A DNA stretch of 64,000 nucleotides from Dehalococcoidia bacterium (GTDB lineage Bacteria; Chloroflexota; Dehalococcoidia; Lucifugimonadales; Australimonadaceae). A program made the translations under genes and the position numbers. The DNA lies in the NCBI GenBank assembly GCA_965206315.1, contig OZ242210.1, positions 2,343,560-2,407,559 of the forward strand. The letters run 5' to 3'. This document shows positions 1 to 64,000 of the stretch, in pieces. Position 1 is the first letter of the stretch, and every line of letters starts with the position of its first letter. A model generated the notes under the pieces. The model searched no databases and had not been told where the DNA came from. It worked only from the letters and a program-made list of their open reading frames with translations.

Positions 1-218
1 TGGGCGGGGAAGTCCTTGATGTCGGCGCCCGCCGAGAACGCCTTCTCCCCCGCACCGGTGAGGATGACGACGCGCACGCTCTCGTCCGCCCCGAGCCGCA
101 GCGCTGCGTCGCGCAGCAGCCCCCACATCTCGAAGTCGATGGCGTTGTGCTGTCCGGGCCGGTTCAGCGTGATCGTCCCGACCCCGTCCTCCACCCCGAC
201 GAGTACCTTGTCGCTCAT
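1..218 (-). CDS. enoyl-CoA hydratase/isomerase (crotonase) family protein, 5' part only (gene runs off the left edge)
   Basis: Not in the ORF track because there is no stop in the window. Reverse translation from ATG at 218-216 gives MSDKVLVGVEDGVGTITLNRPGQHNAIDFEMWGLLRDAALRLGADESVRVVILTGAGEKAFSAGADIKDF. This is the canonical crotonase N-terminus (ITLNRP, VVILTGAG.KAFSAGADI). Confidence 0.8.
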   Translation of the reverse strand, partial: MSDKVLVGVEDGVGTITLNRPGQHNAIDFEMWGLLRDAALRLGADESVRVVILTGAGEKAFSAGADIKDFPA

Positions 219-237
219 GGGGAGCAAGTATATCGGG

Positions 238-657
238 TCAGCAGGCTGCGAGGCGTTCCCGTGCCTCGTGCGCGGTGAGGATGGGAATGGCAAAGACGGG
301 AGCGAGTGAGAGGAGGTCTGCGTCTCCTGTAACCAGCACATCGGCTTCGCCGACAACGGCCAACTGGAGGAACGGGATATCGGATGGGTCACGGCACTCA
401 GGTACGGGCGTGTCGCTGGGCACATCGATAACCTCGCACCGAGGGAGATAGTCAGCGGCCAGTTCGCTCTGTTGATTCTCGTCCAGGCTTGACCTGCGGT
501 AGGCGAGCACTCGCAGCAACTCGCTGGCTGTAGCTGAACTCGCCAGTGGGGTGATGAGTTCGGTCTGCCACGCTTCGCGCAGCCAGGCGAACTGCCCTCC
601 GTGGAAGCGTAGGGCTGGGAAGACGACGCTGGTATCGAGTACGAACCTCGGCGGCAT
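238..657 (-). CDS. PIN-domain toxin (VapC-like)
   Basis: ORF 238..675. Preferred start is MPPRFVLDTSVV at 657, whose ATG overlaps the upstream stop (ATGA, 655-659). It has an N-terminal LDTS acidic motif and a C-terminal VLVTGDADLL PIN-type motif. Confidence 0.7.
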   Translation of the reverse strand: MPPRFVLDTSVVFPALRFHGGQFAWLREAWQTELITPLASSATASELLRVLAYRRSSLDENQQSELAADYLPRCEVIDVPSDTPVPECRDPSDIPFLQLAVVGEADVLVTGDADLLSLAPVFAIPILTAHEARERLAAC

Positions 658-1001
658 CAGCCTCGACGCGCCCATTCGATGGCGTCAGCGATGTCCTGCT
701 CGGTGATGCCTAGCCGGTCCAGGTGGTCTCGCACGGCGTCGGCTCTGGCCGGGTCCATGCGCCGGAGCCAGACCTCCGGGTCGGTGGTGTCCATGGGGAG
801 TTGCAGCCGCTTCATCTTCTCCACGTAAGCCTCGGCGTCGGCGAGCGTCGGTGTCCTGGCAGGAGTCACCCGCATGGGGGTGAGCATGATGCGCCCGTCC
901 TCCTGCGTCACGTCGAAGTAGTCCGTGCCTTGGAACGCAGAGACGATCGCCTTTGGCAGGGTTATCTGGTTCTTGGAAGTGAGCTTGGCAAGCATGACCA
1001 T
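657..1001 (-). CDS. AbrB/MazE/SpoVT-family antitoxin
   Basis: MLAKLTSKNQITLPKAIV is the SpoVT/AbrB swapped-hairpin motif. The gene sits immediately upstream of, and translationally coupled to, the PIN gene. Confidence 0.7.
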   Translation of the reverse strand: MVMLAKLTSKNQITLPKAIVSAFQGTDYFDVTQEDGRIMLTPMRVTPARTPTLADAEAYVEKMKRLQLPMDTTDPEVWLRRMDPARADAVRDHLDRLGITEQDIADAIEWARRG

Positions 1002-1080
1002 TCCTTGAGGTAAGGATGCAAGGGAATCTTACATCCTTGCCGACCGGGAGTCTATTGTCTGGCAACGCGCTGGCAGGGCA

Positions 1081-1803
1081 TCACCTCTGGATGCGTTCAT
1101 AGAGAGCACGCACGACGGCAAATCCGAACACCGACGCGAGCAGTATGCCCAGAAATACGAGAACGTTCGGAGAGACCGCAACAGCAACGAATAGCACTGG
1201 CATTCCCATGAAGAAGATGACTGCCCCTTGGGCGTTCTTCGTCGGGTACGGAGAGGAGGGAGTTGCTTCCTTGGTCACTTCGATCACTACGGTTTCCGCT
1301 GCCTGATCGTGAAGTACGCGCTTGTTGGAGAGGATGGGGCAGAGGACCACAACCGCGACGACAGGAGCGACGAAAACGGTGTACAGCAACTGCAGGCCGC
1401 CAGCTCCCGTCAAGCCAGCCAGACCAGGACTGGTTTCATGCAACGGCAGCCACAGCACTGGGGGAATGGACAGGGCTCCCAGTGATCCGCCTCGGTAGAG
1501 TTCACGCCTGAGGATTGTCGAGCGGGAGCAGCCGGAGCCATCCATGTGGACCACAGAAAGGCGAAAGACCCACTTGCCCAGAGTCTTTCCCCAGCGCAAG
1601 TGGGAAAGAACCGAATACAGGGAGTAGTACCCTGCCCACAGGCACAGAGACCATACTTGAACGAATCCCTCATCCGCTGTGAGGCGCAGGTCGGGGGCAA
1701 TCCATACGTGGACAGGCGCCACGGCCACCAGCAGATACGGGACTAACGCATCCGTCGCCCCCGCGGACAAACGGAGGAATGTGTTAGCAGGCCTTGGAGC
1801 CAT
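1081..1803 (-). CDS. RDD-family integral membrane protein
   Basis: 240-aa ORF with several hydrophobic spans and an RDD-like core (LRWGKTLGKWVFRLSVV). Confidence 0.5.
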   Translation of the reverse strand: MAPRPANTFLRLSAGATDALVPYLLVAVAPVHVWIAPDLRLTADEGFVQVWSLCLWAGYYSLYSVLSHLRWGKTLGKWVFRLSVVHMDGSGCSRSTILRRELYRGGSLGALSIPPVLWLPLHETSPGLAGLTGAGGLQLLYTVFVAPVVAVVVLCPILSNKRVLHDQAAETVVIEVTKEATPSSPYPTKNAQGAVIFFMGMPVLFVAVAVSPNVLVFLGILLASVFGFAVVRALYERIQR

Positions 1804-1864
1804 CGCGTGTCTCGATGAGAGTCTTCGAGGGAACCCGGTGCTGGACTACCGGAGACAGTGTCCC

Positions 1865-2641
1865 CTACAGGTCCTTGCTCACCAGCTCCGTGTAGTACTT
1901 CCAGACGCCACCGATGAGGACCGGCGGCATGTTGGCGAGCGGACGGGCGAGGTGCGGGGCCTCGCGCATCGCCGCCTGGCCCGTGGCGAACTCGTCCATG
2001 CTCTCGTCCGGGATGCCCTTGTAGTCCGGCCCGAACGCCGCCAGCGCGACCCAGTTGAGGCGCGACTGCTCCTCCAGGTGCAGCATGTTCATCACGGACT
2101 GCTCCATGTTCCGCCCCGTCGTCACCGCGCCGTGTCCGCGCAGCAGGAGCGCCGGGCTGTTGCCGATCGCCTCGACCACCTGCATGCCGTCCTCCTCCGT
2201 GATGATGAGCTTGGAGTGCGGGAACACGGGGATGTCGTTCCGCACGAGCTGGTGCCCCTCGTTCGACATCGGCTTCAGCTTCACGTCGTTCAGCCCCAGG
2301 ACGTTCGTGTAGCGCGGGTGGGTGTGGACGACCGACAGCACGTCCGGGCGCTCGCGGTAGATGCACGAGTGCATCTTCACCTCATAGCACTGCGAGGTGC
2401 CCTTAGGGCCGTCGATGAAGTTGCCGTCCGTGTCGACGACGATCATCTCCTCCGGCCTCACGACGGCGAGGGCGTCCGTCTCGTAGCCGCGCCCCTTCAC
2501 GACGAAGAGGTCCGGTTGGTTGGGGACACGCATGCTGACGTGTCCCAGCGAGGCGAGGATGTGCGTGGCGAGGCCCATCTCCGCCAGGACGCGGTTGGCG
2601 ATGGCGACTTCCCGTTTGACTTCGTCGAGTTCGCGTGACAT
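1865..2641 (-). CDS. class II aldolase/adducin family protein
   Basis: ORF 1865..2803, trimmed to MSRELDEVKREVAIANRVL (M55), which follows a GGAGG RBS. Carries the VVHTHP metal-binding motif and LLRGHGAVTTG. Confidence 0.8.
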   Translation of the reverse strand: MSRELDEVKREVAIANRVLAEMGLATHILASLGHVSMRVPNQPDLFVVKGRGYETDALAVVRPEEMIVVDTDGNFIDGPKGTSQCYEVKMHSCIYRERPDVLSVVHTHPRYTNVLGLNDVKLKPMSNEGHQLVRNDIPVFPHSKLIITEEDGMQVVEAIGNSPALLLRGHGAVTTGRNMEQSVMNMLHLEEQSRLNWVALAAFGPDYKGIPDESMDEFATGQAAMREAPHLARPLANMPPVLIGGVWKYYTELVSKDL

Positions 2642-2815
2642 GAGGCTTCCTCCGTGGCTATTGAGACTTCCCCGCTTGTTATCACCGGCTGCATGGCGCG
2701 TCAAACGCCCCACTCCGTATGTTCCCGCGCAGGCGAGAACCCAGAGGTGTGATGCAGCGTGGGCGCGCGTTGACTGTTTCAGGTGGACTGGTGATACTTC
2801 CATGCGAGGCTAACG

Positions 2816-3094
2816 GTGACCACCGAAGTGAAGCGCTACCGGCTGCTCTGCTCCTTGTATCCCCCTGCGGAGTCGACGGAGCCGGACATGTACATGGCTG
2901 AGGTTCCCGCCTTCCCCAACTGCGTCGCCTGGGGCGACACTCCAGACGAGACCCTGGCCATCCTTGAAAGCGTCGTGACGGAGACCATCCGCACCTACGA
3001 GGAGCGCGGATACGCCTTGCCCCCGGGCATAGCCCCATTGGAGACGGCCGCCGCCTTGTCCTCCATGCCCCAGGTGCTGGAGGTATCCGTTTGA
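2816..3094 (+). CDS. hicB: HicB-family antitoxin
   Basis: YMAEVPAFPNCVAWGDTPDETLAILESVV matches the HicB N-domain pattern (vPdlPGC...G.T.eEAl). It is followed by a hicA gene. Confidence 0.7.
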   Translation: MTTEVKRYRLLCSLYPPAESTEPDMYMAEVPAFPNCVAWGDTPDETLAILESVVTETIRTYEERGYALPPGIAPLETAAALSSMPQVLEVSV

Positions 3095-3117
3095 CCTAGG
3101 GGGAACTCACGCGCAGA

Positions 3118-3300
3118 TTGCGAAAGCTGGGCTGCATCTTCGTTCGTCAGGCACGTGGCAGTCATGAGATATGGGCGAACGACAGAACGGGCGCCACTTC
3201 GCCTATACCCCGCCACGGCAACCGTGATCTGAAGCAGGGAGCGCTTCTCAGGATCATCGGCAACCTGGGTATCTCCAAAGAGGAACTGGATAACGCATAA
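3118..3300 (+). CDS. hicA: HicA-family mRNA-interferase toxin
   Basis: TTG start. LRKLGCIFVRQARGSHEIW...IPRHGNRDLKQGALLRIIGNLGI is the HicA GSH...H signature. Confidence 0.7.
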   Translation: MRKLGCIFVRQARGSHEIWANDRTGATSPIPRHGNRDLKQGALLRIIGNLGISKEELDNA

Positions 3301-3352
3301 AGCACGTCCATCCTCGTCGTTCCGGCGCTGTAGCGCGCAACGTCGCAGCCTT

Positions 3353-3388
3353 CATCCCTGATCCTGTCATCCTGTTCATCGATGTTGA
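3353..3388. repeat. repeat module G (ATCCTGTC-type 8-9-mers followed by CATCGATGTTGA)
   Basis: 'catccctgatcctgtcatcctgttcatcgatgttga'. Related copies lie at 5614-5648 and, inverted, at 30066-30106. It abuts the thiI stop codon. Confidence 0.7.
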
Positions 3389-3389
3389 T

Positions 3390-4565
3390 TCATCCCCCCG
3401 GCGCGTGGTACTCGAACACCTTGGCTACAGCCGCTGCCTCGCTCACGAGCGCGGGCACGTCCAGCCGCGCCTCGTGCTCCGCGATCTGCTCCGGCCTGAC
3501 GGCGGTCGCCGGCGACCGCGGCACGAACAGCGTGCAGCAGTCCTCGTCCGGCAGGATCGACGTCTCGTACGTCCCGATCGCCTGCGCTTGGTCGATGATC
3601 TCGCTCTTGTCGAGGCCCACCAGCGGGCGCAGTATCGGCATCGACGCGGCCTCGTCGACCGTTGCGATGTTGCGCAGTGTCTGCGAGCCGACCTGCCCCA
3701 GGCTCTCGCCCGTTACAAGCGCCTGCGCTCCCTCCCGCGCCGCGATCGCCTCGGCGATGCGCACCATGAAGCGACGGTACGCGATGACGCGCAGCGGGCC
3801 GGGGACCTCCAGTATCACGCGGCGCTGCACATCGGCGAACGGCACGAGGTGCAGGCGGGTGTCGTACTGCCACGCGTTGAGCGACTCCGCGAGCTCCTTG
3901 GCCTTGTCGCGTGAACGCCCTTCCACGAGCGGGAAGGCGTGGAAGTGGACGAGCACCGCCTTGCAGCCGCGCCGCATCATGCGCCACGCGGCAACCGGCG
4001 AATCGATGCCTCCCGACATCATCACCGCGACTTTGCCGCCGGTGCCGACGGGCAGGCCGCCCGCGCCGCGATAGTCGTCCGCGTAGACGAACGCGTCGTC
4101 GCGCCCCACCACCACGCGGAAGTCGGCCTCCGGGTGTGCGAGGTCGACGCGCGCGCCGGTTGCCTCGCGTATCTCGTCGCCGAGGCGCACGTTGAGGTCG
4201 TGGGAGGTGAGGGGAAACGTCTTGTCGGTCCGGTTCGCCGAGATGCGGAACGTGTCGAAGGAACGTGCGCCCGCCGTCTCGCCGAGCAGAGCGGAGATGT
4301 GCGCGTACTCGGGCTCGGTGCGGGCGGCGAGGCTGAACTTCACCGCGCCGAACACCGTCGCTGTTCGCGCACGGACAGACTCCCAGTCCGCTTCGGGCGC
4401 GAGGCGCATCCGCACCAGCATGCGCGTTGCCCAGACGCGCTCGACGCCGAGCCCGGTGGTCGCTCGTTCGAGGTTCTCGACGAGACGTCGCACGAACATG
4501 GGTTGGTTCTTGCCCTTCAGCCCGATCTCATGGAACCGGACGAGCACGTCACGCGGCTGCTGCAC
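3390..4565 (-). CDS. thiI: tRNA 4-thiouridine(8) synthase ThiI
   Basis: ORF 3390..4625. Has the VLVRFHEIGLKGKN N-terminus, a THUMP region and the PP-loop MMSGGIDSPVAAW. The GTG at 4565 is preferred over the upstream ATG because residues 1-20 read through a degenerate repeat module. The start is uncertain. Confidence 0.9.
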   Translation of the reverse strand: MQQPRDVLVRFHEIGLKGKNQPMFVRRLVENLERATTGLGVERVWATRMLVRMRLAPEADWESVRARTATVFGAVKFSLAARTEPEYAHISALLGETAGARSFDTFRISANRTDKTFPLTSHDLNVRLGDEIREATGARVDLAHPEADFRVVVGRDDAFVYADDYRGAGGLPVGTGGKVAVMMSGGIDSPVAAWRMMRRGCKAVLVHFHAFPLVEGRSRDKAKELAESLNAWQYDTRLHLVPFADVQRRVILEVPGPLRVIAYRRFMVRIAEAIAAREGAQALVTGESLGQVGSQTLRNIATVDEAASMPILRPLVGLDKSEIIDQAQAIGTYETSILPDEDCCTLFVPRSPATAVRPEQIAEHEARLDVPALVSEAAAVAKVFEYHAPGG

Positions 4566-4855
4566 CCTGGCGCTTCTCCTGTTCCCGTCATTCCCACGAA
4601 GACACTTCATCCAAAACCGGCTCATTTCGGCTCATCCGGCAGGATTCACTCGTAAACAGGGCCTCCGGCGTGAGCCTCCGGGGGTTCAACCGGCTCATTT
4701 TCACGCGAAATCCGAGCCCTTGTGAGCCCTTTGAGCCTGCCTCCTCGCTGTCCGGCCGGGGCTCCCGCGCAGCAGGGGACCGCCGACAGGACCATGGTAC
4801 GGAAGCGGAGCGCGACCGCGAAAGGGGCGGGTGTCGCCGAAAGGCGCTTATGCCT

Positions 4856-4900
4856 GTCATGCTGAGCGGAGCCGGAGGCGGAGTCGCAATATCTCTCGGG
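4856..4900 (+). repeat. repeat module A (GTCATKCYGAGCGGAGC...ATCTCTCGGG)
   Basis: 'gtcatgctgagcggagccggaggcggagtcgcaatatctctcggg'. Near-identical to 9806-9850. Confidence 0.8.
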
Positions 4901-4907
4901 CGCGGCC

Positions 4908-5357
4908 TCAGGCGGCCCGGTCCTCGACCACGAGGTTGCGCCCGACCGCCCGGAGCGCCTTCATCACCGAGCTGATGTGGGAGCGGTGGTCGGGGTCCAC
5001 CAGCTTCCGCACTGCGGACTCGCTGACGCCGAGGCGTTCCCCGAGCGCAACGTTGGTGATGCGCTGCTCCCGCATCGCCGTATAGAGCGCCAGCTTTGCC
5101 GCAACGATGGGGGGTACGGAGATCAGTACTTGCCCCTCTTCGAGTGGGCCTGGAACGGGGATGTCTCTGCGGGTCTCGACGTGCATTCCCAAGGCAACTT
5201 CGAGGCAGTCCTCGGCCATCGCTACCGCCTCTTCCCATGACCACCCCCCCGTGTTGGCCCCGTACACGTCCGGGAAGGTCACGTTGTACGCTTCTCTCCC
5301 GGACACTCGTGCTTCTTCCTCATCCCGGACGATATTGCAAGGATAGGCGTAGCGCAT
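4908..5357 (-). CDS. hicB: HicB-family antitoxin with C-terminal HTH
   Basis: The N-terminal HicB fold (YNVTFPDVYGANTGGWSWEEAVAMAEDCL) is followed by an XRE-like HTH (ITNVALGERLGVSESAVRKL). Confidence 0.7.
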   Translation of the reverse strand: MRYAYPCNIVRDEEEARVSGREAYNVTFPDVYGANTGGWSWEEAVAMAEDCLEVALGMHVETRRDIPVPGPLEEGQVLISVPPIVAAKLALYTAMREQRITNVALGERLGVSESAVRKLVDPDHRSHISSVMKALRAVGRNLVVEDRAA

Positions 5358-5360
5358 CGT

Positions 5361-5579
5361 CTACAGCTCCCTTCTGTCTATCTGCAGGTCTTTCAGCATC
5401 GCTGCCAGGGTGCCTGTGGGGATCTCGCCGTGCGGAACGGTCGTGCTGTACATCCCGACCCGCACCATGCCGTGGCTGCCCTTACCGCGGCTGGCGGCAA
5501 ATCGAAATCCAGCCTCTGCCTGCGAGCATAGCGGCGGACCCGCCTGACGAACTCCCTGTCGTTCACACTGCAAGAGCAT
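5361..5579 (-). CDS. hicA: HicA-family toxin, probably N-terminally frameshifted
   Basis: GFRFAASRGKGSHGMVRVGMYSTTVPHGEIPTGTLAAMLKDLQI is the HicA core. The helix expected upstream (NDREFVRRVRRYARRQ) lies in another frame (ORF 5393..5584). Confidence 0.55.
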   Translation of the reverse strand: MLLQCERQGVRQAGPPLCSQAEAGFRFAASRGKGSHGMVRVGMYSTTVPHGEIPTGTLAAMLKDLQIDRREL

Positions 5580-5613
5580 CGCACCTTTAAGTGCGATGCT
5601 GCAACCGGCCCTT

Positions 5614-5648
5614 GTTCCTATCCTGTCGATCCTGTGCATCGATGTTGA
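5614..5648. repeat. repeat module G
   Basis: 'gttcctatcctgtcgatcctgtgcatcgatgttga'. Same family as 3353-3388. Confidence 0.7.
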
Positions 5649-5699
5649 GTATCTCCCCCGAAAACGTCCCGTATCACGCGTGGCGCGCAGCGGTGGGTA

Positions 5700-5708
5700 T
5701 GGGATAAT
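5700..5708 (+). promoter_or_regulatory. possible extended -10 element (TGgGATAAT) giving a leaderless or near-leaderless E1alpha mRNA
   Basis: GATAAT at 5703-5708 is preceded by TG. The ATG at 5718 is only 9 nt downstream, with no Shine-Dalgarno in between. No convincing -35 was seen. Confidence 0.3.
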
Positions 5709-5717
5709 CGAACTACG

Positions 5718-6740
5718 ATGGCAGATGCGGAACTGCAGATCGACCTCCCGGATGCGCCGGCAGATTCGCTGACCACGGAAGACCTGCTGGACATCTACGC
5801 CACCATGCTCCTCGTCCGCACGCTGGACGAGCGGGTGTGGGCGATGAACCGGCAGGGCAAGGCGGCCATCGTCGCATCGAGCCAGGGCCACGAGGCCGCG
5901 CAGCTCGCCTCCGTCTGGGCGCTCCGGAAGAACGCGCCGGACTTCTTCTGCTTCACCTACTACCGCGATCTTGCAGTAACGACAGCTCTCGGCCTAACGG
6001 CGGAGGAGTCGTTGCGGGGCTTCCTCGCGCGGGATGGCGAACCGCTCTCCGGCGCCCGCCAGTTCCCCCAGCACGGGGCTGCCCCGGAGCTGAAGTTCAT
6101 CAACCACTCCAACGTCATCGGCACGCACGTTCCCCAGGCCGTCGGTTGGGCGCTCGGGGCGAAGATGCGCGGCGAGGACACCGTCGTGGCGTGCTTCTTC
6201 GGCGACGGCACGACGAGCCAGGGCGAGGTGCACGAGGCGATGAACTTCGCCTCCATCCACAAACTGCCCATCGTCTTCTTCGTGGAGAACAACAAGTACG
6301 CCATCTCCGTTCCCATGTCGCGCCAGATGGCCATCGAGCGGTACGCGCTGCGGGCCGAGGGGTACGCGATGCCGGGCACGACGGTCGACGGCACCGACGT
6401 GCGCGCCTCGTACCAGGCGGCTTCGACCGCAGTGCAACTCGCGGCGATGGGCGGTGGGCCGAGCATCGTCGAGTTCGACGTGGAGCGTTATCTGCCGCAC
6501 ACGAGCGACGACGACGACACCGTCTACCGGGACCCCGCCGAGATAGAAGAGGCCCGGAAGCGCGACCCGCTGGAGAAACTCCACTCGCTGCTCTCCGGCA
6601 CGGGCTTGCTCTCCGAGGAGCGCGACGCAGCGATGAAGAAGCGGGCGCGCGATGAGGTGAATGTGGCGACCGACGCCGCGGAGGCCGCGCCGTTCCCCAG
6701 CGACGAGGACGTGTTCCGCCACGTGACGAGCGAGACGTAG
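5718..6740 (+). CDS. 2-oxoacid dehydrogenase E1 component, alpha subunit (TPP-dependent)
   Basis: TPP-binding GDGTTSQGEVHEAMNFA...FFVENNKYAIS. Heads an E1alpha/E1beta/E2 operon with 2-nt gaps between genes. Confidence 0.9.
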   Translation: MADAELQIDLPDAPADSLTTEDLLDIYATMLLVRTLDERVWAMNRQGKAAIVASSQGHEAAQLASVWALRKNAPDFFCFTYYRDLAVTTALGLTAEESLRGFLARDGEPLSGARQFPQHGAAPELKFINHSNVIGTHVPQAVGWALGAKMRGEDTVVACFFGDGTTSQGEVHEAMNFASIHKLPIVFFVENNKYAISVPMSRQMAIERYALRAEGYAMPGTTVDGTDVRASYQAASTAVQLAAMGGGPSIVEFDVERYLPHTSDDDDTVYRDPAEIEEARKRDPLEKLHSLLSGTGLLSEERDAAMKKRARDEVNVATDAAEAAPFPSDEDVFRHVTSET

Positions 6741-6742
6741 CG

Positions 6743-7726
6743 ATGGCAGTGGTCACGGTTATAGAGGCGATACGCGACGCGATGCGCGAGGAGATGGAGC
6801 GCGACGGGTCCGTGTTCGTGATGGGCGAGGACGTGGGCCGCAGGGGCGGCGTCTTCCTGGCCACGAAGGACTTCCTGGACGAGTTCGGTGAAGGGCGCGT
6901 CGTCGACACGCCGCTCGCCGAGGCGTCGATAGCCGGCATCGCGGTCGGAGCGGCGTTGTCCGGCCTGCGCCCCATCGCGGAGGTGCAGTTCGCGGACTTC
7001 ATCTGGCCGACGGTGAACCAGATGATCGGCGAGGCCGCGCGCATCCGCTACGGCTCCAACGGGAAGCTGAACGTGCCGATGGTGCTGCGCTCTCCCTACG
7101 GCGGACACGTGCGCGGCGGGCTCTACCACTCCCAGAGCGTCGAGTCGTACTTCGCGCACACGCCCGGGCTGAAGGTGGTCGCCCCTGCGACGCCGTACGA
7201 CGCGAAGGGCCTGCTGAAGGCCGCGATCCGCGACGACGACCCCGTCATCGTGCTCGAGCACAAGCGCACGTACCGCTCGGTGCGCGGCGAGACGCCGGAC
7301 GAGGACTACGTCGTGCCCATCGGCTCCGCGGAGGTGAAGCGCGAGGGGACCGACGCCTCGATCATCACGTACGGCCTCACGCTCCACTACTCGCTGCAGG
7401 CGGCTGCCGAACTGGAGAACGAGGGCGTGAGCGTCGAGGTCGTCGACCTCCGCACGCTGCGTCCGCTCGACACGGAGACAGTGCTGGAGTCGGTGCGCAA
7501 GACGAGCAAGGCGCTCGTGGTGCACGAGGACAACGCCGCCGTGTCGGTCGGGTCGGAGGTGAGCGCGCTCATCGCTGAACACGCATTCGAGTACCTGGAC
7601 GCGCCGGTGATGCGCTGCGCGGGGCCGGAGATACCGGCGATGCCGTTCGCGCCCACGTTGGAGGCGGCGTACATGCCCACGGCGGAGAAGATAGCGGCCA
7701 AACTCAGAGAACTGGTGGCGTACTGA
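6743..7726 (+). CDS. 2-oxoacid dehydrogenase E1 component, beta subunit
   Basis: Transketolase-like pyrimidine-binding and C-terminal domains (VFVMGEDVG..GGVF, EVQFADFIWP, SPYGGHVRGGLYHSQS). Confidence 0.9.
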   Translation: MAVVTVIEAIRDAMREEMERDGSVFVMGEDVGRRGGVFLATKDFLDEFGEGRVVDTPLAEASIAGIAVGAALSGLRPIAEVQFADFIWPTVNQMIGEAARIRYGSNGKLNVPMVLRSPYGGHVRGGLYHSQSVESYFAHTPGLKVVAPATPYDAKGLLKAAIRDDDPVIVLEHKRTYRSVRGETPDEDYVVPIGSAEVKREGTDASIITYGLTLHYSLQAAAELENEGVSVEVVDLRTLRPLDTETVLESVRKTSKALVVHEDNAAVSVGSEVSALIAEHAFEYLDAPVMRCAGPEIPAMPFAPTLEAAYMPTAEKIAAKLRELVAY

Positions 7727-7728
7727 AC

Positions 7729-9792
7729 ATGATCAGGATCATCGAACTGCCGCAGGTGGGCGAATCGGTGACGGAGGGCGTCATCGGCAAGTGGCTCGTG
7801 GAGCCGGGGCAGCACGTCGAGAGATACGACCCCCTCGTCGAGGTCGTCACCGACAAGGTGAGCATGGAGGCGCCGTCGCCGTACACGGGCGTGTTCGTCC
7901 GTGCACTCGCCGAAGAGGGCGAGACCGTGCCGATGGGCCAGCCGATCTGCGAGATGGAGGTGGAGGACGAGGAATCCCCCGTCGTTCCTGCGGAGGCAGG
8001 AACCTCGCAGCCCGAGTCCGCAGCATCTTCTGCCCCCTCCCTCTTTGAGATCGAGGCCGAGGGCGAACCCGCAGCGGACGATGCGGAAGACGCCCCCGCT
8101 GAGACGGAAGACGCCGGACGTGTCGGCGGCGCATGGGCGATGCCAGCCGCGCAAGGCGCGGACGCGCCCAGCGCCGGCGTACCAGAGGCCGGGCCGGGCG
8201 AGGAAGCCGAGCATCACACGTTCGAGTTCATGGACAGCGTCCGCAGCGTCGGCCCGACCGGCTCAGGGGAACGCGGAGAGGGACGCCCCGACGCGCTGCA
8301 GGAGCAGGCGCTCGCCGAACGAGAGCACGAGACCGTGGCGCCGAGCGTCGCGGAGCCGGACCGCAGTCACGTCATATCGCCGCTGGTCGCGAGGCTGTCG
8401 GCGCAGTACGGCATAGACCTGTCGGCGGTCCGGGGCACCGGCACCGGAGGCCGGATCACGAGCAAGGACCTGCTCGAAGCAGTCAGCCGCATGACTTCCG
8501 GGCCACAGGAGGCCGAGGCAGAGGAGGCCACCGGAGAAGAACCGGAAGCGGCTGCGGAGGGTGCGCCTGAGGAGGAGGCGGAGGTTGAGCCGGCAAGCCC
8601 CGTCATCCCCGCACAGGCGGGGATCTTAGGTGGCCAAGCCACACGTGCGGGGGCAGCGCACGAGGAGCCAGCGGGGCCGGTGGAGGGCTTGGAAGCGCCT
8701 GCGGAAGCTGAAACCGAGGCCGTAACGGAGCAGCCCGCGTTTGGGGAAACGACAGAAGACGTCGAGGAGGAGACAGCCGAGCAGCCTCTGTTCGAGGAGG
8801 ACATCGAGCAAGCGTTGGACGCTGCTGAGGAAGAGGCGGCGTCTGAGGAAGCGGAGGAAGAGCAAGCGGAGGACGCGGCGCAGCCTGCAGTCGAGGACGA
8901 GTCGGCAAGTCCCGTCATTCCCGCACAGGCGGGAATCCAGGGTGACCGTGAGGTCACACGTGCGGGGGCAGCGCACGAAGAGGGATTGGGGTTTGTGCAG
9001 GACTCGGAGGCGGGCGTTACTTCAGGGGTTGCACAGGAAGCCGAAGAGGAACCCGCGGAGGAGGAGCCAGCGGTAGCCGCCGCCGCGGCAGCAGACACCT
9101 CCGTGATGCCCCTGACGCCTGTCCGCCGCATCATCGCCGAGCACATGGCCCGCTCCTCCCGCGAGATACCCGCCGCGTGGTCGATGGTGGAGGTGGACGT
9201 TACCCGGCTCGTGCGGACGCGGGACGCGCTCAAGGCCGCGTTCGAGACCCAGCATGGCATACCGCTGACCTACCTGCCGTTCGCTGCAGCTGCGGTCGCC
9301 GCAGCCCTGCGGGAGCACCCCCGCCTTAACGCGCGCTGGGACGACGGCCACATCACCCTCAATAACCGTGTCAACCTCGCGGTCGCGGTTGCGACCGAGG
9401 CGGGACTGATGGTGCCCGTCCTGCGCGACGCCGACACGCTCACCATCGCGGCCATCGCCGCCGAACTGCGCCGCCTGTCCGACGGCGCGCGGGCGGGGAC
9501 GCTCGGCATCGAGGACGTGCAGGGCGGCACCTTCACGCTCAACAACACCGGGGCGCTCGGCTCCGTGGTCTCCGTGCCCATCATCAACCACCCGCAGGCC
9601 GCGATCATGACGACGGAGGCCATCGTGAAGCGTCCGGTGGTCGTCGAGGGCGACGCCATCGCCGTGCGCTCGATGATGAACCTCTGCATCACCTTCGACC
9701 ACCGCGTCTGCGACGGCGCGGAGGCTGCCGCGTTCCTCAGCGCGGTCAAGGCCCGCCTCGAAGTCATCGACGAGAGCATCGGCCTCGGGTAG
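7729..9792 (+). CDS. dihydrolipoamide acyltransferase (E2) with greatly expanded acidic linkers
   Basis: Contains a lipoyl domain (VVTDKVSMEAPS), an E3-binding domain (ISPLVARLSAQYGIDLSAVRGTGTGGRITSKDL) and a catalytic domain (TFDHRVCDGAEAAAFL). At 687 aa it is long for the family. The linkers contain three repeat modules. Confidence 0.9.
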   Translation: MIRIIELPQVGESVTEGVIGKWLVEPGQHVERYDPLVEVVTDKVSMEAPSPYTGVFVRALAEEGETVPMGQPICEMEVEDEESPVVPAEAGTSQPESAASSAPSLFEIEAEGEPAADDAEDAPAETEDAGRVGGAWAMPAAQGADAPSAGVPEAGPGEEAEHHTFEFMDSVRSVGPTGSGERGEGRPDALQEQALAEREHETVAPSVAEPDRSHVISPLVARLSAQYGIDLSAVRGTGTGGRITSKDLLEAVSRMTSGPQEAEAEEATGEEPEAAAEGAPEEEAEVEPASPVIPAQAGILGGQATRAGAAHEEPAGPVEGLEAPAEAETEAVTEQPAFGETTEDVEEETAEQPLFEEDIEQALDAAEEEAASEEAEEEQAEDAAQPAVEDESASPVIPAQAGIQGDREVTRAGAAHEEGLGFVQDSEAGVTSGVAQEAEEEPAEEEPAVAAAAAADTSVMPLTPVRRIIAEHMARSSREIPAAWSMVEVDVTRLVRTRDALKAAFETQHGIPLTYLPFAAAAVAAALREHPRLNARWDDGHITLNNRVNLAVAVATEAGLMVPVLRDADTLTIAAIAAELRRLSDGARAGTLGIEDVQGGTFTLNNTGALGSVVSVPIINHPQAAIMTTEAIVKRPVVVEGDAIAVRSMMNLCITFDHRVCDGAEAAAFLSAVKARLEVIDESIGLG
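7981..8003 (+). repeat. repeat module B (GTCGTTCCTGCG-RAG-GCAGGAAC hairpin), intragenic and in frame
   Basis: 'gtcgttcctgcggaggcaggaac' is translated as VVPAEAGT inside E2. An identical 23-mer lies at 61969-61991, and intergenic copies lie at 11309-11331 and elsewhere. Confidence 0.8.
8602..8665 (+). repeat. repeat module C (GTCATTCCCGC-N4-GCGGGAATCCAGGGTG...GCGGGGGCAGCGCACG), intragenic and in frame
   Basis: Translated as VIPAQAGILGGQATRAGAAHEE. Intergenic homologues lie at 13947-13997, 59922-59973 and 63884-63940. Confidence 0.8.
8914..8980 (+). repeat. repeat module C, second intragenic in-frame copy
   Basis: Translated as VIPAQAGIQGDREVTRAGAAHEE. Same nucleotide family as 8602-8665. Confidence 0.8.
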
Positions 9793-9805
9793 AGCCTTCT
9801 TCATT

Positions 9806-10090
9806 GTCATGTTGAGCGGAGCCGGAGGCGGAGTCGAAACATCTCTCGGGGAGCGTTCGCGAGTGTGGTGCGTCTCCCGAGAGATTCCTCGGCTCCGCTC
9901 GGAATGACAGTATTGGCTCCCCTCTCCTGAGGGAGAGGGCAACGCGCTTCAGCGCGTGGGTGAGGGCCCTGCGTGTGGCGTGTGGGGCAGTCCGTCGTTC
10001 CTGCGCTTCAGCGCGCGCGGAGAGCAGGAACCTCACCTCGGGGTGTCTTGTCCCTTCCCCCTTGATGGGGGAAGGTTAGGATGGGGGTGA
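9806..10090. repeat. mosaic repeat cluster: A (9806-9850), inverted A (9874-9908), D (9919-9967), long B (9994-10031), E (10050-10090)
   Basis: All five modules recur elsewhere in the window. The cluster fills the E2/purH spacer. Confidence 0.8.
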
Positions 10091-10122
10091 GGTCACTTGA
10101 TTCTCGATAACGAGGAGTAACG

Positions 10123-11298
10123 ATGCCTGAGTCCGACATTACGCTGCGCTACGGGATGAACCCGCACCAGACCCCCGCGAGGGCGTTCGTCGAGCAGGGC
10201 GCGCTCCCGTTCGAGGTCCGCAACGGCTCGCCCGGCTTCATCAACCTGCTGGACGCGCTCAACTCGTGGCAGCTCGTCCGCGAGCTCCGCGCCGCCACCG
10301 GTATGCCCGCTGCGGCCTCGTTCAAGCACGTCAGCCCGGCAGGAGCGGCAGTCGGCGTGCCGCTGAGCGACACCCTCGCGCAGGCGTACTTCGTCGACGG
10401 GTCGTCCCTCTCACCGCTTGCGGCCGCCTATGCCCGCGCGCGTGGCGCCGACCGCGTCTCGTCGTTCGGCGACTGGATCGCCCTCTCGGACGTGGTCGAC
10501 GAGCCCACGGCCCGCCTGATACGCCGCGAGGTGTCGGACGGCATCATCGCACCCGGCTTCACGTCGGAGGCTGCGGAACTGCTCGCCGCCAAACAGGGCG
10601 GACGCTACTGCATCTTGGAGGCCGACCCAGCCTACGAGCCGCCGGACGAGGAGACGCGCACCGTCTTCGGCGTGCGGATGCGGCAGGCGCGCAACGACGC
10701 CTCCGACTGGGCCGCGCAGCTCGCCAACGTCACCGGCGCGGACGGTGGGCTGCACGAGTCCGCGCAGCGCGACCTCACCGTCGCGCTAGTCACGCTCAAG
10801 TACACGCAGTCGAACTCGATGTGCCTCGCGCTTGACGGGCAGGTCATCGGCAACGGGGCAGGGCAGCAGTCGCGCATCCACTGCACCCGGCTCGCCGCGA
10901 GCAAGGCGGACACCTGGTGGCTGCGCCAGCATCCCGCGACGCTGGGCCTGCCGTTCAGGGAGGGCATCGGACGCCCCGAGCGCGACAATGCCGTCGACGG
11001 CTTCCTGCGCGATGACCTCGCCCCCGCCGAGGACGAGGTGTGGCGTGCCGCGTTCGCGGAGGTCCCGCAACGGCTCACCCCTGCGGAGCGTCGCGAGTGG
11101 CTCGACTCGCTCACCGGCGTCTCGATGGCCTCCGACGCCTTCATCCCGTTCCGCGACAACATCGACCGCGCGGCGATGAGCGGCGTGAAGTACGTCGTGC
11201 AGCCCGGCGGCTCCGTCCGCGACGACGACGTCGCCGCCGCCTGCGCCGAGTACGGCATCGCCATGGCCATCAGCGGCGTCCGCCTCTTCCACCACTAG
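10123..11298 (+). CDS. purH: phosphoribosylaminoimidazolecarboxamide (AICAR) formyltransferase, stand-alone (no IMP cyclohydrolase domain)
   Basis: LRYGMNPHQ, GSPGFINLLDALNSW and SFKHVSPAGAAVG are PurH transformylase-domain motifs. The 391-aa product begins directly at the transformylase domain. Confidence 0.75.
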   Translation: MPESDITLRYGMNPHQTPARAFVEQGALPFEVRNGSPGFINLLDALNSWQLVRELRAATGMPAAASFKHVSPAGAAVGVPLSDTLAQAYFVDGSSLSPLAAAYARARGADRVSSFGDWIALSDVVDEPTARLIRREVSDGIIAPGFTSEAAELLAAKQGGRYCILEADPAYEPPDEETRTVFGVRMRQARNDASDWAAQLANVTGADGGLHESAQRDLTVALVTLKYTQSNSMCLALDGQVIGNGAGQQSRIHCTRLAASKADTWWLRQHPATLGLPFREGIGRPERDNAVDGFLRDDLAPAEDEVWRAAFAEVPQRLTPAERREWLDSLTGVSMASDAFIPFRDNIDRAAMSGVKYVVQPGGSVRDDDVAAACAEYGIAMAISGVRLFHH

Positions 11299-11308
11299 GT
11301 GCTCCCCC

Positions 11309-11530
11309 GTCGTTCCTGCGAAGGCAGGAACCCCGCCTGGTGTAGGGGCGTCCCTCGTGGGCGCCCGGCTTGACCCACCTCTCCCTTGGGGAGGGTCGAC
11401 GCGCTTGCGCGGCGGGTGAGGGTGACCGGTGCGCTGGATGGACACCTGGTGTAGGGGCGTCCCTTGTTTGCGCCCTGCCTGACCCCTCTCCGCCAGGAGA
11501 GGCCCGCGCCTTCAGCGCGTGGGTGAGGGC
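11309..11530. repeat. mosaic repeat cluster: B (11309-11331), F (11341-11366), D (11376-11425), F (11450-11475), D (11483-11530)
   Basis: The F-D unit is duplicated in tandem. All modules are shared with other spacers. Confidence 0.8.
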
Positions 11531-11582
11531 GGATCCCTGTGGGGTATGCTGTGGCCGACGCCTCCGGAGGAGCAAGACCCCC

Positions 11583-12434
11583 ATGGAACTGACCCTGCTC
11601 GGCACAGGCACGCCCCAACCCAGCCCGCGGCGCGCGGGGCCCAGCAACCACCTGCGCATCGGTGGACAGTCCGTCCTCGTCGACACGGGCACCGGCTGCG
11701 TGCGCCGCATGGTCGAGGTGGGGGAGGACACCACCGAACTCGACTACATCTTCCTCACCCACATGCACTCCGACCACACCATCGACCTCGCCCACGTGCT
11801 GCTCACCGGCTGGATCCGCTACCGGAAGCGACCGTTCACGGTCGTTGGTCCGGCGCGGACGCGGGACTTCGTCGAGCGGCTCGTCCACGCCTTCGAGGAG
11901 GACATCCGCATCCGCCGCCTCCACGACCGCGTGGGCGAGGACGTTATGAACGTGCGTGTCGTCGAGGTGGGCCACGGCGACCACGTCGAGGGCGACGGCT
12001 GGCGCGCCACGGCGCTGGAGGTCGAGCACGGCTACGTGAAGCCCGCGCTCGGGTTCGTCTTCGAGGAGGACGGCAGCAGCCTGGTCGTCTCGGGCGACAC
12101 GGCGGTGAGCGACGCCATCGTTGAGGCCGCCTCATCCGCCGACATGCTGCTGCACGAGCTGATGTACACGCAGCCGCACCGCGGCGGGCCCGCGCCCGAC
12201 GGACGCGACTACCACGAGGTCGACCGCGAGAACCTCACGGAGTTCGCGCGGCGCATCGCCAACTCGCACACGTGTCCGCACGGGCTCGCCGAGGTCGCCG
12301 CCAGATCGGAGGTCCCGCACGTCGTCGCAACTCACATGGGAGACGTCGACGAGCCGTGGTCGCGCGAGGTCATCAGCGCCAACTACGAGCGAACGCTGAC
12401 CTTCGGCGAAGATCTGATGCGGTTCACGGTGTAG
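11583..12434 (+). CDS. MBL-fold metallo-hydrolase (RNase Z/ElaC-like)
   Basis: ORF 11370..12434, trimmed to MELTLLGTGTP (M72) because upstream residues read through repeats. Carries the HxHxDH motif LTHMHSDH. Confidence 0.8.
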   Translation: MELTLLGTGTPQPSPRRAGPSNHLRIGGQSVLVDTGTGCVRRMVEVGEDTTELDYIFLTHMHSDHTIDLAHVLLTGWIRYRKRPFTVVGPARTRDFVERLVHAFEEDIRIRRLHDRVGEDVMNVRVVEVGHGDHVEGDGWRATALEVEHGYVKPALGFVFEEDGSSLVVSGDTAVSDAIVEAASSADMLLHELMYTQPHRGGPAPDGRDYHEVDRENLTEFARRIANSHTCPHGLAEVAARSEVPHVVATHMGDVDEPWSREVISANYERTLTFGEDLMRFTV

Positions 12435-12444
12435 CGGGGGTTCC

Positions 12445-13068
12445 TCACCTCCAACGCGAAGGCCGTGTCAGGACATAGCCGTCGGCCTTGGTTACGCGGT
12501 CTGGAAACTGACTGTCCCTCAGTGCGCTGCGGCCTATGGTGAAGAAACCTCTCGCTGCTTGGCGGAGACCAGCGGAATGCCGGCCCGGCGGGAAGGCAAC
12601 CACAACGCGCTTTGCGGGATAGCGCTCGTTGATGGTGCGAACAGGTCCGGCCAGGTCGCCATCTCCCGATACGACGAGAGCGGTATCGAACAGGTCGTCT
12701 TGGGCATCGCCAAGCAGTTCGACCGCGATGTTCACGTCGGTCATCTTCTCCTCGTAGGTATGCTCGATAGCTCCGCAGGAGGAGCAGCGTCTCCTCTTGG
12801 CGAGATGGTAGCCATAGTGGATGTGCAGGTCGGGAAGAGTAGCCAGGGCCTCCAGATAGGTGTTTTGCCGCCTTGGCTTGTCGGCGTCGAAAGGCTCGGG
12901 ATACACGACAGCGGTGAAGTAGCGAACCGCCACCAAATGCTGGTCGGCTCGCAGCAGTTTCTGGGACAGGAGGTGAAGGTCCAGCCAGTAGTAGCGTCGC
13001 CACCCTTGTCGCCTGAGACCTTGGTAGAGATTGAGCCCGTCGATGTAAACTGCGACTCGCTGTGTCAT
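12445..13068 (-). CDS. NYN-domain (LabA/PIN-like nuclease fold) protein
   Basis: RVAVYIDGLNLY ... EKMTDVNIAVELL ... ALVVSGDGDLAGPV are typical NYN motifs. Start taken at M15 of ORF 12445..13110. Confidence 0.65.
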   Translation of the reverse strand: MTQRVAVYIDGLNLYQGLRRQGWRRYYWLDLHLLSQKLLRADQHLVAVRYFTAVVYPEPFDADKPRRQNTYLEALATLPDLHIHYGYHLAKRRRCSSCGAIEHTYEEKMTDVNIAVELLGDAQDDLFDTALVVSGDGDLAGPVRTINERYPAKRVVVAFPPGRHSAGLRQAARGFFTIGRSALRDSQFPDRVTKADGYVLTRPSRWR

Positions 13069-13227
13069 GTGTTCCTCATGTGGGGTAGGCAGTACGTGCT
13101 TGACACCCAAGGCACGTCGGGTGTGAAATGGCTACACTCCCCCAGTGATAGGATCACTGGGCCGACGCCCCCAACTGGGGGCGTCTCTTCATTTATGGGC
13201 GATGACTGCTCGGATGTCCACCCCGGG

Positions 13228-13887
13228 ATGACAGTGGTTGAGGGGATGACAACACGGCGCGGCGAAGTGCACTGGCTCGGCGAAGGCATCGACTACGCCT
13301 GGGCGTTGGGATTGCAGCGCGAACTGCTCGAACAGCGGGTCGCCGGCGAGCGCGGCGACACGCTGCTGCTGCTCGGCCACGCGCCGGTCTACACGGCGGG
13401 ACGCCGCTCCGTGCCGGAGGACGTGCTCGTCCAGCTTGACGCTCCGCTCGTCGAGACCGACAGGGGCGGGCAGACGACGTACCACGGGCCCGGGCAGCTC
13501 GTGGGCTATCCCATCGTGTCGCTCGCTGACCTCGGCCTGGGACCGAAGCGGTACGTCGAGGCGGTCGAGAGCGCGCTCATCGCGGCGCTTGGCGAGTACG
13601 GTATCCTCGCGCACCGCGAGGAAGGACTGACGGGGGTGTGGACGGCGGCGGGGAAGATCGCGGCGATAGGCGTGAAGGTCTCGCGCGGGGTCACGATGCA
13701 CGGCTTCGCGCTGAACGTCGCCACCGACCTCCGGGCGTACGACGCCATCGTCCCGTGTGGCATCGGCGACAGGCCGGTGACCTCGCTGCACGCGCTCCTG
13801 GGACGCGCGCCGGACCTGAAGGAGGCGGCGTACGTCGTGGCGGAGGCGCTCGGCGCGTCGCTCGGTATCGCGTGGCGCGCCCGTTAG
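13228..13887 (+). CDS. lipB: lipoyl(octanoyl) transferase LipB
   Basis: LLLLGHAPVYTAGR, GGQTTYHGPGQLVGYPI, KIAAIGVKVSRGVTMHG, IVPCGI. Only the 3' part of ORF 12559..13887 is used. An alternative start lies at 13246. Confidence 0.85.
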   Translation: MTVVEGMTTRRGEVHWLGEGIDYAWALGLQRELLEQRVAGERGDTLLLLGHAPVYTAGRRSVPEDVLVQLDAPLVETDRGGQTTYHGPGQLVGYPIVSLADLGLGPKRYVEAVESALIAALGEYGILAHREEGLTGVWTAAGKIAAIGVKVSRGVTMHGFALNVATDLRAYDAIVPCGIGDRPVTSLHALLGRAPDLKEAAYVVAEALGASLGIAWRAR

Positions 13888-13946
13888 CGGCCGCCGCTCC
13901 CGCCCCCAGCTTTCACTGGAATCACGATGCGTGTGTCCTCTGTCCC

Positions 13947-13997
13947 GTCATTCCCGCACCGGTGGGAATCCAGGGTGCGCGGGCAGCGCACGTGGGG
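13947..13997 (+). repeat. repeat module C (intergenic copy)
   Basis: 'gtcattcccgcaccggtgggaatccagggtgcgcgggcagcgcacgtgggg'. Confidence 0.8.
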
Positions 13998-14001
13998 TGT
14001 C

Positions 14002-14015
14002 GGGGGGGGGGGGGG
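14002..14015. repeat. G14 homopolymer tract
   Basis: 14 consecutive G, located 66 nt upstream of the ATG at 14081. Confidence 0.9.
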
Positions 14016-14080
14016 CAGCCGCCGCTAACGTGCATCCCTTTTTCATGTACGGGCAGGTTGCCGCTCCCTAGAATTGCTCC

Positions 14081-14779
14081 ATGCCCGCGACCCGCGAACT
14101 GCTCGCGCTGCAATCCGTGGACGATGAGCTTGCCGTCCGCCGTGCACGGCTGAGCGAGATCGCGCCGCTGCTGGGCGACGACTCGGCGATACGTGCCCTG
14201 GCAAACCGTCTCGCGTCGGAGCAGGCCGAGGTCGACTCGGCGCTTGGGCGCCAGCAGGAGTTCGACTCGGTCATCGCCGGTTTCACGGAGCGCGTGGACG
14301 CCGCCGAGAAGAGGCTCTACAGCGGCGTGGTCGTGAACCCCCGCGAACTGCAGGACCTCCAGGCCGACGTCAACATGCTCAAGCGCCAGCGGGGCCAACA
14401 GGAGGACGCGCTCCTGGAAGTGATGGTGGAGCTCGACACCGCGCGCGGTAAGCGCGACGCCTCCGCGAATGAGTTGGAGTCGCTGAAAGTGTCGTGGGCT
14501 GCGGAGCAGCAGTCGCTCACGGCCGAGAAGCAGCGGCTGGAGACGGAGGTGGCCGACTTCGAGGGTCAGCGCGAGTCCCTTACCGGACGCATACCCCCGC
14601 CTGAGGTCGCCCTGTACGAGCAGGTGCGGAGGAACCACCCGCACCCGGTTGCGCAGATGCACAACAACACCTGCAACGCGTGCCGTGTCGGCGTCCCGAT
14701 GCGCACGGCGCAGGAGGTGCGCACCTCCTCGGCCCCGGTTCGATGTCCGCACTGCGGGCGCATCCTGTTACCGGAGTAG
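14081..14779 (+). CDS. coiled-coil protein with C-terminal C4 zinc ribbon (COG1579-like)
   Basis: A long heptad-rich region is followed by CNACRV...CPHCGRIL. Confidence 0.6.
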   Translation: MPATRELLALQSVDDELAVRRARLSEIAPLLGDDSAIRALANRLASEQAEVDSALGRQQEFDSVIAGFTERVDAAEKRLYSGVVVNPRELQDLQADVNMLKRQRGQQEDALLEVMVELDTARGKRDASANELESLKVSWAAEQQSLTAEKQRLETEVADFEGQRESLTGRIPPPEVALYEQVRRNHPHPVAQMHNNTCNACRVGVPMRTAQEVRTSSAPVRCPHCGRILLPE

Positions 14780-14785
14780 TCGGGT

Positions 14786-14820
14786 CCCCTCTCCTGAGGG
14801 AGAGGGTTAGGGTGAGGGCC
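14786..14820. repeat. repeat module D (CCCCTCTCC-YGAG-GGAGAGGG...GGGTGAGGG)
   Basis: 'cccctctcctgagggagagggttagggtgagggcc'. Confidence 0.75.
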
Positions 14821-14885
14821 CTGTGGAGGTGGAGCGGGGGAGTATGTCGTCGGTATGCAAACCGAAGAGAGCATGGAGTAGAGCG

Positions 14886-16256
14886 ATGCGAGCGATAGGC
14901 TATTTCACCGTGGACACGGAGGCGCGGAACGTCCGTGCAGCCAGCGAGGCCCGGATCCGGGCGTTCCAGGAGTACTGCGAGACGCGGCGGCACATCCCGC
15001 ACGGAACGTTCGCCGACCTCAAGGGCGACGGCGGCGGCGAAGGCTGGCAGGAGATGATGGACTTCATCCGCGAGAACCGCCAGGGCTACCTCGTCGTGAC
15101 GCCTGACGCCGCCCACCTCGGCCCTACGCTCGAGGAGCAGGTGGAGCGTGTGCTGGAGATGGACGCGCTCTCGTCCAAGGTCGTGTGCGACGACCTCGAC
15201 CTGCCGGACCCGTTGCAGAACGCGCTACGCAACTCCCGGAAGTCGGCGCAGCGGAGCGAGCGCATCAGGGCGGGGATGATGGCGAAGGCCGCGAAGGGCC
15301 TCGCCCTTGGCAAGCCGCCCTACGGCTACTACGTCACCGCTGACGGCGCGTTCCACGTCTCGCCGAAGGAGTCGGAGGTCGTCAAGACGATCTTCCGCCT
15401 CTACCTGCAGCCCGGAGGCAGTGTGCGGTCGGTCGCCGCGGCGCTGAACGCCCGGAACGTCCGCACGAGGAGCGGACGCCGCTGGAGCCTCGTGACCGTG
15501 CGGGACGTGCTGCGCAATGCCGCCTACATCGGCACGTACCACCGGTTCGGGATGCGCATACCCGGGAGCTACGAGTCCATCGTCTCGACGTTCGAATTCC
15601 GCCGGGCGCAGGACCGGCTGCAGGAGCGGAGCCCCTCGCAACGCACCTCGCGCCCCGCGCCCGTGTTCCTGCTCTCAGGCGTGCTCTACTGCCATCACTG
15701 CGGCAAGCGGATGATGGGCATCGTGCGCCGCCAGACGTGGCACCGGAAGGACGGCGAGCGGGCGCGCGCGCAGTACCGCTACTACCAGTGTCAGTCGCGC
15801 ATCAACCGCAACCAGTGCGACTACCGCACCATGAAGGCCGACGAACTCGAGGCGGAGGTCGTGCGCGTCGTGCGCGAACGGCTCGCGGCGGGCGAGCGCG
15901 GCGATGACCCCGGCGATGTCTCGTGGCTCGCGGGCGACAAGGCGCGCTCCGAGGCGACGATGCACTCGCTCGATAAGCAGTTCATGGAGGGCGTGCACCG
16001 CGCGGCAAACGGGACGATGTCGCTGTCGACGCTGCGCGGCGGCCTCGAGCAGTTGCGCGCGATCAAGCACGACCTGGGCGAGCAGATAGACAAGGCCGGC
16101 GACAGCGGAGCGGCGCGTGCCCGTCTGGAGTCGAACGTCACGAAGATACTCACCGAGTGGGACGGCCTCCCGGCCACCGACCGCCGCGACCTCCTCCGCT
16201 CCGTCGTCTCGAAGGTCACCGTCAAGCGCGGCAAACCGGAGATTACCCTCCGCTAG
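14886..16256 (+). CDS. large serine recombinase homologue with degenerate catalytic residues
   Basis: Has a resolvase-like N-domain, a recombinase domain (KPPYGYYV, VVKTIFRLY, SVRSVAAALN, WSLVTVRDVLRNAAYIGTY), a zinc ribbon (CHHCGKRM...YYQCQSR..NQC) and a coiled coil. The expected Y.R.S nucleophile motif reads YFTVD, and the expected DRLSR reads DAAHL. Confidence 0.75.
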   Translation: MRAIGYFTVDTEARNVRAASEARIRAFQEYCETRRHIPHGTFADLKGDGGGEGWQEMMDFIRENRQGYLVVTPDAAHLGPTLEEQVERVLEMDALSSKVVCDDLDLPDPLQNALRNSRKSAQRSERIRAGMMAKAAKGLALGKPPYGYYVTADGAFHVSPKESEVVKTIFRLYLQPGGSVRSVAAALNARNVRTRSGRRWSLVTVRDVLRNAAYIGTYHRFGMRIPGSYESIVSTFEFRRAQDRLQERSPSQRTSRPAPVFLLSGVLYCHHCGKRMMGIVRRQTWHRKDGERARAQYRYYQCQSRINRNQCDYRTMKADELEAEVVRVVRERLAAGERGDDPGDVSWLAGDKARSEATMHSLDKQFMEGVHRAANGTMSLSTLRGGLEQLRAIKHDLGEQIDKAGDSGAARARLESNVTKILTEWDGLPATDRRDLLRSVVSKVTVKRGKPEITLR

Positions 16257-17301
16257 ACGCCTCGTCGTTCCCGCGAAGGCGGGGAGGTGGATTCACATTC
16301 GAAGTGCAACACCTGCTCTCGTAGCACCTCGGCCGGGGTCTGCCACTCGAGGCACTTGCGCGGCGTATTGTTATACACCCTCAACAGCGCCGTGAACTCT
16401 CCCTCCGACAGTGAGGCCAGGTTCGTCTTGCGGGGTAAGAACCAGCGCATCCGCCCGATAGCGTTCTCCACGCCTCCCTTCTGCCACGGCGAATAGGTGT
16501 CGCAGAAGAACGTCTCGATGCCCCAGGCGTGGAGTTCGTAGTGGTGGGCGAACTCCGTGCCGTTGTCGAACGTGACCGTCTGGCGGAACTCCGGTGGCAG
16601 CGTCCCAGGACGGCGGCGATGGCTTTGGCGACCGGTGCTGCTGCCCTCGAAGGTCGCCGCACCGCAAGCAGCAGCCTCGAACGGCGCTCGTGCAGCATCA
16701 GCACCGTCTGCCCGGTCCTGCCGAACTGCATCCCATCCGCCTCCCAGTGCCCGAATGTCTGCCGGTCAGCAACTGCTGCAGGGCGTTCCGAGAGCGGCCG
16801 GCGGTGCAGAATGGTGCGGGCCGAACTGCTCCCCCCACGCTGGCGCCGACCGCGCCGCCACTTCCCCCGCCGCAACAGCTTGCGCCACGAATAGTCCTTC
16901 GTCCGCGCTATCTGCGCGTAGATGAACTGGTAGATGCTCTCATGGGAGGTGACGCTCTTGCCTCGCTCCTTCTTCAACCGCCCCGCCACTGCCTCCGGCG
17001 ACCAGCCCAGTTGCAAACCGAGCAGCACATCCCTGCGGAGCTCGTCTTCCCGGTCCAGCCGTGCGCCACACCAGCGTCGTGCACGGGCTTGCTCATGGGC
17101 ATAGGTCGCCCGGTAGCCGCCGTCCTTCGTGCCGTTGCGCTTCAACTCCCGAGCAATCGTCGGTGGCGGGCGATCCAGAGTTGCTGCGATTTGCCGGATC
17201 GAGCGCCCCTCGGCACGTAAGCGGGCAATCGCACAGCGTTCCTCAAATCCCAAGCTGCGTATAGCGGTTCCCCATGGCAACACCTTAGTCTGGTGTTGCA
17301 C
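16253..17301 (-). pseudogene. IS30-family DDE transposase, interrupted by a 1-nt frameshift near 16603-16606
   Basis: The N-terminal frame (ORF 16381..17301) carries an HTH, SHESIYQFIY and GHWEADGM. After ...AIAAVLG the homology continues in another frame as TLPPEFRQTVTFDNGTEFAHHYELHAWGIETFFCDTYSPWQKGGVENAIGRMRWFLPRKT... (ORF 16253..16471). The junction is a G run (ctgggacg). Confidence 0.75.
16264..16286. repeat. repeat module B/C variant
   Basis: 'gtcgttcccgcgaaggcggggag', lying between the recombinase stop and the IS30 end. Confidence 0.6.
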
Positions 17302-17314
17302 TTCGTTTGTTAAC
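16291..17314 (-). mobile_element. IS30-family insertion sequence (about 1.0 kb) with imperfect terminal inverted repeats
   Basis: IR 16291-16313 'attcacattcgaagtgcaacacc' versus the reverse complement of 17292-17314 'gttaacaaacgaagtgcaacacc' (19 of 23 match). The repeats bracket the transposase. Confidence 0.75.
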
Positions 17315-17332
17315 TTAGGGGACCTCGCCTGA

Positions 17333-17405
17333 TGTAGGGGCGTCCCTTGTGGGCGCCCTGCTTGGTCCCTTCCCCCTTGATGGGGGAAGGTTAGGATGGG
17401 GGTGA
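17333..17405. repeat. repeat modules F (17333-17358) and E (17365-17405)
   Basis: 'tgtaggggcgtcccttgtgggcgccc' and 'gtcccttcccccttgatgggggaaggttaggatgggggtga'. The same F-E pair occurs at 59999-60071. Confidence 0.8.
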
Positions 17406-17447
17406 CTGGCCACGTGGGGTGTTCTCACGGGCGTATACTGGTTGTGT

Positions 17448-17828
17448 CAAGAGGGCCGGGCGGCCGCTCCGGCGTCGCCGGGGAGGAAAGTCCGGACTCC
17501 GCCGGGCAGGGTGCTGGGTAACGCCCAGGCGCAGCGATGCGACGGAAAGTGCCACAGAGACCACAGCGCCGATGGCCCCGCGTTCTGCGGGGGACAGGCA
17601 AGCGTGAAACGGTGCGGTAAGAGCGCACCAGGTCCCGGTGCAAGCCGGGATGCTGGCAAACCCCACCCGGAGCAAGGCCAAATAGAGGGACGTCTCCGCC
17701 CGGCGGAGCGCAGCGCCCGGCTGCTGTCCCCGGGTAGGCCGCACGATCCCTTCCGGCAACGGAGGGACCAGATAGATGGCCGCCGCCTCGCACGCGAGGT
17801 ACAGAATCCGGCTTACAGGCCCTCTTGG
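17448..17828 (+). ncRNA. rnpB: RNase P RNA, bacterial type A
   Basis: Contains GGAGGAAAGTCCGGACTCC (P4 5' strand) and ACAGAATCCGGCTTAC (P4 3' strand). Also contains GTGAAACGGTGCGGTAAGAGCGCACC and GCAAACCCCACCCGGAGCAAGGCCAAATAG. P1 pairs 'aagagggcc' with 'ggccctctt'. Ends are accurate to within a few nt. Confidence 0.85.
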
Positions 17829-17870
17829 CGCTCGTCTGCCTTGTTGGGTGGAGAGCGAAAAGCACCTGCT

Positions 17871-18046
17871 CCTCTCGCCCTCTGAGAGAGGGTGCCGCGC
17901 GAGCGGCGCGGTGAGGGACTGTCATTCCGAGCGGAGCCGTCGGCGATAGCCGAGGGCGGAGTCCCGCGCTTTAGCGCGCAGAATCCTCTCGGGGAGAACC
18001 CCTCGCCCTCTGGGAGAGGGTGCCACGCCAGCGGCGGGTGAGGGTT
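17871..18046. repeat. mosaic repeat cluster D (17871-17918), long A (17921-17994), D (17999-18046)
   Basis: Fills the spacer between rnpB and the 3' end of the first Rieske gene. Confidence 0.8.
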
Positions 18047-18048
18047 GT

Positions 18049-19359
18049 CTAGCGCGAGTGGGGGTAGGCGAGCTCGAGGTTGGGCGGCTCGTCCACCTTG
18101 GCGTAGAGCCAGTCGTGCATGTGCTCGTACCAGGACTCGCCCTTCGGGAGCGTGCCGATGGCGGAGCGCACGCGATACCACTCCGGGTTCTCGACGCACG
18201 GCGGCGTCACGTTGTCGTAGTGGAGGGCCTTCGCCGCGTTCAGGAGACGGCGCCGCACCTGGATGATCATGCCGTCCGAGCGTCCGAGGTGCTCGATGCT
18301 GCGGTTCTGGACGGGCCCCATGCTCTCGGTGACGGCCTGGTCCTGCAGGAAGACGGTCGCGATGCCGGTGAACGTCTCGGTGCGCTGGAGGTTGCGGTCT
18401 ATCTCGTAGTCGTTCTTGCGGTTGGCGCGCGGGCGGAAGCGTCCGAGCGGGCCCGCGGTATCGGGCAGCAGCTCGCCCGCAGGGTGCGTCGCGTTGCCGA
18501 GCACGCCGAACCGCCTGCTGTCGGCGACGTTCTTCGTGGGATGCCAGGAGACCGTCCAGACCATCGTGTGGTGGTCGTCCATCGGCACCCAGATGTGGCC
18601 GGGCACGGTGCCGTCGGCGGCGGCAGGGAAGAAGGTGAAGATGGGAAAGAGGAACTGGGTGATGCGCCAGTAGGTGGTCTCCTCGTTTTCCTCGCGGTTC
18701 GCGCCGTAGACGACGCCGTACTTCGTGGGAACGACCTCCAGCGTGGGGTGCTTGTCGTTGTGCCAGACGCCGATGTTGCCCTCAGCGTCCGGGTCCAGCC
18801 GTCCGTGGAGGAAGAAGAGGTGGCTGGTGTCGATGTCGCCCTCGAGGCCCTGCATCCAGTTGCAGGCGCGCTGCGCGAGGGAGAAGTTGCGCTGCTCCTC
18901 CGGCATGGCGGTCCACTCGAAGTCGGGCAGTCCGGGCGGTTCGCCCTCGCCGAGGTACGCCCACACGACGCCGCCGTGGACCGCGCCGCGGTACGCCCAC
19001 GCGCGGATCTTGTCCTTGAAGCTGCTGTCGCCGGGCTCGTTGGGCTGGTCGACGCACTGGCCGGTGACGTCGTACTTCCAGCCGTGGTAGACGCACCGGA
19101 GGCCTCCCTGCTCGTTGCGGCCGTAGAAGAGCGAGGCGCCGCGGTGCGGGCACGTCTCGGAGAAGACGCCCACATCGCCCTTGGAGTCGCGGAAGACGAT
19201 GAGGTCTTCGCCGAGCAGGCGGAAGCGCTGGGGATCGCAGTCGGGGCCGCCGAGCTCCTCGACAGGCATGATGGGGAGCCAGTAGCGGCGCATGAGTTCG
19301 CCCATCGGCGTTCCCTTGCCCACCTGCGTCAGCATCTCGTTGTCTGCCGTGCTCAGCAT
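18049..19359 (-). CDS. Rieske (2Fe-2S) non-heme-iron oxygenase, alpha subunit (paralogue 1)
   Basis: Rieske motif [25 protein letters not shown] and mononuclear Fe motif [13 protein letters not shown]. Confidence 0.85.
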
Positions 19360-19494
19360 GACGGATCCTCCGTGTCCTGCCTTGGACTGCGCTCCGATTA
19401 CGCGCTATCTTATAGCCGTGTCGTTGCAGTTGCCATTGTGGCGATGCGGACGCTCCGGCTTCAAGAGGGCAGGGGCGCAGAGGAAGGAGCACTT

Positions 19495-20016
19495 ATGGCC
19501 ATCAATCCTTATACGCTTCCCCCGGACCTGCAGGGCTGGCGCGGCGAGTCGATACCCGGAGCGCACAAGCGCAAGTGGTTCACGCTGGTCGAGAACGACA
19601 AGTGCCTCGTGACGGCGCTGCTGCTCATCCCCGGCGAGGTCGGGATCCGGCACTCGCACGAATCGGGCGAGCTGTCGGTCCACTTCTCGGACGAGATGCG
19701 GCCCGAGGTGACGTGGAACCCGCCCGGCATGGTGCACGGCGGCGTCCCCGCGCCCGCGAACCCGGTGGAAGCCGCGGTGGAGGGGCTGATCGACGAGGAG
19801 TCGATACGAGCGTCCGGCAACCCGGAGTTCGCGCGGTTCATCGCGGGAGTGCTGGAGGCGCACGTGAAGCGCGTCGACGAGATCGTCGCGGAGCGGACAC
19901 GCCCCGCGCCGGCGCCGCGCGTCATCGTGGACGTGCTCTTTCCGCCGTTCAAGACGACCATCGTCGACCCCGGCGTCGCGGACGGCAAGACGGTTACCGG
20001 TCAGTGGTACGACTAG
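19495..20016 (+). CDS. cupin-domain protein
   Basis: 3' part of ORF 18058..20016, starting at MAINPYTL after an AGGAAGGAG RBS. The cupin-like strand region is LLLIPGEVGIRHSHESGELSVHF. Confidence 0.6.
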   Translation: MAINPYTLPPDLQGWRGESIPGAHKRKWFTLVENDKCLVTALLLIPGEVGIRHSHESGELSVHFSDEMRPEVTWNPPGMVHGGVPAPANPVEAAVEGLIDEESIRASGNPEFARFIAGVLEAHVKRVDEIVAERTRPAPAPRVIVDVLFPPFKTTIVDPGVADGKTVTGQWYD

Positions 20017-20034
20017 CAGGTACGGAGCGGAGTT

Positions 20035-20092
20035 GTCATGCTGAGCGAAGCTGAAGGGCAACCTGAAGCGCAGCCGAAGCATCTCTCGGGGG
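20035..20092 (+). repeat. repeat module A (variant)
   Basis: 'gtcatgctgagcgaagctgaagggcaacctgaagcgcagccgaagcatctctcggggg'. Confidence 0.75.
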
Positions 20093-20126
20093 ATCGTTGG
20101 CAGACGGATAGCAAAGGAGGAGTGTG

Positions 20127-21233
20127 ATGGCACGAACGTACAACGGCCCGATCTACGACGGCGACGGCCACGTGCTGGAGAACAAGGAGGCGATCATCGA
20201 CCGGATGCCGACGGACTTCCGGGCCAGCCGTGCGGTGGAGCGGATGCGCCGCCGGAACATCTTCCCGGAGCTGGACAACTATCACAACCTGCTCAGCATC
20301 TCGCCCCCGGGCTCGTTCTCCAACCCGGAGGAGGTACGCGGGTGGACGCGCTTCATGGACGAGCTGTCCATCGGCGGAGCCGTGATCTACCCGACCGACG
20401 GACTCGCGGTGGGGCGGATGGTTGACCTCGACCAGATAGAGATGGTGACCAGGGCCTACAACGACTGGGTGCACCAGGAGTACCTGCAGAAGGACAACCG
20501 CCTGCAGGCGGTGGCGCTGCTGCCGATGCAGGAGCCGGAACTCGCTGCGGCGGAGCTGCGGCGCGCGGTCGAGGAGCTGGGGATGTGCGGCGGGATGCTG
20601 CCCGCGACCGGGCTGCAGGGCCACCTCGGCTCGAAGCACTTCTGGCCCGTCCACGAAGAGGCGGACCGCCTCGGGTGCTGCCTATCGGTGCATGGCGGCT
20701 CGTACCCGGACCTGGGCTTCCACGACCTCAACATCTTCGCGGCGATACACGCGATGGGGCACCCGTTCGGCATCATGATCTCGTTCATGAGCATGCTGTT
20801 CAACGGCATCTTCGACAGGTTCCCGAACGTGCGTTACGGCTTCATGGAGGGCGGCGTCGCGTGGTTCCTGATGGCGCTGGAGCGCGGCGACGGCTCCTAC
20901 AACTCGTTCACCCCGCTCGACCCGAACAGGCGCTTCCTGCAGCTGAGCGACGACGAGAGCGTGCGGGAGAACATCCTGCGCCACGTCCGGGAAGGGCGCA
21001 TATTCGTGGGCGTCGAGGGCGACGAGCCCGACCTCGCGCACGCGGTGCGGACGGTCGGCAGCGATCCGTTCATCTGGTCGAGCGACTTCCCGCACGAGGT
21101 GACGGTGGAGACGTGCGCGCTGGAGATCCGGGAACTCGTCGAGAACGAGGACGTGCCTGACGCCGACCTCGAGGCGATCCTCTGGAAGAACGCCGCGCGG
21201 ATGTACGGGCTGCGCACACCCGCCGCTGCGTAA
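20127..21233 (+). CDS. amidohydrolase-2 (PF04909, ACMSD-like) family metal hydrolase/decarboxylase
   Basis: IYDGDGHVLE near the N-terminus, SVHGG, AIHAMGHP and SSDFPHE near the C-terminus. The ATG follows an AAAGGAGG RBS. Confidence 0.75.
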   Translation: MARTYNGPIYDGDGHVLENKEAIIDRMPTDFRASRAVERMRRRNIFPELDNYHNLLSISPPGSFSNPEEVRGWTRFMDELSIGGAVIYPTDGLAVGRMVDLDQIEMVTRAYNDWVHQEYLQKDNRLQAVALLPMQEPELAAAELRRAVEELGMCGGMLPATGLQGHLGSKHFWPVHEEADRLGCCLSVHGGSYPDLGFHDLNIFAAIHAMGHPFGIMISFMSMLFNGIFDRFPNVRYGFMEGGVAWFLMALERGDGSYNSFTPLDPNRRFLQLSDDESVRENILRHVREGRIFVGVEGDEPDLAHAVRTVGSDPFIWSSDFPHEVTVETCALEIRELVENEDVPDADLEAILWKNAARMYGLRTPAAA

Positions 21234-21297
21234 GGGGGCGACACTACTCCATAGAGGGAGAGGCCTCTTGTGCTAGCGTGTGCAGTGGAGGCAAGGG

Positions 21298-21474
21298 ATG
21301 GACAAGCAATCGAGAGAAACGCCCGAGCCGCTCAAAGGGGAAGCGCTCGTACAAGCTGCCCTGGCCAATGAGGAACTCGTAGCCACCACGGAAGAGTCTT
21401 ACCGACGCGCCGAGCGCGGGGAGCCTGCCTTGTTCTTCAAGGGAGAGGATTTCTTACGCCGTCAGACATCGTAA
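21298..21474 (+). CDS. small hypothetical protein, possible antitoxin
   Basis: 58-aa ORF (M7 of ORF 21280..21474) immediately upstream of a RelE/ParE-like ORF. No recognisable fold motif. Confidence 0.3.
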   Translation: MDKQSRETPEPLKGEALVQAALANEELVATTEESYRRAERGEPALFFKGEDFLRRQTS

Positions 21475-21716
21475 TCGAGGACGCGGTCTGGGACTTCCTC
21501 CGTGCCCTGCCTCCACGACGGCGCGGGCAGGTGATGACTGCCATCCACGCTCTCTTGGCCGACCTTCACCCTGATGGTGAGACGAAGGTCGCGCTGCCAT
21601 TTCCCTTCCGGTACGGCACGCTCGTTCTGGGCGCCGCAGGGTTCCTCATCACGTACAGCATAGAGAACGCCGAAGTCATCTGGGTCCGAGGTATCGAGCC
21701 CCAGATGAGAGGGTGA
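21465..21716 (+). CDS. RelE/ParE-like toxin (start codon unclear)
   Basis: The in-frame translation DIVIEDAVWDFLRALPPRRRGQVMTAIHALLADLHPDG...FLITYSIENAEVIWVRGIE resembles the ParE/RelE layout. The track ORF starts only at GTG 21531. There is no ATG/GTG/TTG between the upstream stop (21369) and 21531. Confidence 0.4.
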   Translation, partial: DIVIEDAVWDFLRALPPRRRGQVMTAIHALLADLHPDGETKVALPFPFRYGTLVLGAAGFLITYSIENAEVIWVRGIEPQMRG

Positions 21717-21786
21717 GGCCACCTCCATCGCACGGGGTTGCTGCCTGCGCAGGATGGTTCGACAGGCTCACCATGAGCGGGGACAG

Positions 21787-22689
21787 CTAGAGCTGACGGA
21801 GCTTGGGGTCGAGGTAGTCGCGGAGCCAGTCGCCGAGAAGGTTCATGGAGAGCACCGTGAACATGATGGCGAGGCCCGGGATGACCGAGAGCCACCACGA
21901 CGTGACGATGAAGTCGCGACCCTCCGCGACCATGACGCCCCACGCGGGGTTCGGCGGCGGGATGCCCGCGCCGAGGAAGCTGAGCGACGCCTCCAGCAGG
22001 ATGACGTTCCCCACCTGGAGCGTCGCGAGGACGATGATGGTGTTGAAGACGTTGGGGAGGATGTGGCGGAAGATGATGCGCAGGTTGGAGGCCCCCGCGA
22101 CGCGGGCGCGTGCGACGAAGTCCATCTCCTTGAGCGTCAGCACCTCCGCGCGCACCTGTCGCGCGTAGCGCGACCAGAGCAGGAGCGCGACGACGGCGAC
22201 AGTCGTGGCCGTGCCTGGCTCGAACAGCACGACGAGCACGAGCGCGAGCAGGATGAGTGGCATCGACAGGTTGATGTCGACAAGCCGCATGATGACGTGG
22301 TCCCACCAACTGCCGAAGTAGCCGGCGACGAGGCCCAGCACCGAACCGATGGTGCCGCCTACGGCGAGTGCGGCGAGGGAGACGAGCGCCGCCGTCCGCG
22401 CGCCGAAGATCATGCGGCTGAGGATGTCGCGCCCCTGGCGGTCGGTGCCGAGTGGATGGCTCCACTCGCCGCCGTCCGTCCACGCGGGGGGCAGCAGCCG
22501 GATGCGCAGGTCGCCGTCTATCGGGTCGTAGGGGGCAACGAACTCGGCGAAGAGCGCGGGTATGACCAGCACGATGAGGAGCACCGCGGCAGGTATGACC
22601 GGGTAACGGCGCACGAACGCCCAGACCCTTCCGAGCACTCGGACTCCGGGGATGCGCGGGACAGCGGGAGGGGAGGCTACGACGGCCAT
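21787..22689 (-). CDS. peptide-type ABC transporter permease (DppC/OppC-like)
   Basis: ORF 21787..22878, trimmed to MAVVASPP (M64). Carries HPLGTDRQGRDILSRMIFGAR and the EAA-loop region FVARARVAGASNLRIIFRHILPN. Confidence 0.85.
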   Translation of the reverse strand: MAVVASPPAVPRIPGVRVLGRVWAFVRRYPVIPAAVLLIVLVIPALFAEFVAPYDPIDGDLRIRLLPPAWTDGGEWSHPLGTDRQGRDILSRMIFGARTAALVSLAALAVGGTIGSVLGLVAGYFGSWWDHVIMRLVDINLSMPLILLALVLVVLFEPGTATTVAVVALLLWSRYARQVRAEVLTLKEMDFVARARVAGASNLRIIFRHILPNVFNTIIVLATLQVGNVILLEASLSFLGAGIPPPNPAWGVMVAEGRDFIVTSWWLSVIPGLAIMFTVLSMNLLGDWLRDYLDPKLRQL

Positions 22690-22690
22690 G

Positions 22691-23623
22691 TCAGCCTCTC
22701 GCTCCGCCGTAGCGGACGCGCGGGTCGATGTAGGCGTAGAGGATGTCCACGACGAGGTTGATGGTGATGAACATGGCGGAGATGAGGATGACGAGCCCCT
22801 GGACGACGGCGTAGTCGCGCGCGAGCACGGCGGTGAGGGCGAGCTGGCCGATGCCGGGCCACGCGAAGACGGTCTCAAGGGTGACGACGCCGGTGACCAT
22901 GATGCCGGCGATGATGCCGAACAGGGTGAGCGGGGGGATGGCGGCGTTCTTGAGGGCGTGCTTCCAGATGACCTTCCACTCCGGCGTGCCCTTGATGCGC
23001 GCGAACTTCACGTACTCGCTGTCCAGCACGTTCAGCATCGCGGAGCGGGTGAGGCGCATGAACGCGGCCACGGAGAACCAGCCGAGCGCTACCCCGGGCA
23101 GGATGAGGTGCGTGATGCCGCCGCGCCCGGAGACAGGGAGCCAGCCCAGGTTTACTGAAAAGATCCAGATGAGCACGATGCCCAGCCAGAAGGGTGGGAG
23201 CGATTGTCCGAGGAGGGCGATGACCTTGCCGACCATGTCGATCGGGGTGCCCTTCATCACGGCCGAGATAACGCCGATGGGGACGGCCATGAGCGCGCTG
23301 AAGAGCAGCGCGAAACCGGCGAGCTGCAGGCTCGCGGGGATGGCGTCCCCGATGAGGGCCATGGCGCTCTGCCCCTGGAACTTGAGCGACGGGCCGAAGT
23401 CCAGTTGGAGCATGTTGCCGAGGAAGAGGACGTACTGGTGCCAGAGCGGCTTGTCGAACCCCCAGAGGCGGTTGAGGCGTTCGATGTCCTCGGGCATGGC
23501 GTCAACGGGCGCGAGCACGTCTATGGGGCTGCCGGTGACGCGCACGAGCGAGAAGACGATGATGCTCACGCCTATCAGCGCGAGCACCGCCTGGAAGAGC
23601 CGGATGATGATGTAGCGTTGCAT
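22691..23623 (-). CDS. peptide-type ABC transporter permease (DppB/OppB-like)
   Basis: MQRYIIIRLFQAVLALIGVSIIVF and YVKFARIKGTPEWKVIWKHALKNA. Confidence 0.85.
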   Translation of the reverse strand: MQRYIIIRLFQAVLALIGVSIIVFSLVRVTGSPIDVLAPVDAMPEDIERLNRLWGFDKPLWHQYVLFLGNMLQLDFGPSLKFQGQSAMALIGDAIPASLQLAGFALLFSALMAVPIGVISAVMKGTPIDMVGKVIALLGQSLPPFWLGIVLIWIFSVNLGWLPVSGRGGITHLILPGVALGWFSVAAFMRLTRSAMLNVLDSEYVKFARIKGTPEWKVIWKHALKNAAIPPLTLFGIIAGIMVTGVVTLETVFAWPGIGQLALTAVLARDYAVVQGLVILISAMFITINLVVDILYAYIDPRVRYGGARG

Positions 23624-23635
23624 CGGGCGGCTATG

Positions 23636-24577
23636 TTATCGCGCATCGTCCGTTCGGACGAGGGCCATGGCGCGGACGCCGGCCTTGTAGTGCTCCTCCG
23701 GCGTGACGATGGGGCCGGGGTGGTAGGTGTAGTCGGCGCCGGGGTCGAGGAACTCCTCGTACAGCAGCTCCCTGTGCTCGGGGTAGGTGACGGTCATGGC
23801 GTAGCAGGCGAAGCCCGGCACGTAGAACCGCGCGACGCCTCGCGCGTCGGCCTTCGAGCGACCAAGGCCCGCGACGGCCACTTCCGCGCCTGCTACGGAA
23901 ACGCCGTCGCGGTCGAACACCTGCACGCTGACGTTGGGGCGCGGCAGCAGGCCCAGGGAGAGCCTGCGGCGGAGCCTCTCTCTGCGGCTGAGCAGCGCGT
24001 CTTCCGCGACCTCTCCGACGACGTCGGACTCGAACCCGGGCCCCTTGGGCGTCCGCCAGTCGGGGCCGTACTTCCGGCGCAGGTACTCCTCGGGTGGGTT
24101 GGGGGTGCGGAAGTGCTCGCCGATGAACTCGATCTCGCCGAGGGTCTCGAACAGGTGCAGCGGCAGCTCGACGCCCGGGAACTCGTAAGCCCTGCCGTCG
24201 ACGATGCGGTGGCACGTCCAGTCCGTGCGGATGCCGTCCTTGATGAGGGCCACGCTGACGTGGCGGACGTTGGGCTTTATGCGCGGGTAGAAGCCGTATG
24301 ACCGGAACGCTTCCCCGACACGGTAGATCGTGTCCATGTCGAGGCCGTGCATCCCGATGACGCCCGCCGTGTCCATCTCGTCGTCCCAGGGGATGAAACG
24401 CCCTTCGCGCACAGCGCCCAAGAGGGTGCCCGAGCCGATCCAGAAGATGATGCCCTGCTCGTCGAAGATGCGCTTGACTTCCTTGAGCCGCGCTGCGGCG
24501 ACATCGGGATCGAGCGGCGTTGGGTCCTTGATGGTCTTCTCGTAGGCTGCCTCGCCTGCGGCGTCTCTTTCGGTCAT
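23636..24577 (-). CDS. LicD-family nucleotidyl/phosphotransferase-like protein with C-terminal Ig-like (carboxypeptidase-regulatory-like) domain
   Basis: WIGSGTLLGAVREGRFIPWDDEMD matches the LicD core (GTLLGA.R...FIPWDDD.D). The C-terminal VSVQVFDRDGVSVAGAEVAVAGLG...ARGVARFYV looks like an Ig-like beta-sandwich. Confidence 0.6.
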   Translation of the reverse strand: MTERDAAGEAAYEKTIKDPTPLDPDVAAARLKEVKRIFDEQGIIFWIGSGTLLGAVREGRFIPWDDEMDTAGVIGMHGLDMDTIYRVGEAFRSYGFYPRIKPNVRHVSVALIKDGIRTDWTCHRIVDGRAYEFPGVELPLHLFETLGEIEFIGEHFRTPNPPEEYLRRKYGPDWRTPKGPGFESDVVGEVAEDALLSRRERLRRRLSLGLLPRPNVSVQVFDRDGVSVAGAEVAVAGLGRSKADARGVARFYVPGFACYAMTVTYPEHRELLYEEFLDPGADYTYHPGPIVTPEEHYKAGVRAMALVRTDDAR

Positions 24578-24601
24578 GGCGCGCCTCCGCTATCACGCAC
24601 G

Positions 24602-24628
24602 CTGGATTCCCGCCTTCGCGGGAATGAC
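24602..24628 (-). repeat. repeat module C core (inverted orientation)
   Basis: 'ctggattcccgccttcgcgggaatgac'. Confidence 0.7.
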
Positions 24629-24688
24629 GAAGAGAGTCAGGAACGACAAGGGGCGGGCTCCGTCTGGAGCCCGCCCCTGAAGCGGTCG

Positions 24689-26638
24689 TTACTTGGAGAC
24701 GAGGCCCTCCAGGTGGTCGACGGGGGCGCCGGAGACCATGCCGGAGAAGACCCAGTCCGCGATCACGTCCGGGTCAGCGACGACCTCGTTGGGGAGCCAG
24801 AACAGTGGGATGTCCTGGTGGAGGTTGTAGTAGAGGTCGCCCACTTCACGCAGGATGTCGTCCCGGTCCTGCGGGGTGTTCGTCGCGTACGCCTCGCGGA
24901 TGAGCGCTTCGGCTTCGGGGCTCTGCAACCCGATGTAGAGGACGGGGATGACGGAGCTGCCGTAGACCTGCACGGTGATGAGCTGAGCGCCGCTGGTGGA
25001 GACGGGCCAGATGTGGTTGTCCCAGTGCATCTCGCGCTGCTTGTTGCGGTACTCGATGAAGTCGACCCGTTGCTCGGTAACGTCGACGCCGATGTCGCGC
25101 CAGAAGTCAGCGATCGCCTGCATCACGTCCACGCCTGACGGCACGGCGGTCAGGGGAGTCAGCTGGATGGTTGTCTGGAGCGGGTTGCTCTCGTCGTAGC
25201 CGGCCTCAGCGAGGAGCGCCCTGGCGGCGTCGGGGTCGTAGCCGTACTCGTCCTCGAAGCGGCTCTCCCATTCCGTGTTCCATCCCACGCGCTGCGGGTT
25301 GCCCGGCAGGTAGTGGTTCTTGAACATCTTGAGGCCCCTGCCGTCGAAGAAGGAGTCGTTGATGAGGTCGCGGTCGATGGCCTTGTTGAGCGCCTTCCGT
25401 ACCCGGACGTCGTTGAGCGGCGACTTGGGGTATGCGGAGCAGCTCAGGAACGGGAGGTCCTCGGCGGCCGCGTCCGGGTCGACGGCGCATTCTTTGAGAG
25501 CGGGGACGCCGCTGGCGGAGACGCGGTCGACTGCGAGGTTCGGCCCTGCCGGGACGTAGACGCCCTGCCACGCGAGGAAGTAGCGGGCGGCGGGCACCTG
25601 GGCAGTGAACCGGACGTAGCCCCGGCCCTCAGCCTCGACGGTCAGCTCTTCCGGCAGTTTGGCCAGGTGTACCTCGCCGTTGAGCAGCTTCGCGAGACGC
25701 GTCGATGCCTCCGGGATGAACTCGAACTCGAACTCGGGGAACTCCGGCGTGACCCGCCAGTGGTTGTCCACGGCCTCGTAGACGACGCCGACCTGTTCAT
25801 CGATGGAGACGATCTGGTAGGGGGCGGTGCCTGCGAGCGGGGGCTCGTTCGCCGCCGGGTCGCTTGCGCCCGAGAGTTCGCGGAGCCTGCTCTCGTCGTG
25901 CGGCGTCTCGGGGTCGTCCTCTGTGTTGGCCCAGTCGCCGGTGGGAACGCCTGCGAGGATGCCGGACGTGCGCGAGAAGCCGTCCGCCTTGCTGGCGATC
26001 TCCATGCCGCCCTGGATCTCTGAGACGACCTCCAGCACGTCGGCGTAGGGCGCCGTTGTGTGGAAGACGACCTCGTGGTCGTTCACGACCTCCACGTCGG
26101 TGACGCGGGCGCGCAGGGTGTTCGCCTCGCTGCCGACGTCGTCCGGCAGGATGTTCATGAGCCAGGAGAAGCGGACGTCCTCGGCGGTGAACTCGCCGTG
26201 GCCGCCGGAGAACTGCACGCCCTCGCGCAGCTTGAACCGCCAGGAGTGGCCGTCCGGCTCGAGGCTCCACTCGGTGGCGAGTTGCGGCACGTAGGCGCCG
26301 CTGGTCTTCTCGAAGCCGACGAGGTACTCGTAGTGCGGGCGGAGGTACCAGTTGCTGGCCTGACCGGGGATGCGGCGGATGTTGCTGTAGTCGGTCGGCG
26401 GCGCGACGGCCATGATGACACGGTCGACCGCGGGTCCCATGGCTTCGGGGACGGGCGTGGCCGTCGGGTCGGGCGCGGGCGCAGGAGCGTCAGGCGTCGT
26501 ACCGGCCGGGGCCGGTGGGCTGGTCGGCGTGGGCGTGGCGGTTGGGTCTTCGCCGTCGCACGCCGCGGCGAACAACGCGAAGAGGGCCATCACCCCCACA
26601 ACCACAAGTAAACGGGCCTGATTCCTGATGCTACTCAC
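24689..26638 (-). CDS. ABC transporter substrate-binding lipoprotein, family 5 (peptide/nickel type)
   Basis: GTG start. Signal peptide plus lipobox (LFAAAC), then a Pro/Thr-rich tether, then a long SBP_bac_5-like body. Confidence 0.8.
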   Translation of the reverse strand: MSSIRNQARLLVVVGVMALFALFAAACDGEDPTATPTPTSPPAPAGTTPDAPAPAPDPTATPVPEAMGPAVDRVIMAVAPPTDYSNIRRIPGQASNWYLRPHYEYLVGFEKTSGAYVPQLATEWSLEPDGHSWRFKLREGVQFSGGHGEFTAEDVRFSWLMNILPDDVGSEANTLRARVTDVEVVNDHEVVFHTTAPYADVLEVVSEIQGGMEIASKADGFSRTSGILAGVPTGDWANTEDDPETPHDESRLRELSGASDPAANEPPLAGTAPYQIVSIDEQVGVVYEAVDNHWRVTPEFPEFEFEFIPEASTRLAKLLNGEVHLAKLPEELTVEAEGRGYVRFTAQVPAARYFLAWQGVYVPAGPNLAVDRVSASGVPALKECAVDPDAAAEDLPFLSCSAYPKSPLNDVRVRKALNKAIDRDLINDSFFDGRGLKMFKNHYLPGNPQRVGWNTEWESRFEDEYGYDPDAARALLAEAGYDESNPLQTTIQLTPLTAVPSGVDVMQAIADFWRDIGVDVTEQRVDFIEYRNKQREMHWDNHIWPVSTSGAQLITVQVYGSSVIPVLYIGLQSPEAEALIREAYATNTPQDRDDILREVGDLYYNLHQDIPLFWLPNEVVADPDVIADWVFSGMVSGAPVDHLEGLVSK

Positions 26639-26794
26639 GACTCCCCCCTTGCCGCGTATGAGCGTATGCTGTTGCGAAACCGTGCGCCCCCGTTAAGATT
26701 GAGGGACACGGCTGCAAGAGCAGGGGCGCATTATACGCACGGACGCGCAGGCGCGCCATGCGCGTGCGCCAATGAAGGGTAAAGGAGGCGCCGC

Positions 26795-28069
26795 ATGTTG
26801 AGCCACGCTGACAACGAGCTCATCACCCGCACGGGCAGGGGCACGCTGATGGGCGCGCTCTTCCGCCGCTACTGGCTGCCCGCGCTGATCTCCGACGAAC
26901 TCGAGGCGGACGGGGCACCGGTGCGCTTCCGGCTGCTGAACGAGGACCTCGTCGCGTTCCGGGACACGAGCGGCGAGGTGGGCATCCTTTCCGAGTTCTG
27001 CCCGCACCGCGGCGTCTCGCTTGCGCTCGGTCGCAACGAGTACGACGGCCTGCGCTGCCTCTACCACGGCTGGAAGTTCGACGTCGCCGGTCGATGCGTG
27101 GACATGCCGACGGAGCCGGTGGAGAGCGGTTTCCGCAACAAAGTGAGGGCAGGGGCGTACGCGGTGCGCGAGCACGCCGGTGCGGTGTGGGTGTACATGG
27201 GCGCGCCTGAGAGCGAGCCGCCGTTCCCCGTCTACTACTGGACGACGGTGCCGGACTCGAACCGCATCATGGCGAAGTGGATACAGGACGCGAACTGGCT
27301 GCAGAGCCTGGAGGGCGGCATCGACACGGTGCACGCCTCGTTCCTGCACAACACTGCCGAGGGACCGATGGTTGCGCCCGGCGCGGCGAGCGGGAACAAC
27401 CTGATGTTCAACGACACGAGGCCGAAGCTGGAGATAGAAGAGACCTCCTACGGCTTCCGCTACGCCGCGATACGAAGAGGACCGGAGGAGGACAAGCGCT
27501 ACGTGCGGATCACGCCCCACATCATGCCGGCGTCGTCGTATCCGCCGTTCTCCAGGGAGGACAACCGCATCTGGAACATGTGGGTCCCCCGCGACGACGG
27601 CACGTGCTGGGCGTGGGATGTGTGCTTCAACGAGACGAAACCGATGTCCGACGAGTTGAAGGCGCAGCTGAAGGAGTACCGGGGCTACAACGCCTTCGAT
27701 CCCAGGACATTCGTGAAGTACGCGGGGCCGCAAAACATGTGGATGCAGGACCGCGAGCTGATGAAGAAGGAGAGCTGGTCCGGCATCCGCGGGCTGTTCG
27801 TGCAGGACAACGCGGTGCAGGAGAGCATGGGCCCCATCGTCGACCGCACCATCGAGCACCTGGGCACCACGGACGCGGCCATCATCAGGGCGCGCAAGCT
27901 GTACATCAAGGCCGCCATCGCGCTCGCGGAGGAGGGCGTCGAGCCGCCCGGCGTGTGGGAGCAGGGCGACTACGAGCTGATCCGCTCCGACGCGTACGTG
28001 CAGCCGGTGGACGTTTCGTGGAAGGCCGAGCGTCCGCTGGAAGAGCGGTTCGCCGTCGGCGTGAGTTGA
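26795..28069 (+). CDS. Rieske non-heme-iron oxygenase alpha subunit (paralogue 2)
   Basis: CPHRGVSLALGRNEYDGLRCLYHGW and EGGIDTVHASFLH. AAGGAGG RBS. Confidence 0.85.
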   Translation: MLSHADNELITRTGRGTLMGALFRRYWLPALISDELEADGAPVRFRLLNEDLVAFRDTSGEVGILSEFCPHRGVSLALGRNEYDGLRCLYHGWKFDVAGRCVDMPTEPVESGFRNKVRAGAYAVREHAGAVWVYMGAPESEPPFPVYYWTTVPDSNRIMAKWIQDANWLQSLEGGIDTVHASFLHNTAEGPMVAPGAASGNNLMFNDTRPKLEIEETSYGFRYAAIRRGPEEDKRYVRITPHIMPASSYPPFSREDNRIWNMWVPRDDGTCWAWDVCFNETKPMSDELKAQLKEYRGYNAFDPRTFVKYAGPQNMWMQDRELMKKESWSGIRGLFVQDNAVQESMGPIVDRTIEHLGTTDAAIIRARKLYIKAAIALAEEGVEPPGVWEQGDYELIRSDAYVQPVDVSWKAERPLEERFAVGVS

Positions 28070-28096
28070 TCTGTCTCCGGGCGCGAGGAGCAACGA

Positions 28097-29113
28097 TTGA
28101 CCGAGACGGCAGCCAACGTCGTCCTTGACGTGCAGGAACTGCAGACGCACCTCTTCACCAAGTGGGGGGTGACGCGCGCCGTCGACGGGGTGAGCTTCCA
28201 GATACGCGAGGGCGAGACGCTCGGGCTCGTGGGCGAGTCCGGCTCCGGTAAGAGCATGACCGCGCTGTCGCTGCTGCGCCTGCTGCCGGAGGCCGCGCGC
28301 ATCGTGGGCGGGCGCATCCTGCTCGACGGCGACGACATCGTGCGCATGCGGATGCCGGACGTGCGCCAGATGCGCGGACGCAAGATATCGATGATCCTGC
28401 AGGACCCGCAGACGGCGCTGAACCCGGTATTCACTATCGGGAACCAGCTCACGGAGTCGATCGCGGCGCGCGGCGGACGGAACGGCGGACGCAGGAGCAG
28501 GCAGTCCGTCAGGGACCGGGCGATGGAGGTGCTGCGCATGATGCGCGTGGCCGCGCCGGAGCGCCGCCTCTCGGACTTTCCGCACCAGATGAGCGGCGGC
28601 ATGAAGCAGCGCGTGGTCGGCGGTATCGCCATCGAGAGCCAGCCACGGCTGCTCATCGCGGACGAGCCGACGACGGCGCTGGACGTGACGATACAGGCGC
28701 AGTACCTCAACCTGCTGAAGGAGATACAGCGCGAGACGGGCGTCGCCATCCTGTTCATCACGCACGACCTGGGCGTCGTGGCGCGGATGTGCGACAGGGT
28801 CGCGGTGATGTACGCGGGGCGCATCGTGGAGCAGGGCGGCATCCACGAGATATTCGACAATCCGTCGCACCCGTACACGCAGGCGTTGCTCGGCTCCATC
28901 CCGAAGATGGAGGAGCGCGTCGACCGGCTCACCGTGATAGAGGGGCAGCCGCCCGCGCTCTTCGCGCTGCCGCAGGGATGCCGCTTCGCGGTGCGCTGTC
29001 CCCACGTCCACGACCGGTGCGAGGAGGCGTATCCGGCGGAGTTCACAGGTTCTGACGGACATACCACCGCCTGCTGGCTGTTGGAGGAGAAGTGGAAGCC
29101 GACGTCCTCGTAA
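28097..29113 (+). CDS. peptide-type ABC transporter ATP-binding protein (DppD/OppD-like)
   Basis: Walker A GESGSGKS, signature MSGGMKQR, Walker B LLIADEPT, and the C-terminal oligopeptide-type motif HPYTQALL...CRFAVRCP. Confidence 0.9.
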   Translation: MTETAANVVLDVQELQTHLFTKWGVTRAVDGVSFQIREGETLGLVGESGSGKSMTALSLLRLLPEAARIVGGRILLDGDDIVRMRMPDVRQMRGRKISMILQDPQTALNPVFTIGNQLTESIAARGGRNGGRRSRQSVRDRAMEVLRMMRVAAPERRLSDFPHQMSGGMKQRVVGGIAIESQPRLLIADEPTTALDVTIQAQYLNLLKEIQRETGVAILFITHDLGVVARMCDRVAVMYAGRIVEQGGIHEIFDNPSHPYTQALLGSIPKMEERVDRLTVIEGQPPALFALPQGCRFAVRCPHVHDRCEEAYPAEFTGSDGHTTACWLLEEKWKPTSS

Positions 29114-30063
29114 GGGCCGAGAACCTCGAGAAGCATTTCCCCGTGACCGAGGGGCTGGTGCTGATGAAGACGGTGGGCTGGGTGCGCGCCGTCGACGGGA
29201 TCAGCTTCGAGGTGCGACGCGGTCAGACGCTCGCGCTCGTGGGCGAGTCGGGGTGCGGCAAGACGACAACGGCCAAGCTCGTGCTGCGCCTCGAACGCCC
29301 GACGGGCGGCGCCATCTCGATGGAAGGGCAGGACATCCATGCGCTCGGCGGGCAGGACCTGCGGCAGTTCCGCATGCAGGTGCAGGCGGTCTTCCAGGAC
29401 CCGTGGAGCTCGCTCAGCCCGCGGATGCGGGTGCGCGACATCATCGCGGAGCCGCTCGTGGTCAATAGGCACGTGGGCGCGCGTGAGGCGCGCGAGCGCG
29501 TGCTGGAGCTGCTGAACGACGTGGGGCTGCGTCCCGAGCAGGCAGACCTCTTCCCCCACGAGTTCAGCGGGGGGCAGCGGCAGCGCATCGCGATGGCGAG
29601 CGCGCTCAGCGTTGAGCCGTCGCTGATCGTGCTCGACGAGCCGGTGTCGGCGCTCGACGTGTCGGTTCAGGCGCAGATTATGAACCTGCTGCGCGACCTG
29701 CAGGTGCAGCACAACGTGAGCTACCTGATGGTGTCGCACAACCTTGCGACGGTCCGCTACCTCGCGCACGAAGTGGCGGTCATGTATCTCGGCGAGATCG
29801 TCGAGCGTGCGGAGACGGACGACCTGTACGAGCATCCGCTGCACCCGTACACGCAGGCGCTCTTCTCGGCGGCCCTCCCGGCGCACCCGGCTCTCCAGCG
29901 CGACGAGATGATCCTGCAGGGCGAGGTGCCGAGCCCGCTCAACCCGCCGTCCGGCTGCCGCTTCCACCCGCGCTGTCCGTTCGCGAAGGACGTCTGCGCG
30001 GAGGTCGCGCCGGAGTGGAAAGAGGAGACGCCCGGGCACTTCGTCGCGTGTCATCTGTACTGA
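29092..30063 (+). CDS. peptide-type ABC transporter ATP-binding protein (DppF/OppF-like)
   Basis: GESGCGKTT, FSGGQRQR, LIVLDEPVS and HPYTQALF...CRFHPRCP. The GTG start follows a GGAGGAG RBS and overlaps the upstream gene by 22 nt. Confidence 0.9.
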   Translation: MEADVLVRAENLEKHFPVTEGLVLMKTVGWVRAVDGISFEVRRGQTLALVGESGCGKTTTAKLVLRLERPTGGAISMEGQDIHALGGQDLRQFRMQVQAVFQDPWSSLSPRMRVRDIIAEPLVVNRHVGAREARERVLELLNDVGLRPEQADLFPHEFSGGQRQRIAMASALSVEPSLIVLDEPVSALDVSVQAQIMNLLRDLQVQHNVSYLMVSHNLATVRYLAHEVAVMYLGEIVERAETDDLYEHPLHPYTQALFSAALPAHPALQRDEMILQGEVPSPLNPPSGCRFHPRCPFAKDVCAEVAPEWKEETPGHFVACHLY

Positions 30064-30065
30064 CA

Positions 30066-30106
30066 TCAACATGGATGGACAGGATGGACAGGATGGACAG
30101 AATAGG
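30066..30106 (-). repeat. repeat module G (inverted; three tandem GGATGGACA units)
   Basis: 'tcaacatggatggacaggatggacaggatggacagaatagg'. Confidence 0.75.
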
Positions 30107-30144
30107 GGAAGGTGAGGCAAGGTTCCGGTCATGGGAGGTGCGCC

Positions 30145-31455
30145 ATGCTGACGAGGGAAGAGAACGAACTGCTCTGCCGCACGGGACCGAACGATCCCGC
30201 GGGTGAGCTGCTCCGGCGCTACTGGCAGCCCATCGCACTGGCCGAGGAGTTGCCGCCGGGCAGCGCGCCGATGCCGGTACGCGTCCTGAGCGAGGACCTG
30301 ACGCTCTTCCGCGACCAGTACGACCGCCTCGGGCTCGTGGCGCGGCACTGCGCCCACCGTGCGGCGGACCTGAGCTACGCGCGCATCGAGGACGGCGGTC
30401 TGCGCTGCCTGTACCACGGCTGGCTGTACGACATCCACGGCAACTGTCTGGAGCAGCCGGGCGAGCCCGAGGGCAGCACGTTCAAGGACAAGATTCAACT
30501 GCTCTCGTACCCGGTACAGGAGCGCGGGGGCGTCGTGTTCGCGTACCTGGGGCCGGGCGAGCCGCCGCTGCTGCCGGCGTACGAGTTCCTTGACATCGCG
30601 CCGGAGAACCGCGTCGTCACGAAGATCTACCACGAGTGCAACTACCAGCAAGGGAACGAGGGGAACATCGACCCGCAGCACCTCTCGTTCCTGCACTTCT
30701 TCATCCGCGAGGACGCCAGCGGCAGCCGCGTCGCGACGGGCAACGTGCAGGGCGGGGCCGCGACGTCGAACCGCATGATGGGCGATGATCCGTCGCCGAC
30801 GATCGAGGTCGAGGAGACGGACTACGGCATCCGCATCTACGCGGTGCGGGACACGGACGCGGGCGACGACTACGTGCGCATCACGAACTTCATCTACCCG
30901 AACCTGGCGTCGTTCCCGGCGTTCCCGGGCGTGTTCGGGGTCAACTGGCACGTGCCGATAGACGACACGCACCACTGGAAGTTCATGTTCATGGTGCGGT
31001 CGGAGGGGCCGCTGCCGAAGGACGCGCTGGGCCTGACGATGTTCGAAGGACTGAAAGAGGACTACACGAACGAGCGGAGCCTGCGCAACCGCTACCTGCA
31101 GGACCGTGAGGAGATGCGGACGCGCAGCTTCCTCGGCATGGGGCCGAGTTTCGCGGTCCATGACATGTGGGCGACGGAGGGTGAGGGCGCGATACAGGAC
31201 CGGACGACGGAGCACCTCGGCTACACGGACAAGGCGGTTGCCCTCTCGCGGCGTCTGCTGCTCAAGGCGACGCGACAGGTGCAGGACGGCGCGGAGGCCC
31301 CGCACGTGGTCCGCGAGGCGTCGGCCAACGTCTTCAACCACCTTGGCGCGTGGCAGGAGGTCATCCCGAAGTCGGAGGAGTGGTCGTCCGTGTGGAAGCG
31401 GAATGCCGAGGCGCTGGCGGCGCGGATGGGCTCGAACGGGCACAACGGTGCGTAG
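30145..31455 (+). CDS. Rieske non-heme-iron oxygenase alpha subunit (paralogue 3)
   Basis: Start at MLTREENELLCRTGP (M12 of the ORF). CAHRAADLSYARIEDGGLRCLYHGW and EGNIDPQHLSFLH. Confidence 0.85.
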   Translation: MLTREENELLCRTGPNDPAGELLRRYWQPIALAEELPPGSAPMPVRVLSEDLTLFRDQYDRLGLVARHCAHRAADLSYARIEDGGLRCLYHGWLYDIHGNCLEQPGEPEGSTFKDKIQLLSYPVQERGGVVFAYLGPGEPPLLPAYEFLDIAPENRVVTKIYHECNYQQGNEGNIDPQHLSFLHFFIREDASGSRVATGNVQGGAATSNRMMGDDPSPTIEVEETDYGIRIYAVRDTDAGDDYVRITNFIYPNLASFPAFPGVFGVNWHVPIDDTHHWKFMFMVRSEGPLPKDALGLTMFEGLKEDYTNERSLRNRYLQDREEMRTRSFLGMGPSFAVHDMWATEGEGAIQDRTTEHLGYTDKAVALSRRLLLKATRQVQDGAEAPHVVREASANVFNHLGAWQEVIPKSEEWSSVWKRNAEALAARMGSNGHNGA

Positions 31456-31504
31456 GATTTTGGGTGAGGTTGGGTAGAGGGGACAGCACGGAGGAGCTGT
31501 TGTC

Positions 31505-32743
31505 ATGCTGACGCCCGAGCAGAACGACCTGCTGCACAAGGTGGGGCCCGGCACGCCTATGGGGCGTCTGATGCGCCGCTACTGGCATCCGGTCGCCGCC
31601 GTCGGAGAGTTGGACGACAACCCGGTCAAGGCGATACGCCTGATGGGCGAGGACCTCGTGCTGTTCAAGGACGTGTCGGGCGACTACGGGCTGCTGGAGC
31701 GTCACTGTCCTCACCGCAGGGCCGACCTGTCGTACGGCTGGGTGGAGGAGGACGGCGGTCTGCGATGCAGCTACCACGGATGGCTGTTCGATACGACGGG
31801 CCAGTGCATCGGGCAGCCGTTCGAGCAGATCGCGCATCCGGAGGCGAACTTCAAGGAAAAGGTGCGGGCGACGGCGTACCACGTGCAGCCGAAGGCGGGG
31901 CTACTGTGGGCGTACATCGGCGAAGGTCCCGTGCCGGAACTGTGGGACTGGGATCGCTACCACGACCGTGGGTACAAGCAGGTCGTCTTCTCGGAGATCC
32001 CGTGCAACTGGCTGCAGTGCCAGGAGAACTCGATAGACCCGGTGCACTTCGAGTGGCTCCACTCGAACCAGTCGCTGCGCCGCGAAGGGAGCAAGGGGTA
32101 CGCGCCGACCCACACGCGCATCGCTTTCGAGGAGTTCGAGTTCGGCATCCGCTATCTGCGCATCCGGACGGACACGGACGAGGAGAACGAGCTGTGGAAG
32201 GTAGGGCGCGTCTGCCTGTGGCCGAACGCGCTCTACGCGGCAGGCCACTTCGAGTGGCGGGTGCCGGTAGACGACGAGCACACGATGAGCGTCGGGTGGT
32301 TCCTCGATCCGATACCCGGTGAGCAGCCGTTCGAGCAGGAGCGCATCCCGTACTGGCACTCGCCCATCGTGGACGAGGAGACGGGTCGCTGGATATCGAG
32401 CCACATCATGAACCAGGACTTCATCGCGTGGGTGGGGCAGGGCAACGTGTCCGACCGGTGGAACGAGCACCTGGGTGAGAGCGATCGCGGCGTGATCATG
32501 CTGCGGAAGCAGTTCATGGACGATCTGGCCGTCATCGAGGACGGTGGCGATCCGAAGGGAGTGCTGCGCGACGCGTCGCGCAACGACAAGATGCCGCTGC
32601 CGCGCATCCGCAACGAGGTCGGGCAGTTCGCGCCGACAACGTACCCGCCGGTGTTTCCGTTCCAGGTGGACCAGCCGAAGGAGATCGAGGCGGAGTACCA
32701 CGCGTACTGGGCGGAGTATGGGGGCGCGCTGGCGCCGTCGTAG
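31505..32743 (+). CDS. Rieske non-heme-iron oxygenase alpha subunit (paralogue 4)
   Basis: CPHRRADLSYGWVEEDGGLRCSYHGW and ENSIDPVHFEWLH. Confidence 0.85.
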   Translation: MLTPEQNDLLHKVGPGTPMGRLMRRYWHPVAAVGELDDNPVKAIRLMGEDLVLFKDVSGDYGLLERHCPHRRADLSYGWVEEDGGLRCSYHGWLFDTTGQCIGQPFEQIAHPEANFKEKVRATAYHVQPKAGLLWAYIGEGPVPELWDWDRYHDRGYKQVVFSEIPCNWLQCQENSIDPVHFEWLHSNQSLRREGSKGYAPTHTRIAFEEFEFGIRYLRIRTDTDEENELWKVGRVCLWPNALYAAGHFEWRVPVDDEHTMSVGWFLDPIPGEQPFEQERIPYWHSPIVDEETGRWISSHIMNQDFIAWVGQGNVSDRWNEHLGESDRGVIMLRKQFMDDLAVIEDGGDPKGVLRDASRNDKMPLPRIRNEVGQFAPTTYPPVFPFQVDQPKEIEAEYHAYWAEYGGALAPS

Positions 32744-32782
32744 GGCGTCCGCTGCCGATGTCACGATGAGGAGCCGCTTTCG

Positions 32783-34018
32783 ATGCTGACGCCTGACCAG
32801 AACGATCTGCTCGCCAGGGTGGGGCCCGGTACGCCTATGGGGCGGCTGATGCGCCGCTACTGGCATCCGGTGGCCGCCGTCGGGGAGTTGGACGACAACC
32901 CGGTCAAGCCGATCCGCCTGATGGGCGAGGACCTCGTGCTGTTCAAGGACGTGTCCGGGGAGTACGGACTGCTGGAGCGTCACTGCCCGCATCGCCGCGC
33001 CGACCTCTCGTACGGGTGGGTGGAGGAGGACGGCGGTCTGCGGTGCAGCTATCACGGGTGGCTGTTCGATACGTCGGGACGCTGCATCGGGCAGCCGTTC
33101 GAGCAGATCGCGCACCCCGAGGCGAACTTCAAGGACAAAGTGCGGGCCACGGCGTACCACGTGCAGCCCAAGGCCGGACTGCTGTGGGCGTACATCGGCG
33201 AAGAACCGGTGCCGCAGCTGTGGGACTGGGACCGTTACCACGACCGGGGCTTCAAACAGGTGGTCTTTTCGGAGGTCCCGTGCAACTGGCTGCAGTGCCA
33301 GGAGAACTCGATAGACCCGGTGCACTTCGAGTGGCTGCACTCGAACCAGTCGCTCCGCCTCCAAGGCGACCCCGACTACTCGCCGACGCACACGCGGGTC
33401 GGGTTCGAGGAGTTCGAGTTCGGCATCCGCTATCTGCGTATCCGCTCGGACACGGACGAGGAGAATGACCTGTGGAAGGTGGGCCGTGTCTGTCTCTGGC
33501 CGAACGCGCTCTACACGGGCCACTTCGAATGGCGGGTGCCGGTAGACGACGAGCACACGCTGAGCGTCGGGTGGTTCATCGACCCGATCCCCGGGGAGCA
33601 GCCGTTCGAGCAGGAGCGCATCCCGTACTGGCACTCGCCCATCGTGGACAAGGAGACCGGCCGCTGGATATCCAGCCACATCATGAACCAGGACTTCATT
33701 GCGTGGGTGGGGCAGGGCAACGTGTCCGACCGGTGGAACGAGCACCTGGGTGAGAGCGACCGTGGGGTCATCATGCTGCGCAAGCGGTTCATGGACGACC
33801 TGGCCGTGATTGAGGACGGGGGCGATCCGAAGGGGGTGTTGCGGGACGCGTCGCGCAACGACAAGTTGCCGCTGCCGCGCGCCAATGTCCGGACCGGGCT
33901 GTACGAGCAGACGAAGTATCCGCCGGTCTTTCCGTTCCTGGTGGACCAGCCGGAGGCGGTCAATGCGGAGTACCACGCGGCGTGGGTGGAATACGGCGGC
34001 GAGTTGCCTTCGAAATGA
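32783..34018 (+). CDS. Rieske non-heme-iron oxygenase alpha subunit (paralogue 5; tandem duplicate of paralogue 4)
   Basis: Same motifs as paralogue 4. Collinear along the full length, with most residues identical by eye. Confidence 0.85.
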   Translation: MLTPDQNDLLARVGPGTPMGRLMRRYWHPVAAVGELDDNPVKPIRLMGEDLVLFKDVSGEYGLLERHCPHRRADLSYGWVEEDGGLRCSYHGWLFDTSGRCIGQPFEQIAHPEANFKDKVRATAYHVQPKAGLLWAYIGEEPVPQLWDWDRYHDRGFKQVVFSEVPCNWLQCQENSIDPVHFEWLHSNQSLRLQGDPDYSPTHTRVGFEEFEFGIRYLRIRSDTDEENDLWKVGRVCLWPNALYTGHFEWRVPVDDEHTLSVGWFIDPIPGEQPFEQERIPYWHSPIVDKETGRWISSHIMNQDFIAWVGQGNVSDRWNEHLGESDRGVIMLRKRFMDDLAVIEDGGDPKGVLRDASRNDKLPLPRANVRTGLYEQTKYPPVFPFLVDQPEAVNAEYHAAWVEYGGELPSK

Positions 34019-34116
34019 CGACAGACCGCGCAAACTGTGGAGCCATCGGCTGTACGGTTTGACAAGCATGGAATTACCGTTAGACTGTGCGTCACAGTTA
34101 CTGTGGAGATGTATCG

Positions 34117-34443
34117 ATGAAGAACATCACTGTGGCTGTAGACGACGAAACATACCGCTCCGCGCGCGTCCGAGCGGCGGAATTGGACACGACCGTGTCG
34201 GCGCTGGTCCGCGAGTATCTGCGATTACTTTCGGTAAGACATGAAGAGGAATCGCACGCGGAAACAGTGGTTGAACGGCGCCACAGGCTGCTGCGGGAAG
34301 TGGTCGCAGACTTCGATGCGCGCGGGATAGCGCTGCGCGTTGCCGACAGCCTTTCCCGCGAGGAGTTGCTGGACCGTGCAGCCGCCCGGATCGACGCCGA
34401 AGCGAAACGCCGCAGCGTGAAGAATCGCAGGCTGCGTTCTTAA
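34117..34443 (+). CDS. ribbon-helix-helix (CopG/VapB-like) antitoxin homologue, solitary
   Basis: MKNITVAVDDETYRSARVRAAELDTTVSALVREYL is an RHH motif. It is a clear paralogue of 51937..52233 (shared DFDARG motif), but no toxin gene follows. Confidence 0.6.
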   Translation: MKNITVAVDDETYRSARVRAAELDTTVSALVREYLRLLSVRHEEESHAETVVERRHRLLREVVADFDARGIALRVADSLSREELLDRAAARIDAEAKRRSVKNRRLRS

Positions 34444-34555
34444 CGAACGGTTCACACTCCGTTAACGTCCCTGCCTCTCATCACGTGGTTCGATAAAGAC
34501 GCGATGGGCTGGCGCGCCTCGCAGACCGAATACTCCTCACGAGGTAGGGTCTGAC

Positions 34556-34765
34556 ATGGCATCGAACGAGGAAGAGACGCTGCAGGAGCGGCTGGAGAAA
34601 GAGGCCGCCGAGATCGTGCGGGAGTTCGCGGGCAGGGTGGAGGAGGAAGAGGTGCACCGTACGCTCTATGCGTCGGCGGAGCGGTTCGCGGACGCCCGGG
34701 TCAAGGACTTCGTGCCGCTGCTGGCAGGCATCGCCACTCGCCAGACGCTGCGCGGCGAGGAGTAA
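34556..34765 (+). CDS. small acidic three-helix-bundle-type protein
   Basis: 69 aa. ...RVKDFVPLLAGIATRQTLRGE resembles the conserved C-terminal helix of small three-helix-bundle dimerisation-domain proteins. Recalled from memory only. Confidence 0.4.
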   Translation: MASNEEETLQERLEKEAAEIVREFAGRVEEEEVHRTLYASAERFADARVKDFVPLLAGIATRQTLRGEE

Positions 34766-34772
34766 GGGGCAG

Positions 34773-34853
34773 CCCCCACCAGCGCGCTGAAGAGAGCGAC
34801 CCTCTCCCCGAGGGAGAGGTGGGCTGCGAGATTCCTGCCTGCGCGGGAACGAC
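34773..34853 (-). repeat. repeat modules D and B in inverted orientation
   Basis: 'cccccaccagcgcgctgaagagagcgaccctctccccgagggagagg' followed by 'attcctgcctgcgcgggaacgac'. Confidence 0.7.
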
Positions 34854-34922
34854 GGGAAGGGGCGGTTTGACCTGTCTGCGCTGAGGGCGTAGGTTGCCGT
34901 CAGCACACCCGAGAGAGGCAGG

Positions 34923-36212
34923 ATGGCTTCATCCGGCTCGGCCCAAAGTCCGCAGACCCCGAGAAACAACCTGGCGTACCTGCTGCTCACGCTGCACCTG
35001 CCCTCTATCTCCATGGGCCTGGGGCTCGGCCTCACCGTGCCCGTCATACCGCAGCTGGCCAAGGAGATGGGCGTCGACCTGGAAGGCGCGGCGCTCGTCT
35101 TCGTCTTTCAACTGCTCGGGACGTTCGCCGCGCCGCTGCCCACGGGGTTCCTCATCGACAGGCTCGGACGTCGGCGCGTGCTGCTCGCGGGACCCATCAT
35201 CACTGCGGTGGCCTCACTGCTCGTCGCCAAGGTGGCGCTGGAAGGCGCGGACGGTTCGTACGTCGAACTGCTGATCTACCGGTTCATCGCAGGGTGGGGC
35301 GAGCAGATGTGGATGATGAGCCGCATCACCGTCATCGCCGACACCGGCGCGACGAACCAGCGCGGCAAGCAGGTAACGCAGATGTTCGGGGTGCAGCAGA
35401 TCGGCAACCTCTCCGGCCCCGTCGTCGGCGGGTTCGCTGCGGTGCTGCTGGGGCTGTGGGCGCCGTTCGTCATGCACGCGGTCATCGTCCTCGTTGCGCT
35501 CATCCCCAGCTTCTATCTGCTGCGGGAGACCGCGCCGCCGGCCGGCCCGCGGCAGGCGGCCGCTTCCGGCGCTCCGGCGCGGGGGGTCTGGCGTCACATG
35601 ATGGCCGCACCGATCCCCGCCGTGTTTGTGGTGCAGTTCCTCGCGAACGTCACCCGCGGCGGCGTATTCGGCGGTGGCGTCATCGTGGTCTATGCCGCGT
35701 ACGCCTACGGGCTGGAGCCGGACGAACTCGGCGTGCTGCGGGGCGCGATGGCCGCCGTCGCCATCCCCATCGTCTTCACCGGCGGCTACGTGATGGACCG
35801 GTTCGGGCGGAAGTACACCATCGTTCCCGGCCTCATCCTCTCCGGGGCCTCGATGGTGTTCCTCGCCGCGATCGCCTATACGGAAGCCTCTTACGCATGG
35901 TTCGTTGCGGGCTTCATCGCCATACACATGTCCGCGAACATCATCTCCGGCAACATGCAGACGCTCGGGACGGACGTCGCGCCCGCGCAGGCGCGCGGCA
36001 AGTTTTTCGGCGTGTCCCGCACCGTGGCCCAGGGCGGGATGGTGCTCAGCCCGGCGAGTTTCGGCTGGCTCACGGCCATCTCTACGGCCACGGTGGGGTT
36101 CGGGTTCCTGGCCGCGACAGCCCTGGTTGGCGCCGTTATCGTGATATCGCTGATACCGGAAACGCTGCGGCGGGAAGAGCCCGCCCAGGCGGCGCCGTCA
36201 ACTACAACCTGA
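34923..36212 (+). CDS. MFS transporter
   Basis: About 12 predicted hydrophobic spans and the MFS loop motif GFLIDRLGRRRVLL. Confidence 0.8.
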   Translation: MASSGSAQSPQTPRNNLAYLLLTLHLPSISMGLGLGLTVPVIPQLAKEMGVDLEGAALVFVFQLLGTFAAPLPTGFLIDRLGRRRVLLAGPIITAVASLLVAKVALEGADGSYVELLIYRFIAGWGEQMWMMSRITVIADTGATNQRGKQVTQMFGVQQIGNLSGPVVGGFAAVLLGLWAPFVMHAVIVLVALIPSFYLLRETAPPAGPRQAAASGAPARGVWRHMMAAPIPAVFVVQFLANVTRGGVFGGGVIVVYAAYAYGLEPDELGVLRGAMAAVAIPIVFTGGYVMDRFGRKYTIVPGLILSGASMVFLAAIAYTEASYAWFVAGFIAIHMSANIISGNMQTLGTDVAPAQARGKFFGVSRTVAQGGMVLSPASFGWLTAISTATVGFGFLAATALVGAVIVISLIPETLRREEPAQAAPSTTT

Positions 36213-36225
36213 GGAGGAGAGCGCC

Positions 36226-37008
36226 GTGGACTACCTGGACGGGAACAACCGGCTGGTCACTGCGCCGGAGCCGCGCTGGATCACGAGCCCCAAGCGCCTG
36301 CGGGTGTTCTTCGGCGGCGAGGCTATTGTGGACTCCACTCGCGCGAACCTGTTCCGGGGCGGCGGCCCGCCGGTGTACTACTTCCCGAAGGACGACGTGC
36401 GGCAGGGCGCGCTCACAGCCACCGGGCGCACCGAGTCGAACGCGCGCGGGACGATGGAACTGTACGACGTGCGGGTGGGGGAGCGCTTCGCGGAGGGCGC
36501 CGCGTGGGAGTACACCGAGACGGCGAACGACGTGCCGTTCCTCGCGGGGATGCTCGCGTTCCGGTGGAACGAGATGGACGCCTGGTACGAGGAAGAGGAG
36601 GAGGTGTTCGTCCACGCGAAGGACCCGTTCAAGCGCATCGAGACGTTCAGGTCGGCGCGTCACGTCGAGGTGTATGCGGGAGGGGAGAAGGTCGCCGACA
36701 GCTCCTCGCCGGTCGTGCTGTTGGAGCCGGGCCACCCGCTGCGTTACTACCTGCCGAAGATGGACGTGCGAATGGACCTGCTGCTCCCCAGCGAGACGGT
36801 GAGCCGCTGCCCGTACAAGGGGAAGGCGGACTACTACTCCGTGGAGACGGGGAGCGGCTTGCTGGAAGACGCGGCGTGGTGCTACAAGTATCCCACCACG
36901 GAGACAGCCGGTGTGGCGGGACTGGTCTGTTTCTTCAACGAGCGTGTGGACGCCATCCACGTCGACGGAGAAGAATTGGAGAAGCCGGTGACCAACTGGC
37001 GGCGATAG
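36226..37008 (+). CDS. tandem DUF427-domain protein
   Basis: Two DUF427-like halves. The second carries the family motif CPYKGKADYYSV. The first has SNARGTMELYDV at the equivalent position. Confidence 0.65.
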   Translation: MDYLDGNNRLVTAPEPRWITSPKRLRVFFGGEAIVDSTRANLFRGGGPPVYYFPKDDVRQGALTATGRTESNARGTMELYDVRVGERFAEGAAWEYTETANDVPFLAGMLAFRWNEMDAWYEEEEEVFVHAKDPFKRIETFRSARHVEVYAGGEKVADSSSPVVLLEPGHPLRYYLPKMDVRMDLLLPSETVSRCPYKGKADYYSVETGSGLLEDAAWCYKYPTTETAGVAGLVCFFNERVDAIHVDGEELEKPVTNWRR

Positions 37009-37019
37009 GAGGAACGGAC

Positions 37020-37763
37020 ATGGCCGGAACCAGGAATGGCTACTCGGAAGCGGAATGGCAGGCGCGTGTCGACCTCGCGGCAGCGTACCGCCTTACCGAT
37101 CACTTCGGCATGACGACGCTGATCTACAACCACATCACCGCGCGCGTGCCCGGCACGGACGACCAGTTCCTCATCAACGAGTTCGGCCTCGGCTACGACG
37201 AGGTGAAGGCGTCCAACCTCGTCAGGATCGACCTGGACGGCAAGGTGCGGGAGGAGGACGACGACCACCGCATCAACATCGCCGGCTATGTCATCCACTC
37301 CGCCGTCCACGGCGCGCGGCACGACATCAACTGTGTGATGCACACGCACACGCCCTACGGCATGGCTGTCTCCGCGCTGGAGGAAGGACTGCTCCCGATG
37401 CAGCAGGACACGTACCGCTTCCACGAGCGCGTCGCCTACCATGAGTTCGAAGGGATAGCCGTCGACACCGATGAGTGCGAGCGGCTCGTGACCGACCTCG
37501 GCGACAAGAACGCGATGATCATGCGGAACCACGGGCTGCTCACGGCGGGCCGGACCGTCGCGGAGGCGTGGACGCTCATGTGGCAGCTCGAGCGCGCCTG
37601 CCAGGTGCAGGTGCTCGCGCAGTCGACGGGGCAGGCGGTCCACCAGGCCCCGCTGCCCGCCATCGAGAAGACCGCCGCGATGCTGGAGATGACGCACGGC
37701 TCGATGGAGTGGGAGTGGCTGCTGCGCGTGCTCGACCGGAAGGACACCTCGTACCGGGAGTAG
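37020..37763 (+). CDS. class II aldolase/adducin family protein
   Basis: 3' part of ORF 36504..37763, starting at MAGTRNGY. Carries CVMHTHTPYG and MRNHGLLTAGRT. Confidence 0.8.
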   Translation: MAGTRNGYSEAEWQARVDLAAAYRLTDHFGMTTLIYNHITARVPGTDDQFLINEFGLGYDEVKASNLVRIDLDGKVREEDDDHRINIAGYVIHSAVHGARHDINCVMHTHTPYGMAVSALEEGLLPMQQDTYRFHERVAYHEFEGIAVDTDECERLVTDLGDKNAMIMRNHGLLTAGRTVAEAWTLMWQLERACQVQVLAQSTGQAVHQAPLPAIEKTAAMLEMTHGSMEWEWLLRVLDRKDTSYRE

Positions 37764-37771
37764 AAGCTGGC

Positions 37772-38470
37772 TCAGGCGAGCAGGCTGAGCAGTTGCGCCG
37801 GGGTTTCGGCTACGAAGTCAGGGGTGGCGCGGGAGATCTGCTCGGTGGGGTCGTCGAGTCCCCACGTTGCGAGGCAACTCCAGCAGCCGCCGTTCTTCGC
37901 GACCTCGACGTCCGACCAGCTGTCGCCCACCACGAGGGTCCGGTCCGGGGTTGCGCCCATGCGGGCCATCAGGCGTTCCAGCCCTTCGGGATGGGGCTTG
38001 TGGTGGGTGACGTCCTCGAAGCCGACGATATACGGAAAGTGGCCGCCGATGCCAAGTTGCTCTGCCTCGACCACCGCACCGGCGCGCCGACCCTCGACCA
38101 GGATATCGTGCGATTTCGAGGTGAGCATGCCCAAGGTCATGCCACGCTCTTGCAGAGCGTCGAGCATCTCGCGCACGCCATCGAAGAGGTAGACGAAGCC
38201 GGGCCCCTTGCTCCAGTAGTGACGGAGGTAGACGCCCATGAGGTCCAGATTCCAGCCCCGGGCGTTGCTTATCTCATCGAGGGCCGGACGGAACGGGGAA
38301 CCGCGCATCGTCTCGACGAACTCCGTTGGGTCGTAAGGCAGCCCTACCTCTGCGAACGTCAAGCGCGCCGCCTCGACACGCGCGGGGAAGGTGTCCACCA
38401 ACGTGTCGTCGTAGTCGAAGACGACGGCGTCGATGGGCCCTTCGAGGGCAGAGGAAGCGGGATCTCGCAT
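37772..38470 (-). CDS. HAD-superfamily hydrolase (phosphoglycolate phosphatase-like)
   Basis: Motif I VVFDYDDTLVDT, motif II LTSK, and motif IV VVGDSWSDVEVA. Confidence 0.8.
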   Translation of the reverse strand: MRDPASSALEGPIDAVVFDYDDTLVDTFPARVEAARLTFAEVGLPYDPTEFVETMRGSPFRPALDEISNARGWNLDLMGVYLRHYWSKGPGFVYLFDGVREMLDALQERGMTLGMLTSKSHDILVEGRRAGAVVEAEQLGIGGHFPYIVGFEDVTHHKPHPEGLERLMARMGATPDRTLVVGDSWSDVEVAKNGGCWSCLATWGLDDPTEQISRATPDFVAETPAQLLSLLA

Positions 38471-38473
38471 GGA

Positions 38474-39544
38474 TCAGGCGCGTTCCAGGGCGTTGACGAT
38501 GGCGTCGCCGATGGCCTGGGTCGAGGCGGAGCCGCCGAGGTCCACGGGCATCGTTTCGCCGTCGCGCAGCACGCTCTCGACGGCGGCGTCGACGGCGTCC
38601 GCGGCCTCGGTCTCGCCGAGGTGGCGGAGCATCATCGCACCGGAGAAGACGGTCGCCATCGGGTTCGCGATGCCCTTGCCCGCGATGTCGGGAGCGCTGC
38701 CGTGCACCGGCTCGAACACGGAGGGGAACGCGCGCTCGGGGTTGATGTTGCCGCTCGGCGCGAGGCCCATGCTGCCCGTGATGATGGCCCCGATGTCGGT
38801 GAGCACGTCGCCGAACAGGTTGCTCGCGACGACCACGTCGAACGACTGCGGCCGGCGGATGAAGTTCATGCACGCGGCGTCGACGAGCAGCGACTCGGTC
38901 TCGATGTCCGGGTACTCGGTCGCGACCTGGTCGAAGACCTCGTCCCAGAGCACCATGCCGTAGCCCTGGGCGTTCGACTTGGTGATCGAGGCGACGCGCC
39001 GCTGCTTGTTCCGCGAGCGCGCCAGCTCGAACGAGTAGCGCACGACGCGCTCGATGCCGCGCCGCGTGAACACGGACGTCTGCACCGCGACCTCCTCCGG
39101 GAAGCCCTTGTACTGGAAGCCGCCCACGTTGGCGTACTCGCCCTCCGTGTTCTCCCGGATGACGATCATGTCGATGTCGCCGCTCTCCATTCCCCGCAGC
39201 GGCGACGTGACGCCGGGCAGCAGGATGCTGGGTCGCTGGCAGACGTACTGGTCGAAGCCGCGCCGCATCGGCAGCAGCAGGCCGTTCAGCGTGACGTGGT
39301 CCTGGATGTCCGGATGCCCCACCGCGCCGAAGAAGACGGCGTCGAACCCGCGCAGCGTGTCCAGCCCGTTCGCGTCCATCATCCTGCCGTGCTCGAAGTA
39401 GTAGTCGGAGCCCCACGGGAACTCGGTGTACGTGAACTCGACCCCGAACCTGCGGTGCGCCGCGCTCAGCACCTTGATGCCTTCTTCGATGACCTCCGGC
39501 CCGATGCCATCTCCGCGGATGACCGCTATCTCGTGCTTTCCCAT
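38474..39544 (-). CDS. isopropylmalate/tartrate/isocitrate dehydrogenase family oxidative decarboxylase
   Basis: Start at MGKHEIAVIRGDGIGPEV (M33 of the ORF). Carries NLFGDVLTDIGA and HGSAPDIAGKGIANP. Confidence 0.85.
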   Translation of the reverse strand: MGKHEIAVIRGDGIGPEVIEEGIKVLSAAHRRFGVEFTYTEFPWGSDYYFEHGRMMDANGLDTLRGFDAVFFGAVGHPDIQDHVTLNGLLLPMRRGFDQYVCQRPSILLPGVTSPLRGMESGDIDMIVIRENTEGEYANVGGFQYKGFPEEVAVQTSVFTRRGIERVVRYSFELARSRNKQRRVASITKSNAQGYGMVLWDEVFDQVATEYPDIETESLLVDAACMNFIRRPQSFDVVVASNLFGDVLTDIGAIITGSMGLAPSGNINPERAFPSVFEPVHGSAPDIAGKGIANPMATVFSGAMMLRHLGETEAADAVDAAVESVLRDGETMPVDLGGSASTQAIGDAIVNALERA

Positions 39545-39696
39545 GCGTGCGCCTGCCTCCGTTCGTGTGGGGTGGTGGGGATTCTCCCACGCTCCCGCCG
39601 TCCACGCTACAATTGCGACGGGGGTGAGGGTAAGAGCCATGAATCCGAAACTTCCCGTGCGTCGTAGTACCTCACGTAGAGAAAGAGTGCCGCGCT

Positions 39697-40299
39697 ATGG
39701 CGAGCGGTGAGAACGTGTCCCTCACTCTGACTGCCCAACCGGACGCCGTTCTGGCTTCTCGTGTTGCGGCCGGAGACGCGGGCTCGCTCGAAGAGCTCTA
39801 CAACCGCTACGGCGTGCAGGTGTTCAGCATGGCGTACGGGATACTCAGGGACTACGCACTTGCCGAGGACCTCGCTCAGGAGGTCTTCATGGCCCTCTGG
39901 ACGCGGGCAGGGCGGTTCGACGCAGCGAAGGGCGTCTTCCGGCACTGGTTCCTGCACCTGGCGCACAATCGCGTGATCGACGAGGTGCGCCGCAGGCGCC
40001 GCGCCACGTTGATGGACGCGGACAGGGCGCCGGAAGATGCGACGCTCGGACTCGTGTCCAACGGCGACACCGCCGACGAGGCGATCACCGCCGTGCTGGT
40101 CGGCGAGGCGCGCGAGGCCCTGCGCGCACTGCCGGAGGAGCAGCGGGTCGTCATCGTGATGGCGTACCTGGAAGGCGCGACACAACAGGAGATAGCGCAG
40201 CGCACGGGGACCCCCCTCGGGACCGTCAAGACGCGGCTGCGCTTGGGACTGGGCAAGTTGAGGCAGACGATGAATGCACCCGCACCGGAGGGAGCGTGA
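39697..40299 (+). CDS. ECF-type RNA polymerase sigma factor
   Basis: Region 2 (LAEDLAQEVFMALW...FRHWFLHLAHNRVIDEVRR) and region 4 HTH (GATQQEIAQRTGTPLGTVKTRLR). Confidence 0.85.
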   Translation: MASGENVSLTLTAQPDAVLASRVAAGDAGSLEELYNRYGVQVFSMAYGILRDYALAEDLAQEVFMALWTRAGRFDAAKGVFRHWFLHLAHNRVIDEVRRRRRATLMDADRAPEDATLGLVSNGDTADEAITAVLVGEAREALRALPEEQRVVIVMAYLEGATQQEIAQRTGTPLGTVKTRLRLGLGKLRQTMNAPAPEGA

Positions 40300-41150
40300 T
40301 GGCCGACGAGCCGGTGGGCCAGCCCGGCGACGAGATAGCAGACCTGCTGCCGGCCTACGCCCTCGGGGCGCTGGACGCGGCGGACGCGCTGGTCGTCGAA
40401 CGCGCCCTCGATCGCGAGCCACGCTACCGGGAGCTGCTCGAGCAGCACCTCGCGAGTGTTACCGCGCTCGCGGGCTCGCACACGTTCGCCGTTCCGAGCG
40501 CCGAGGTGCGCGAGCGGATCATGGGCCGCGTGCGCGCTTTCGAGGCCGCGCCGGTCGTGCGTCCCGCGCCGCGCGTGCCGTTCGCGCTGCTCGGCGTCGC
40601 CGCCGCGCTCGCCATGGCCGTCATAGGGCTGGGCGCCTTCTCCACCGTGCAGCAGCAGCGCGTGGTGCAGTTGGAAGGCGAGGTGGAAGTGATGACGGCA
40701 GAGGCGGAGGGCGTCCGCGACAACCTCATGGGCCTCACCGATCACGTCGCGGACAGCGTGGCCATGACAGCGCTCACGCCCGCGCAGCCTGTCGAGCAGA
40801 CCGAGGAGGCGCCGGAGGAGCGGGAGGTCCGCTATGGCGCTAGGCACGCCCGGGGCATCCTCATCACCCGGCCGGACGGCCAGAGCATGCTCGTCGTGAG
40901 AGGCCTCCGTGCGCTGGAGCCCGGCTTCATCTACCGGGCGTGGTGGTGGGACGAGGAGCACCAGACCAAGAGCGCGGCGGTGTTCACGGTGGCGGAGGAC
41001 GGCTACGCGTGGGTGCACCTGGGGTACGCGGGCGGCATGAGCAGGCTCGGCGTCAGCGTCGAATCGGAGATGGGCGCGGTCAAACCCGGCCCGCAGATCG
41101 TGCTGCACGGCCACGTCCACCTGGTGGAGGGCGGAGGGCCTGCGCAGTAG
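40296..41150 (+). CDS. anti-sigma factor (single-pass, RskA-like C-terminal domain)
   Basis: 4-nt overlap with the sigma gene. Has an N-terminal anti-sigma helix (LLPAYALGALD), one TM span (FALLGVAAALAMAVIGLGAF), and a C-terminal YRAWWWDE...FTV domain. Confidence 0.7.
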   Translation: MMADEPVGQPGDEIADLLPAYALGALDAADALVVERALDREPRYRELLEQHLASVTALAGSHTFAVPSAEVRERIMGRVRAFEAAPVVRPAPRVPFALLGVAAALAMAVIGLGAFSTVQQQRVVQLEGEVEVMTAEAEGVRDNLMGLTDHVADSVAMTALTPAQPVEQTEEAPEEREVRYGARHARGILITRPDGQSMLVVRGLRALEPGFIYRAWWWDEEHQTKSAAVFTVAEDGYAWVHLGYAGGMSRLGVSVESEMGAVKPGPQIVLHGHVHLVEGGGPAQ

Positions 41151-41152
41151 TG

Positions 41153-42583
41153 CTACGTGAACTCCGGCGGGCGGTGCTCCGCCCACGGATGCGCCGCCTC
41201 GAACGCGGCGGACGCCCGCAGCAGCGTCGATTCCTCGCCCATGCGTCCCACGAGCATCAGCCCCACGGGCAGGCCCTCGGCGGTGAAGCCGCACGGGATG
41301 CTGGCCGCGGGCCTTCCCGTAAGGTTTGCATGCAGGCAGAACGGCGTGAAGCCCCACGAGGGATGTACGTCCCGCCCCCCGATCGTCTTCGGGTTGCGCT
41401 CGACCGGGAACGCGGGGACGGCCATCGTCGGCAGGGCGAGGACGTCGTAACGCTCGAACAGTTCGTCGAACCAGTGGCGGTGCCACTCGCGCATGTGCAG
41501 CGCCTCGGCGTAGCGCGACGCGGGCCACGCCTTCGCGTCGGTGAGCCACTTCAGCAGCATCGACGGCAGGAAGTCGCCCTGGCCGCCCTCGATGGCCGGG
41601 CCGAGCGTGATGCAGAGGTCCGTGAGCATGAACGTCACGAACGCCCATATCGCGTCGTCCGTCGTGACTGCGGGCATGTCTTCCTCGACGCTCGCGCCCA
41701 GCTCCGCGAACGCCTCCGCGCCCGCCTGCGCGAGCCCCAGCACCTGCGGGTCGGTCGGCTGATCGTCCATCGCGCCGCCCCACGCGATGCGCAGGCCGTC
41801 CAGGGACGGCGCTTCGATCGCCGCGAGGTAGTCGCCCTGAGCCTGCCCCAGCGAGCGCGGGTCGCGGGAGTCCGGCCCGGCGAGGATGTCCAGGAGCAGG
41901 GCGGAGTCGCGCACGTTCGTGGACATCGGGCCGTTCTGCGACAGTCCTCCCCACGTAGCGTTCGCGGTGTAGTCGCCTGGCACCCGTCCCGCGCCGGGCT
42001 TGATGCCGTAGACGCCGCAGAAGCTCGCGGGGATTCGGATAGAGCCGCCGGCGTCACCGCCGTTGCAGAGCGGCACGAGCCGCGCTGCGAGCGCGGCGCC
42101 CGAGCCGCCGCTCGACCCCCCGGACGTGCGTGTGGTGTCCCACGGGTTGAAGCACGGCCCCGCGATGGTGCTCTCGGTCGTGCCCTTCCAGCCGAAGTCC
42201 GGCGTGTTCGTCTTGCCGACGATGATGGCGCCGCTCGCGCGGATGCGCTCGGTGACGATGTCGTCCTTCTCCGGGACGTTGTCGCCGAACAGCAGCGAGC
42301 CGAAGGTGGTGCGGATGCCCTTGGTGGCGTTGAGGTCCTTGACGCCGAAGGGGACGCCGTGCAGCGGCCCCAGCTCCTCGCCCGCGATGACTGCCGCCTC
42401 CGCGCGGTGCGCCTCCGCCATCGCCTGCTCCGGCACGGTGGTGATGAACGCGCGCAGCTCGCCGTCGTACCTCGCGATGCGCTCCAGGAAGTGCGCCGTC
42501 ACCTCGACCGGCGAGACCTGCCGCTCGCGGATGAGCGCGGCCAGTTCTGAGGCCGTGAACTCGGTGAGGTCGGTGCGTGCCAT
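41153..42583 (-). CDS. amidase (amidase-signature family)
   Basis: 3' part of ORF 41153..43345, starting at MARTDLTEF. Carries GVPFGVKDL, GGSSGGSGAALA and GGDAGGSIRIPASFCG. Confidence 0.85.
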   Translation of the reverse strand: MARTDLTEFTASELAALIRERQVSPVEVTAHFLERIARYDGELRAFITTVPEQAMAEAHRAEAAVIAGEELGPLHGVPFGVKDLNATKGIRTTFGSLLFGDNVPEKDDIVTERIRASGAIIVGKTNTPDFGWKGTTESTIAGPCFNPWDTTRTSGGSSGGSGAALAARLVPLCNGGDAGGSIRIPASFCGVYGIKPGAGRVPGDYTANATWGGLSQNGPMSTNVRDSALLLDILAGPDSRDPRSLGQAQGDYLAAIEAPSLDGLRIAWGGAMDDQPTDPQVLGLAQAGAEAFAELGASVEEDMPAVTTDDAIWAFVTFMLTDLCITLGPAIEGGQGDFLPSMLLKWLTDAKAWPASRYAEALHMREWHRHWFDELFERYDVLALPTMAVPAFPVERNPKTIGGRDVHPSWGFTPFCLHANLTGRPAASIPCGFTAEGLPVGLMLVGRMGEESTLLRASAAFEAAHPWAEHRPPEFT

Positions 42584-42588
42584 GTGGG

Positions 42589-43722
42589 CTACGACGCCTC
42601 CGCGAAACGCGCGGGGGAGAACGGCGAGATGTCGATGTCGCTCCTGCCGTTCGCTATCTGCTGCGCCATCGCCTTGCCCGAGATGATCGCGAGCGTGATG
42701 CCCTTGTAGCCGTGGCCGGTCGACAGGTAGAGCGAGTCCGTCCCCGGCACGGCGCCGAGAAGGGGCATCTGGTCCGGCGAGTAGGGGCGCAGGCACGCCG
42801 TGAGGTCGCGTATCGGCGCGTCGAGCACGTTCGGCGCGATGCGTATCACCGCTTCGAGGATGCTGTTCTGCGCCTCCATCGTGGGGTAGGGGTCGAACCC
42901 TGCTAGCTCCTCCGTCGTTCCCACGAGCAGGTCTCCGCCCGCCTTCGGGAGCACGTAGCCGGTCTCGTGGAAGATGGAGTGCGTCGGCATCGGGACGCCG
43001 TCCGGCGGGGCGAGGTGCACGATCTGCCCGCGCAGCGGGACCACCGGCACCTCCATGCCGAGCCACTCCGAGGTGTGCTGCGACCACGGCCCGTTCGCTA
43101 CGAGCACCGCGCCCGCCTCGATGCGCTCGCCTGACGCGAGCGTTACGCCGCACGCCCGCCCGCCGTCGCGCAGCACGCCGTTCACCTCGGCGGTGCGTAT
43201 CGACACGCCGCGCTTCTCGCACGCCTGCGCAAGCGCGATGGCGAACGGGTACGCCTCCAGCTGCTTCTCGACGGTGTATGCCGCGCCGAGCGCTTCCTCG
43301 GTGAGCCATGTGCCGAGCGAGCGCACCTGCGTCTCGTCGAGCCACTCGACGTCGATGCCGATCTCGCGCTGCCAGCCCATCTGCGCCTGCAGGTCGCGTG
43401 CCTCCTCCTCGTCGAGCGCGGGCCGCAGGATGGGGATGTCCGAGAAGAGGTAGTCGACGCCGGACTCGGCGACGAGCGTCTCCGCGATCTCTGTGTGCAT
43501 CCGGATTGCGTCCAGCAGGAAGCGTGTGTACTCGATGGAGTAGCGGTGCCTGCCGACCGCGCCCAACTCGCCCGCCGCGCCGCCGGACGCGCCGCTCGCG
43601 ACCGCGTCGCGCTCGACGATGACGGAGCGTATGCCGTGCTCCGCCGCGAGGAACCAGGCGGTGGAGCAGCCCATGACTCCGCCGCCCACGACAACGACGT
43701 CGGCAGTCCCGTTCGTGGTCAT
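42589..43722 (-). CDS. FAD-dependent oxidoreductase (DAO / sarcosine-oxidase-beta-like)
   Basis: DVVVVGGGVMGCSTAWFLA dinucleotide-binding motif, and a DAO-family length and layout. Confidence 0.75.
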   Translation of the reverse strand: MTTNGTADVVVVGGGVMGCSTAWFLAAEHGIRSVIVERDAVASGASGGAAGELGAVGRHRYSIEYTRFLLDAIRMHTEIAETLVAESGVDYLFSDIPILRPALDEEEARDLQAQMGWQREIGIDVEWLDETQVRSLGTWLTEEALGAAYTVEKQLEAYPFAIALAQACEKRGVSIRTAEVNGVLRDGGRACGVTLASGERIEAGAVLVANGPWSQHTSEWLGMEVPVVPLRGQIVHLAPPDGVPMPTHSIFHETGYVLPKAGGDLLVGTTEELAGFDPYPTMEAQNSILEAVIRIAPNVLDAPIRDLTACLRPYSPDQMPLLGAVPGTDSLYLSTGHGYKGITLAIISGKAMAQQIANGRSDIDISPFSPARFAEAS

Positions 43723-44237
43723 GGGGCCACCGCCTCGCCCTGGTAGATGCCGGCGTACGGCGTCTCGGTGGCGTCGTCGAGCGTGAAGAAGACCATCTGC
43801 ACGATGCGGGCGTTGCGGGCGAGCGTGAGGCCGTGCGGGTTGTAGACGGCCACCTGTATCTGCGACCTGCCGGTGTAGCCGGCGTCCCAGACGGCGTTGT
43901 GCGCCGCGGCGCCGTTCCGGAGCAGCGTGGAGCGCGGCTTGGCGAGGGCCATGACGTGGCGGGGCAGGGCGACGGTCTCGTTCAGCCGCACCGCGTAGAC
44001 ACCCGGCTCCAGGTGCACCCAGCCGTGAGCATCGAACCCCAACTCCTGCGTCTCAGCGAGTACGCGGTCGCTGTTGCTGACGCCGATGCGGCCCGCGCCG
44101 GTGAACGCGGCGATGGACTCCAGCGTCATGTCGAAGCCGTTGGCCTGTAGTTGCTCGTCGATGTCCAGGAACCCGGCGATGAGCGGCGGGGTGTCTGAAA
44201 GCATGGCGCGTATCTGTTGCGATGAGAGGACGCCCAT
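43719..44237 (-). CDS. dCTP deaminase/dUTPase-superfamily protein (archaeal-type dUTPase-like)
   Basis: Start at MGVLSSQQI (M30 of the ORF). Carries ANGFDMTL, LEPGVYAVRLNETVALP, KPRSTLLRNG, AVWDAGYTG and ARIVQMVFF. Confidence 0.65.
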   Translation of the reverse strand: MGVLSSQQIRAMLSDTPPLIAGFLDIDEQLQANGFDMTLESIAAFTGAGRIGVSNSDRVLAETQELGFDAHGWVHLEPGVYAVRLNETVALPRHVMALAKPRSTLLRNGAAAHNAVWDAGYTGRSQIQVAVYNPHGLTLARNARIVQMVFFTLDDATETPYAGIYQGEAVAP

Positions 44238-44310
44238 GGGCGCGTGTCGACCTCGGCGGACGGGATGGTGAGCCAGACTATAGCAGCGCGGGGCAGGGCC
44301 GCCAAAGCGG

Positions 44311-44709
44311 TTACTCGGAGGCATCCAGGCGGTTCAACGGGCCTGGCCATTCGAGGAGGCGGCGGTCGGCGGTCAGGAGTTGATGGCCTTCGAGCGCCGT
44401 GGCAACGATGAGACGGTCTGCAGGGTCGCCGTGCAGGTCCGAAAGCAGACCGGCGCGGACCGCGATGCCGCCGTCTACGGGGATCTCATGCAGTCCCCGG
44501 CTGAGCATGTCGCGCCGCCAGGCGGCAACATCAAACAAGACGTGGAGCTGTCTCTTCTGGACGCGCATGGCTATCTCCCAGAAGGAGATGGGAGAGACCG
44601 CTGCGTCGTTCTCTTCGAACGCCTGCTCGGTCACTTGGCGGGCGCGTGGGCCCAATCTGCGGTCGCCCTCTTGTTGCCAGAGGAGGACATGTGTATCGAG
44701 GAAGATCAA
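44311..44709 (-). CDS. vapC: PIN-domain toxin (VapC family)
   Basis: LIFLDTHVLLW ... DPADRLIVATA. The probable TTG start at 44709 overlaps the antitoxin stop (TTGA). Confidence 0.7.
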   Translation of the reverse strand: MIFLDTHVLLWQQEGDRRLGPRARQVTEQAFEENDAAVSPISFWEIAMRVQKRQLHVLFDVAAWRRDMLSRGLHEIPVDGGIAVRAGLLSDLHGDPADRLIVATALEGHQLLTADRRLLEWPGPLNRLDASE

Positions 44710-44987
44710 AAGAGGTCGTCGTCGCTGCCGTCTTTTTCGAACCATTCCGCCGGCATCGGTTCGACGATGTCGGCATAGGTCTTGATCAGGCCCCGCATCT
44801 CGCCGAAGACCAGTTTCCGTTTCTCACGGTAGGGAATAATCCGGGAGACAGGGCGCCCGTTCTTGGTGATAACTATCTCCTGGCCGCTCTCCGCGACTTC
44901 GTCCATCAGTTTGAGGCACTTCGCCTTGAACTCCGACGCCTTGATGGTGCGGACGCCGCCGAGCGTTGTCTCGTCGCTTGCAGTCAT
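44706..44987 (-). CDS. Phd/YefM-family antitoxin
   Basis: IKASEFKAKCLKLMDEVAESGQEIVITKNGRPVSRIIP is the Phd/YefM N-domain pattern. Confidence 0.7.
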   Translation of the reverse strand: MTASDETTLGGVRTIKASEFKAKCLKLMDEVAESGQEIVITKNGRPVSRIIPYREKRKLVFGEMRGLIKTYADIVEPMPAEWFEKDGSDDDLF

Positions 44988-45149
44988 GGGATTCCTCCTC
45001 GATGCCCGCCATTAGCGTACCATAGTCAATGACCATGGTCATCTTCACGCGGCTTCCGTCGTTCAGTTCTCCCCACGCCGCAGACTATAATGACCCGACC
45101 CCGCCTCTGGCCCCGCCGCGCGCGGTGAGCCAGGACCCCAGGAGCCAGT

Positions 45150-46082
45150 GTGGACTTCGACATCACGTTTCGCGGCCTCGTCCTCTTCGGCCTGGAGATA
45201 CGTTATTACTCCCTGGCGATCCTCGCGGGGCTGCTCGCGGGCATCGTGCTGGCGCAGCGCGAGGCGAAGCGCCTCGGCGAGAATCCGGACCACGTGCTGA
45301 ACATCGCGGTGCTCGGCGTCGTGTTCGGCCTCATCGGTGCCCGGCTCTACCACGTCATAGACCTGTGGAGCTTCTACTCCGAGAACCCCGGGCAGATATT
45401 CGTGTTGCGCGCCGGGGGCATCGGCATCTTCGGCGCCATAGCGGGCGCGGCGTTCGCGCTCGCGCTCTACGTCTGGTGGGTCAACCGCCGGGCCCGAGCA
45501 GGACGGGGACAGCGCATCCGCGCGCTCCGCTGGTTCGACATCGGAGCGCCCGCTTTTCTGTTAGGGCAGGCCGTCGGAAGATGGGGCAACTTCTTCAACA
45601 AGGAACTGTACGGGCCGGAGACGAGCCTCCCCTGGGGCATCCCCGTGGGGCCGGAGCACCACTTCCCGTGGGACTCGGGCGCGGCGGCGTATTTCCACCC
45701 GCTCTTCCTCTACGAATCGCTGCTCAGCTTTCTCGGCGTCATCGCGCTGCTGTGGGTCGGCCGCCGCTTTGGCAACAGCCTGCGGCAGGGAGACCTGCTC
45801 TTCCTCTACTTCATCTGGTATGCGCTGGAGCGCTCCGCGCTGGAGTTCATGCGCATCGACAATTGGAAGGTGGGCGACGTGCCGGTCGCGCACCTCGTCT
45901 CCGCCGCGATGATCGTCATCGCGCTCCTGGCGCTCTTCCTCTGGCGCAGACCGCCGTACCTCGCTTCGGGAAGGGACGACGCCCGGCGGGCCGACAGCAG
46001 GCCGGTGGAGCAACCGGCCGCCCGCTCGCGGTCAGCGGAGCGGCGGGCGCGCCGCCGGACGCAGGGGTCGGACTCGGAGTAG
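45150..46082 (+). CDS. lgt: prolipoprotein diacylglyceryl transferase
   Basis: IRYYSLAILAG, IGARLYHV, GGIGIFGAIAG and GQAVGRWGNFFNKELYG (Lgt signature). It has a basic C-terminal extension. Confidence 0.9.
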   Translation: MDFDITFRGLVLFGLEIRYYSLAILAGLLAGIVLAQREAKRLGENPDHVLNIAVLGVVFGLIGARLYHVIDLWSFYSENPGQIFVLRAGGIGIFGAIAGAAFALALYVWWVNRRARAGRGQRIRALRWFDIGAPAFLLGQAVGRWGNFFNKELYGPETSLPWGIPVGPEHHFPWDSGAAAYFHPLFLYESLLSFLGVIALLWVGRRFGNSLRQGDLLFLYFIWYALERSALEFMRIDNWKVGDVPVAHLVSAAMIVIALLALFLWRRPPYLASGRDDARRADSRPVEQPAARSRSAERRARRRTQGSDSE

Positions 46083-46208
46083 TCGTCCCGAACGGCGTGC
46101 CGAGCCCGATAGACGAGGATGTCCTCTTGCCGGACAATAAGAGCGACAGTTCCACTGCATGAGCCGGATGGCAGGTGAAGAGTTGGCGCCCGAAGGCGAG
46201 GTGAGCAT

Positions 46209-46448
46209 ATGACGGACTGGAGCAAGTGCCCGGCGGTCGAGAGTGTGCCCGGCAAGGTAAGCGGCAACTGGGTGTTCACCGGCACTCGTCTGCCGGTTTA
46301 CGCCCTGTTCGAGAACCTTGCGGCTGGTGCGACGGTCCATGACTTCGTCGAATGGTTTGATGGCGCGAAAGAGTCCGAGGTGAAGGCGGTGTTGGAGCAC
46401 GTGGCGCAGGAACTCCGAGCCAGGGCCGCCCATGCGAATCCTGTTTGA
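46209..46448 (+). CDS. DUF433-domain protein (putative antitoxin)
   Basis: VSGNWVFTGTRLPVYALFENLAAGATVHDFVEWF matches the DUF433 pattern (G.P.I.GTRIPV..I...L..G.S). Confidence 0.6.
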   Translation: MTDWSKCPAVESVPGKVSGNWVFTGTRLPVYALFENLAAGATVHDFVEWFDGAKESEVKAVLEHVAQELRARAAHANPV

Positions 46449-46767
46449 CAACGGGACGCCCCGGCAGCTGCGCCTCCAGCTCTTCGGGCACGATGTCGAT
46501 CTGGCCTCCGAACGTGGCTGGGAGACCTTGGGCAATGGGACCTTGCTGGATCGTGCTGAAGAGGCGGGCTATCAGATTCTCCTGACCACTGACCAGGGCA
46601 TCAGATACCAGGAGAACATGTTGGGCAGACGAATGGCCGTGCTCGTCCTCATGAACACGGCGTGGCCTCGCATAGCCCGGCGAACGGAATCTATCCGCAA
46701 TGCCATCGATGGGATACGGCCTGGGGAAGTGTTGGAAGTTCCTATCCCGATGAGGGATGAAGCATAG
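46432..46767 (+). CDS. DUF5615 (Mut7-C/PIN-like) protein (putative toxin)
   Basis: MRILFDNGTP...GHDVDL...LLDRAEEAGYQILLTTDQGI. Overlaps the DUF433 gene by 17 nt. Confidence 0.55.
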   Translation: MRILFDNGTPRQLRLQLFGHDVDLASERGWETLGNGTLLDRAEEAGYQILLTTDQGIRYQENMLGRRMAVLVLMNTAWPRIARRTESIRNAIDGIRPGEVLEVPIPMRDEA

Positions 46768-46774
46768 CGCGGCC

Positions 46775-47530
46775 TCAGGCGGTGCTGTCTGTCCTGGTTC
46801 CATCGCCCAGCTCTGACGCGGCCACCCGGTCGAGCATCCACGTCAGCGTACCGTCGTGCGGCGCGACGAGTGCGGCGGGCAGGAGAGCTTCGCCGTCCGC
46901 CGGGTGCAGCGCGAGCCGCAGTGCCTCCGCCTTGTCCTGCCCCTGCGCGAGGAAGACGACGTGCCGCGAGGAGTTGATGAGCGGCAGCGTGGCCGTGATG
47001 CGCCAGGCGTCCAACTGCGGCACCCGGTTGGCTGCGAAGAGCCGTTCGCGCTCGTCGAGTGCGCTCGTACCCGGGAAGAGCGACGCCGTGTGTCCGTCGG
47101 GGCCGATGCCGAGCAGCAGCAGGTCCGGGCGTACCGGAGCATCGCCGAACACGCGTCGCAGCCCATCCTCGACGGCGGCTGCGGACTCGTCCGGGGAGAG
47201 GTCCTCCGTCGGCACGGGGATGATGTTCGCTTTGGTGGCGGGGCCGTGGGCGAGCAGCGCCTCGGTTGCCATCCGCTGGTTGCTGTCCGGGTGGTCGGTC
47301 GGCGCCCAGCGCTCGTCGCCCCAGAACACGAACGTGGCGCGCCACGGCATGGCGGTCGAGTAGGGCGGTTCAGTGAGTTTCCGGTACAGCGCTTCCGGCG
47401 TGCCGCCGCCGGAGAGTCCCCACACGAAACGCCCGCGCTCGCGCACCGCCTCCTCTGCTGACGCCAGCACGAGGTTCGCCGCGGCCTGCGTGAGGGCGGC
47501 GGGAGTGGGGAAGACGCGCACGTCCGGCAT
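46775..47530 (-). CDS. pgl: 6-phosphogluconolactonase
   Basis: GLSGGGTPEALY and FWGDERWAP are motifs of the 6PGL/NagB family. Confidence 0.85.
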   Translation of the reverse strand: MPDVRVFPTPAALTQAAANLVLASAEEAVRERGRFVWGLSGGGTPEALYRKLTEPPYSTAMPWRATFVFWGDERWAPTDHPDSNQRMATEALLAHGPATKANIIPVPTEDLSPDESAAAVEDGLRRVFGDAPVRPDLLLLGIGPDGHTASLFPGTSALDERERLFAANRVPQLDAWRITATLPLINSSRHVVFLAQGQDKAEALRLALHPADGEALLPAALVAPHDGTLTWMLDRVAASELGDGTRTDSTA

Positions 47531-47537
47531 GGTGCCG

Positions 47538-48446
47538 CTAGGACTGGCGCCTCACGGCATGCCCGCCGAACTGGTTGCGCATGGCCGCGAGCAGCCTGAA
47601 GCCGAACTGGGTCTCGTCGCGGGAGCGGAAGCGCGCCTGGAGCGCCATCGAGATCACCGGCAGCGGAACCGCAAGCTCGATGGACTCCTCCACCGTCCAG
47701 CGTCCCTCTCCGGAGTCGTCCACCCACGGTACGATGCCCGACAGGGAGTCGTCCTCTTCGAGCGCCGCGGCGGTGAGGTCGAGCAGCCATGAGCGTACGA
47801 CGCTCCCGTGCCGCCATATCTCGGCTATCTGCGCGACGTCGAGGTCGAAGCTCTGCTTGGCGCGCATCAGCTCGAAGCCCTCCGCGTACGCCTGCATGAG
47901 CCCGTACTCGATGCCGTTGTGCACCATCTTCACGAAGTGTCCGGCGCCGAGCGGCCCGACGTGGGCGTAACCCTTCTCCGGCGTTGGCGCGAGCGTCCGG
48001 AACACGGGTTCCACCAGTGCGACAGCCTCCTCGCTGCCGCCCGCCATGAGGCAGTAGCCCTCCGCGAGCCCCCATATGCCGCCGCTGACGCCGGCGTCCA
48101 CCATCTCGATGCCCTTGCGCCGCAACGACTCGCCGCGCCGCATCGAGTCGTTGTAGTTCGAGTTGCCGCCGTCCACCACGAGGTCGCCGGACTCCAGCAC
48201 GTCGCCAAGCGCGGCGACCGTCGCCTCCGTCGGGTTGCCGGACGGCACCATCACCCAGACGACGCGGGGCGCCGGCAATGCCTCCACGAACCCCTCCAGC
48301 GAATCCACGACCTCGCAGCCGGACGCCGCCGCTGCCTGGCGCGTGTCCGGGTCGCGGTCGTAGGAGACGACGCGATGCCCGCCCCGGCGCAGGCGTTCGG
48401 ACATGTTGCCCCCCATCCGTCCCAGCCCCACCATGCCGATGTCCAT
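47538..48446 (-). CDS. gnd: 6-phosphogluconate dehydrogenase, short (about 300 aa) decarboxylating type
   Basis: Start at MDIGMVGLGRMGGNM (M13 of the ORF). Carries DGGNSNY, GVSGGIWG and KMVHNGIEYG. Confidence 0.85.
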   Translation of the reverse strand: MDIGMVGLGRMGGNMSERLRRGGHRVVSYDRDPDTRQAAAASGCEVVDSLEGFVEALPAPRVVWVMVPSGNPTEATVAALGDVLESGDLVVDGGNSNYNDSMRRGESLRRKGIEMVDAGVSGGIWGLAEGYCLMAGGSEEAVALVEPVFRTLAPTPEKGYAHVGPLGAGHFVKMVHNGIEYGLMQAYAEGFELMRAKQSFDLDVAQIAEIWRHGSVVRSWLLDLTAAALEEDDSLSGIVPWVDDSGEGRWTVEESIELAVPLPVISMALQARFRSRDETQFGFRLLAAMRNQFGGHAVRRQS

Positions 48447-48483
48447 AGCGTTCCTCCTTGTTCCGTTTACACTCCCGGCCACG

Positions 48484-48510
48484 CTGGATTTCCCGCCTGC
48501 GCGGGATGAC
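48484..48510 (-). repeat. repeat module C core (inverted)
   Basis: 'ctggatttcccgcctgcgcgggatgac'. Confidence 0.65.
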
Positions 48511-48537
48511 GGAGGGAGTCGCGCGGGTTGCGCCGGA

Positions 48538-49656
48538 TCAGCTGCGCGCCTGGGCCAGCAGGCCGCACTTCGCCTCGATGCTCTCCAGCAGTTGCCGGTA
48601 GGAGCCGGCGAACGCGTCCACGCCGTCGCTGAGCAGCTTGTCCGTGACGGCGTCCATGTCCACGCCCGCGTCCGCGAGCGCGGAGAGGATGGCGTTCGCC
48701 TCCTGCCCGGTGCCCTCCAGCGTCAATGCGGAGACGCCGTGGTCCAGCGTGGCCTGCAGCGTGTCGGGCGGCATCGTGTTAACGGAGTCGGGGCCGATCA
48801 GGTTGTCGACGTAGAGCGTGTCGGGGTAGGCGGGATTCTTGGTGCTCGTGCTCGCCCAGAGCGGACGCTGCACGGCTATGCCGTGCCTCAGCATCGGGGT
48901 GAAGTCCTCCCGGGAGAAGCGCTCCTGGAAGAGCGCGTACGCGGCTCGTGCGTTCGCTACCGCCGCCTTGCCCTGCAGCGACGGGTCTGCGCCGCGCTCT
49001 TCGAGGACCTTGTCGACCGCCGTGTCCACGCGGCTCACGAAGAACGAGGCAACGGAGGCGGCAGGCCCGCTCCAGATGCCCCGGTTTTCGCCCCGCTGCA
49101 CGAGCGCTTTGCAGCCTGCTACGTAGGCTTCCATCACGCCACGGTAGGCGTCGAGCGAGAAGATGAGCGTGACGTTGACGTTGATGCTTTCGGTGATGAG
49201 CCGCGTGATGGCCGGCAGGCCCTCAGGCGTTCCGGGCACCTTGATCATCACGTTCGGCTCGCCCACCGCTCCCCACAGACGCCGCGCGTCCCGTACGGTG
49301 CCTTCGGTGTCGTAGGCGAGGGTAGGGGCGACCTCGAGCGAGACGAAGCCGTCGCGTCCGCCGCAGGCGTCGTAGACGGGGCGGAGCGCCTGCGCGGCGG
49401 CGCGGATGTCCTCGACCGCGAGCGCCTCGAATATCTCCGTCGGGCTCTTCCCCTCGTTCGACAGCCTGGCAAGCGCCTCGTCGTAGTCGGAGCTGCCGGA
49501 GATGGCCTTCTCGAAGATGGTGGGGTTGGACGTGAGACCGGTGACGCCGTCCTCCACGAGCCGCCTCAACTCGCCGTTCACCAGCATGTTGCGGCTGATG
49601 TAGTCCACCCAGGTGGACTGCCCGAGCGCAAGGTTCCGGCGGATGGTGTTCTCCAT
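48538..49656 (-). CDS. tal: transaldolase
   Basis: 3' part of ORF 48538..50178, starting at MENTIRRN after a GGAGG RBS. Carries TSNPTIFEKA, FVSLEV and IKVPGTPEG. Confidence 0.9.
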   Translation of the reverse strand: MENTIRRNLALGQSTWVDYISRNMLVNGELRRLVEDGVTGLTSNPTIFEKAISGSSDYDEALARLSNEGKSPTEIFEALAVEDIRAAAQALRPVYDACGGRDGFVSLEVAPTLAYDTEGTVRDARRLWGAVGEPNVMIKVPGTPEGLPAITRLITESINVNVTLIFSLDAYRGVMEAYVAGCKALVQRGENRGIWSGPAASVASFFVSRVDTAVDKVLEERGADPSLQGKAAVANARAAYALFQERFSREDFTPMLRHGIAVQRPLWASTSTKNPAYPDTLYVDNLIGPDSVNTMPPDTLQATLDHGVSALTLEGTGQEANAILSALADAGVDMDAVTDKLLSDGVDAFAGSYRQLLESIEAKCGLLAQARS

Positions 49657-49685
49657 GATGCTGCCTCCTGATGTCACTCGTTGGT

Positions 49686-50147
49686 TCACGTTCCCGCTGC
49701 AGCCTTGCGCTCCAGCGCCTTCACTTTCTCCAGCCTGCGGACGTGGCGCTCCTCGCCGGTGAACGACGCTCCGAGAAAGGCTGCGATGACCTCCCTGGCC
49801 GTCTCCGGTCCGATGACGCGCCCGCCGATGCAGAGCACGTTCATGTCGTCGTGCTCCACTCCCTGGTGTGCCGAGTAGGTGTCGTGGCACATCGCGGCGC
49901 GCACGCCCGTAACCTTGTTCGCCGCGATGCTCGCGCCGACCCCGCTGCCGCAGACGATGACGCCGCGCTCCGTCGCGCCGTCGGCGACAGCCCGCGCGGC
50001 GAGCGCGGCGAAGTCGGGGTAGTCGTCGTCCGGGTCGTATTCGTGCGCGCCGAGGTCGAGCACGTCGTGGCCCCAGGCGCTGAGCATCGCGGCAACGTCG
50101 GTCTTCAACGTGAACCCCGCGTGATCGGCTGCTATGGCTATGCGCAC
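49686..50147 (-). CDS. rpiB: ribose-5-phosphate isomerase B
   Basis: VRIAIAADHAGF, VCGSGVGASIAANK and RAAMCHD. GTG start at 50147 (153 aa). An alternative ATG lies at 50201. Confidence 0.85.
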   Translation of the reverse strand: MRIAIAADHAGFTLKTDVAAMLSAWGHDVLDLGAHEYDPDDDYPDFAALAARAVADGATERGVIVCGSGVGASIAANKVTGVRAAMCHDTYSAHQGVEHDDMNVLCIGGRVIGPETAREVIAAFLGASFTGEERHVRRLEKVKALERKAAAGT

Positions 50148-50416
50148 TCCTGCTCCTGGCGCTTCGTCTTCGGTGCACGCAGCATCGCCGCGTACACCCA
50201 TATCGTAGCAGCAGTTCGGGTCGCGGGGGTTAACGGTTCCATCCGGACGGACCAGCCGACTCCTTGGGAATGCCGTCCGCACAACGCTTAAGCGATGCCG
50301 TCGTTGGGCGCATTTTCGCGCTCTCGAAGACGGTTGGGCGAACGAAAATATGTGCAAAGCGCAACCATCTGCTCTTCTGAACAGACGCTGCGCAAATGCG
50401 GGAGTGGTAGGGAGGA

Positions 50417-50710
50417 CTAGGCGACGGGGTTCTTGCGGGGCCTGCCTCGGCGCCGGCCGTCCGATGTCCAGAAGTAGACGGTGGTGGCGGACCGGCGAAC
50501 ATCCAGGTTCTTGCCCAGCGCCTGCGCGGCTGCGTTGAGCCTCCGCCGGATGGCCTGCGTCGTCTCGCCCTCTCCGGCCTCCAGCTTGCCCGCCTCTCCG
50601 GGGGCTACGCGCTGGATGTAACCGATGTACTCCTGCAGCAGCGCCGCTCGCTTGCCCGTTGCGCTGTTGGCGCGGGCTTCACCGATGGAAACGATGTCGA
50701 AAGTGGGCAT
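50417..50710 (-). CDS. small hypothetical protein with C-terminal AT-hook-like GRPRK tail
   Basis: Start at MPTFDIVSIGE (M21 of the ORF). The C-terminus is DGRRRGRPRKNPVA. No other family was recognised. Confidence 0.4.
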   Translation of the reverse strand: MPTFDIVSIGEARANSATGKRAALLQEYIGYIQRVAPGEAGKLEAGEGETTQAIRRRLNAAAQALGKNLDVRRSATTVYFWTSDGRRRGRPRKNPVA

Positions 50711-51090
50711 CCCACTTACCTCCTGTTGTGGGCAGCCGGACTGGGATAGCTGCCCTTGGCCGCACAGCATAACGCGCTGAATCCGACAAGTCCAGTGCAG
50801 GTTCCGATAGCAGGTCTGAGCGCTTTAGAAGTTGCCATATGGTGCGTTGGGAGAGGTTTGTCAGTGCGTGTTCCACACGTATTCGTGCCGCCCGGTGAGG
50901 CGTTCACGATTTCCTGAACGGCGGGTGTTGTCAGGCTTATGGCTCGTAAATTGAGCGCATAAGCGCGTGGGAAGGGCAGGTGAGGATCGAGGAAGGGCGT
51001 TGAGGACACCGGGCTCCGCCTGTAGCTCGTCCATGCTAGGATTGGGTAAGCCCGCCCGCCCGCAGCAGCGGACCCGCCCACGACGGAACC

Positions 51091-51876
51091 ATGGACCTCC
51101 CACCCATCGTAGACGCCCATCGCCAACCCGCAGCGCCGGATAGCGCTGAGGAGTTCGCCGCGCTCCTGGCTTCTAACGGCGTGCGGCGCACCGTGCTCGT
51201 GCAGCCCGAGCCTTCGGGCGAGGCCACGAACGCCGCGCTGGCCGCCGCGGCGAAGGACGAACTCGTGTCCGCTGCCACGGTCTGGGTGGACGTTACGTCG
51301 CGGGACCTTGGCAGGACGCTCAAACAGCTGGAACGCAACGAGAAGGTGCGCGGGCTCTGTCTCCCGGCGTATCGCGAGGAAGACAACCACTGGCTCACGC
51401 AGCCGGCCGTGCTGGCGGGCCTCCGCGAGGCAGCGAAGCGCGGCCTGAGCCTGGACGTCATCGTGGAGCCGCGCCAGGTCCCCTCCGCGCGCGATCTGGC
51501 TGAGGCCATCCCCGACATGCGCATCGCCCTCGCGCACATCGGTTCGCCGTTCATCGCCCGGAGCGAGCGGGAGCCGTGGGGCGTCCACATGCTCAACCTC
51601 GCGCCGTGCACGAATGTCTCGGTCAAGTTGAGCGGACTCGTGACGCTCGACACGGAGCCGTGGAGCACGGCCCACCTCAAACTGTTCGTGGAGCCGATGG
51701 TGCGGCTCTTCGGCTACCGCCGCATGATGTTCGGCAGCGACTGGCCGAACCACCTGCCCGTTGCGTCGTACGAGCAGGTGGTGCAGGCAACGATCGATGC
51801 GGCGGGCCCGATGACGGACGGGCAGCTCGCCGACGTGCTGAGCGGTACCGCCGCGGCGTTCTACCGCCTCGATTGA
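51091..51876 (+). CDS. amidohydrolase-2 (PF04909) family protein
   Basis: IVDAHRQ near the N-terminus, IALAHIGSP, and MFGSDWPN near the C-terminus. Confidence 0.7.
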   Translation: MDLPPIVDAHRQPAAPDSAEEFAALLASNGVRRTVLVQPEPSGEATNAALAAAAKDELVSAATVWVDVTSRDLGRTLKQLERNEKVRGLCLPAYREEDNHWLTQPAVLAGLREAAKRGLSLDVIVEPRQVPSARDLAEAIPDMRIALAHIGSPFIARSEREPWGVHMLNLAPCTNVSVKLSGLVTLDTEPWSTAHLKLFVEPMVRLFGYRRMMFGSDWPNHLPVASYEQVVQATIDAAGPMTDGQLADVLSGTAAAFYRLD

Positions 51877-51936
51877 CGCAGTAGTCCACTCTGGTAGAGG
51901 TATACTTGTGCGTGCGCGGCGGACCGCAAGGATCAG

Positions 51937-52233
51937 GTGATGAAGCACATCACGATAATGGTTGACGAGGAGACACACCGGCTTGCCCGTGCCCGGGCGG
52001 CAGAGCTGGAGACTTCGGTGTCAGAGCTTGTGCGGACGTACCTGCGCAACCTCACGGCAGGAAGTGCGGCGTCTATCGCCCAGGACACGGAAACCATCGG
52101 GCTCTCGTCCCGCGACCTCGACGACGTGCTGGTAGATTTCGACGCGCGGGGAGTTGGTCTGCACTCGTCCGGTAACCTGACACGCAGCGAATTGTACGAC
52201 AAAGCGGCGAGCGGCCCGAGTGCGGTTCGTTGA
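51937..52233 (+). CDS. ribbon-helix-helix antitoxin (VapB-like)
   Basis: MKHITIMVDEETHRLARARAAELETSVSELVRTYL. Overlaps the downstream PIN gene by 14 nt. Confidence 0.65.
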   Translation: MMKHITIMVDEETHRLARARAAELETSVSELVRTYLRNLTAGSAASIAQDTETIGLSSRDLDDVLVDFDARGVGLHSSGNLTRSELYDKAASGPSAVR

Positions 52234-52645
52234 CACCAACGTGTTGCTGTATGCGGTCAGCACGTCGTCTGACGATGCGGACAAGCGCAGCCGGGCTCGT
52301 CAACTCCTGCGCGAGCCTGACCTTGCAGTGTCGGTGCAGGTATTCCAGGAGTTCTACTACCAGGCGACCCGCGTCACTCGCCCGGATCGGTTGAGTCACG
52401 AGGATGCAATGGCCTTCCTGGGAACCCTCCTCAGGTTTCACGTACAGGAAATCACGCTGGGCATATTTCGGGAGGCCGTAGCGATCAGCCGCAGCTACGG
52501 ACTGTCCTACTGGGACGGAGCGATCCTCGCCGCTGGACGTTCGCTGGGTTGCGATGCCATCTACTCCGAAGACCTCAGTTCAGGGCAGGACTATGACGGC
52601 ATACGGGTGATCAACCCCTTCCAGGAACAGTCCATACCCCTGTGA
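52220..52645 (+). CDS. vapC: PIN-domain toxin (VapC family)
   Basis: [12 protein letters not shown] ... VQVFQEFYY ... [10 protein letters not shown] ... IYSEDL. Confidence 0.75.
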
Positions 52646-52794
52646 CACGCTCCGATGAGGGCAGCCGCCATTCGTTACGATTTCGTTACGCCTTGCGCCG
52701 CACCCCTTTTTCTCGCTTGCCCCGCCACCTCCCAGCGCATATCCTCTCCGTTGATGCAGCACGTTCGGATCCCTCGGGACGCTGCCGCCGGACG

Positions 52795-53436
52795 ATGAGA
52801 ATACACTTCCTGACGACACTTCTTGCGCTGGCTGCGCTGACCGGCCTCCTGCTCGGATGCAGCGCGGAGGACGCGCCGCCTCCCACACCCACCCCGGACG
52901 TGTCCGAGACGAGAAACGGAGCACAGATGCCGCAACAGTACGACTCCCCGCCAGCCCTGACCATAGACCCCGACAAGAGCTACACCGCAACGTTCAAGAC
53001 CGAGAAGGGCGACATCGTCATCGAGCTCTTCGCCGACAAGGTCCCCAACACCGTCAACAACTTCGTCTTCCTCGCCCGCGAGGGCTTCTACGACGACACG
53101 ACCTTCCACCGCGTCATCCCGGACTTCATGGCGCAGGGCGGCGACCCTACCGGAACGGGCAGGGGCGGCCCCGGCTACCGCTTCGCGGACGAGTTCCACC
53201 CCAGCCTGAGGCACGACAAGCCCGGCATCCTCTCCATGGCCAATGCCGGACCGAACACCAATGGCAGCCAGTTCTTCATCACCCACGGCCCGACGCCGCA
53301 CCTGGACAACCGCCACGCCGTGTTCGGGCAGGTGACGGACGGGTTGGACGTGCTGATGTCCATCAGCGTTCGCGACCCCCAGGCGGCACGGACCCCCGGC
53401 GACGCCATCCGCACCATCGAGATCACCGAAGAGTAA
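52795..53436 (+). CDS. cyclophilin-type peptidyl-prolyl cis-trans isomerase, lipoprotein
   Basis: Start at [10 protein letters not shown] (M52 of the ORF) with lipobox LLGCS. Carries [15 protein letters not shown] and [17 protein letters not shown]. Confidence 0.85.
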
Positions 53437-53513
53437 CGGGCGCCGCTTCGAACGCGCCTGGCGGACAAGAACAACAGCACTGAAGCAAGAGAGAAGAAGG
53501 AGGGACCACTGCA

Positions 53514-54527
53514 ATGATACGTGCGGAATATATCTGGGTAGACGGCACTCAGCCCACGGCGAAGCTCCGCTCCAAGGCGAAGGTCATCGAGAAGACGAAC
53601 AAGCTGGCGGACCTTCCCATCTGGGGGTTCGACGGCTCGTCCACGAACCAGGCCCCCGGCGACGCGTCCGACTGCGTGCTGCGGCCTGTCTTCTGTTGCC
53701 CCGACCCGATCCGCGGCGGGGATAACATCCTCGTCCTGGCCGAGGTGCTGCTGCCGGACATGTCTCCCCACCCCACGAACACGCGCGCTGCCTGCGCCGT
53801 TGCCGCGGAGAAGTATGCGAGCCTCGAGTTCTGGTTCGGCATCGAGCAGGAGTACACGTTCTTCAAGGGCACCCGCCCGCTCGGCTTCCCGGAGGGCGGC
53901 TACCCTCCGCCCCAGGGCGGCTACTACTGCGGCGTCGGCGCCGACGAGGTGTTCGGCCGTCCCGTCGTCGAGGCGCATCTCGAGAACTGCCTGCAGGCGG
54001 GGCTCGGCATCTCCGGCATCAACGGAGAAGTCATGCCCGGGCAGTGGGAGTTCCAGGTCGGCCCGCTCGGCGCGCTGGACGTATCCGACCAGCTCTGGGT
54101 CGCCCGCTGGCTGCTCTACCGCACCGGCGAACCCTTCGACATCAACGCGACGCTGGACCCCAAGCCCGCGCGCGGCGACTGGAACGGGGCAGGGGCGCAC
54201 ACCAACTTCTCCACCAACGCCATGCGCACCAGCTACCAGCCGAACATCGACGCGGCCGAGGCGCTGAAGACGCGCCACGATCTCCACATCGCCAACTACG
54301 GCTACCGCATCGAGGAGCGCCTGACCGGCCTCCACGAGACCGCCTCCTACAAGGAGTTCAAGTACGGCGTCTCCGACCGCGGCGCCTCCGTCCGCATCCC
54401 CTGGCAGGTCGAGGTCGAGGGCAAGGGCTACATCGAAGACCGCCGCCCCAACGCCAACATGGACCCGTACACCGTCACCCGCCTCATCATGGAGACGGTC
54501 GGCGACGCGGCCATGGCCGCTGCGTAA
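53514..54527 (+). CDS. glnII: glutamine synthetase type II (eukaryote-like)
   Basis: YIWVDG, WGFDGSSTNQA, GINGEVMPGQWEFQVGP, NGAGAHTNFS and EDRRPNANMDPY. Confidence 0.85.
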   Translation: MIRAEYIWVDGTQPTAKLRSKAKVIEKTNKLADLPIWGFDGSSTNQAPGDASDCVLRPVFCCPDPIRGGDNILVLAEVLLPDMSPHPTNTRAACAVAAEKYASLEFWFGIEQEYTFFKGTRPLGFPEGGYPPPQGGYYCGVGADEVFGRPVVEAHLENCLQAGLGISGINGEVMPGQWEFQVGPLGALDVSDQLWVARWLLYRTGEPFDINATLDPKPARGDWNGAGAHTNFSTNAMRTSYQPNIDAAEALKTRHDLHIANYGYRIEERLTGLHETASYKEFKYGVSDRGASVRIPWQVEVEGKGYIEDRRPNANMDPYTVTRLIMETVGDAAMAAA

Positions 54528-54551
54528 GCACTGGTCGCATCCATTACGATA

Positions 54552-54583
54552 GGAGCCGCCCCACCGGGCGGCTCCTTCGTATA
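54552..54583 (+). terminator. putative intrinsic terminator downstream of glnII
   Basis: Perfect 10-bp stem 'ggagccgccc'/'gggcggctcc' with a 4-nt loop, followed by 'ttcgtata'. It lies 25 nt after the stop codon. Confidence 0.5.
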
Positions 54584-54607
54584 CCGCCTCCTCTAAGGAG
54601 TAAACGC

Positions 54608-55507
54608 ATGGCAATCGGAGAAGTAGCGATCGTTGCAAGGAACCCGGACGTCGTCGGGGAGAACCCGCTATGGAACCCCGACGACCGGCACCTCTACTGG
54701 ACCGACAACCGGTCGCAGCGCGTGCATCGCCTGGACCCGGCGACCGGCGCGGTCGAGGCGGTGGTCGAGGGCCAGGCGTTCTACGCGTTCACGCTCCAGG
54801 CGGACGGTTCGCTGGTGCTGTTCATGGACCGCACGCGGGTAGGGGCGGCGCAGGCCGGCGGCCCCGTCAGGCTCGTCATCGACGGGCTGCCGGGCGAGGG
54901 AGAGGCCCGCTTCAACGACGTCGTGGCCGACCGGTACGGGCGCGTTGTGGCGGGCGTCATACCCCCTGAAGGCGGGACAGGCTCGCTCTACTCGATCGGG
55001 CAGGACGGGTCAGCCACCCTGCTTGCGAGCGGAGTCGAGATGCCCAACGGCATGGCCTTCTCGTCCGACGACCGGCTCCTCTACGTCGCCGAGACCCGGG
55101 GCAGGCGCGTCGCCCTGTTCGACTACGACCTCGACTCAGGGACGGTCTCCAACCGGCGCGTCTTCATCGACCTCTCCGGCGTAGAAGGCGGCTCGCCCGA
55201 CGGCATCACGCTCGACGCGGACGGCTGTCTGTGGGTGGCGCTGTCAGGCGGGTGGTCCGTCGTCCGGTACGACCCCTCGGGCGCGGAGATGACGCGGGTG
55301 GAGTTCCCTGCGCGCAAGATAACCAGCATCGGATTCGGGGACAGCGACCTCTCCACCGCCTACGTCACCTCGTCGAGCAGGCAGTCCGTGCCGGGCGAGG
55401 AGATCGGTCCGGAGGGCGGGGCGCTCTTCGCGTTCCGCCCGGACGTGGCGGGCGTTCTGGAGCACCGGTCGAGCGTCGATACGGAGGGCGGGTCGCCTAC
55501 CCGGTGA
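54608..55507 (+). CDS. SMP-30/gluconolactonase/LRE-family protein
   Basis: 3' part of ORF 54044..55507, starting at MAIGEVAIV after an AAGGAG RBS. Carries GENPLWNP...LYWTD, PNGMAFS and SPDGITLDADGCLWVA. Confidence 0.8.
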   Translation: MAIGEVAIVARNPDVVGENPLWNPDDRHLYWTDNRSQRVHRLDPATGAVEAVVEGQAFYAFTLQADGSLVLFMDRTRVGAAQAGGPVRLVIDGLPGEGEARFNDVVADRYGRVVAGVIPPEGGTGSLYSIGQDGSATLLASGVEMPNGMAFSSDDRLLYVAETRGRRVALFDYDLDSGTVSNRRVFIDLSGVEGGSPDGITLDADGCLWVALSGGWSVVRYDPSGAEMTRVEFPARKITSIGFGDSDLSTAYVTSSSRQSVPGEEIGPEGGALFAFRPDVAGVLEHRSSVDTEGGSPTR

Positions 55508-56057
55508 AGGTGCGGCGGAACTTCACGAGGTTCTCTTCCACCACGACCTTCGGGCGCTGGCGGGGCTCGCCCGTCTCCTCGATGTCGACGTGGATGAACC
55601 ACGGCCCCGGCTCGCGTATCGCCTGGTCGAGTGCCTCCTCGAACGCCTCGACCGTCGCCGCCCGCGCGACGTTCTTGATGCCAGCCGCGAGCGCGATCCC
55701 GCCGAGGTCGGTGCCCGTCGACGTGTGCGTCGGCTGGCCGCCCGTCTCGTACCACATCTGGTTGTCCCACACGATGTGCACGAGGTTTGGCGGCGCCTGT
55801 CGCGCTATCGTCGCGAGCGAGCCGAGGTTCATCAGCAGCGAGCCGTCGCCGTCCATGACGAACACCTTGCGGTCCGGCGCGGCCATCGCCACGCCCAGCG
55901 CGATGGACGACACCAGCCCCATCGCGCCCCAGGTGTAGAGGTTCGCGTCGCGGTCGCCCGATGCGTACAGGTCGAACGTCGCCGGGCCGAGGTTGGCGAT
56001 GATCGGTTCGTGGTCGACCCTGCGCACCAGCGCGGCGATGCCCTCACGACGTAGCAC
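55497..56057 (-). CDS. TPP-dependent decarboxylase, beta subunit (sulfopyruvate/phosphonopyruvate decarboxylase family)
   Basis: TPP-binding motif MDGDGSLLMNLGSLATIA...VWDNQ. GTG start overlaps the alpha gene by 14 nt. Confidence 0.65.
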   Translation of the reverse strand: MLRREGIAALVRRVDHEPIIANLGPATFDLYASGDRDANLYTWGAMGLVSSIALGVAMAAPDRKVFVMDGDGSLLMNLGSLATIARQAPPNLVHIVWDNQMWYETGGQPTHTSTGTDLGGIALAAGIKNVARAATVEAFEEALDQAIREPGPWFIHVDIEETGEPRQRPKVVVEENLVKFRRTFTG

Positions 56058-56589
56058 GTTTCGCTCCCACCAGCTGTGCGTACCAGAGGATGGCCACCGG
56101 CATGCGGCTCGCGTACGCCAGTTCGATCGCGCCGTCCACGTACTTCTGCACCTCGTCCTCGCGCTCCGGCGCGTAGTGCTGGATGTGCAGTTCGTCGAGG
56201 ATCGCGGGGATCGGCCGCGCCGACGGCACCTGCACCTCGTTGAATTCGCTCAGCCCGCCGCGCATCCCGATGAACAGCGGGACCGGGATTCGGTAGCCGG
56301 TGAGCAGTTGCGCCAGTGCGTTGATCGTGTTTCCGAACCCGCTGCTCTGCATGAACATCGCCGCGCGCCCGCCTGCGGCGTAGACGCCCGCCGCGATACC
56401 GACCGCCTCCTCCTCCCGCGATGCGGGCACGACGGTGAACGCAGAATCGGCTTCCAGCTTGGAGAGCACCTGCCAGTTGATGGCGTCCGGCACGTACGTC
56501 GCGTGCCAGACCTCGTGCTCGCGCAGGCTCTCTACAACGACGTCAGACCAGTGCATGGCCGGTGGATTATAGAGCAACCGCGACTGCAA
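56044..56589 (-). CDS. TPP-dependent decarboxylase, alpha subunit (pyrimidine-binding half)
   Basis: The region EEEAVGIAAGVYAAGGRAAMFMQSSGFGN is typical of the N-terminal TPP-enzyme domain, here encoded as a separate 181-aa protein. Confidence 0.65.
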   Translation of the reverse strand: MQSRLLYNPPAMHWSDVVVESLREHEVWHATYVPDAINWQVLSKLEADSAFTVVPASREEEAVGIAAGVYAAGGRAAMFMQSSGFGNTINALAQLLTGYRIPVPLFIGMRGGLSEFNEVQVPSARPIPAILDELHIQHYAPEREDEVQKYVDGAIELAYASRMPVAILWYAQLVGAKRATS

Positions 56590-56688
56590 TGGAGCAAGGA
56601 GCCGCAGTCTCCTGCTACGGAAGGGTGAGCAGGTCTCGATTGGCTATAATCTCCCCAGTTGTATGCCCTCCCACCGCCTCAACAAGGG

Positions 56689-57867
56689 ATGAAGAACCGC
56701 GACGCGAGATACAGGCAGATTTCGTTGCCGACGGCAGTCCTGGCGGTTGTGTTCCTTGCTGCCTGCGCCTCTCCGACCCCAACTCCAACCCCGTTCCCGA
56801 CGCCAACCCCGACGCCCACTCCCGCTCCGCCCGAAGCCCCCGCTGCGCCAGCGGTGAAGTCCCTGGGCACCACCGTCATCGAGGCGTCGTGGGAAGAACC
56901 GGTCAGCGAGCGGCCGGTCCGTGAATATGAGTACCGCTTCCGCACCGAGTCCAGGCCATGGGTCGAGGTACTGGACACCGGCCACGTAGAACGCAGGGTC
57001 CGGATCGTTGCCCTGGCACCAGACACGACCTACGGCGTACAGGTGCGGGCGCTGAGCAGCGCCGGGACCGGCGGGTGGTCGGCGACCGGGACTTCGACGA
57101 CGGACATGCTTCCAACAGCCACTCCAACGCCGACGCCGACTCCAACTCCAACCCCGACGCCTACGCCAACCTCAACGCCCACACCCACGCCCACGCCGAC
57201 CCCGGTCCCAACCTCCACGCCAACTCCGACACCGACGCCGACCTCTACGCCCACACCCACGCCCACGCCGGACTACTTTGCCATCACGAAACAGGCCGTC
57301 GTGAAGGTGGAGACAGAGCGGGCGCAAGGGTCAGGCTTCTTCGTGGGCTCCGACGGCCAGCGCGGACTGGTCCTGACGAGCTACCACGTCATCGATTCCA
57401 ACCTGAACAACGTCAGGGTTGCTGTCGGCCTGGAAACCTACGATGCAGACGTTCTTGGTTACGACGCTGAGAAAGATGTGGCCATGCTCCGGGTGTGCTG
57501 CTCGTCGTCGTTCGACTCCATCTCGATGAGTCCTGAACAGCCTCCTGCGGGAACGCGCGTCATAGCCGTCGGGTTCCCGCTCGGGAGCAACGATGCAGTG
57601 ATCACGAGCGGGATCGTGTCGCGGACCTTCTTCGATGACGAGCACGGGGCGCACGTTGTTCAGACTGACGCACCGCTCAACCCCGGGAACAGCGGCGGCC
57701 CTCTCGTATCGCTGTCAACCGGAGAAGTCGTTGGCATACCGACCAGTGTGATACGCCGGTCGGGAGGGATATCAGTGGAAGGCACCGGCTATGCGATAGC
57801 GAGCAGCAGTATCGTTACCATCCTTGGCGACCTGGAGTCGGGTGCCCTGAGACACGCACCTCCGTAA
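56689..57867 (+). CDS. secreted lipoprotein: FN3-like domain, Pro/Thr linker and trypsin-like (S1C) serine protease domain
   Basis: Lipobox FLAACAS. FN3-like region SWEEP...EYEYRFR...TYGVQVRALS. Catalytic His (LTSYHVI), Asp (EKDVAMLRV) and Ser (NPGNSGGPL). Confidence 0.75.
   Translation: MKNRDARYRQISLPTAVLAVVFLAACASPTPTPTPFPTPTPTPTPAPPEAPAAPAVKSLGTTVIEASWEEPVSERPVREYEYRFRTESRPWVEVLDTGHVERRVRIVALAPDTTYGVQVRALSSAGTGGWSATGTSTTDMLPTATPTPTPTPTPTPTPTPTSTPTPTPTPTPVPTSTPTPTPTPTSTPTPTPTPDYFAITKQAVVKVETERAQGSGFFVGSDGQRGLVLTSYHVIDSNLNNVRVAVGLETYDADVLGYDAEKDVAMLRVCCSSSFDSISMSPEQPPAGTRVIAVGFPLGSNDAVITSGIVSRTFFDDEHGAHVVQTDAPLNPGNSGGPLVSLSTGEVVGIPTSVIRRSGGISVEGTGYAIASSSIVTILGDLESGALRHAPP
57112..57270 (+). 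repeat. coding low-complexity (Pro-Thr)n tract
   Basis: About 50 residues of TPTPTPTP/TSTPTP, encoded by degenerate ACN-CCN dinucleotide-codon repeats. A shorter tract lies at about 56770-56830. Confidence 0.8.
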
Positions 57868-57928
57868 ACCCCCGCACCGCGTCCGAAGGCAGCCCCGTCC
57901 ACGACAAGATGGTAGAAGTAGAAATGCG

Positions 57929-58423
57929 TTATGACTCGACCAAGCGCACATAGAAGCAGTAGATGATCAGCCCGTAGGCGGGCAGGCAGACGAGGAAATA
58001 GACGAGATAGGAGGCCTTGGTCGGCTTGAAGCCCTCGTCCACGGTTCCGCCAGCTGCCTCTATGGCCTTCCTTCGCGCCCGCTTTCTGCACCACTGCACG
58101 AACTTGCGAACGACGTATCCGGCGACCGCGCCGTAGATAGCGGCTTGCAGTATGGAGTCCCTGCCCAACGGCTCCCAGCCCGTGAGCTCCGCCAGCCAGA
58201 CCGCCCCGGCAGCGAGCCCGGCGCCCGCCGCCGCAGAGAGGAGGTCCCAGACAAGTTCCGCCTCCATGGACAGAAGGCCACACAGAGCGCCTAGCGCGGC
58301 GCCAGCGATCGCCAGAGGCAGTTTCAAGTCTGGGCCACCGGCCCATTCGAGGAGCCAGCCGGCGCCGTAGCCGACGAACCATCCGACGACGCCGAGGACG
58401 ACAAAGGGCAGGTTGCTGGGCAT
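57929..58423 (-). CDS. hypothetical integral membrane protein
   Basis: Start at MPSNLPFVVLGVVGW (M22 of the ORF). Has 4-5 hydrophobic spans. No family was recognised. Confidence 0.45.
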   Translation of the reverse strand: MPSNLPFVVLGVVGWFVGYGAGWLLEWAGGPDLKLPLAIAGAALGALCGLLSMEAELVWDLLSAAAGAGLAAGAVWLAELTGWEPLGRDSILQAAIYGAVAGYVVRKFVQWCRKRARRKAIEAAGGTVDEGFKPTKASYLVYFLVCLPAYGLIIYCFYVRLVES

Positions 58424-58557
58424 GCTGCGCGCCTTTGCTCCTAACTCGTTTGCCGCATCATAGCCGTCCCTCTTGGCCGCGCACATACCGGTACGTGTGC
58501 GCTACAATCCCCCCCAGATCGACCGACCGCCCGATAGAGCCGAAGGAGGTTCGCCTC

Positions 58558-59868
58558 ATGCTGACCGCACAGGAGAACAAAGACCTCACCAGCGTCATGC
58601 CCGGCACGCCGATGGGCGAGCTGTTCCGGCGCTACTGGCACCCCATCGCCGCTGCCGCCGAGTTGGACGACCGCCCCACGAAGGCAGTGCGCGTCCTCGG
58701 CGAGGACCTCGTCCTCTACAAGGACAAGTCCGGCACGATGGGGCTCATCGACCGCTTCTGCCCCCACCGCAGGGTGGACCTCTCCTACGGCATCCCGGAG
58801 GAGCATGGCCTGCGCTGCATGTACCACGGCTGGATGATGGACGAGACCGGACAGTGCATCGAGCAGCCGTTCGAGGAGACGGTCCACCCGGACGGGCGCT
58901 TCAAGGAGAAGGTGAAGGTCGCGGGATACCCCGTCGAGTCGTACGGCGGGCTCGTCTTCGCCTATCTCGGCCCGCAGCCCGCGCCGCTGCTCCCGCACTG
59001 GGAGACGTTCGAGTGGGAGGGCGGCTGGAGCGACATCGGCATCGTCGAGCTCCCCTGCAACTGGCTGCAGTGCATGGAGAACTCCATGGACCCGGTGCAC
59101 CTGGAGTGGCTGCACGGCTACTGGGGCGTCCGCCAGCAGCAGGACAAGGCCGTCAGGCTTGGCCTCGCCGAGGCCGACTCGTTCCCCACGGTGCCGCGCA
59201 GGCACCGGAAGATCGGTTTCGACGTCTTCGACTACGGCCTCATCAAGCGCCGCGTCGTCGAGGGCACCACCGAGGACGACCACGACTGGAAGGTCGGCCA
59301 CCCGGTGCTCTTCCCCAACGTCCTCTTCGTCGGCAGCGTCGTCAACTGCACGCTCCAGTACCGGGTGCCGGTCGACGACACTCACACCATGCACATCACC
59401 TGGTTCTTCTACCGCGCCGCCGAAGGCGCCGAGCCGCCGAAGCAGGAGAAGGTGCCGTACTGGTACGTGAACCTCTACGAGCCCGACGGCACGCTCATCC
59501 CTGACCTCGTGAACCACCAGGACTTCGTCGCGTGGATCACGCAGGGCCCGAACGCCGAGCGCGAGAAGGAGAAGCTGGGCGAGTCGGACCGCGGCATCAT
59601 CCTCTACCGCAAGGTGCTGAAGGAGCAGGCCGGCATCGTCCAGGACGGCGGCGAGCCGATGGGCGTCGTGCGCGACCCCGAAGTCAACAAGCGCATCGAC
59701 CTCCCGCTCGAACGCTGGCAGGCCCTCTCTGACGTGACGTGGATGACGCGCTACATGCCGCTGCAGCAGGGCGAGCCGCCCGAGCTCGTGTCCACCATCG
59801 AGCAGGTGCTCAGCACGTGGGCAGGCGAGAAGCCCTGGACGGAGGCGCAGGCCACACTCAACCAGTAG
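58558..59868 (+). CDS. Rieske non-heme-iron oxygenase alpha subunit (paralogue 6)
   Basis: Start at MLTAQENKDL (M42 of the ORF) after a GAAGGAGG RBS. CPHRRVDLSYGIPEEHGLRCMYHGW and ENSMDPVHLEWLH. Confidence 0.85.
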   Translation: MLTAQENKDLTSVMPGTPMGELFRRYWHPIAAAAELDDRPTKAVRVLGEDLVLYKDKSGTMGLIDRFCPHRRVDLSYGIPEEHGLRCMYHGWMMDETGQCIEQPFEETVHPDGRFKEKVKVAGYPVESYGGLVFAYLGPQPAPLLPHWETFEWEGGWSDIGIVELPCNWLQCMENSMDPVHLEWLHGYWGVRQQQDKAVRLGLAEADSFPTVPRRHRKIGFDVFDYGLIKRRVVEGTTEDDHDWKVGHPVLFPNVLFVGSVVNCTLQYRVPVDDTHTMHITWFFYRAAEGAEPPKQEKVPYWYVNLYEPDGTLIPDLVNHQDFVAWITQGPNAEREKEKLGESDRGIILYRKVLKEQAGIVQDGGEPMGVVRDPEVNKRIDLPLERWQALSDVTWMTRYMPLQQGEPPELVSTIEQVLSTWAGEKPWTEAQATLNQ

Positions 59869-59893
59869 GGCTTGCGCTCAGCGAGACGTACGA

Positions 59894-60148
59894 GAAGGGG
59901 CGCCCGTGAGGGCGCCCTTCCGTCATTCCCGCGAAGGCGGGAATCCAGAGTGCCCGTCAGGGCACGCGGCGGGAGGTTGGTCTGGGGTGGCGGTTTGATG
60001 TAGGGGCGCCCCTTGTGGGTGCCCTGTGTGTCCTTCCCCCTCGATGGGGGAAGGCTGGGATGGGGGTGAACCGGCGGGGCGCGGAGCGGGATGCTTGCTC
60101 CCTCGCCCCCTGGGAGAGGGAAACGCGCTTTAGCGCGCGGGTGAGGGC
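59894..60148. repeat. mosaic repeat cluster: GC hairpin (59894-59920), C (59922-59973), F (59999-60024), E (60030-60071), D (60100-60148)
   Basis: Every module has copies elsewhere. The cluster fills the spacer between convergent genes. Confidence 0.8.
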
Positions 60149-60160
60149 CGCGAACGCCCC

Positions 60161-61261
60161 CTACAAGTTGTAGAACTCCTTCGCGTTCGTCTCCAGGATC
60201 TTCCGCGCGACGGCATCGCTGATGCGCCCCTCGCTCGCCCATTTCTTGACCTCGTCGAGCGCCGCGAGGTTCGCCGAAGGGTCGGAGTGGCAGTAGTCCG
60301 TGCCGATGATGAGGTTGTCCTCGGTGCCGAAGTCCAGCAGGTGCTCGATGTGGTCCATCGGGTCTATCGTCACGTACAGCCGGTCCTCCTTGAAGAGGTC
60401 GCGCTGCAGATCGAACGTCGCCGAGCGGTCGTGCAGCGCCAGCGACCGCTGCACCATCCCCAGGTTGGAGAGCGCGTAGGAGATCCACGCTCCGCCCGCC
60501 TCGATGAACCCGAACTTGAGGTTCGGGAACTTGCTCGGCAGCCTGCTGGAGACGACCGCCATGAACGCCGCCATCACCGGGAAGCCCCGGTCCCACTCGC
60601 GGCCGGGCAGGGGGTGGCCGGTGTGGATGCACAGCGGCATGTTCAGCGAGTCTGCCTCCTCGTATACCGGGAAGAAGTGCTTGTCACTCACCGGCTTGTC
60701 GAGGTCGAACCCGCGCTTGAAGATCGCGCACGCGCCGTTCTCCTTCGCCCAGCGCAGTTCCGCGACCGCCTTGTCGGGGTCGAGCAGGGGCAGCACAGCC
60801 GCCCAGCGCAGGCGTCCGTTGCTCATCGCGCACCGATCTGCCAGCCAGCGGTTGTACGCACCCGTGAGCTCCGCCTCCGCGTCCGCATCCTGTGCGCCGT
60901 AGCGGATGAAGAACGTCGGGAAGATGACCTGGGCGTCCACCCCCATCTTGTCCATGTCCTTCAGGCGCCCCGCGACGCCCGCCGCGTCGTCCAACTCCCG
61001 GTGCTCGCGCAGCGGGTGGTGTACCTCGTCGCGGATGATGCGCGGCTGCAGGCGGTTCTCGACCAGCCACCAGCGGTTGCCGAGCGCTCCCGCTATGCGA
61101 ACGCCCGGCGCCTCCGGGCGGTCGGCGACCGCGGAGCCCACCTGCGCGTCGGGCGAGATGGATACGGGCACGAACTTGGAGCCCATCTCTTCCATGCTCT
61201 GCCACGTGGCCTCGTTCTCGTCCACGTGCGTATCAGCGTCGATCACACCAAACGTCGCCAT
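60161..61261 (-). CDS. amidohydrolase-2 (PF04909) family protein
   Basis: VIDADTHVDE, CIHTGHP and IIGTDYCHSD. Confidence 0.75.
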   Translation of the reverse strand: MATFGVIDADTHVDENEATWQSMEEMGSKFVPVSISPDAQVGSAVADRPEAPGVRIAGALGNRWWLVENRLQPRIIRDEVHHPLREHRELDDAAGVAGRLKDMDKMGVDAQVIFPTFFIRYGAQDADAEAELTGAYNRWLADRCAMSNGRLRWAAVLPLLDPDKAVAELRWAKENGACAIFKRGFDLDKPVSDKHFFPVYEEADSLNMPLCIHTGHPLPGREWDRGFPVMAAFMAVVSSRLPSKFPNLKFGFIEAGGAWISYALSNLGMVQRSLALHDRSATFDLQRDLFKEDRLYVTIDPMDHIEHLLDFGTEDNLIIGTDYCHSDPSANLAALDEVKKWASEGRISDAVARKILETNAKEFYNL

Positions 61262-61343
61262 GGCTCTGACCTTCCTTTACGCAAAATCTGCTGCTCTTCA
61301 GCCCGGCCTGGATGAACCGAGCCGACGCTCGCTGGCAACTATA

Positions 61344-62675
61344 CTACGCGTCCGCAGGCTGCGGCTCCGTCGGAGCCTTCCTCGGCTGCGTCGCGAACAC
61401 CATCAGCACCAGCATCAGCACCGCGACGCTCGCGAACAGCAGGAACGCCCCGGTGTAGCTCCCCGTCTCGTCGCGGATGTGCGCCGCGAGCAACGGCCCG
61501 AATGGGCTGATCATGCGGAACGGCGCGGTGAACCCCTTGATCGCTCCCAGCGACGTCCTCCCGAAGTAGTTCGCCAGGAGCAGAATCTCGATGATGTTCC
61601 GCATCCCCGCCGCCACGCCGAAGAGTATCGCCCAGAGCACCGCGAGGGGGAAGCCGCCCGCCGGGACCAACAGCAGCGCCATCGTCGTCAGCACCAGCAC
61701 CGCCTGCGCCATGGCGCCCAGGCGCACGTGCACGCGTTCCATGATGAACCCCGTCGGCAGGATGGACGACGCCGACGACATCCCGAAGATGGCCACGACT
61801 GCTACCGCCTGCCCCTCGCTCAACCCGCGGTCGTGGAAGATGGGCGCCATGTGCAGGTTCGTCGCCCCCTGCACGAACGGCGTGCAGACCAGGAAGACCG
61901 TGATGAGCCAGAACGCCCGCGTCCCCCGCGCCTCCCGCAGCGTCCACGACACCTCTTCGACGATTCCCGTCGTTCCTGCGGAGGCAGGAACCCCGCTCCC
62001 ACCCGAAGCGTCGCGCAGGTCGGTCGCGCCGTCCGGCAGCAGTCCGTGGTCCTCCGGCTGGCTGCGCATCAGCAACAGCGCAGGCCCGATGATGGCCAGG
62101 CACGCGAACCCGGAGAGCGCCACGTACGCCGTGCGCCAGTCCGACGCGTCCATGATGAGGAAACTCACGATGGGGAGCACCACTTGTCCGGCGCGATGGC
62201 CCATCGCCTTCACCGCAAGCGTCCGCCCGCGCTGACGCACGAACCACTTCGCTATCGCGACCGACGCCCCGATCTCCACGCCCGCCGTCACTGACCCTCG
62301 CGCCAGCCCGAAGTACGTCCAGAAGTGCCACGGCTCTTGTATCGTCGACAGTCCGAACAGCGCACCCGCGAGCGCCAGGCCACCCAGCGCCACCACCACA
62401 CGCGGTCCATACTTGTCGACAAGCCACCCCGTGACGCTCGATGCGATCGCCCCCGACGCGCTCCCCATGAGGAACCCCAGCGCGATCACCCTGTATGACC
62501 AGCCTAGCTCGTCTTGGATCGGTTTGACGAAGACCGTGAGCACCGGCCCCAACGCCGGCACCTCCGCGAACGTCGCAACGAACGCCGCTCCGACGATGGC
62601 CCACCCGTAGAAGACGCGGTGCGACGGCCAGAAGCGCGGTATCCCCGGCGGGCCTGCCTGCCCCTTCCCCCTCAC
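61344..62675 (-). CDS. MFS transporter
   Basis: ORF 61344..62867, trimmed to the GTG at 62675, which overlaps the esterase stop (GTGA). Has about 12 hydrophobic spans. The central loop contains repeat module B. Confidence 0.75.
61969..61991. repeat. repeat module B, intragenic and in frame (MFS central loop)
   Basis: 'gtcgttcctgcggaggcaggaac', identical to 7981-8003. Here it is read from the opposite strand as GVPASAGTT. Confidence 0.8.
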
Positions 62676-63706
62676 GCAGTGCCGAACGCTTTCCGCAGCT
62701 CGCCTGCCGCCTCGTCGATGGCGTCCCACGTCCGCGTGAACGGGACGCCCGCGTTGAACAGCGCGTGGACCTGCCCGTCGTAGCGTGATAGCTTCGTTGG
62801 CACGCCCGCCTCGCGCAGCCGCTCCGCGTACGCCTCGCCCTCGTCGCGCAGCGGGTCGTACTCGCACGTCAGCACGAACGCGGACGGCAGCCCGGACAGG
62901 TCAGTCGCGGCCATCGGCACAACGTACGGGTTGGACGCGTCCGCCTCATCGCGCACGTAGCACTGCAGGAAGTAGACCATCGTGTCGTAGTTGAGCCCGT
63001 ACCCCTCGCCGTTCTCGATGTAGGACGGACGAGTGAGGTCGTTGTCGACCACGGGGCAGATCAGCGACTGGTGCGCGAGCCGTGGCCCACCCTCGTCGCG
63101 CGCACGAAGCGCCACGGCTGTGGCGAGGTTCCCGCCCGCGCTCGACCCCGCAACTGCGAGCCGCGACGGATCGCCGCCGAACGACCCCGCGTTCGCCGCA
63201 ACCCACTCCGTCACCGCGTAGCAGTCGTCGAGCGGAATGGGAAACTTGTGCTCCGGCGCGAGCCGGTAGTCCACCGACACGACGATGGCTCCGGATGCAT
63301 CCGCCAGCGCCCGGCACGTCGGGTCGTTCGTCGCGATGCTGCCGACCACCCATCCGCCCCCGTGGAACCACACGCACACCGGCAACCCACCTCCCCCTTG
63401 AAGGGAGAGGTCGCCGCCTCCCTTGTCATTTCGAGCGGAGCGCAGCGGAGTCGAGAAATCTCTCGGGTGCCTGCTCCCCTCTCCCTCTGGATGGGGGTGA
63501 ACAGCCGGCACGTACACCCGCACCGGAACGTCGCCATGCGGCCCCGGCGCAGCGACGTCACTCACCCACGCGACCTCCGGCCCGGGGAGGCGCTGCTGCG
63601 ACTCCGACATCGCGCGCGCCTCTTCGGGGCTCACCTCGTGCTGGGCGGGCAGGCCCATGGCGGCCTGCTTCTCCAACGACGCTTTCGCTTCAGGGTCGAG
63701 CGGCAC
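62672..63706 (-). CDS. alpha/beta-hydrolase esterase/lipase, hormone-sensitive-lipase (HSL) family, carrying a repeat-derived insertion
   Basis: HGGGW oxyanion motif, nucleophile elbow GSSAGG, and the DPLRDE and H(ALF) region. GTG start follows a GAAGGAGG RBS. Confidence 0.85.
63386..63502. repeat. composite repeat cassette (D-type hairpin, A, D/E hybrid) inside the esterase CDS, 117 nt = 39 codons
   Basis: Encodes [39 protein letters not shown]. The nucleotide sequence is nearly collinear with the intergenic cluster at 63781-63875. Confidence 0.8.
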
Positions 63707-63753
63707 GCCGCGCCTCCTTCGGACCGGATGCGCCGGAGTATACGCGAGGGATT

Positions 63754-64000
63754 GTCATTCCGAGCGGAGCGCAGCGCCTGCCTTGTCATTTCGAGCGGAG
63801 CCGAGAAATCTCTCGGGGGCTGTCCCCTCTCCCTTGAGGGAGAGGGAGAGGGTGAGGGTGAGGGTGAGGGTGAACCCTTACTCGTCATTCCCGCACCGGC
63901 GGGAATCCAGGGTGAGCGGGCAGGTCACGCGGCGGCGGGGCGTGGTGTGGGAGAGGCCTGTTCCCCTCGCCCTCTGGGAGAGGGTGCCGCGTCAGCGGCG
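63754..64000. repeat. mosaic repeat cluster: partial A (63754-63776), A (63785-63819), D with (GGTGAGG)4 heptamer run (63824-63875), C (63884-63940), D (63963-64000, cut by the window edge)
   Basis: All modules are shared with other spacers in the window. Confidence 0.8.

Follow-up and report, generated by a model that had tools for sequence, protein, structure and literature searches.

How does a repeat found mostly between genes come to be read as part of an enzyme? The question is raised by the E2 (dihydrolipoamide acyltransferase) gene at positions 7729-9792 (+ strand) of the 64-kb stretch of Chloroflexota DNA analyzed here, referred to below as the window. Palindromic sequences that recur in the surrounding intergenic DNA lie in both inter-domain linkers of the encoded protein. 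It is highly probable that these are composite stem-loop modules, with a CGTC-1 REP as first hairpin, that were captured in frame by the E2 linker.

The E2 gene and the repeats in its linkers

The gene is the third of an E1alpha-E1beta-E2 operon, in which it follows the E1alpha and E1beta genes at 5718-6740 and 6743-7726 (E1_dh; Transket_pyr/Transketolase_C), and its open reading frame encodes 687 residues. Pfam matches exceeding the curated cut-offs identify a lipoyl domain (residues 5-76, 7741-7956; PF00364 Biotin_lipoyl, E=3.1e-18), an E3-binding (peripheral subunit-binding) domain (residues 216-249, 8374-8475; PF02817, E=1.5e-10), and an acyltransferase catalytic domain (residues 456-680, 9094-9768; PF00198 2-oxoacid_dh, E=3.9e-77), all on the + strand; the last is also matched by solved E2 cores. 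The translation contains a TDK(V) lipoyl-lysine motif and the catalytic motif FDHRVCDG (DHRxCDG). With its three domains, a DHRxxDG motif, and adjoining E1 alpha/beta genes, the 687-residue protein is a 2-oxoacid dehydrogenase E2.

The three domains are joined by linkers of approximately 139 and 206 residues, which are strongly acidic and in part repeat-derived. By the Pfam domain limits, linker 2, between the E3-binding and catalytic domains, spans residues 250-455 and is shorter than the roughly 250 residues given in the preliminary description. The usual E2 inter-domain linkers (Perham and colleagues; PMC6270654) are, in contrast, only 25-30 residues long, Ala/Pro-rich, extended, and flexible; what the E2 repeats share with them is the inter-domain position and the Ala/Pro-rich character of the REP-coded peptide. 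An AlphaFold2 model built from a 14-sequence alignment has a mean pLDDT of 44.5, with low scores even in the lipoyl domain, known to be folded, and is uninformative about disorder. Domain mapping places all repeat copies of the gene between the Pfam domains.

Linker 2 contains two copies of a composite repeat, module C. Copy 1 (8593-8676, +) is 84 nt or 28 codons long, is read as ASPVIPAQ...HEEPAG, and continues in a G-rich tail to approximately 8697. Its CGTC tag (8601-8604) precedes a stem formed by 8605-8612 and 8617-8624 (REP core 8602-8625), and folding predicts a small extra hairpin at about 8632-8644 and a second hairpin at 8648-8653/8661-8666. The complete fold (-45.6 kcal/mol) comprises three hairpins and a closing stem (GCCCCGU/GCGGGGC). 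Copy 2 (8905-8982, +; tail possibly to about 9012) matches the family pattern exactly, with CGTC at 8913-8916, a stem formed by 8917-8924 and 8929-8936 (REP core 8914-8937), and two further predicted hairpins, GTGACC-GTGA-GGTCAC and CGTGCG-N7-CGCACG (-35.8 kcal/mol, z=-3.9). Both copies have an extra small hairpin (15 and 18 nt) between hairpin 1 and the GTGCG..GCGCAC hairpin, which was seen in none of the intergenic copies examined.

The two copies start 312 nt (104 codons) apart in the same reading frame and are read as ASPVIPAQAGILGGQATRAGAAHEE and ASPVIPAQAGIQGDREVTRAGAAHEE. The earlier proposal of two in-frame copies in this linker, at pattern matches 8602 and 8914, is borne out, as is that of an unbroken reading frame, the 687-residue product retaining all three domains. 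The segment between the copies had been taken for acidic filler, which is correct in part; it also holds a block conserved among orthologues, QPLFEEDIEEALDAAEEE.

A third CGTC hairpin is found in linker 1. This is a CGTC-1 REP of the GTTCCTGC subtype (7978-8013, +; BLAST and fold), read as 12 residues, with a predicted hairpin energy of -16.4 kcal/mol. It is identical to intergenic sequence at 27/27 (61966-61992), 29/30 (11303-11332), and 33/36 (34856-34821) positions, and most orthologues have it at the same site. Further along linker 1, the segment at about 8035-8075 (+; CCCCTCTCC..GGGAGAGG..GAGGGTG type, read as APSLFEIEAEGEP) is a putative decayed companion module, assigned by orthology and giving no significant BLAST match in the window. 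Better preserved orthologous copies (SDPLSLEGEAEG, APLSFEGEGWGEGEP) are present in L122, L124, and L123 (L-numbers denote the 11 orthologue loci compared with the window), and these match intergenic modules at 9916-9968, 14783-14835, and 63815-63870.

The repeat family outside the gene

The family pattern, GTCATTCCCGC-N4-GCGGGAATC with up to three mismatches, is matched seven times in the window. Two matches are in E2 (8602, +, two mismatches; 8914, +, none), and the other five, at 13947 (+), 24605 (-), 34830 (-), 59922 (+), and 63884 (+), are all intergenic. The expected number is 0.02, and none of 100 shuffles reached seven. Kinship of the E2 copies with 13947, 59922, and 63884 had been noted before; pattern and BLAST both support it, and extend the family to the two minus-strand members and to the GTTCCTGC subtype, with matches at 7981, 11309, and 61969. 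In a BLAST comparison of the E2 gene with the rest of the window, matches were limited to the repeat-derived segments 7975-8013 and 8909-8949, and E2 linker sequence is 89-100% identical to intergenic copies over 27-38 nt. For copy 2, the identities are 34/36 (13942), 32/33 (63883), and 34/38 (59920).

The intergenic members, located by pattern and BLAST, differ in their surroundings. Module C occurs in its canonical two-hairpin form at 13942-13998 (+), followed by a G14 run; at 59920-59975 (+; also supported by its fold), it heads a mosaic array of other repeat modules, and at 63883-63950 (+) it lies inside such an array. CGTC-1 REPs are found at 24580-24629 (-) and at 34821-34858 (-), the latter with a mixed stem (GTTCCCGC/GCAGGAAT) and followed by a CCCTCTCC-type module. 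An intergenic REP of the GTTCCTGC subtype (11303-11336, +) directly follows the stop codon of an AICARFT-like gene. Mosaic arrays occupy 9800-10100, 16260-18050, 59900-60160, and 63380-64000, and families D7, D9, D11, D17, D18, and D19 recur in a shared order at 9800-10100, 17300-18040, 59900-60160, and 63380-64000. A search of the window against Rfam at gathering thresholds returned no family for the repeats, the sole match being RNase P (17448-17831).

A looser stem pattern, which misses E2 copy 1, gives 12 hairpin matches in the 64 kb. Eight are intergenic, and three are read in frame, of which two belong to the E2 linkers and one to an MFS gene; the remaining match (2722-2739) is near the start of an uncertain open reading frame. 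In-frame modules are also contained in the MFS transporter and in an esterase of the window; the esterase insert maps, by alignment to 4ypv, between a strand and the HGGG motif. Apparent intragenic repeats at 11370-12434 and at 2699-3598 of L121 were dropped after comparison with called genes, GC3-based calling having over-extended the N-termini.

By its sequence features, the first hairpin of the module qualifies as a CGTC-1 REP under the definition of Di Nocera et al. 2013 (BMC Genomics 14:522, PMC3733652), in which a CGTC tag precedes an 8-bp stem that begins with AT, the loop has 4 nt, and the tail is CCA-like. The stem is directly preceded by CGTC in both E2 copies. The same holds for nearly all of the 56 distinct copies compared, with TGTC or CCTC in a few, tag variants that are also on record for CGTC REPs (PMC3733652). 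Stem and loop are ATTCCCGC-ACAG-GCGGGAAT in copy 2 and ATCCCCGC-ACAG-GCGGGGAT in copy 1, and the stem of the GTTCCTGC subtype begins with G-C, not A-T. Copy 2 and most intergenic copies have a CCAG tail, whose counterpart is CTTA in copy 1 and CTCG in the GTTCCTGC subtype. The window and the 11 loci contain 60 copies outside E2. Pairing in the hairpin reaches 96.2% over the 56 distinct copies, and four of eight pairs show changes on both sides, a score reached in none of 500 shuffles. Exact copies are present in Proteobacteria, Dehalococcoidia, candidate phyla radiation (CPR) bacteria, Nitrospirae, and others. Because the hairpin is a REP type widespread in many phyla, the repeat pool is regarded as the source and the gene as the recipient. 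CGTC repeats have been recorded in five phyla, Chloroflexi not among them (PMC3733652), and Chloroflexota are here added as hosts.

Orthologous genes and the origin of the modules

The gene order E1alpha-E1beta-E2-AICARFT-like is conserved across the orthologue loci. Alignment gaps between the syntenic orthologues coincide with the modules, as had been anticipated; in L122, a clean 84-nt gap falls at the site of copy 1, between identical flanks (GAGGCGGAGGTTGAGCCG ... GTGGAGGxCTTGGAAGCGCCTGCGGAA). It is doubtful that this is a pristine empty site, since L122 and L126 retain the G-rich tail of the module (PVEDLEA, AGPVEGSEA), which makes a secondary deletion of the hairpins more likely than a site that was never occupied. 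At least nine orthologues have copy 1 in common, and in eight its stem carries a private signature (orthologous copies in L121, L123, L124, L125, and L128-L131), and in L121 it has the same three hairpins. Judged from these alignments, copy 1 is an old insertion, inherited vertically. Copy 2 probably arose within the gene, by duplication or gene conversion, and less likely by a second independent capture. In a comparison of the flanks of the two copies with control linker segments, the upstream 30 nt showed a modestly greater similarity (a score reached by 11 of 267 controls); on the downstream side, the comparison was uninformative. L124 also has two copies of module C, 261 nt apart.

In 121 related E2 proteins, 112 REP motifs were counted, at varying positions and with 0 to 8 per protein. 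All 112 read as V-I/V-P-A-x-A-G, and none is in any of the other four open frames. Across the clade, the second linker is 120-375 residues long, whereas in more distant E2s outside the clade it has about 20 residues and no REP motif. The ATTCCCGC-type REP module is present in E2 at 9 of the 11 loci, L122 and L126 having the GTTCCTGC subtype only, and HLSLEGRGRAESAGEGEP, found in L122, L124, and L126, is the counterpart of the intergenic family at 9916-9968. All 11 loci have intergenic CGTC copies in their flanks, and the E2 modules are thus not repeats conserved in taxa that lack intergenic copies. The claim that the linker is partly captured intergenic repeat DNA is upheld by the matches beyond chance, by the occurrence of the REP type in many phyla, by the L122 gap, and by the REP-free linkers outside the clade.

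Several other origins have to be weighed. Repeats are a classic cause of assembly error, and an exact look-up gave no other record of this E2 protein. It is nevertheless very improbable that the repeats were misassembled into the gene or that the gene is a decaying pseudogene: the same modules are in the same places in independent assemblies of other samples (L121, L124), all 12 compared E2 genes are intact with every indel a multiple of three, and the domains are 88-94% identical among orthologues at the nucleotide level and keep their catalytic motifs. The biased composition of an Ala/Pro/Gly-rich linker might invite chance or low-complexity convergence, a negligible possibility that is refuted by a 24-nt exact match, by the excess of pattern matches, and by identities of 32/33-34/36 nt. 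Recruitment of the REP-encoded peptides for a role at the protein level would agree with the conservation of the peptide PVIPAQAGIQGARAAHEEEAGPVEGLEA amid an otherwise hypervariable linker, with the use of the Ala/Pro-rich frame only, and with the known influence of inner-linker length on complex architecture (PMC6270654). It is unlikely, however, given that copy number and position vary among close relatives, some of which have no copy, and that such a role would leave synonymous sites free, yet those of copy 1 are constrained.

This constraint is a point in favor of a role of the modules as nucleic acid, with the encoded peptide a by-product; they may slow translation between domains, affect the stability or processing of the operon transcript, or bind a REP-recognizing protein. 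Across nine orthologues, the third position is invariant in 8/9 four-fold-degenerate codons of copy 1 versus 33/126 in the folded domains (P=1.5e-4). Third-position pairwise identity is 0.975 in copy 1 versus 0.68 in the domains, and nucleotide identity is 0.92 in the module versus 0.60 in the flanking linker. That synonymous sites are much more conserved in copy 1 than in the catalytic domain is not predicted if the modules are purely neutral passengers, and homogenization by the intergenic pool does not explain it either, since the stem and loop of copy 1 are private and differ from that pool. Stem pairing is retained family-wide, and the linker-1 REP keeps four A/T-ending codons despite 92% G/C at four-fold sites of the gene. 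Retention for a nucleic-acid role is nonetheless considered rather unlikely. The conservation concerns one module in nine related sequences, hairpins have been lost in several orthologues whose gene is intact, and no Rfam family matches. The T>C/A>G changes in the copy 1 stem (ATT>ATC, GGA>GGG), which look compensatory, were rejected as a sign of structural selection, as both are synonymous third-position changes toward GC3 and may reflect codon amelioration. A synonymous-site test on the linker-1 REP across all orthologues, three of them with replaced variants, was not significant; the site is either identical or wholly replaced, which gene conversion fits better than selection. It is also improbable that the modules are maintained as functional hairpins or protein-binding sites while capture and tandem duplication made the length of the swinging arm fast-evolving, possibly adaptively. 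If true, this length would range from about 20 to 375 residues in this Chloroflexota clade, and the hairpins could pace translation between domains or process or stabilize the operon mRNA.

In-frame capture from the intergenic pool, the preferred explanation, would proceed as follows. In this Chloroflexota lineage, REPs and companion stem-loops form intergenic mosaic arrays, from which a copy of a module or short module array may occasionally enter a coding region, candidate routes being transposition in trans, illegitimate recombination, and gene conversion. The copy would survive only where its length is divisible by three (84 nt; extra hairpins of 15 and 18 nt), its frame is free of stops, and its peptide fits the surroundings. 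The sense frame of the REP yields P-V-I-P-A-x-A-G-I-Q, which resembles a natural linker, and with a flexible Ala/Pro-rich linker receiving a linker-like peptide, the linker would act as a permissive sink for modules. Captured modules are passed on vertically, as the orthologue alignments show for copy 1. They may also be duplicated or converted within the gene, as copy and orthologue comparisons suggest for copy 2, give way to other variants of the family, degenerate, or have their hairpins deleted. The second linker would thereby have grown from about 20 residues to its present length in the clade. The consequences for the enzyme would most likely be neutral, or else lie in an altered reach of the swinging arm. 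Because the architecture of the complex depends on how long the inner E2 linker is (PMC6270654), expansions could change enzyme architecture.

Presence and absence in syntenic orthologues make this a clear, well-controlled case of extragenic palindromic repeats turned protein. One gene appears as a sink that is filled repeatedly, its orthologues having 0-8 copies each in a single tolerated frame, and offers a natural experiment on the peptides acceptable in a presumably disordered linker. For annotation, repeat capture would explain the length of these E2 proteins (600-930 residues), and VIPAxAGIQ, SRLRGND, and PLSLEGEG in proteins of this lineage should be read as repeat-derived.

Relation to known repeat systems

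In-frame incorporation of REPs is already known from Rickettsia and other bacteria; what is unusual here is its frequency in one gene. The E2 and intergenic copies resemble CGTC-1 REPs (PMC3733652) in tag, stem, loop, and tail, in lying, within the window, mostly between genes and sometimes wholly within an open reading frame and in frame, and in that no dedicated transposase is known. CGTC-1 has been equated with Neisseria dRS3 and R. conorii RPE-6, and its Neisseria copies cluster with other repeats in mosaic arrays (PMC3733652), as do copies in the window. In contrast to CGTC-1, the REP is here fused to further stem-loops in a module of approximately 84 nt, several copies are present in one gene (up to eight in orthologues), and the window copies occur singly, attached to other stem-loops of the mosaic arrays, instead of as the head-to-head (HH) dimers typical of the family, an exception also made by Neisseria and Wolbachia (PMC3733652). 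Other genomes matched by the pattern do contain +/- pairs, with copies spaced at 50-110 nt. The suggestion of Di Nocera et al. that flexible linkers or loops can accommodate REPs inside genes (PMC3733652) receives direct support from the E2 linkers.

With regard to the terminal inverted repeats and target-site duplication that characterize MITEs, a closing stem is predicted in copy 1, and the 84-nt indel relative to L122 is flanked by CCG on each side, with no clear target-site duplication in the alignment. Intergenic REP/dRS3 hairpins interleaved with short repeats in recurring order are shared with the NIMEs of Neisseria and with enterobacterial BIMEs; these are described as extragenic, whereas here parts of the arrays are read as protein. 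The Rickettsia palindromic elements (Ogata et al. 2000, per PMC3733652, PMC10969869) are likewise in frame, in metabolic proteins whose function is apparently kept, and the E2 reading frame with its palindromic repeats similarly retains all three domains intact. Elements of the RPE-1 type, however, are approximately 100-150 bp long and occur one at a time in many different genes of their intracellular alphaproteobacterial host, whereas in this free-living or host-associated Chloroflexota lineage, shorter modules pile up in one permissive linker.

Repeat hairpins in the E2 gene

The E2 ORF (7729-9792, + strand, 687 aa) follows the E1 alpha (5718-6740) and E1 beta (6743-7726) genes, and its translation contains both TDKV, the motif of the lipoyl-lysine, and the catalytic FDHRVCDG. 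Pfam matches define a lipoyl domain (residues 5-76), an E3-binding domain (residues 216-249) and a 2-oxoacid dehydrogenase acyltransferase domain (residues 456-680). Linker 1, between the first two, spans approximately 139 aa (residues 77-215), and linker 2 approximately 206 aa (residues 250-455) rather than the 250 of the preliminary description; canonical E2 linkers are flexible, Ala/Pro-rich and 25-30 aa long (PMC6270654).

Scanning the window for the hairpin pattern GTCATTCCCGC-N4-GCGGGAATC with up to three mismatches yielded seven matches (0.02 expected; seven reached in 0/100 shuffles). Two lie in linker 2, at 8602 and 8914; they share strand (sense) and frame and are spaced by 312 nt (104 codons), as first described; the remaining five are intergenic (13947, 24605, 34830, 59922, 63884). 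When the E2 gene was compared by BLAST with all other window sequence, only repeats matched. E2 8909-8949 matches 13942, 59920, 63883, and 24629 at 89-97% identity, confirming the proposed kinship with intergenic elements. A linker 1 segment (7975-8013) is 92-100% identical to 11303, 61966, and 34856, which places a third hairpin in this linker. It is of a sister subtype whose stem is GTTCCTGC/GCAGGAAC, and it too is read as peptide.

The linker 2 copies (copy 1, 8593-8676; copy 2, 8905-8982) are in frame and stop-free, with lengths that are multiples of three. Each folds as three hairpins in succession (-45.6 and -35.8 kcal/mol, respectively). The extra middle hairpin (GGTGGCCAAGCCAC in copy 1, GTGACCGTGAGGTCAC in copy 2) is absent in all intergenic copies examined, and its length of 15 or 18 nt preserves the reading frame.

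The hairpin comprises a CGTC tag, an 8-bp stem starting with AT, a 4-nt loop and a CCAG tail, and fits the CGTC-1 REP definition of Di Nocera et al. 2013 (PMC3733652), who equate CGTC-1 with Neisseria dRS3 and R. conorii RPE-6. The window and 11 related loci together supply 56 distinct copies, in which 96.2% of stem cells are paired and four of the eight stem pairs show changes on both sides, a covariation reached by 0/500 shuffles. In an exact-match scan of one genome per species, at least 120 stretches carry the hairpin; the matches listed include Proteobacteria (Neisseria among them), Dehalococcoidia, Chloroflexia, Nitrospirae, Planctomycetes, candidate phyla radiation (CPR) bacteria and others. 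The E2 segments thus belong to a widespread extragenic REP family, of which the E2 gene is a recipient and not the source.

In the window and related genomes, the canonical intergenic module reads CGTC-ATTCCCGC-ACCG-GCGGGAAT-CCAG(G/A)GTGCGCGGGCAGCGCAC followed by a G-rich tail, and is found in mosaic arrays with other short modules (window repeat families D9, D11, D17, D18, and D19), a layout like that of Neisseria NIMEs. The tail of one intergenic copy contains a run of 14 G (13984-13997), whose length might vary or might be a sequencing error. Outside E2, CGTC hairpins in the window and the eleven fetched orthologous loci (L121-L131) number 54 on the E2 strand and 6 on the opposite strand. 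For the window alone the ratio is 9 to 2 including the three inside E2, and 6 to 2 outside it; GC skew here is positive over most of the length and negative beyond approximately 48 kb. The strand bias might reflect replication-strand or transcription-linked insertion.

Presence, age and conservation among orthologues

The nearest E2 homologues are E2 proteins of uncultured Chloroflexota (420-934 aa), and the gene order E1alpha-E1beta-E2-AICARFT-like is common to all eleven fetched loci. In 121 E2 proteins we found 112 REP-type motifs, at 0-8 per protein and at variable positions in both linkers. All are read in the frame V-I/V-P-A-x-A-G, with none in the other four stop-free frames. The modules are polymorphic among orthologues, confined to inter-domain regions and used in one frame; the presence of at least three sequence types shows that they are not one event copied many times. 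Distant relatives (P0056, P0059, P0062, P0097, P0103) lack the motif and have second linkers of approximately 20 aa. Some clades have long linkers without a REP motif, grown via tandem duplication of acidic units, so linkers have expanded by at least two routes, of which REP capture is one.

Nine orthologues carry copy 1 (window, L121, L123, L124, L125, L128-L131). Eight share a private stem, ATCCCCGC/GCGGGGAT, which has decayed to ATTTCCGC in L128, and seven share the loop ACAG, which differs in L125 and L130; copy 1 is accordingly old and vertically inherited. The orthologue alignment reveals an 84-nt (28-codon) gap at this site in L122, which has the window's exact flanks, GAGGCGGAGGTTGAGCCG and GTGGAGGxCTTGGAAGCGCCTGCGGAA. 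L126 also lacks the hairpins, and retains the tail AGPVEGSEA. Intergenic modules have a similar G-rich tail, and secondary deletion of the hairpins is therefore more likely in L122 and L126 than an originally empty site.

At nucleotide level, copy 1 stands out from its surroundings as conserved. Across the nine orthologues, eight of nine four-fold-degenerate codons for conserved amino acids are invariant at the third position, against 33/126 in the folded domains (binomial P=1.5e-4). Third-position pairwise identity is 0.975 in the module versus 0.68 in the domains, and nucleotide identity over the whole module is 0.92 versus 0.60 in the flanking linker. Homogenisation with the intergenic pool does not explain this, since copy 1 differs from the pool consensus; selection may act on the hairpin or its sequence. 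The linker 1 REP (7978-8013) shows another pattern: 8/11 orthologues carry the same 33 nt (codons 84-94), where four codons end in A/T against a background of 92% G/C at the gene's four-fold sites, and the other three have replaced or decayed variants. This all-or-none pattern suggests gene conversion.

Independent capture is the alternative to be weighed for copy 2. Unlike copy 1, it has the canonical ATTCCCGC/GCGGGAAT as its first stem, and its tail, GGGATTGGGG, resembles another intergenic tail variant, as at L125 12112. The three-hairpin architecture, however, is common to both copies and was found solely in E2 genes (twice in the window, and in L121 and L129) in approximately 230 kb of sampled sequence. 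The copies also have an identical 23-nt stretch, ACACGTGCGGGGGCAGCGCACGA, and a common 5' flank, GGCAAG(C/T)CCC. The second copy of L124 combines an intermediate stem, ATTCCCGC/GCGGGGAT, with a tail like that of copy 1. Copy 2 is best read as an intragenic duplication followed by gene conversion, with independent capture a less likely possibility.

Other intergenic modules also occur in frame. HLSLEGRGRAESAGEGEP in L122, L124, and L126 matches a window intergenic family at 9916-9968, and APSLFEIEAEGEP in the window E2 (approximately 8035-8075) is, by orthology, a decayed module of this type. As in intergenic arrays, APSLFEIEAEGEP comes after the linker 1 REP, an arrangement that suggests the capture of a short array in one piece. 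A canonical module lies approximately 20 nt past the E2 stop codon in L123, L124, L125, and L126; the window has a different module there (9800-9860).

Together, REP family membership, open in-frame copies and orthologue polymorphism support the earlier proposal that the linker is partly captured repeat DNA with its frame intact. The intervening sequence, previously regarded as acidic filler, is not wholly unconstrained: many orthologues conserve the QPLFEEDIEQALDAAEEE block (8785-8860, residues ~353-378), which contains the linker's only predicted helix (pLDDT ~68). Linker 1 has a strongly conserved motif of approximately 30 aa, FEFMDSVRSVGPTGSGERGEGRPDALQEQA (8218-8320, residues ~164-197), invariant even in 63%-identical relatives with short linkers; it matched no Pfam domain and nothing in solved E2 structures.

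Modules in other genes and further features of the window

An MFS transporter gene (61344-62867, - strand) includes a GTTCCTGC hairpin (61966-61996) with the opposite strand read as peptide, by position probably in the central (cytoplasmic) loop. An HGGG-type esterase (Abhydrolase_3, alpha/beta-hydrolase; 62672-63706, - strand) has a 34-residue in-frame insert (63401-63502) made of two or three intergenic modules, of the TTGTCATTTCGAGCGGAGC...GAAATCTCTCGGG family and CCCTCTCC-type hairpins. The insert follows RVYVPA, just before the HGGGW oxyanion motif, and appears as a gap in the alignment to Est8 (4ypv). C-terminal extensions run into REP modules in an AICARFT-like protein (L124 3213-4601; 462 versus 391 aa) and a CoA-transferase (L121 1442-2695; 417 versus 393 aa), and include VIPAKAGIQRARQ... 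and RHSRESGNP...; the repeats thus also reshape protein C-termini.

Elsewhere, a class A bacterial RNase P RNA (17448-17831, + strand, 269 bits) lies in a repeat-rich stretch of 1.8 kb between genes (16257-18048). Rieske-type oxygenase-like genes occur as five paralogues at 26850-34020 and 58435-59868, two of them a 90-95% identical tandem pair (31505-32743 and 32783-34018). A 6/12/18-nt periodic repeat of CCNACN units (56755-57279) encodes a Thr/Pro-rich stretch, probably the PT-linker of a secreted or surface protein.

Proposed insertion mechanism and comparison with known in-frame repeats

In the published view, CGTC REPs have no dedicated transposase (PMC3733652). We propose that modules enter coding DNA via a copy mechanism, and that selection would then leave only insertions with a peptide compatible with a flexible, Ala/Pro-rich linker. 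In-frame palindromic repeats are an established phenomenon, as in the Rickettsia RPEs, and in-frame MITE fusions are also known (PMC10969869). CGTC and GTAG REPs have been reported inside uvrA, recB, dnaE, and other genes, and tolerance of inserts in linkers or loops was proposed in 2013 (PMC3733652). The E2 case differs in its host, since that work does not list Chloroflexota among the phyla with CGTC repeats, and is distinguished by repeated accumulation in the linkers of one gene, strict use of one frame and clear polymorphism among orthologues.

Follow-up and report, generated by a model that had tools for sequence, protein, structure and literature searches.

A split Dpp-type importer interleaved with Rieske oxygenase genes in a Dehalococcoidia genome: a candidate island for uptake and oxidation of carboxylated compounds

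The locus lies in a 64,000-nucleotide stretch of DNA (the window) from the 2.87 Mb chromosome of an uncultured marine-type Chloroflexota bacterium (Dehalococcoidia). Pfam and NCBIfam scans recovered all ten genes that the original prediction had placed here, at the coordinates listed in Table 1. As it had proposed, an importer of the Dpp/Opp type is split, the genes of the substrate-binding protein (SBP) and of the permeases facing two ATPase genes across the divergent spacer, and genes of the phthalate-dioxygenase family of Rieske oxygenases stand both before and after the ATPase genes.

Table 1. Genes and other features of the locus, in window coordinates
Feature	Position	Strand	Basis
Rieske 1, alpha-only, phthalate/isophthalate dioxygenase family	18049..19359	-	Pfam Rieske + LigXa_C
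173-aa protein with cupin metal motifs	19495..20016	+	Chloroflexota-only family
Amidohydro_2 (ACMSD/LigW-type) enzyme	20124..21233	+	Pfam PF04909, 5.5e-30
ABC permease C (DppC/NikC-like)	21787..22689	-	Pfam BPD_transp_1 + OppC_N
ABC permease B (DppB/NikB-like)	22691..23623	-	Pfam BPD_transp_1 + BPD_transp_1_N
LicD-like nucleotidyltransferase-fold gene, between SBP and permease B	23636..24577	-	Partial LicD/Mf1/FKRP match
Family-5 (cluster C) substrate-binding lipoprotein (SBP)	24689..26638	-	Pfam SBP_bac_5
Divergent spacer, 156 nt	26639..26794	.	Alignment of 10 orthologous spacers
Rieske 2, PDO/IPDO family, first plus-strand gene	26795..28069	+	Pfam Rieske + LigXa_C
ABC ATPase D (DppD/OppD-like)	28097..29113	+	Pfam ABC_tran + oligo_HPY
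ABC ATPase F (DppF/OppF-like)	29092..30063	+	Pfam ABC_tran + oligo_HPY
Rieske 3, PDO family	30145..31455	+	Pfam Rieske + LigXa_C
Rieske 4, PDO family	31505..32743	+	Pfam Rieske + LigXa_C
Rieske 5, PDO family	32783..34018	+	Pfam Rieske + LigXa_C
MFS transporter	34923-36212	+	Pfam/NCBIfam
Double DUF427 protein	36226-37008	+	Pfam/NCBIfam
Class II aldolase-superfamily protein	37023-37763	+	Pfam/NCBIfam

All five components of a Dpp/Opp/Nik importer scored above the Pfam cut-offs. The open reading frame of permease C reaches 22878, but translation probably starts at the ATG at 22689, which yields a protein of 300 aa that matches the gene calls of relatives. On the minus strand, permease B is separated from permease C by 1 nt and from the LicD-like gene by 12 nt. 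From Rieske 2 to Rieske 5, successive plus-strand genes are spaced by 27, -22, 81, 49 and 39 nt, the negative value being the overlap of the two ATPase genes; prediction placed no terminator-like site in the interval 26795 to 34018. Other Dpp-type sets of this genome are mostly contiguous, with the exception of one permease pair that lies apart from one ATPase pair. Contiguous operons in the order SBP, permease B, permease C, ATPase D, ATPase F were found in other Chloroflexota, in G024 and in a contig from groundwater (L051, L057). The assignment of the ATPases to the importer of the minus strand is supported by sequence, because ATPase D is 65-68% identical to its counterparts in the contiguous operons of L051 and L057, and ATPase F 70-71% identical to those of contiguous operons. 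Compared with the contiguous operon of the ancestor, the ATPase pair has been inverted and is therefore transcribed divergently. The five-component architecture, including the OppC_N, BPD_transp_1_N and oligo_HPY extensions, and the overall SBP fold are those of E. coli DppABCDF (PepT-family Dpp/Opp/Nik). In contrast to Dpp/Opp/Nik importers, the genes are divided here between two divergent units among which oxygenase genes are interspersed, and the SBP subfamily has expanded to dozens of orphans that are paired with Rieske genes.

The five Rieske proteins carry the Rieske motif CxH...CxxH, the two His ligands of the iron, the bridging Asp and the LigXa_C domain of alpha-only oxygenases. They share this organisation with the phthalate and isophthalate dioxygenases PDO_KF1 (7FJL) and IPDO_KF1 (9INA) of Comamonas testosteroni, to which they are 28-41% identical. 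All five retain the ligands of the iron and of the Rieske cluster as well as Asp178 and Arg231, and the equivalents of His181 and His186 are invariant. Best PDB matches were RO_CH34 (7fhr, 7e-95), IPDO (9ina) and PDO (7fjl) for Rieske 1, IPDO (9ina, 1e-87, 41% identity) for Rieske 2 and PDO_KF1 (7fjl, 7e-70) for Rieske 3. Rieske 4 and 5 are tandem duplicates with 88% identity, while the identity among Rieske 1, 2, 3 and 4/5 is only 33-44%; the original prediction that they serve one substrate class is thus unproven.

Published determinants of carboxylate binding allowed a closer comparison. PDO uses the pair Arg207 and Arg244 to bind the two ortho carboxylates of its substrate (PMC8649396), and in IPDO the pocket has R234 on one face and H257 on the opposite one, the Arg244/R234 position being the carboxylate binder (PMC12445078; PMC8649396). 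A basic residue occupies this position in all five proteins (Arg in Rieske 1 to 3, Lys in Rieske 4 and 5), and the Arg207 position is a gap in each of them. As none has Arg207, Rieske 1-5 do not count, by these published determinants, as phthalate dioxygenases in the strict sense. The His257 position holds His in Rieske 1, Asn in Rieske 2 and 3, and Glu in Rieske 4 and 5, so that by these determinants at most one of the five, Rieske 1, would resemble IPDO; RO_CH34 also has the R234/H257 pair, yet is inactive on isophthalate. In contrast to the two-component PDO system, no PDR-type reductase adjoins the Rieske genes, and the search of the genome detected none of this type (FMN/[2Fe-2S]). Only one NAD_binding_1 gene occurs there, FNR-like with 249 aa and located about 150 kb ahead of the start of the window. 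The Fer2 matches of the genome, judged by reading the sequences, resemble Fe-S subunits of molybdenum hydroxylases and succinate dehydrogenase, and one further match is a large NuoG/formate-dehydrogenase-like protein. Small Rieske frames elsewhere in the genome may be ferredoxins.

Between Rieske 1 and the permeases lie two further genes. The 173-aa protein matched no Pfam or NCBIfam model; about 185 homologues were found, all unnamed, in which H53, H55, E59 and H81 are invariant. Its AF2 model (pLDDT 72) gave weak matches to PDB cupins, and the family recurs beside SBP and Rieske genes in L057 and L139. The Amidohydro_2 enzyme has the PF04909 fold and is probably a non-oxidative decarboxylase, as suggested by its PDB neighbours ACMSD and the aromatic-acid decarboxylases for salicylate, gamma-resorcylate and 5-carboxyvanillate, although the oxygenase PtmU3 is also among these neighbours. 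The genome encodes about 67 paralogues of this type, and genome-wide the proximity of Rieske to Amidohydro_2 genes is only about 2-fold over random. In the LicD-like protein, only residues ~31-70 match LicD, Mf1 and FKRP (the FKRP similarity spans 37 residues); the full-length LicD domain of 227 positions was not matched beyond profile positions 3-32. The gene is present in most congeneric species, and seems not to belong to the core of the locus because it is missing in several relatives (G002, G004, G008, G033, L002, L004).

Alignment of the orthologous spacers revealed two conserved blocks, TTGCGA-N16-TAAGAT on the plus strand (26672-26699) and ATTATA at 26730-26735, which reads TATAAT on the minus strand. 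The inverted pair CGCACG-N21-CGTGCG, proposed earlier as an operator, is indeed present at 26736-26768, but an operator role was not borne out: pairs of these hexamers spaced by 10-30 nt occur 3 times in the window for 1.5 expected, and 20 of 100 shuffled sequences reach 3. This pair sits in an indel-variable stretch, survives in only about 4 of the 10 close orthologues of the spacer and folds no more stably than shuffles (z = -0.09). No Rfam family was found in the spacer.

In the SBP, a signal peptide bearing the lipobox FAAAC and a Pro/Thr linker were recognised. Orthologues are 64-78% identical and the next homologues drop to 45% or less; by sequence, the protein is a member of a family-5 subfamily specific to Chloroflexota. 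Grouping with characterised di- or oligopeptide binders, which would have spoken against the original prediction, was not observed: the best PDB sequence match reached 78 bits, and the nearest PDB folds found by Foldseek with the AF2 model (pLDDT 74) were GbpA, DppA, NikA and AapF at 16-20% identity. No NCBIfam equivalog of a dipeptide, oligopeptide, nickel or opine binder was matched (the best score was 68 bits, with the DppA cut-off at 1005), and all other NCBIfam models were likewise far below their cut-offs. HMMER alignments, at only ~18% identity, put Leu and Ser/Thr/Gly at the positions of Arg355 and Asp408, the residues with which DppA binds peptide termini, so that the SBP may lack these ligands. 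Other Dehalococcoidia carry 22-35 copies of the subfamily per genome, mostly orphans devoid of adjacent permeases, against 9-11 DppB-type permeases in the same genomes.

Conservation of the gene order was then examined among relatives. The SBP orthologue (72-78% identity) occupies one locus in 21 of 21 congeneric genomes (the G017 match is in two pieces), and the split layout was found in all 21 sampled congeneric species and in one further genus, which argues that importer and Rieske genes form a functional unit, as predicted, and not a chance neighbourhood. The recurring order is Rieske 1 (minus), the cupin-type and Amidohydro_2 genes (plus), then permease C, permease B, an optional LicD-like gene and the SBP gene (minus), facing an optional Rieske 2, ATPases D and F, an optional Rieske 3 and Rieske 4/5 (plus). 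Rieske 1 is syntenic across the genus, Rieske 3 is found in most relatives but not all, and Rieske 4/5 is present in 1 or 2 copies. The claim of obligate co-expression found no support: Rieske 2 is missing in 5 of about 21 congeneric species, where the SBP gene directly faces ATPase D; an IS110 element lies between ATPase F and Rieske 3 in a 90%-identical relative; and a 74%-identical relative keeps the divergent SBP-Rieske pair with no adjacent ATPases. In some relatives, different genes break the layout.

The association extends beyond this locus. In the neighbourhoods of 94 paralogous SBP copies, Rieske density was 0.20/kb within 1 kb versus 0.02-0.03/kb at 4-10 kb, and a Rieske gene lay within 500 bp of 29 copies, on the same strand in 27 of these 29. 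After dereplication, 20 of 54 independent SBP lineages had a Rieske gene within 500 bp, versus about 6% expected (p ~1.6e-11); gene-called independent examples occur in L057 and L139. Sequences of SBPs and of adjacent Rieske proteins showed no clear co-diversification (Mantel r = 0.18, p = 0.09). Some adjacency is inevitable in Rieske-rich genomes, and synteny within one genus counts as a single evolutionary event.

The genome contains 56-57 Rieske/LigXa_C paralogues by tblastn, and domain counts gave 53 LigXa_C and 66 Rieske domains, with a genome-wide LigXa_C density of 0.022-0.026/kb. The five Rieske genes, within 16 kb, form the joint densest cluster (56 copies in 2.87 Mb), where ~0.3 would be expected by chance. 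Saw et al. 2020 (PMC6946804) had already described an expansion of ring-hydroxylating dioxygenase (RHD) paralogues in SAR202, a 3.2-Mb sponge symbiont included: as many as 62 copies, most of which carry the annotation phthalate 4,5-dioxygenase; a role in the oxidation of aromatics and dissolved organic matter (DOM) was proposed (PMC6946804, PMC6306507). The family and scale are the same here, with tens of COG4638/LigXa_C alpha-subunit paralogues (53-57 copies) in a Dehalococcoidia genome of about 3 Mb. In the searched text of Saw et al. 2020 (PMC6946804), 'ABC' has 0 occurrences, and ABC transporters and binding proteins go unmentioned. The element added here is the linkage of the RHD expansion to a family-5 importer and an SBP subfamily.

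We favour, with moderate confidence, the view that the locus is a genus-conserved catabolic island for the uptake and oxidation of anionic, probably carboxylated, aromatic or alicyclic compounds. The interleaving with oxygenase genes and the SBP-Rieske pairings of relatives suggest that the importer probably brings in the acidic organic substrates of the oxygenases rather than peptides. The SBP would capture these compounds outside the single membrane and the translocator would import them. Rieske 1-5, which may represent four divergent specificities and one recent duplicate, would hydroxylate or dioxygenate them with electrons supplied by carriers whose genes lie in other parts of the genome; the Amidohydro_2 enzyme would strip a carboxyl group from a hydroxylated product, and the small cupin-type metalloprotein would act further on that product. 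The two conserved, promoter-like spacer blocks could co-regulate both arms. The iad operon of Variovorax likewise combines an ABC importer and a Rieske oxygenase in one cluster, and works like the proposed model: its substrate-specific SBP, IadK2, and the dioxygenase IadDE act on the same aromatic carboxylate (PMC10374108). It differs in that its SBP belongs to cluster B-III (aromatic-acid type) and not to family 5/cluster C, and in that its oxygenase is alpha3beta3 with the reductase IadC in the operon, whereas the Rieske proteins here are alpha-only (PMC10374108). Counted against the island were the Foldseek neighbours of the SBP, which bind glutathione, a dipeptide or a nickel chelate and not aromatic acids, the lack of any reductase or ferredoxin gene in the locus, and the variable presence of Rieske 2 and the LicD-like gene.

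Alternatively, coupling could be real and the substrates nitrogenous and derived from amino acids (N-methylated or quaternary amines, tyrosine-derived host metabolites), the Rieske proteins being demethylases or monooxygenases and not ring dioxygenases. Family-5 SBPs classically bind amino-acid-derived ligands; most species have the LicD-like gene within the operon of the importer, where it would point to a moiety of the choline or phospho-alcohol type; and demethylation is known from Rieske enzymes of related groups, NdmA, DdmC (dicamba demethylase) and SxtT being among the weaker PDB matches. Aromatic natural products of sponge hosts have also been proposed as substrates of Chloroflexi (PMC6306507). 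We nevertheless consider this unlikely: all five proteins are closest to the ring-dihydroxylating PDO/IPDO and keep the basic carboxylate-binding residue, the conserved partner is an ACMSD-type decarboxylase, and the relatives that lack LicD include members of another genus or carriers of the most divergent Rieske 2 (G033, L002, L004).

We also consider it quite unlikely that a common importer of peptides, nickel or opines lies by coincidence in a Rieske-dense region, its layout being inherited synteny with uptake and oxidation unrelated. For all five transporter components the top-scoring models are indeed those of Dpp, Opp and Nik, the SBP has GbpA, DppA and NikA as structural neighbours, Rieske 2 is dispensable in five species, and with 53-57 paralogues in the genome the neighbours of a gene will often be Rieske genes; however, the SBP reaches no NCBIfam cut-off, independent SBP lineages of other genomes adjoin Rieske genes 6-8 times more often than expected, and 22-35 copies per genome are atypical of peptide or nickel binders. 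That the SBPs deliver a metal chelate (iron or nickel, cf. NikA, CntA) to iron enzymes, or act as sensors, appears highly improbable. It would agree with the NikA-type structural matches (TM 0.79-0.81 on target length) and with the many paralogues that are orphans, but dozens of diverged copies per genome argue for many ligands and not one metal complex, the SBP of the window has a full dedicated translocator, and no metallophore biosynthesis genes were found in the locus.

The catabolic island may be part of something larger. Tentatively, Dehalococcoidia could run a modular "bind-and-oxidise" system in which diversified orphan SBPs, many of them beside Rieske (sometimes cupin) genes, feed a few shared Dpp-type translocators; the locus described here would then be its form with one SBP and a dedicated translocator. 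If so, the SBP repertoire would set which recalcitrant carboxyl-rich DOM can be oxidised by the abundant Dehalococcoidia of ocean, sponge and groundwater, a new class of ligands would be added to those of family-5 SBPs, and annotations as "peptide/nickel transport system" would mislead metabolic reconstructions of these genomes. The substrates of the expanded SAR202-type oxygenases matter for marine carbon cycling, and published work on them is speculation (PMC6946804). If the ligand of each SBP is also that of the Rieske enzyme next to it, the ligands of SBPs could reveal the substrates of oxygenases. Expressing and screening soluble binding proteins is much less demanding than doing so with multi-component oxygenases.

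The three genes at 34923..37763 are syntenic downstream, and their membership in the island is uncertain. In six relatives, the Rieske genes are likewise followed by the MFS and DUF427 genes (L001, L037, L047, L049, L053, L054), and the aldolase-superfamily protein weakly matches the 3,4-dihydroxyphthalate decarboxylase PhtC (2.5e-12).

The gene map of the original prediction was borne out by an ORF listing and by profile scans (see the table of features). The reading frame of permease C reaches 22878, beyond its likely ATG. In the family-5 (SBP_bac_5) substrate-binding lipoprotein (SBP), the lipobox FAAAC closes the signal peptide and is followed by a Pro/Thr-rich linker. On the plus strand, the intergenic distances from Rieske 2 through Rieske 5 are 27, −22, 81, 49 and 39 nt, and no terminator-like site was predicted in the gaps of this unit.

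Features of the importer-oxygenase locus and its flanks (positions in the window)
Feature	Position	Strand	Remark
RNase P RNA	17448-17831	+	adjoins Rieske 1
Rieske 1	18049-19359	-	upstream of importer genes
Cupin-motif protein	19495-20016	+	173 aa; upstream
Amidohydro_2 enzyme	20124-21233	+	upstream
Permease C	21787-22689	-	ATG at 22689 gives the 300-aa product as called in relatives
Permease B	22691-23623	-	
LicD-like gene	23636-24577	-	
SBP	24689-26638	-	signal peptide and lipobox
Spacer block 1	26672-26699		
TATAAT of spacer block 2	26730-26735	SBP strand	
Rieske 2	26795-28069	+	
ATPase D	28097-29113	+	
ATPase F	29092-30063	+	
Rieske 3	30145-31455	+	
Rieske 4	31505-32743	+	
Rieske 5	32783-34018	+	
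Promoter-like site	34059-34086		ahead of the 108-aa ORF
Longer frame	34087-34443		includes the 108-aa ORF
Small conserved ORF	34117-34443	+	108 aa; between Rieske 5 and the MFS gene
Double-DUF427 protein, class II aldolase-superfamily protein	36226-37763	+	downstream of the cluster
HAD phosphatase, tartrate dehydrogenase	37772-39640	-	

The genome contains five permease and ATPase pairs of the Dpp type. Beyond the set of this locus they are contiguous or clustered, with the exception of a single permease pair and a single ATPase pair located away from each other. In genome G024 (locus L051), which belongs to a different genus of this family, the homologous genes form a classical operon in the order SBP, permease B, permease C, ATPase D, ATPase F, and its ATPases are 65-71% identical to those of the window. 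The same contiguous order is found in a groundwater Chloroflexota contig (L057), the permeases and ATPases being 61-70% identical. These contiguous operons with similar ATPases identify ATPases D and F as the motor that belongs to permeases B and C, and the divergent layout as a derived inversion.

The 156-nt spacer separating the divergent arms was recovered as described, and alignment of ten orthologous spacers revealed two invariant blocks. In block 1 (TTGCGA-N16-TAAGAT) the hexamers are conserved and the intervening stretch is variable, a pattern that fits a plus-strand promoter. Block 2 is GGGGCGCATTATACGCA, within which 26730-26735 reads TATAAT on the SBP strand; species devoid of Rieske 2 carry a TATACT equivalent. 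Both blocks are predicted promoters. The hexamer pair CGCACG-N21-CGTGCG, proposed to be an operator, is indeed present and starts directly after block 2, but the regulatory role was not supported: the pair occurs no more often than expected by chance, its hairpin does not exceed shuffled sequences in stability, and the segment is indel-variable, being deleted in five of the ten spacers and imperfect in a sixth. The spacer matched no Rfam element or riboswitch, the only Rfam match being the RNase P RNA (RF00010, 269 bits). In four loci from species without Rieske 2 (L047, L052, L054, L056), the spacer between the SBP and ATPase genes is filled with GC-rich palindromic repeats of a REP-like kind; in one of them (L056, genome G016) the repeats appear to extend into the frame of ATPase D.

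An SBP orthologue (72-78% identity) occupies a single locus in all 21 sampled congeneric species and in one further genus, the match of genome G017 falling in two pieces. The orthologue is absent from most genomes sampled in the family and from nearly all of those in the order, where only paralogues of 30-44% identity were otherwise obtained, in G024 and G040. The co-location of the genes is conserved: twenty regions share the order Rieske 1 (minus), cupin and Amidohydro_2 (plus), permease C, permease B, LicD-like gene and SBP (minus), then, across the divergent spacer, Rieske 2, ATPases D and F, Rieske 3, Rieske 4/5, MFS and DUF427 (plus), with LicD, Rieske 2 and Rieske 3 not present in every species. 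Rieske 2 is missing in five species, where the SBP gene directly faces ATPase D. In a relative of 90% identity an IS110 element splits ATPase F from Rieske 3; in a metagenomic relative of 74% identity the SBP and Rieske genes still diverge from each other and an amidase takes the place of the ATPases; and where Rieske 2 is only 59% identical, the linkage to the transporter is lost. The ATPases therefore need not be co-transcribed with particular Rieske genes, contrary to the obligate co-expression that had been read from their position.

The LicD-like gene, whose LicD/FKRP match is confined to about 40 N-terminal residues, precedes permease B by 12 nt. Most congeneric species have it and several relatives lack it (G002, G004, G008, G033, L002 and L004), among them relatives that belong to another genus or whose Rieske 2 diverges most, which suggests that it entered the importer operon later. 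Two of these genomes carry other elements beside the SBP gene, whose content was read from raw sequence. In G008 (L042), a CRISPR-like array in which the 36-nt repeat CCTGTATACCCTCGGCATTTGGGGAGTATGCATACC occurs about nine times, accompanied by apparent mobile-element genes, lies beside the SBP gene in the place of Rieske 2 and the ATPases of other species. In G004 (L040), an insert that apparently encodes a DNA methyltransferase and an HNH protein separates the SBP gene from Rieske 2, and no ATPase genes were detected near the SBP gene.

The five oxygenases have PDO_KF1 (7FJL, a phthalate 4,5-dioxygenase, PDO), IPDO_KF1 (9INA, an isophthalate dioxygenase, IPDO) and RO_CH34 (7FHR) as nearest solved proteins. 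Alignment shows that all five keep the Rieske ligands, the bridging Asp178, the iron ligands His181 and His186, and Arg231. The position of PDO Arg244 and IPDO R234, a contact for the carboxylate of the substrate without which activity is lost (PMC8649396; PMC12445078), is occupied by Arg in the first three enzymes and by Lys in Rieske 4 and 5; this conserved basic residue points to anionic substrates. Phthalate itself is an unlikely substrate and was set aside, since PDO Arg207 is found in none of the five. The equivalent of IPDO His257 occurs in Rieske 1 only. Rieske 4 and 5 are 88% identical and every other pair 33-44%, which suggests four distinct specificities.

The closest matches of the Amidohydro_2 protein are PtmU3 and several non-oxidative decarboxylases of aromatic acids (gamma-resorcylate, ACMSD, LigW, salicylate), which fits loss of a carboxyl group once the ring has been hydroxylated. 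The 173-aa protein falls in a family restricted to Chloroflexota (about 185 homologues), for which Pfam offers no model. Its cupin metal ligands (H53, H55, E59 and H81; 3-His/1-Glu) are invariant, a C-terminal block, DVLFPPFKTT...GQWYD, is highly conserved, and members of the family recur beside family-5 SBP and Rieske genes. Assignment of a function from its structural model was rejected, the cupin matches being too weak (E of 2e-3 or worse). Neither a reductase nor a ferredoxin gene lies in the locus, so electrons must arrive in trans. The window contains no cognate reductase, and a PDR-type reductase (the FMN/[2Fe-2S] reductase of PDO systems) was not found in the genome, where a single FNR-like NAD_binding_1 gene (C1:2193520-2194269 on the genome's contig, about 150 kb before the window start) stands against 53-57 PDO-type oxygenases. 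As read from their sequences, the Fer2 proteins resemble iron-sulfur subunits of molybdenum hydroxylases and succinate dehydrogenase, and one further large one is NuoG/formate-dehydrogenase-like. Three small Rieske frames (C1:101501, 50568 and 1248543) may be ferredoxins.

We favour, with moderate confidence, a putative import-and-oxidise island for carboxylated aromatic or alicyclic compounds, in which the family-5 SBP would act as receptor for the Rieske substrates. It is rather unlikely that this is an ordinary peptide or nickel importer in a chance neighbourhood. The AlphaFold2 model of the SBP (pLDDT 74) matches GbpA, DppA, NikA and AapF about equally, at 16-20% identity, and was discarded as a guide to the ligand because these matches do not discriminate. 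The protein falls outside the characterised di- and oligopeptide binders: its NCBIfam scores are far under every equivalog cut-off, its best PDB sequence match reaches at most 78 bits, and HMMER alignments show no conservation of the DppA ligands Arg355 and Asp408, weak evidence at this level of identity. Its homologues are orthologues at 64-78% identity, then a large Chloroflexota-only group at 45% or less, none informatively named; a scan of species-representative genomes gave 79 loci. The subfamily is greatly expanded in other Dehalococcoidia, with 22-35 SBP copies versus 9-11 DppB-type permeases per genome of 2.7-3.2 Mb.

The neighbourhood was evaluated on 72 paralogous loci with 94 SBP copies annotated by tblastn. 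SBP-Rieske adjacency is recurrent: Rieske density is 0.20/kb within 1 kb of the SBP gene versus 0.022-0.03/kb at 4-10 kb, the latter equalling the genome-wide density of LigXa_C. A Rieske gene lies within 500 bp of 29 copies, co-oriented in 27, and permease genes seldom adjoin these SBPs. Among 54 SBP lineages (70%-identity clusters), 20 adjoin a Rieske gene (about 6% expected; binomial p ~1.6e-11). Gene calls with Pfam labels read Rieske, cupin, SBP, cupin, SBP, Rieske, hydrolase, Rieske, then the importer operon in L057, and SBP, Rieske, cupin; SBP, SDR, SBP; Rieske in another locus, L139. Co-diversification of the SBP with the adjacent Rieske protein was not significant in a Mantel test on the dereplicated set (r = 0.18, p = 0.09). 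Nitrogenous substrates, with the Rieske enzymes serving as demethylases, are a slightly better candidate than the peptide or nickel importer and still doubtful, the basic residue at the carboxylate position being kept in all five oxygenases. Metal-chelate delivery or sensing is very improbable.

The proposed island would work like the Variovorax iad operon, in which a Rieske dioxygenase is encoded along with an ABC importer and its IAA-specific SBP (PMC10374108). It differs in that its SBP belongs to cluster C rather than B-III, its oxygenases are alpha-only and PDO-type, and it encodes no reductase. Catabolic clusters pairing ABC uptake with Rieske oxygenases are already known, as is the Rieske expansion. 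In the searchable literature we found no link between family-5 SBPs and Rieske oxygenases in SAR202/Dehalococcoidia, no peptide-type (family-5) system with an import-and-oxidise role, no inverted-ATPase layout, and no wider SBP-Rieske adjacency with many orphan SBPs.

The window sits on a single 2.87-Mb contig. Genome-wide there are 56-57 Rieske paralogues of the locus type (tblastn), 53 LigXa_C domains, 66 Rieske domains and about 67 Amidohydro_2 paralogues. This multiplicity is not new, since as many as 62 RHD copies, most of them carrying the annotation phthalate 4,5-dioxygenase, were described in SAR202 group VII, a sponge symbiont included (Saw et al. 2020, PMC6946804). The five copies in 16 kb tie for the densest cluster of the genome. 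Rieske-Amidohydro_2 coupling is only modest: 16 of 56 Rieske copies have an Amidohydro_2 gene within 3 kb (8.8 expected).

Downstream of Rieske 5, the 108-aa ORF is 80% identical to L001:18390-18710 of a relative. Its N-terminus, MKNITVAVDDETYRSARVRAAELDTTVSALVREYL, resembles a ribbon-helix-helix protein as read from the sequence, and a Pfam scan of the longer frame matched no family; it could encode a local regulator or an antitoxin. Further on, the tartrate dehydrogenase scored 489 bits, exceeding the cut-off of 470, and the class II aldolase-superfamily protein weakly matches the 3,4-dihydroxyphthalate decarboxylase PhtC.

Follow-up and report, generated by a model that had tools for sequence, protein, structure and literature searches.

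An esterase gene with an expanded loop

Close to the end of the window, by which we mean the whole 64-kb stretch of DNA analyzed, a gene for an esterase of the HSL family (Abhydrolase_3) was found on the minus strand (positions 62672 to 63706). It has a GTG start codon and an intact open reading frame of 344 amino acids, of which residues 112 to 317 match the Abhydrolase_3 profile PF07859 (E = 1.9e-76; 256.9 bits versus a cutoff of 25). The start codon is separated from an intergenic array of REP units by a promoter-like and 5′-untranslated element (CCTCGCGTATACTCCGGCGCATCCGGTCCGAAGGAGGCGCGGC; 63707 to 63749, minus strand), which includes the ribosome-binding site AAGGAGG 6 nt before the GTG. 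Slightly varied, this element is also present upstream of esterase paralogues at related loci (L081, L082, and L084 to L089), and in the form CGCGTATACTCCGGCGCATCCGG...GGAGG it terminates each spacer between paralogues. At the related loci, two or three tandem esterase paralogues are followed by an MFS transporter gene and then by an Amidohydro_2 gene. In line with this arrangement, the window contains the last esterase paralogue, the MFS gene (61344 to 62867), and the Amidohydro_2 gene (60164 to 61276).

The first-pass annotation of this DNA had described the ribosome-binding site, the reading frame, the GxSxG elbow, and the C-terminal catalytic region as intact. Indeed, H115 to G118 (HGGG), G187-S-S189-A-G191 (GSSAG), D284 (the Asp of DPLRD), and the catalytic H314 fall in invariant columns of an 86-sequence alignment. 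Furthermore, the query esterase is off the consensus at only 1 of the 113 columns with a conservation of 90% or more.

Between the strand of residues 60 to 66 (VRVYVP) and that of residues 108 to 114 (LPVCVWF, followed by HGGG), the protein has a loop of 40 residues. This expanded β2-β3 loop (residues 68 to 107; 63386 to 63505, minus strand) is encoded by a REP-derived array and takes the place of the 7-residue xTDDAxP of the orthologues. The 39 residues previously noted between VRVYVPA and the HGGG strand are present (residues 69 to 107; 63386 to 63502), as seen both in the open reading frame and in an alignment to the solved HSL esterase Est8 (4YPV). In this alignment, query residues 1 to 68 pair with chain residues 38 to 108 and query residues 103 to 341 with chain residues 110 to 347, and query residues 69 to 102 are unpaired (34 residues versus 1). 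An insertion relative to the orthologues is thus real, but its size of approximately 39 residues had been overestimated: the net gain is 33 residues, because the original 7-residue loop was replaced.

The insert is a mosaic of repeat units partly shared with the adjacent spacer

The modules that the first reading had named in the loop DNA were all found, on the plus strand. A G-type hairpin (CCTCCCCCTTGAAGGGAGAGG; 63390 to 63410), read as DLSLQGGG in the protein, resembles G family members at 10050, 17365, and 60029. It is followed by module A, a TGTC-tagged REP-like unit (TGTCATTTCGAGCGGAGC...GAGAAATCTCTCGGG; 63424 to 63467) that accounts for 13 residues. Other copies of module A lie at 4855, 9805, 9892 (minus strand), 17920, 20034, 63753, and 63784, and the copies align; a 17-mer of the module had 7 matches in the window versus 0.35 expected, and a 15-mer had 4 versus 0.18. 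The third unit is an E-type remnant that lost one hairpin arm (63469 to 63502; 10 residues) and is 84% identical to positions 63956 to 63986. In orthologues, the full form of E is read as PHPNPLPEGEG.

The intergenic REP array upstream of the gene (63753 to 63986, plus strand) is oriented like the genic copy and consists of a partial A (63753 to 63770), a short A (63784 to 63817), an E unit with a GGGTGA tail (63820 to 63875), a CGTC REP of type C (63883 to 63912), and another E unit (63957 to 63986), all on the plus strand. Genic positions 63415 to 63502 and spacer positions 63775 to 63875 match at 72 of 75 aligned bases (96%), with a local score of 86 versus 15.5 ± 2.5 for shuffled sequences. 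The alignment gaps are 10 nt absent from the spacer copy and approximately 26 nt absent from the genic copy, the latter deletion removing one arm of the E hairpin. The near-identical intergenic copy reported before was therefore recovered, at a distance of approximately 360 nt (start to start) rather than 300 bp.

As RNA, the insert folds somewhat better than shuffled sequences (z = −2.45), chiefly owing to the G-type hairpin, which forms the strongest stem. An Rfam search of the window detected RNase P only, with no match at the esterase locus.

The modules resemble CGTC-tagged REPs

Approximately 30 module copies are present in the window, far more than expected from shuffling; most of them are intergenic and arranged in mixed arrays. 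The families are C (CGTC-ATTCCCGC-nnnn-GCGGGAAT-CCA), F (CGTC-GTTCCTGC-GGAG-GCAGGAAC), A (TGTCATTYCGAGCGGAGC...ATCTCTCGGG), E (CCCTCKCCC-n3-4-GGGAGAGGG, followed by GGGTGA repeats), G (CCTTCCCCC-n4-GGGGGAAGG), and H (GTAG-GGGCGYCCC...). Among 89 loci, the modules occurred only in records of Dehalococcoidia or related Chloroflexota.

GTAG- and CGTC-tagged REP superfamilies were defined by Di Nocera, De Gregorio and Rocco in 2013 (PMC3733652). According to this definition, a CGTC REP has a CGTC, TGTC, or CCTC tag, an 8- to 9-bp stem starting with two A-T pairs, a loop of 4 to 5 nt, and a tail near CCA. In the window, the tag is TGTC in module A (63424), CGTC in module C (63883), and CGTCGTTCCTGC in module F, and copies of E and G are tagged with TGTC or with degenerate TGCT or TGTT. 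Module C has every feature of CGTC-1, namely, CGTC and an 8-bp stem starting with AT (ATTCCCGC/ACAG/GCGGGAAT/CCA). In module F, an 8-bp stem encloses a 4-nt loop, but this stem starts with GT; the stems of E and G (8 to 9 bp) start with C; and module A, the unit inside the esterase, starts with AT, but its stem is short and interrupted, and its loop is long. To judge by tag, stem, and loop, the modules are REP-type stem-loops that fit the CGTC/TGTC-tagged class exactly (C) or partly (F, E, G, and A). Module C also has ATTCCC...GGGAAT, which we take to be the core of dRS3. The dRS3 element itself has been classed as CGTC-1 (PMC3733652).

The genic and spacer arrays are organized head to tail in one orientation, and a single head-to-head pair, of module A, was found (9805/9892). 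In this respect they differ from the published CGTC REPs, among which head-to-head dimers are dominant (PMC3733652).

A MITE reading of the insert was rejected: no terminal inverted repeats pair the insert ends, and there is no true target-site duplication. The hexamer CCGGCA flanks the insert (63379 to 63384 and 63505 to 63510) within the conserved Pro-codon context (VP.../LPV), and a similar flanking repeat surrounds the loop in alleles with no insert, too. No dedicated transposase is known for CGTC REPs (PMC3733652), and Y1_Tnp (RAYT or IS200-like transposase) had no match among the approximately 43 open reading frames scanned in the window, which covers 64 kb of a 2.87-Mb contig.

Relatives carry other REP arrays at the same loop

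The close relatives of the esterase are proteins from Chloroflexota MAGs, with a modal length of 311 amino acids. Among the best 120 matches, the loop between R-V-Y-x-P and L-P-V-x-x-W-F-H-G-G-G has 7 residues (xTDDAxP) in most close relatives and 5 residues (EGxGP) in more distant ones. Approximately 40 close relatives have loops of 12 to 84 residues built from a small peptide vocabulary. Esterases of other phyla have 4 to 8 residues at this position, usually 5. A search of contigs for esterase relatives returned one close relative (L001); the others were distant and were used as short-loop outgroups. Comparison to orthologues revealed the predicted extra segment between the conserved strand and HGGG, where the orthologues mostly have 7 residues.

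The loop vocabulary comprises PHPNPLPEGEG(N), NRQGLPGGEG, RGTLDSRLRGNDG, LRQAQDE, PPQTGEAGGSS, and an 11-residue peptide; a 17-residue loop peptide is common to the query and the paralogue upstream of it. The DNA that encodes the vocabulary peptides consists of E, C, F, and related hairpins, read opposite their CGTC-tag strand. The loop DNA of the query and its orthologues contains the REP units CCCTCTCCC-n-GGGAGAGGG, GGATTCCCGC-n4-GCGGGAATGACGG, and GAGGTTCCTGC-CTCC-GCAGGAACGACGG, which are also present in arrays between genes, both in the window and at related loci. The 5′-to-3′ order of the units in the loops of the relatives is always E, C, F.

Loops of 12 or more residues, here called filled, were present in 33 of the 86 aligned relatives; approximately 60% of the relatives have no insert and are called empty. 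All 33 expansions are in this one loop, and elsewhere in the 86 relatives internal length changes do not exceed 2 residues. The REP-carrying relatives belong to three clades of tandem paralogues and to a sister clade. The esterase insert is therefore no one-off: other REP arrays occupy the same loop in relatives, and two more genes of the window contain in-frame units (see below). Filled alleles never retain TDDA, which indicates that the original loop was replaced and not cleanly inserted into.

Departures from conserved columns were fewer in filled alleles (0.76) than in empty alleles (1.66). By this measure, filled alleles are no more degenerate than empty ones, and the gene appears to be still under selection. 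A rival possibility is that the open frame is spurious, i.e., that the assembly is chimeric over the repeats or that the gene is a pseudogene whose frame is accidentally open. Repeats are a classic cause of misassembly, database entries P0059, P0062, and P0080 end at the array, and an allele at locus L089 (3× coverage) carries a frameshift at the 5′ array junction, attributable either to an error of sequencing or to damage during turnover of the array. Only one entry in the protein database has precisely the allele of the query, whose 3′ junction had no match in an exact-match scan of JGI metagenome contigs. However, equivalent arrays, likewise in frame, were seen in many independent assemblies, some of them with contigs of megabase scale. 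Moreover, the frame is open over 120 nt, the catalytic and conserved columns are kept, and the ribosome-binding site and the conserved upstream element are intact. We consider an artifact or a dead gene highly improbable.

Preferred targeting of the loop is unlikely

The occurrence of 33 of 33 expansions in one loop could mean that its DNA is a preferred landing site, for instance by offering CGTC/GACG as a target or by imitating the end of a REP, comparable to the target tetranucleotides of IS200/IS605 elements. The empty allele GACGGACGACG has three GACG (CGTC on the other strand) at the site. In addition, the sister clade, whose ancestral loop is different (DGAGP-like), was colonized at the same position by other repeat types. 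However, GACG occurs 12 to 18 times per empty gene, better matches to REP tag ends are located elsewhere in the gene, e.g., at approximately gene position 820 to 830, where there are no inserts, and the flanks of filled alleles do not rebuild a simple insertion beside any GACG. When four empty alleles were scanned with tag-end probes and their GACG motifs were counted, neither a target nor a REP-end mimic was supported as an explanation for the hot spot, and we regard targeting as unlikely.

Probable rapid turnover of the array and possible exchange among paralogues

With the loop columns left out, a neighbor-joining tree showed filled alleles scattered among empty ones in each of the three paralogue clades as well as in the sister clade. 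The loop state differs within pairs of proteins that have 96 to 98.4% identity elsewhere; in one such pair, ATDDGGP corresponds to a 20-residue loop. The spacers between paralogues in other genomes contain the same REP families in the same orientation.

At L084, two tandem paralogues share an identical 36-nt loop (AAG plus a 33-nt F unit) and differ in the adjacent codons. Identical loops within differing flanks point to gene conversion. At L087, two paralogues nearly share the 5′ part of the array and then diverge. A 338-amino-acid protein (P0024) has nearly the same E-A insert as the query, 32 residues at the same site. Its contig has the same length as that of the query (2,869,799 bp). Based on synteny, it is probably the paralogue located just beyond the end of the window; between it and the query, signs of conversion are visible at the protein level only. 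Together, the fixed module order and the 96% identity between the genic and spacer copies would be explained by local copying with differential loss no less well than by numerous independent transpositions.

In-frame units in two other genes of the window

In the MFS gene downstream of the esterase, the central loop includes an in-frame F unit (61969 to 61994; 12 residues). This unit is present at L084 and L085 and absent at L081 and L082. Furthermore, the gene for an E2 acyltransferase (7729 to 9792; 687 amino acids) contains one F and two C units in frame, in this case with the tagged strand being read. These units are located in the long linkers between the lipoyl (residues 5 to 76), E3-binding (216 to 249), and catalytic (456 to 680) domains.

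The insert is predicted to form a disordered loop remote from the active site

An AlphaFold2 model based on the 86 sequences had a mean pLDDT of 92.4 and a pTM of 0.91, and it shows the α/β-hydrolase fold with an N-terminal cap, as in solved members of the family. Foldseek matched the model to 4YPV (E = 1e-38; target-normalized TM score, 0.94) and to EST2 (0.92). The HSL (family IV) esterases Est8 (4YPV), EST2 (1EVQ), and PestE (3ZWQ) have in common with the model the fold, HGGG, GxSxG, and the Asp and His residues, at target-normalized TM scores of 0.91 to 0.94. These solved esterases have approximately 300 to 320 residues, and Est8, the one aligned by residue, has a short β2-β3 loop.

The inserted segment was modeled as an unstructured loop of low confidence. 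The mean pLDDT of blocks within residues 71 to 100 was 51 to 52, with values below 50 for residues 86 to 94, and the model has no secondary structure between strands 60 to 66 and 108 to 114. The insert is thus probably a disordered loop of approximately 40 residues, rich in Gly, Pro, Ser, and Arg.

Placement of the insert in the enzyme core, close to the active site, could not be upheld. The site is the β2-β3 loop (pLDDT approximately 50) and is near HGGG in sequence only. Since the insert enters the N-terminal end of a 7-residue strand and HGGG is at the C-terminal end of this strand, the insert should be on the side of the sheet that faces away from the active site, as follows from the established topology of α/β-hydrolases. 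With the loop in this position, and with the conserved residues retained, the esterase is predicted to keep its function and is probably active despite the insert.

Whether the loop has acquired a function of its own has to be weighed against its variability. If exapted, the insert might serve as a flexible tether or as a partner- or membrane-binding segment, or it might alter oligomer contacts or stability. The fact that arrays have remained in frame in 33 of 86 relatives, with each of the three paralogue clades represented, would be compatible with such a role, as would the consistent use of one frame per unit in the esterases and in the MFS gene, given that other frames are also open. Against it, the loop sequence, the loop length (12 to 84 amino acids), and the modules vary among near-identical proteins, approximately 60% of the relatives are free of the insert, the loop has no predicted structure, and the frame bias can equally be due to selection against bulky or charged frames. 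We therefore find a selected function quite improbable. Of the two possibilities raised initially, that the repeat DNA was exapted or that it was tolerated, the first is unsupported; the second agrees with an insert that is in frame and with orthologues that lack it.

Discussion

We interpret the insert in the esterase as tolerated selfish or neutral REP DNA that is in frame and would be translated as a disordered surface loop, a reading to which we assign a probability of approximately 0.8. The 117- to 120-nt mosaic comprises one unit each of the E, A (TGTC-tagged), and G (hairpin) types, all from the families that fill the intergenic DNA. Once present in the loop, the array would turn over fast by gain, loss, duplication, and partial deletion of units. 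Gene conversion may transfer copies among the tandem esterase paralogues and probably also between the gene and the adjacent spacer, in either direction. Selection would purge units inserted at other sites of the gene or in unsuitable frames.

The preference for this loop may then result from a selection filter, because the loop tolerates changes in length, combined with the persistence of arrays once formed and exchange between paralogues. The confinement to one loop is only partly explained in this way: the protein has many surface loops, and tolerance does not obviously predict that a single one is used. The loss of TDDA from filled alleles is likewise not explained by a tolerated insertion.

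The phenomenon is of a known kind, since in-frame intragenic REPs have already been reported (PMC3733652). In several species, they are present as single units, dimers, or clusters encoding 20 to 82 amino acids, with 43 to 82 for clusters, and in-frame copies of the CGTC/TGTC class were described as RPE-4 and RPE-6 of Rickettsia and in Opitutus and Thauera (PMC3733652). In recB of two Xanthomonas species, different REPs are located at about the same site (PMC3733652). Small repeats fused in frame with genes were also reviewed by Delihas in 2011 (PMC3184786).

Like the published CGTC and GTAG REPs, the units described here are short, GC-rich, tagged stem-loops that are mostly intergenic, sometimes clustered, and in some cases in frame with genes. 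They differ in that the host is a Chloroflexota MAG, that the array mixes several families, and that only module C has every feature of the class. Moreover, the recurrence at one loop across paralogues, with turnover at the strain level, exceeds what was reported in PMC3733652. The novel aspects are the host lineage, the mixing of families in head-to-tail arrays, and the densely documented turnover at a single loop that tandem paralogues have in common.

The analogy to Rickettsia palindromic elements drawn by the first-pass annotation was apt, since RPE-4 and RPE-6 are CGTC REPs (PMC3733652), which the modules resemble. In both cases, palindromic repeats are in frame in genes that are not destroyed. 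Elements of the RPE-1 type are single units of approximately 105 to 146 bp (PMC3184786; Ogata et al. 2000, cited there and in PMC3733652). In contrast, the esterase insert is a mosaic of three units of approximately 20 to 45 nt and is set apart by unit size and host lineage.

Mosaics of different small repeats clustered side by side, as in the esterase, are also formed by the BIME-like REP regions of E. coli and by the dRS3 and Correia regions of Neisseria. Unlike the esterase insert, these mosaics have been described mainly as intergenic.

The locus is a traceable natural case in which noncoding selfish repeats become protein sequence, and its many independent alleles let this process be followed. 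For annotation, REP-derived peptides can inflate or split gene calls in these MAGs. For enzyme engineering, a position in an HSL esterase that accepts 12 to 84 extra residues may be of use. A much broader view is conceivable: REP turnover in this Dehalococcoidia lineage might be a standing generator of hypervariable disordered segments, the esterase loop being a preferred landing pad shared by conversion among paralogues, and the same units building transporter loops and E2 linkers. REPs would then be regular raw material for proteins, with some of the segments selected. We put this forward as speculation with little likelihood of being correct in full, and the locus would gain in interest should REP turnover turn out to supply disordered protein segments generally in the lineage. 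As it stands, the esterase adds the Chloroflexota to the hosts of in-frame intragenic REPs similar to the CGTC class, together with a picture of turnover at the population level that is absent from earlier surveys.

Upstream element and loop of the esterase gene

Immediately 5' of the esterase paralogues, several genomes share a conserved element, roughly 40 nt long (CGCGTATACTCCGGCGCATCCGG...GGAGG). It lies at 63707-63749 in the window, directly upstream of the HSL-family esterase gene (62672-63706, minus strand), and at the spacer ends in the related loci L081, L082 and L084-L089 from other genomes. The element resembles, in order, a -10 box (TATACT or TATAAT), a short hairpin within the 5'UTR and an RBS.

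The loop just before the strand ending in HGGG was also inspected in relatives. In the sister-clade locus L088 (2781-2975), it contains another type of hairpin unit, 33 nt long (TCTCCCCCGCAGACGGGGGAGGCGGGAGGAAGT), repeated in tandem approximately 3.5 times and reading PPQTGEAGGSS. The locus L089 carries, at 1670-1800, a related esterase allele with a frameshift at the 5' junction of the REP array, on a contig with 3x coverage. In this locus, an IS110-family transposase gene is located downstream of the MFS gene.

REPs in and beside other genes

The immediate downstream neighbor of the esterase gene in the window encodes an MFS_1 transporter (61344-62867, minus strand), and an F-type CGTC REP (61969-61994) is located in frame within its central loop. 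Among the MFS orthologues, this central-loop REP is present in L084 and L085 and absent from L081 and L082. Furthermore, at approximately 4860-4890 in L084, the C terminus of the MFS protein continues into an F-type REP read on the tagged strand (the strand carrying the CGTC tag); here the REP lengthens the 3' end of the ORF.

The E2 acyltransferase of a 2-oxoacid dehydrogenase complex (7729-9792, plus strand; 687 aa) has unusually long linkers of about 139 and 206 aa. These linkers hold three in-frame REP units, one F and two C type (7981-8006, 8602-8625 and 8914-8937), all on the tagged strand. REP arrays at 17319-17405 and 17865-18036 lie on either side of the RNase P RNA gene (17448-17831, plus strand; Rfam RF00010, 269 bits), and a 13-G run at about 14002-14014 adjoins a C-type REP.

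Gene content of the window

The window also contains a HicB-like antitoxin ORF (4911-5360, minus strand), a large serine recombinase gene (14811-16253, plus strand; Recombinase and Zn_ribbon_recom domains) and, at 56755-57279, a 6-nt periodic repeat, CCNACN, which extends over approximately 500 nt and reads as Pro and Thr codons (PTPTPT...).

Five Rieske/LigXa_C oxygenase genes were confirmed by Pfam (18052-19404, 26783-28066, 30106-31452, 31478-32740 and 58186-59865). Since the repeat blocks common to 32744-34015 and 31478-32740 are 79-95% identical, the ORF at 32744-34015 apparently arose by tandem duplication of the oxygenase gene at 31478-32740. Several Amidohydro_2 genes, MFS genes and one ABC peptide-type transporter are found near the oxygenase genes. 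Together, the oxygenase, Amidohydro_2, MFS and ABC genes look like a catabolic neighborhood for aromatic or ester compounds.
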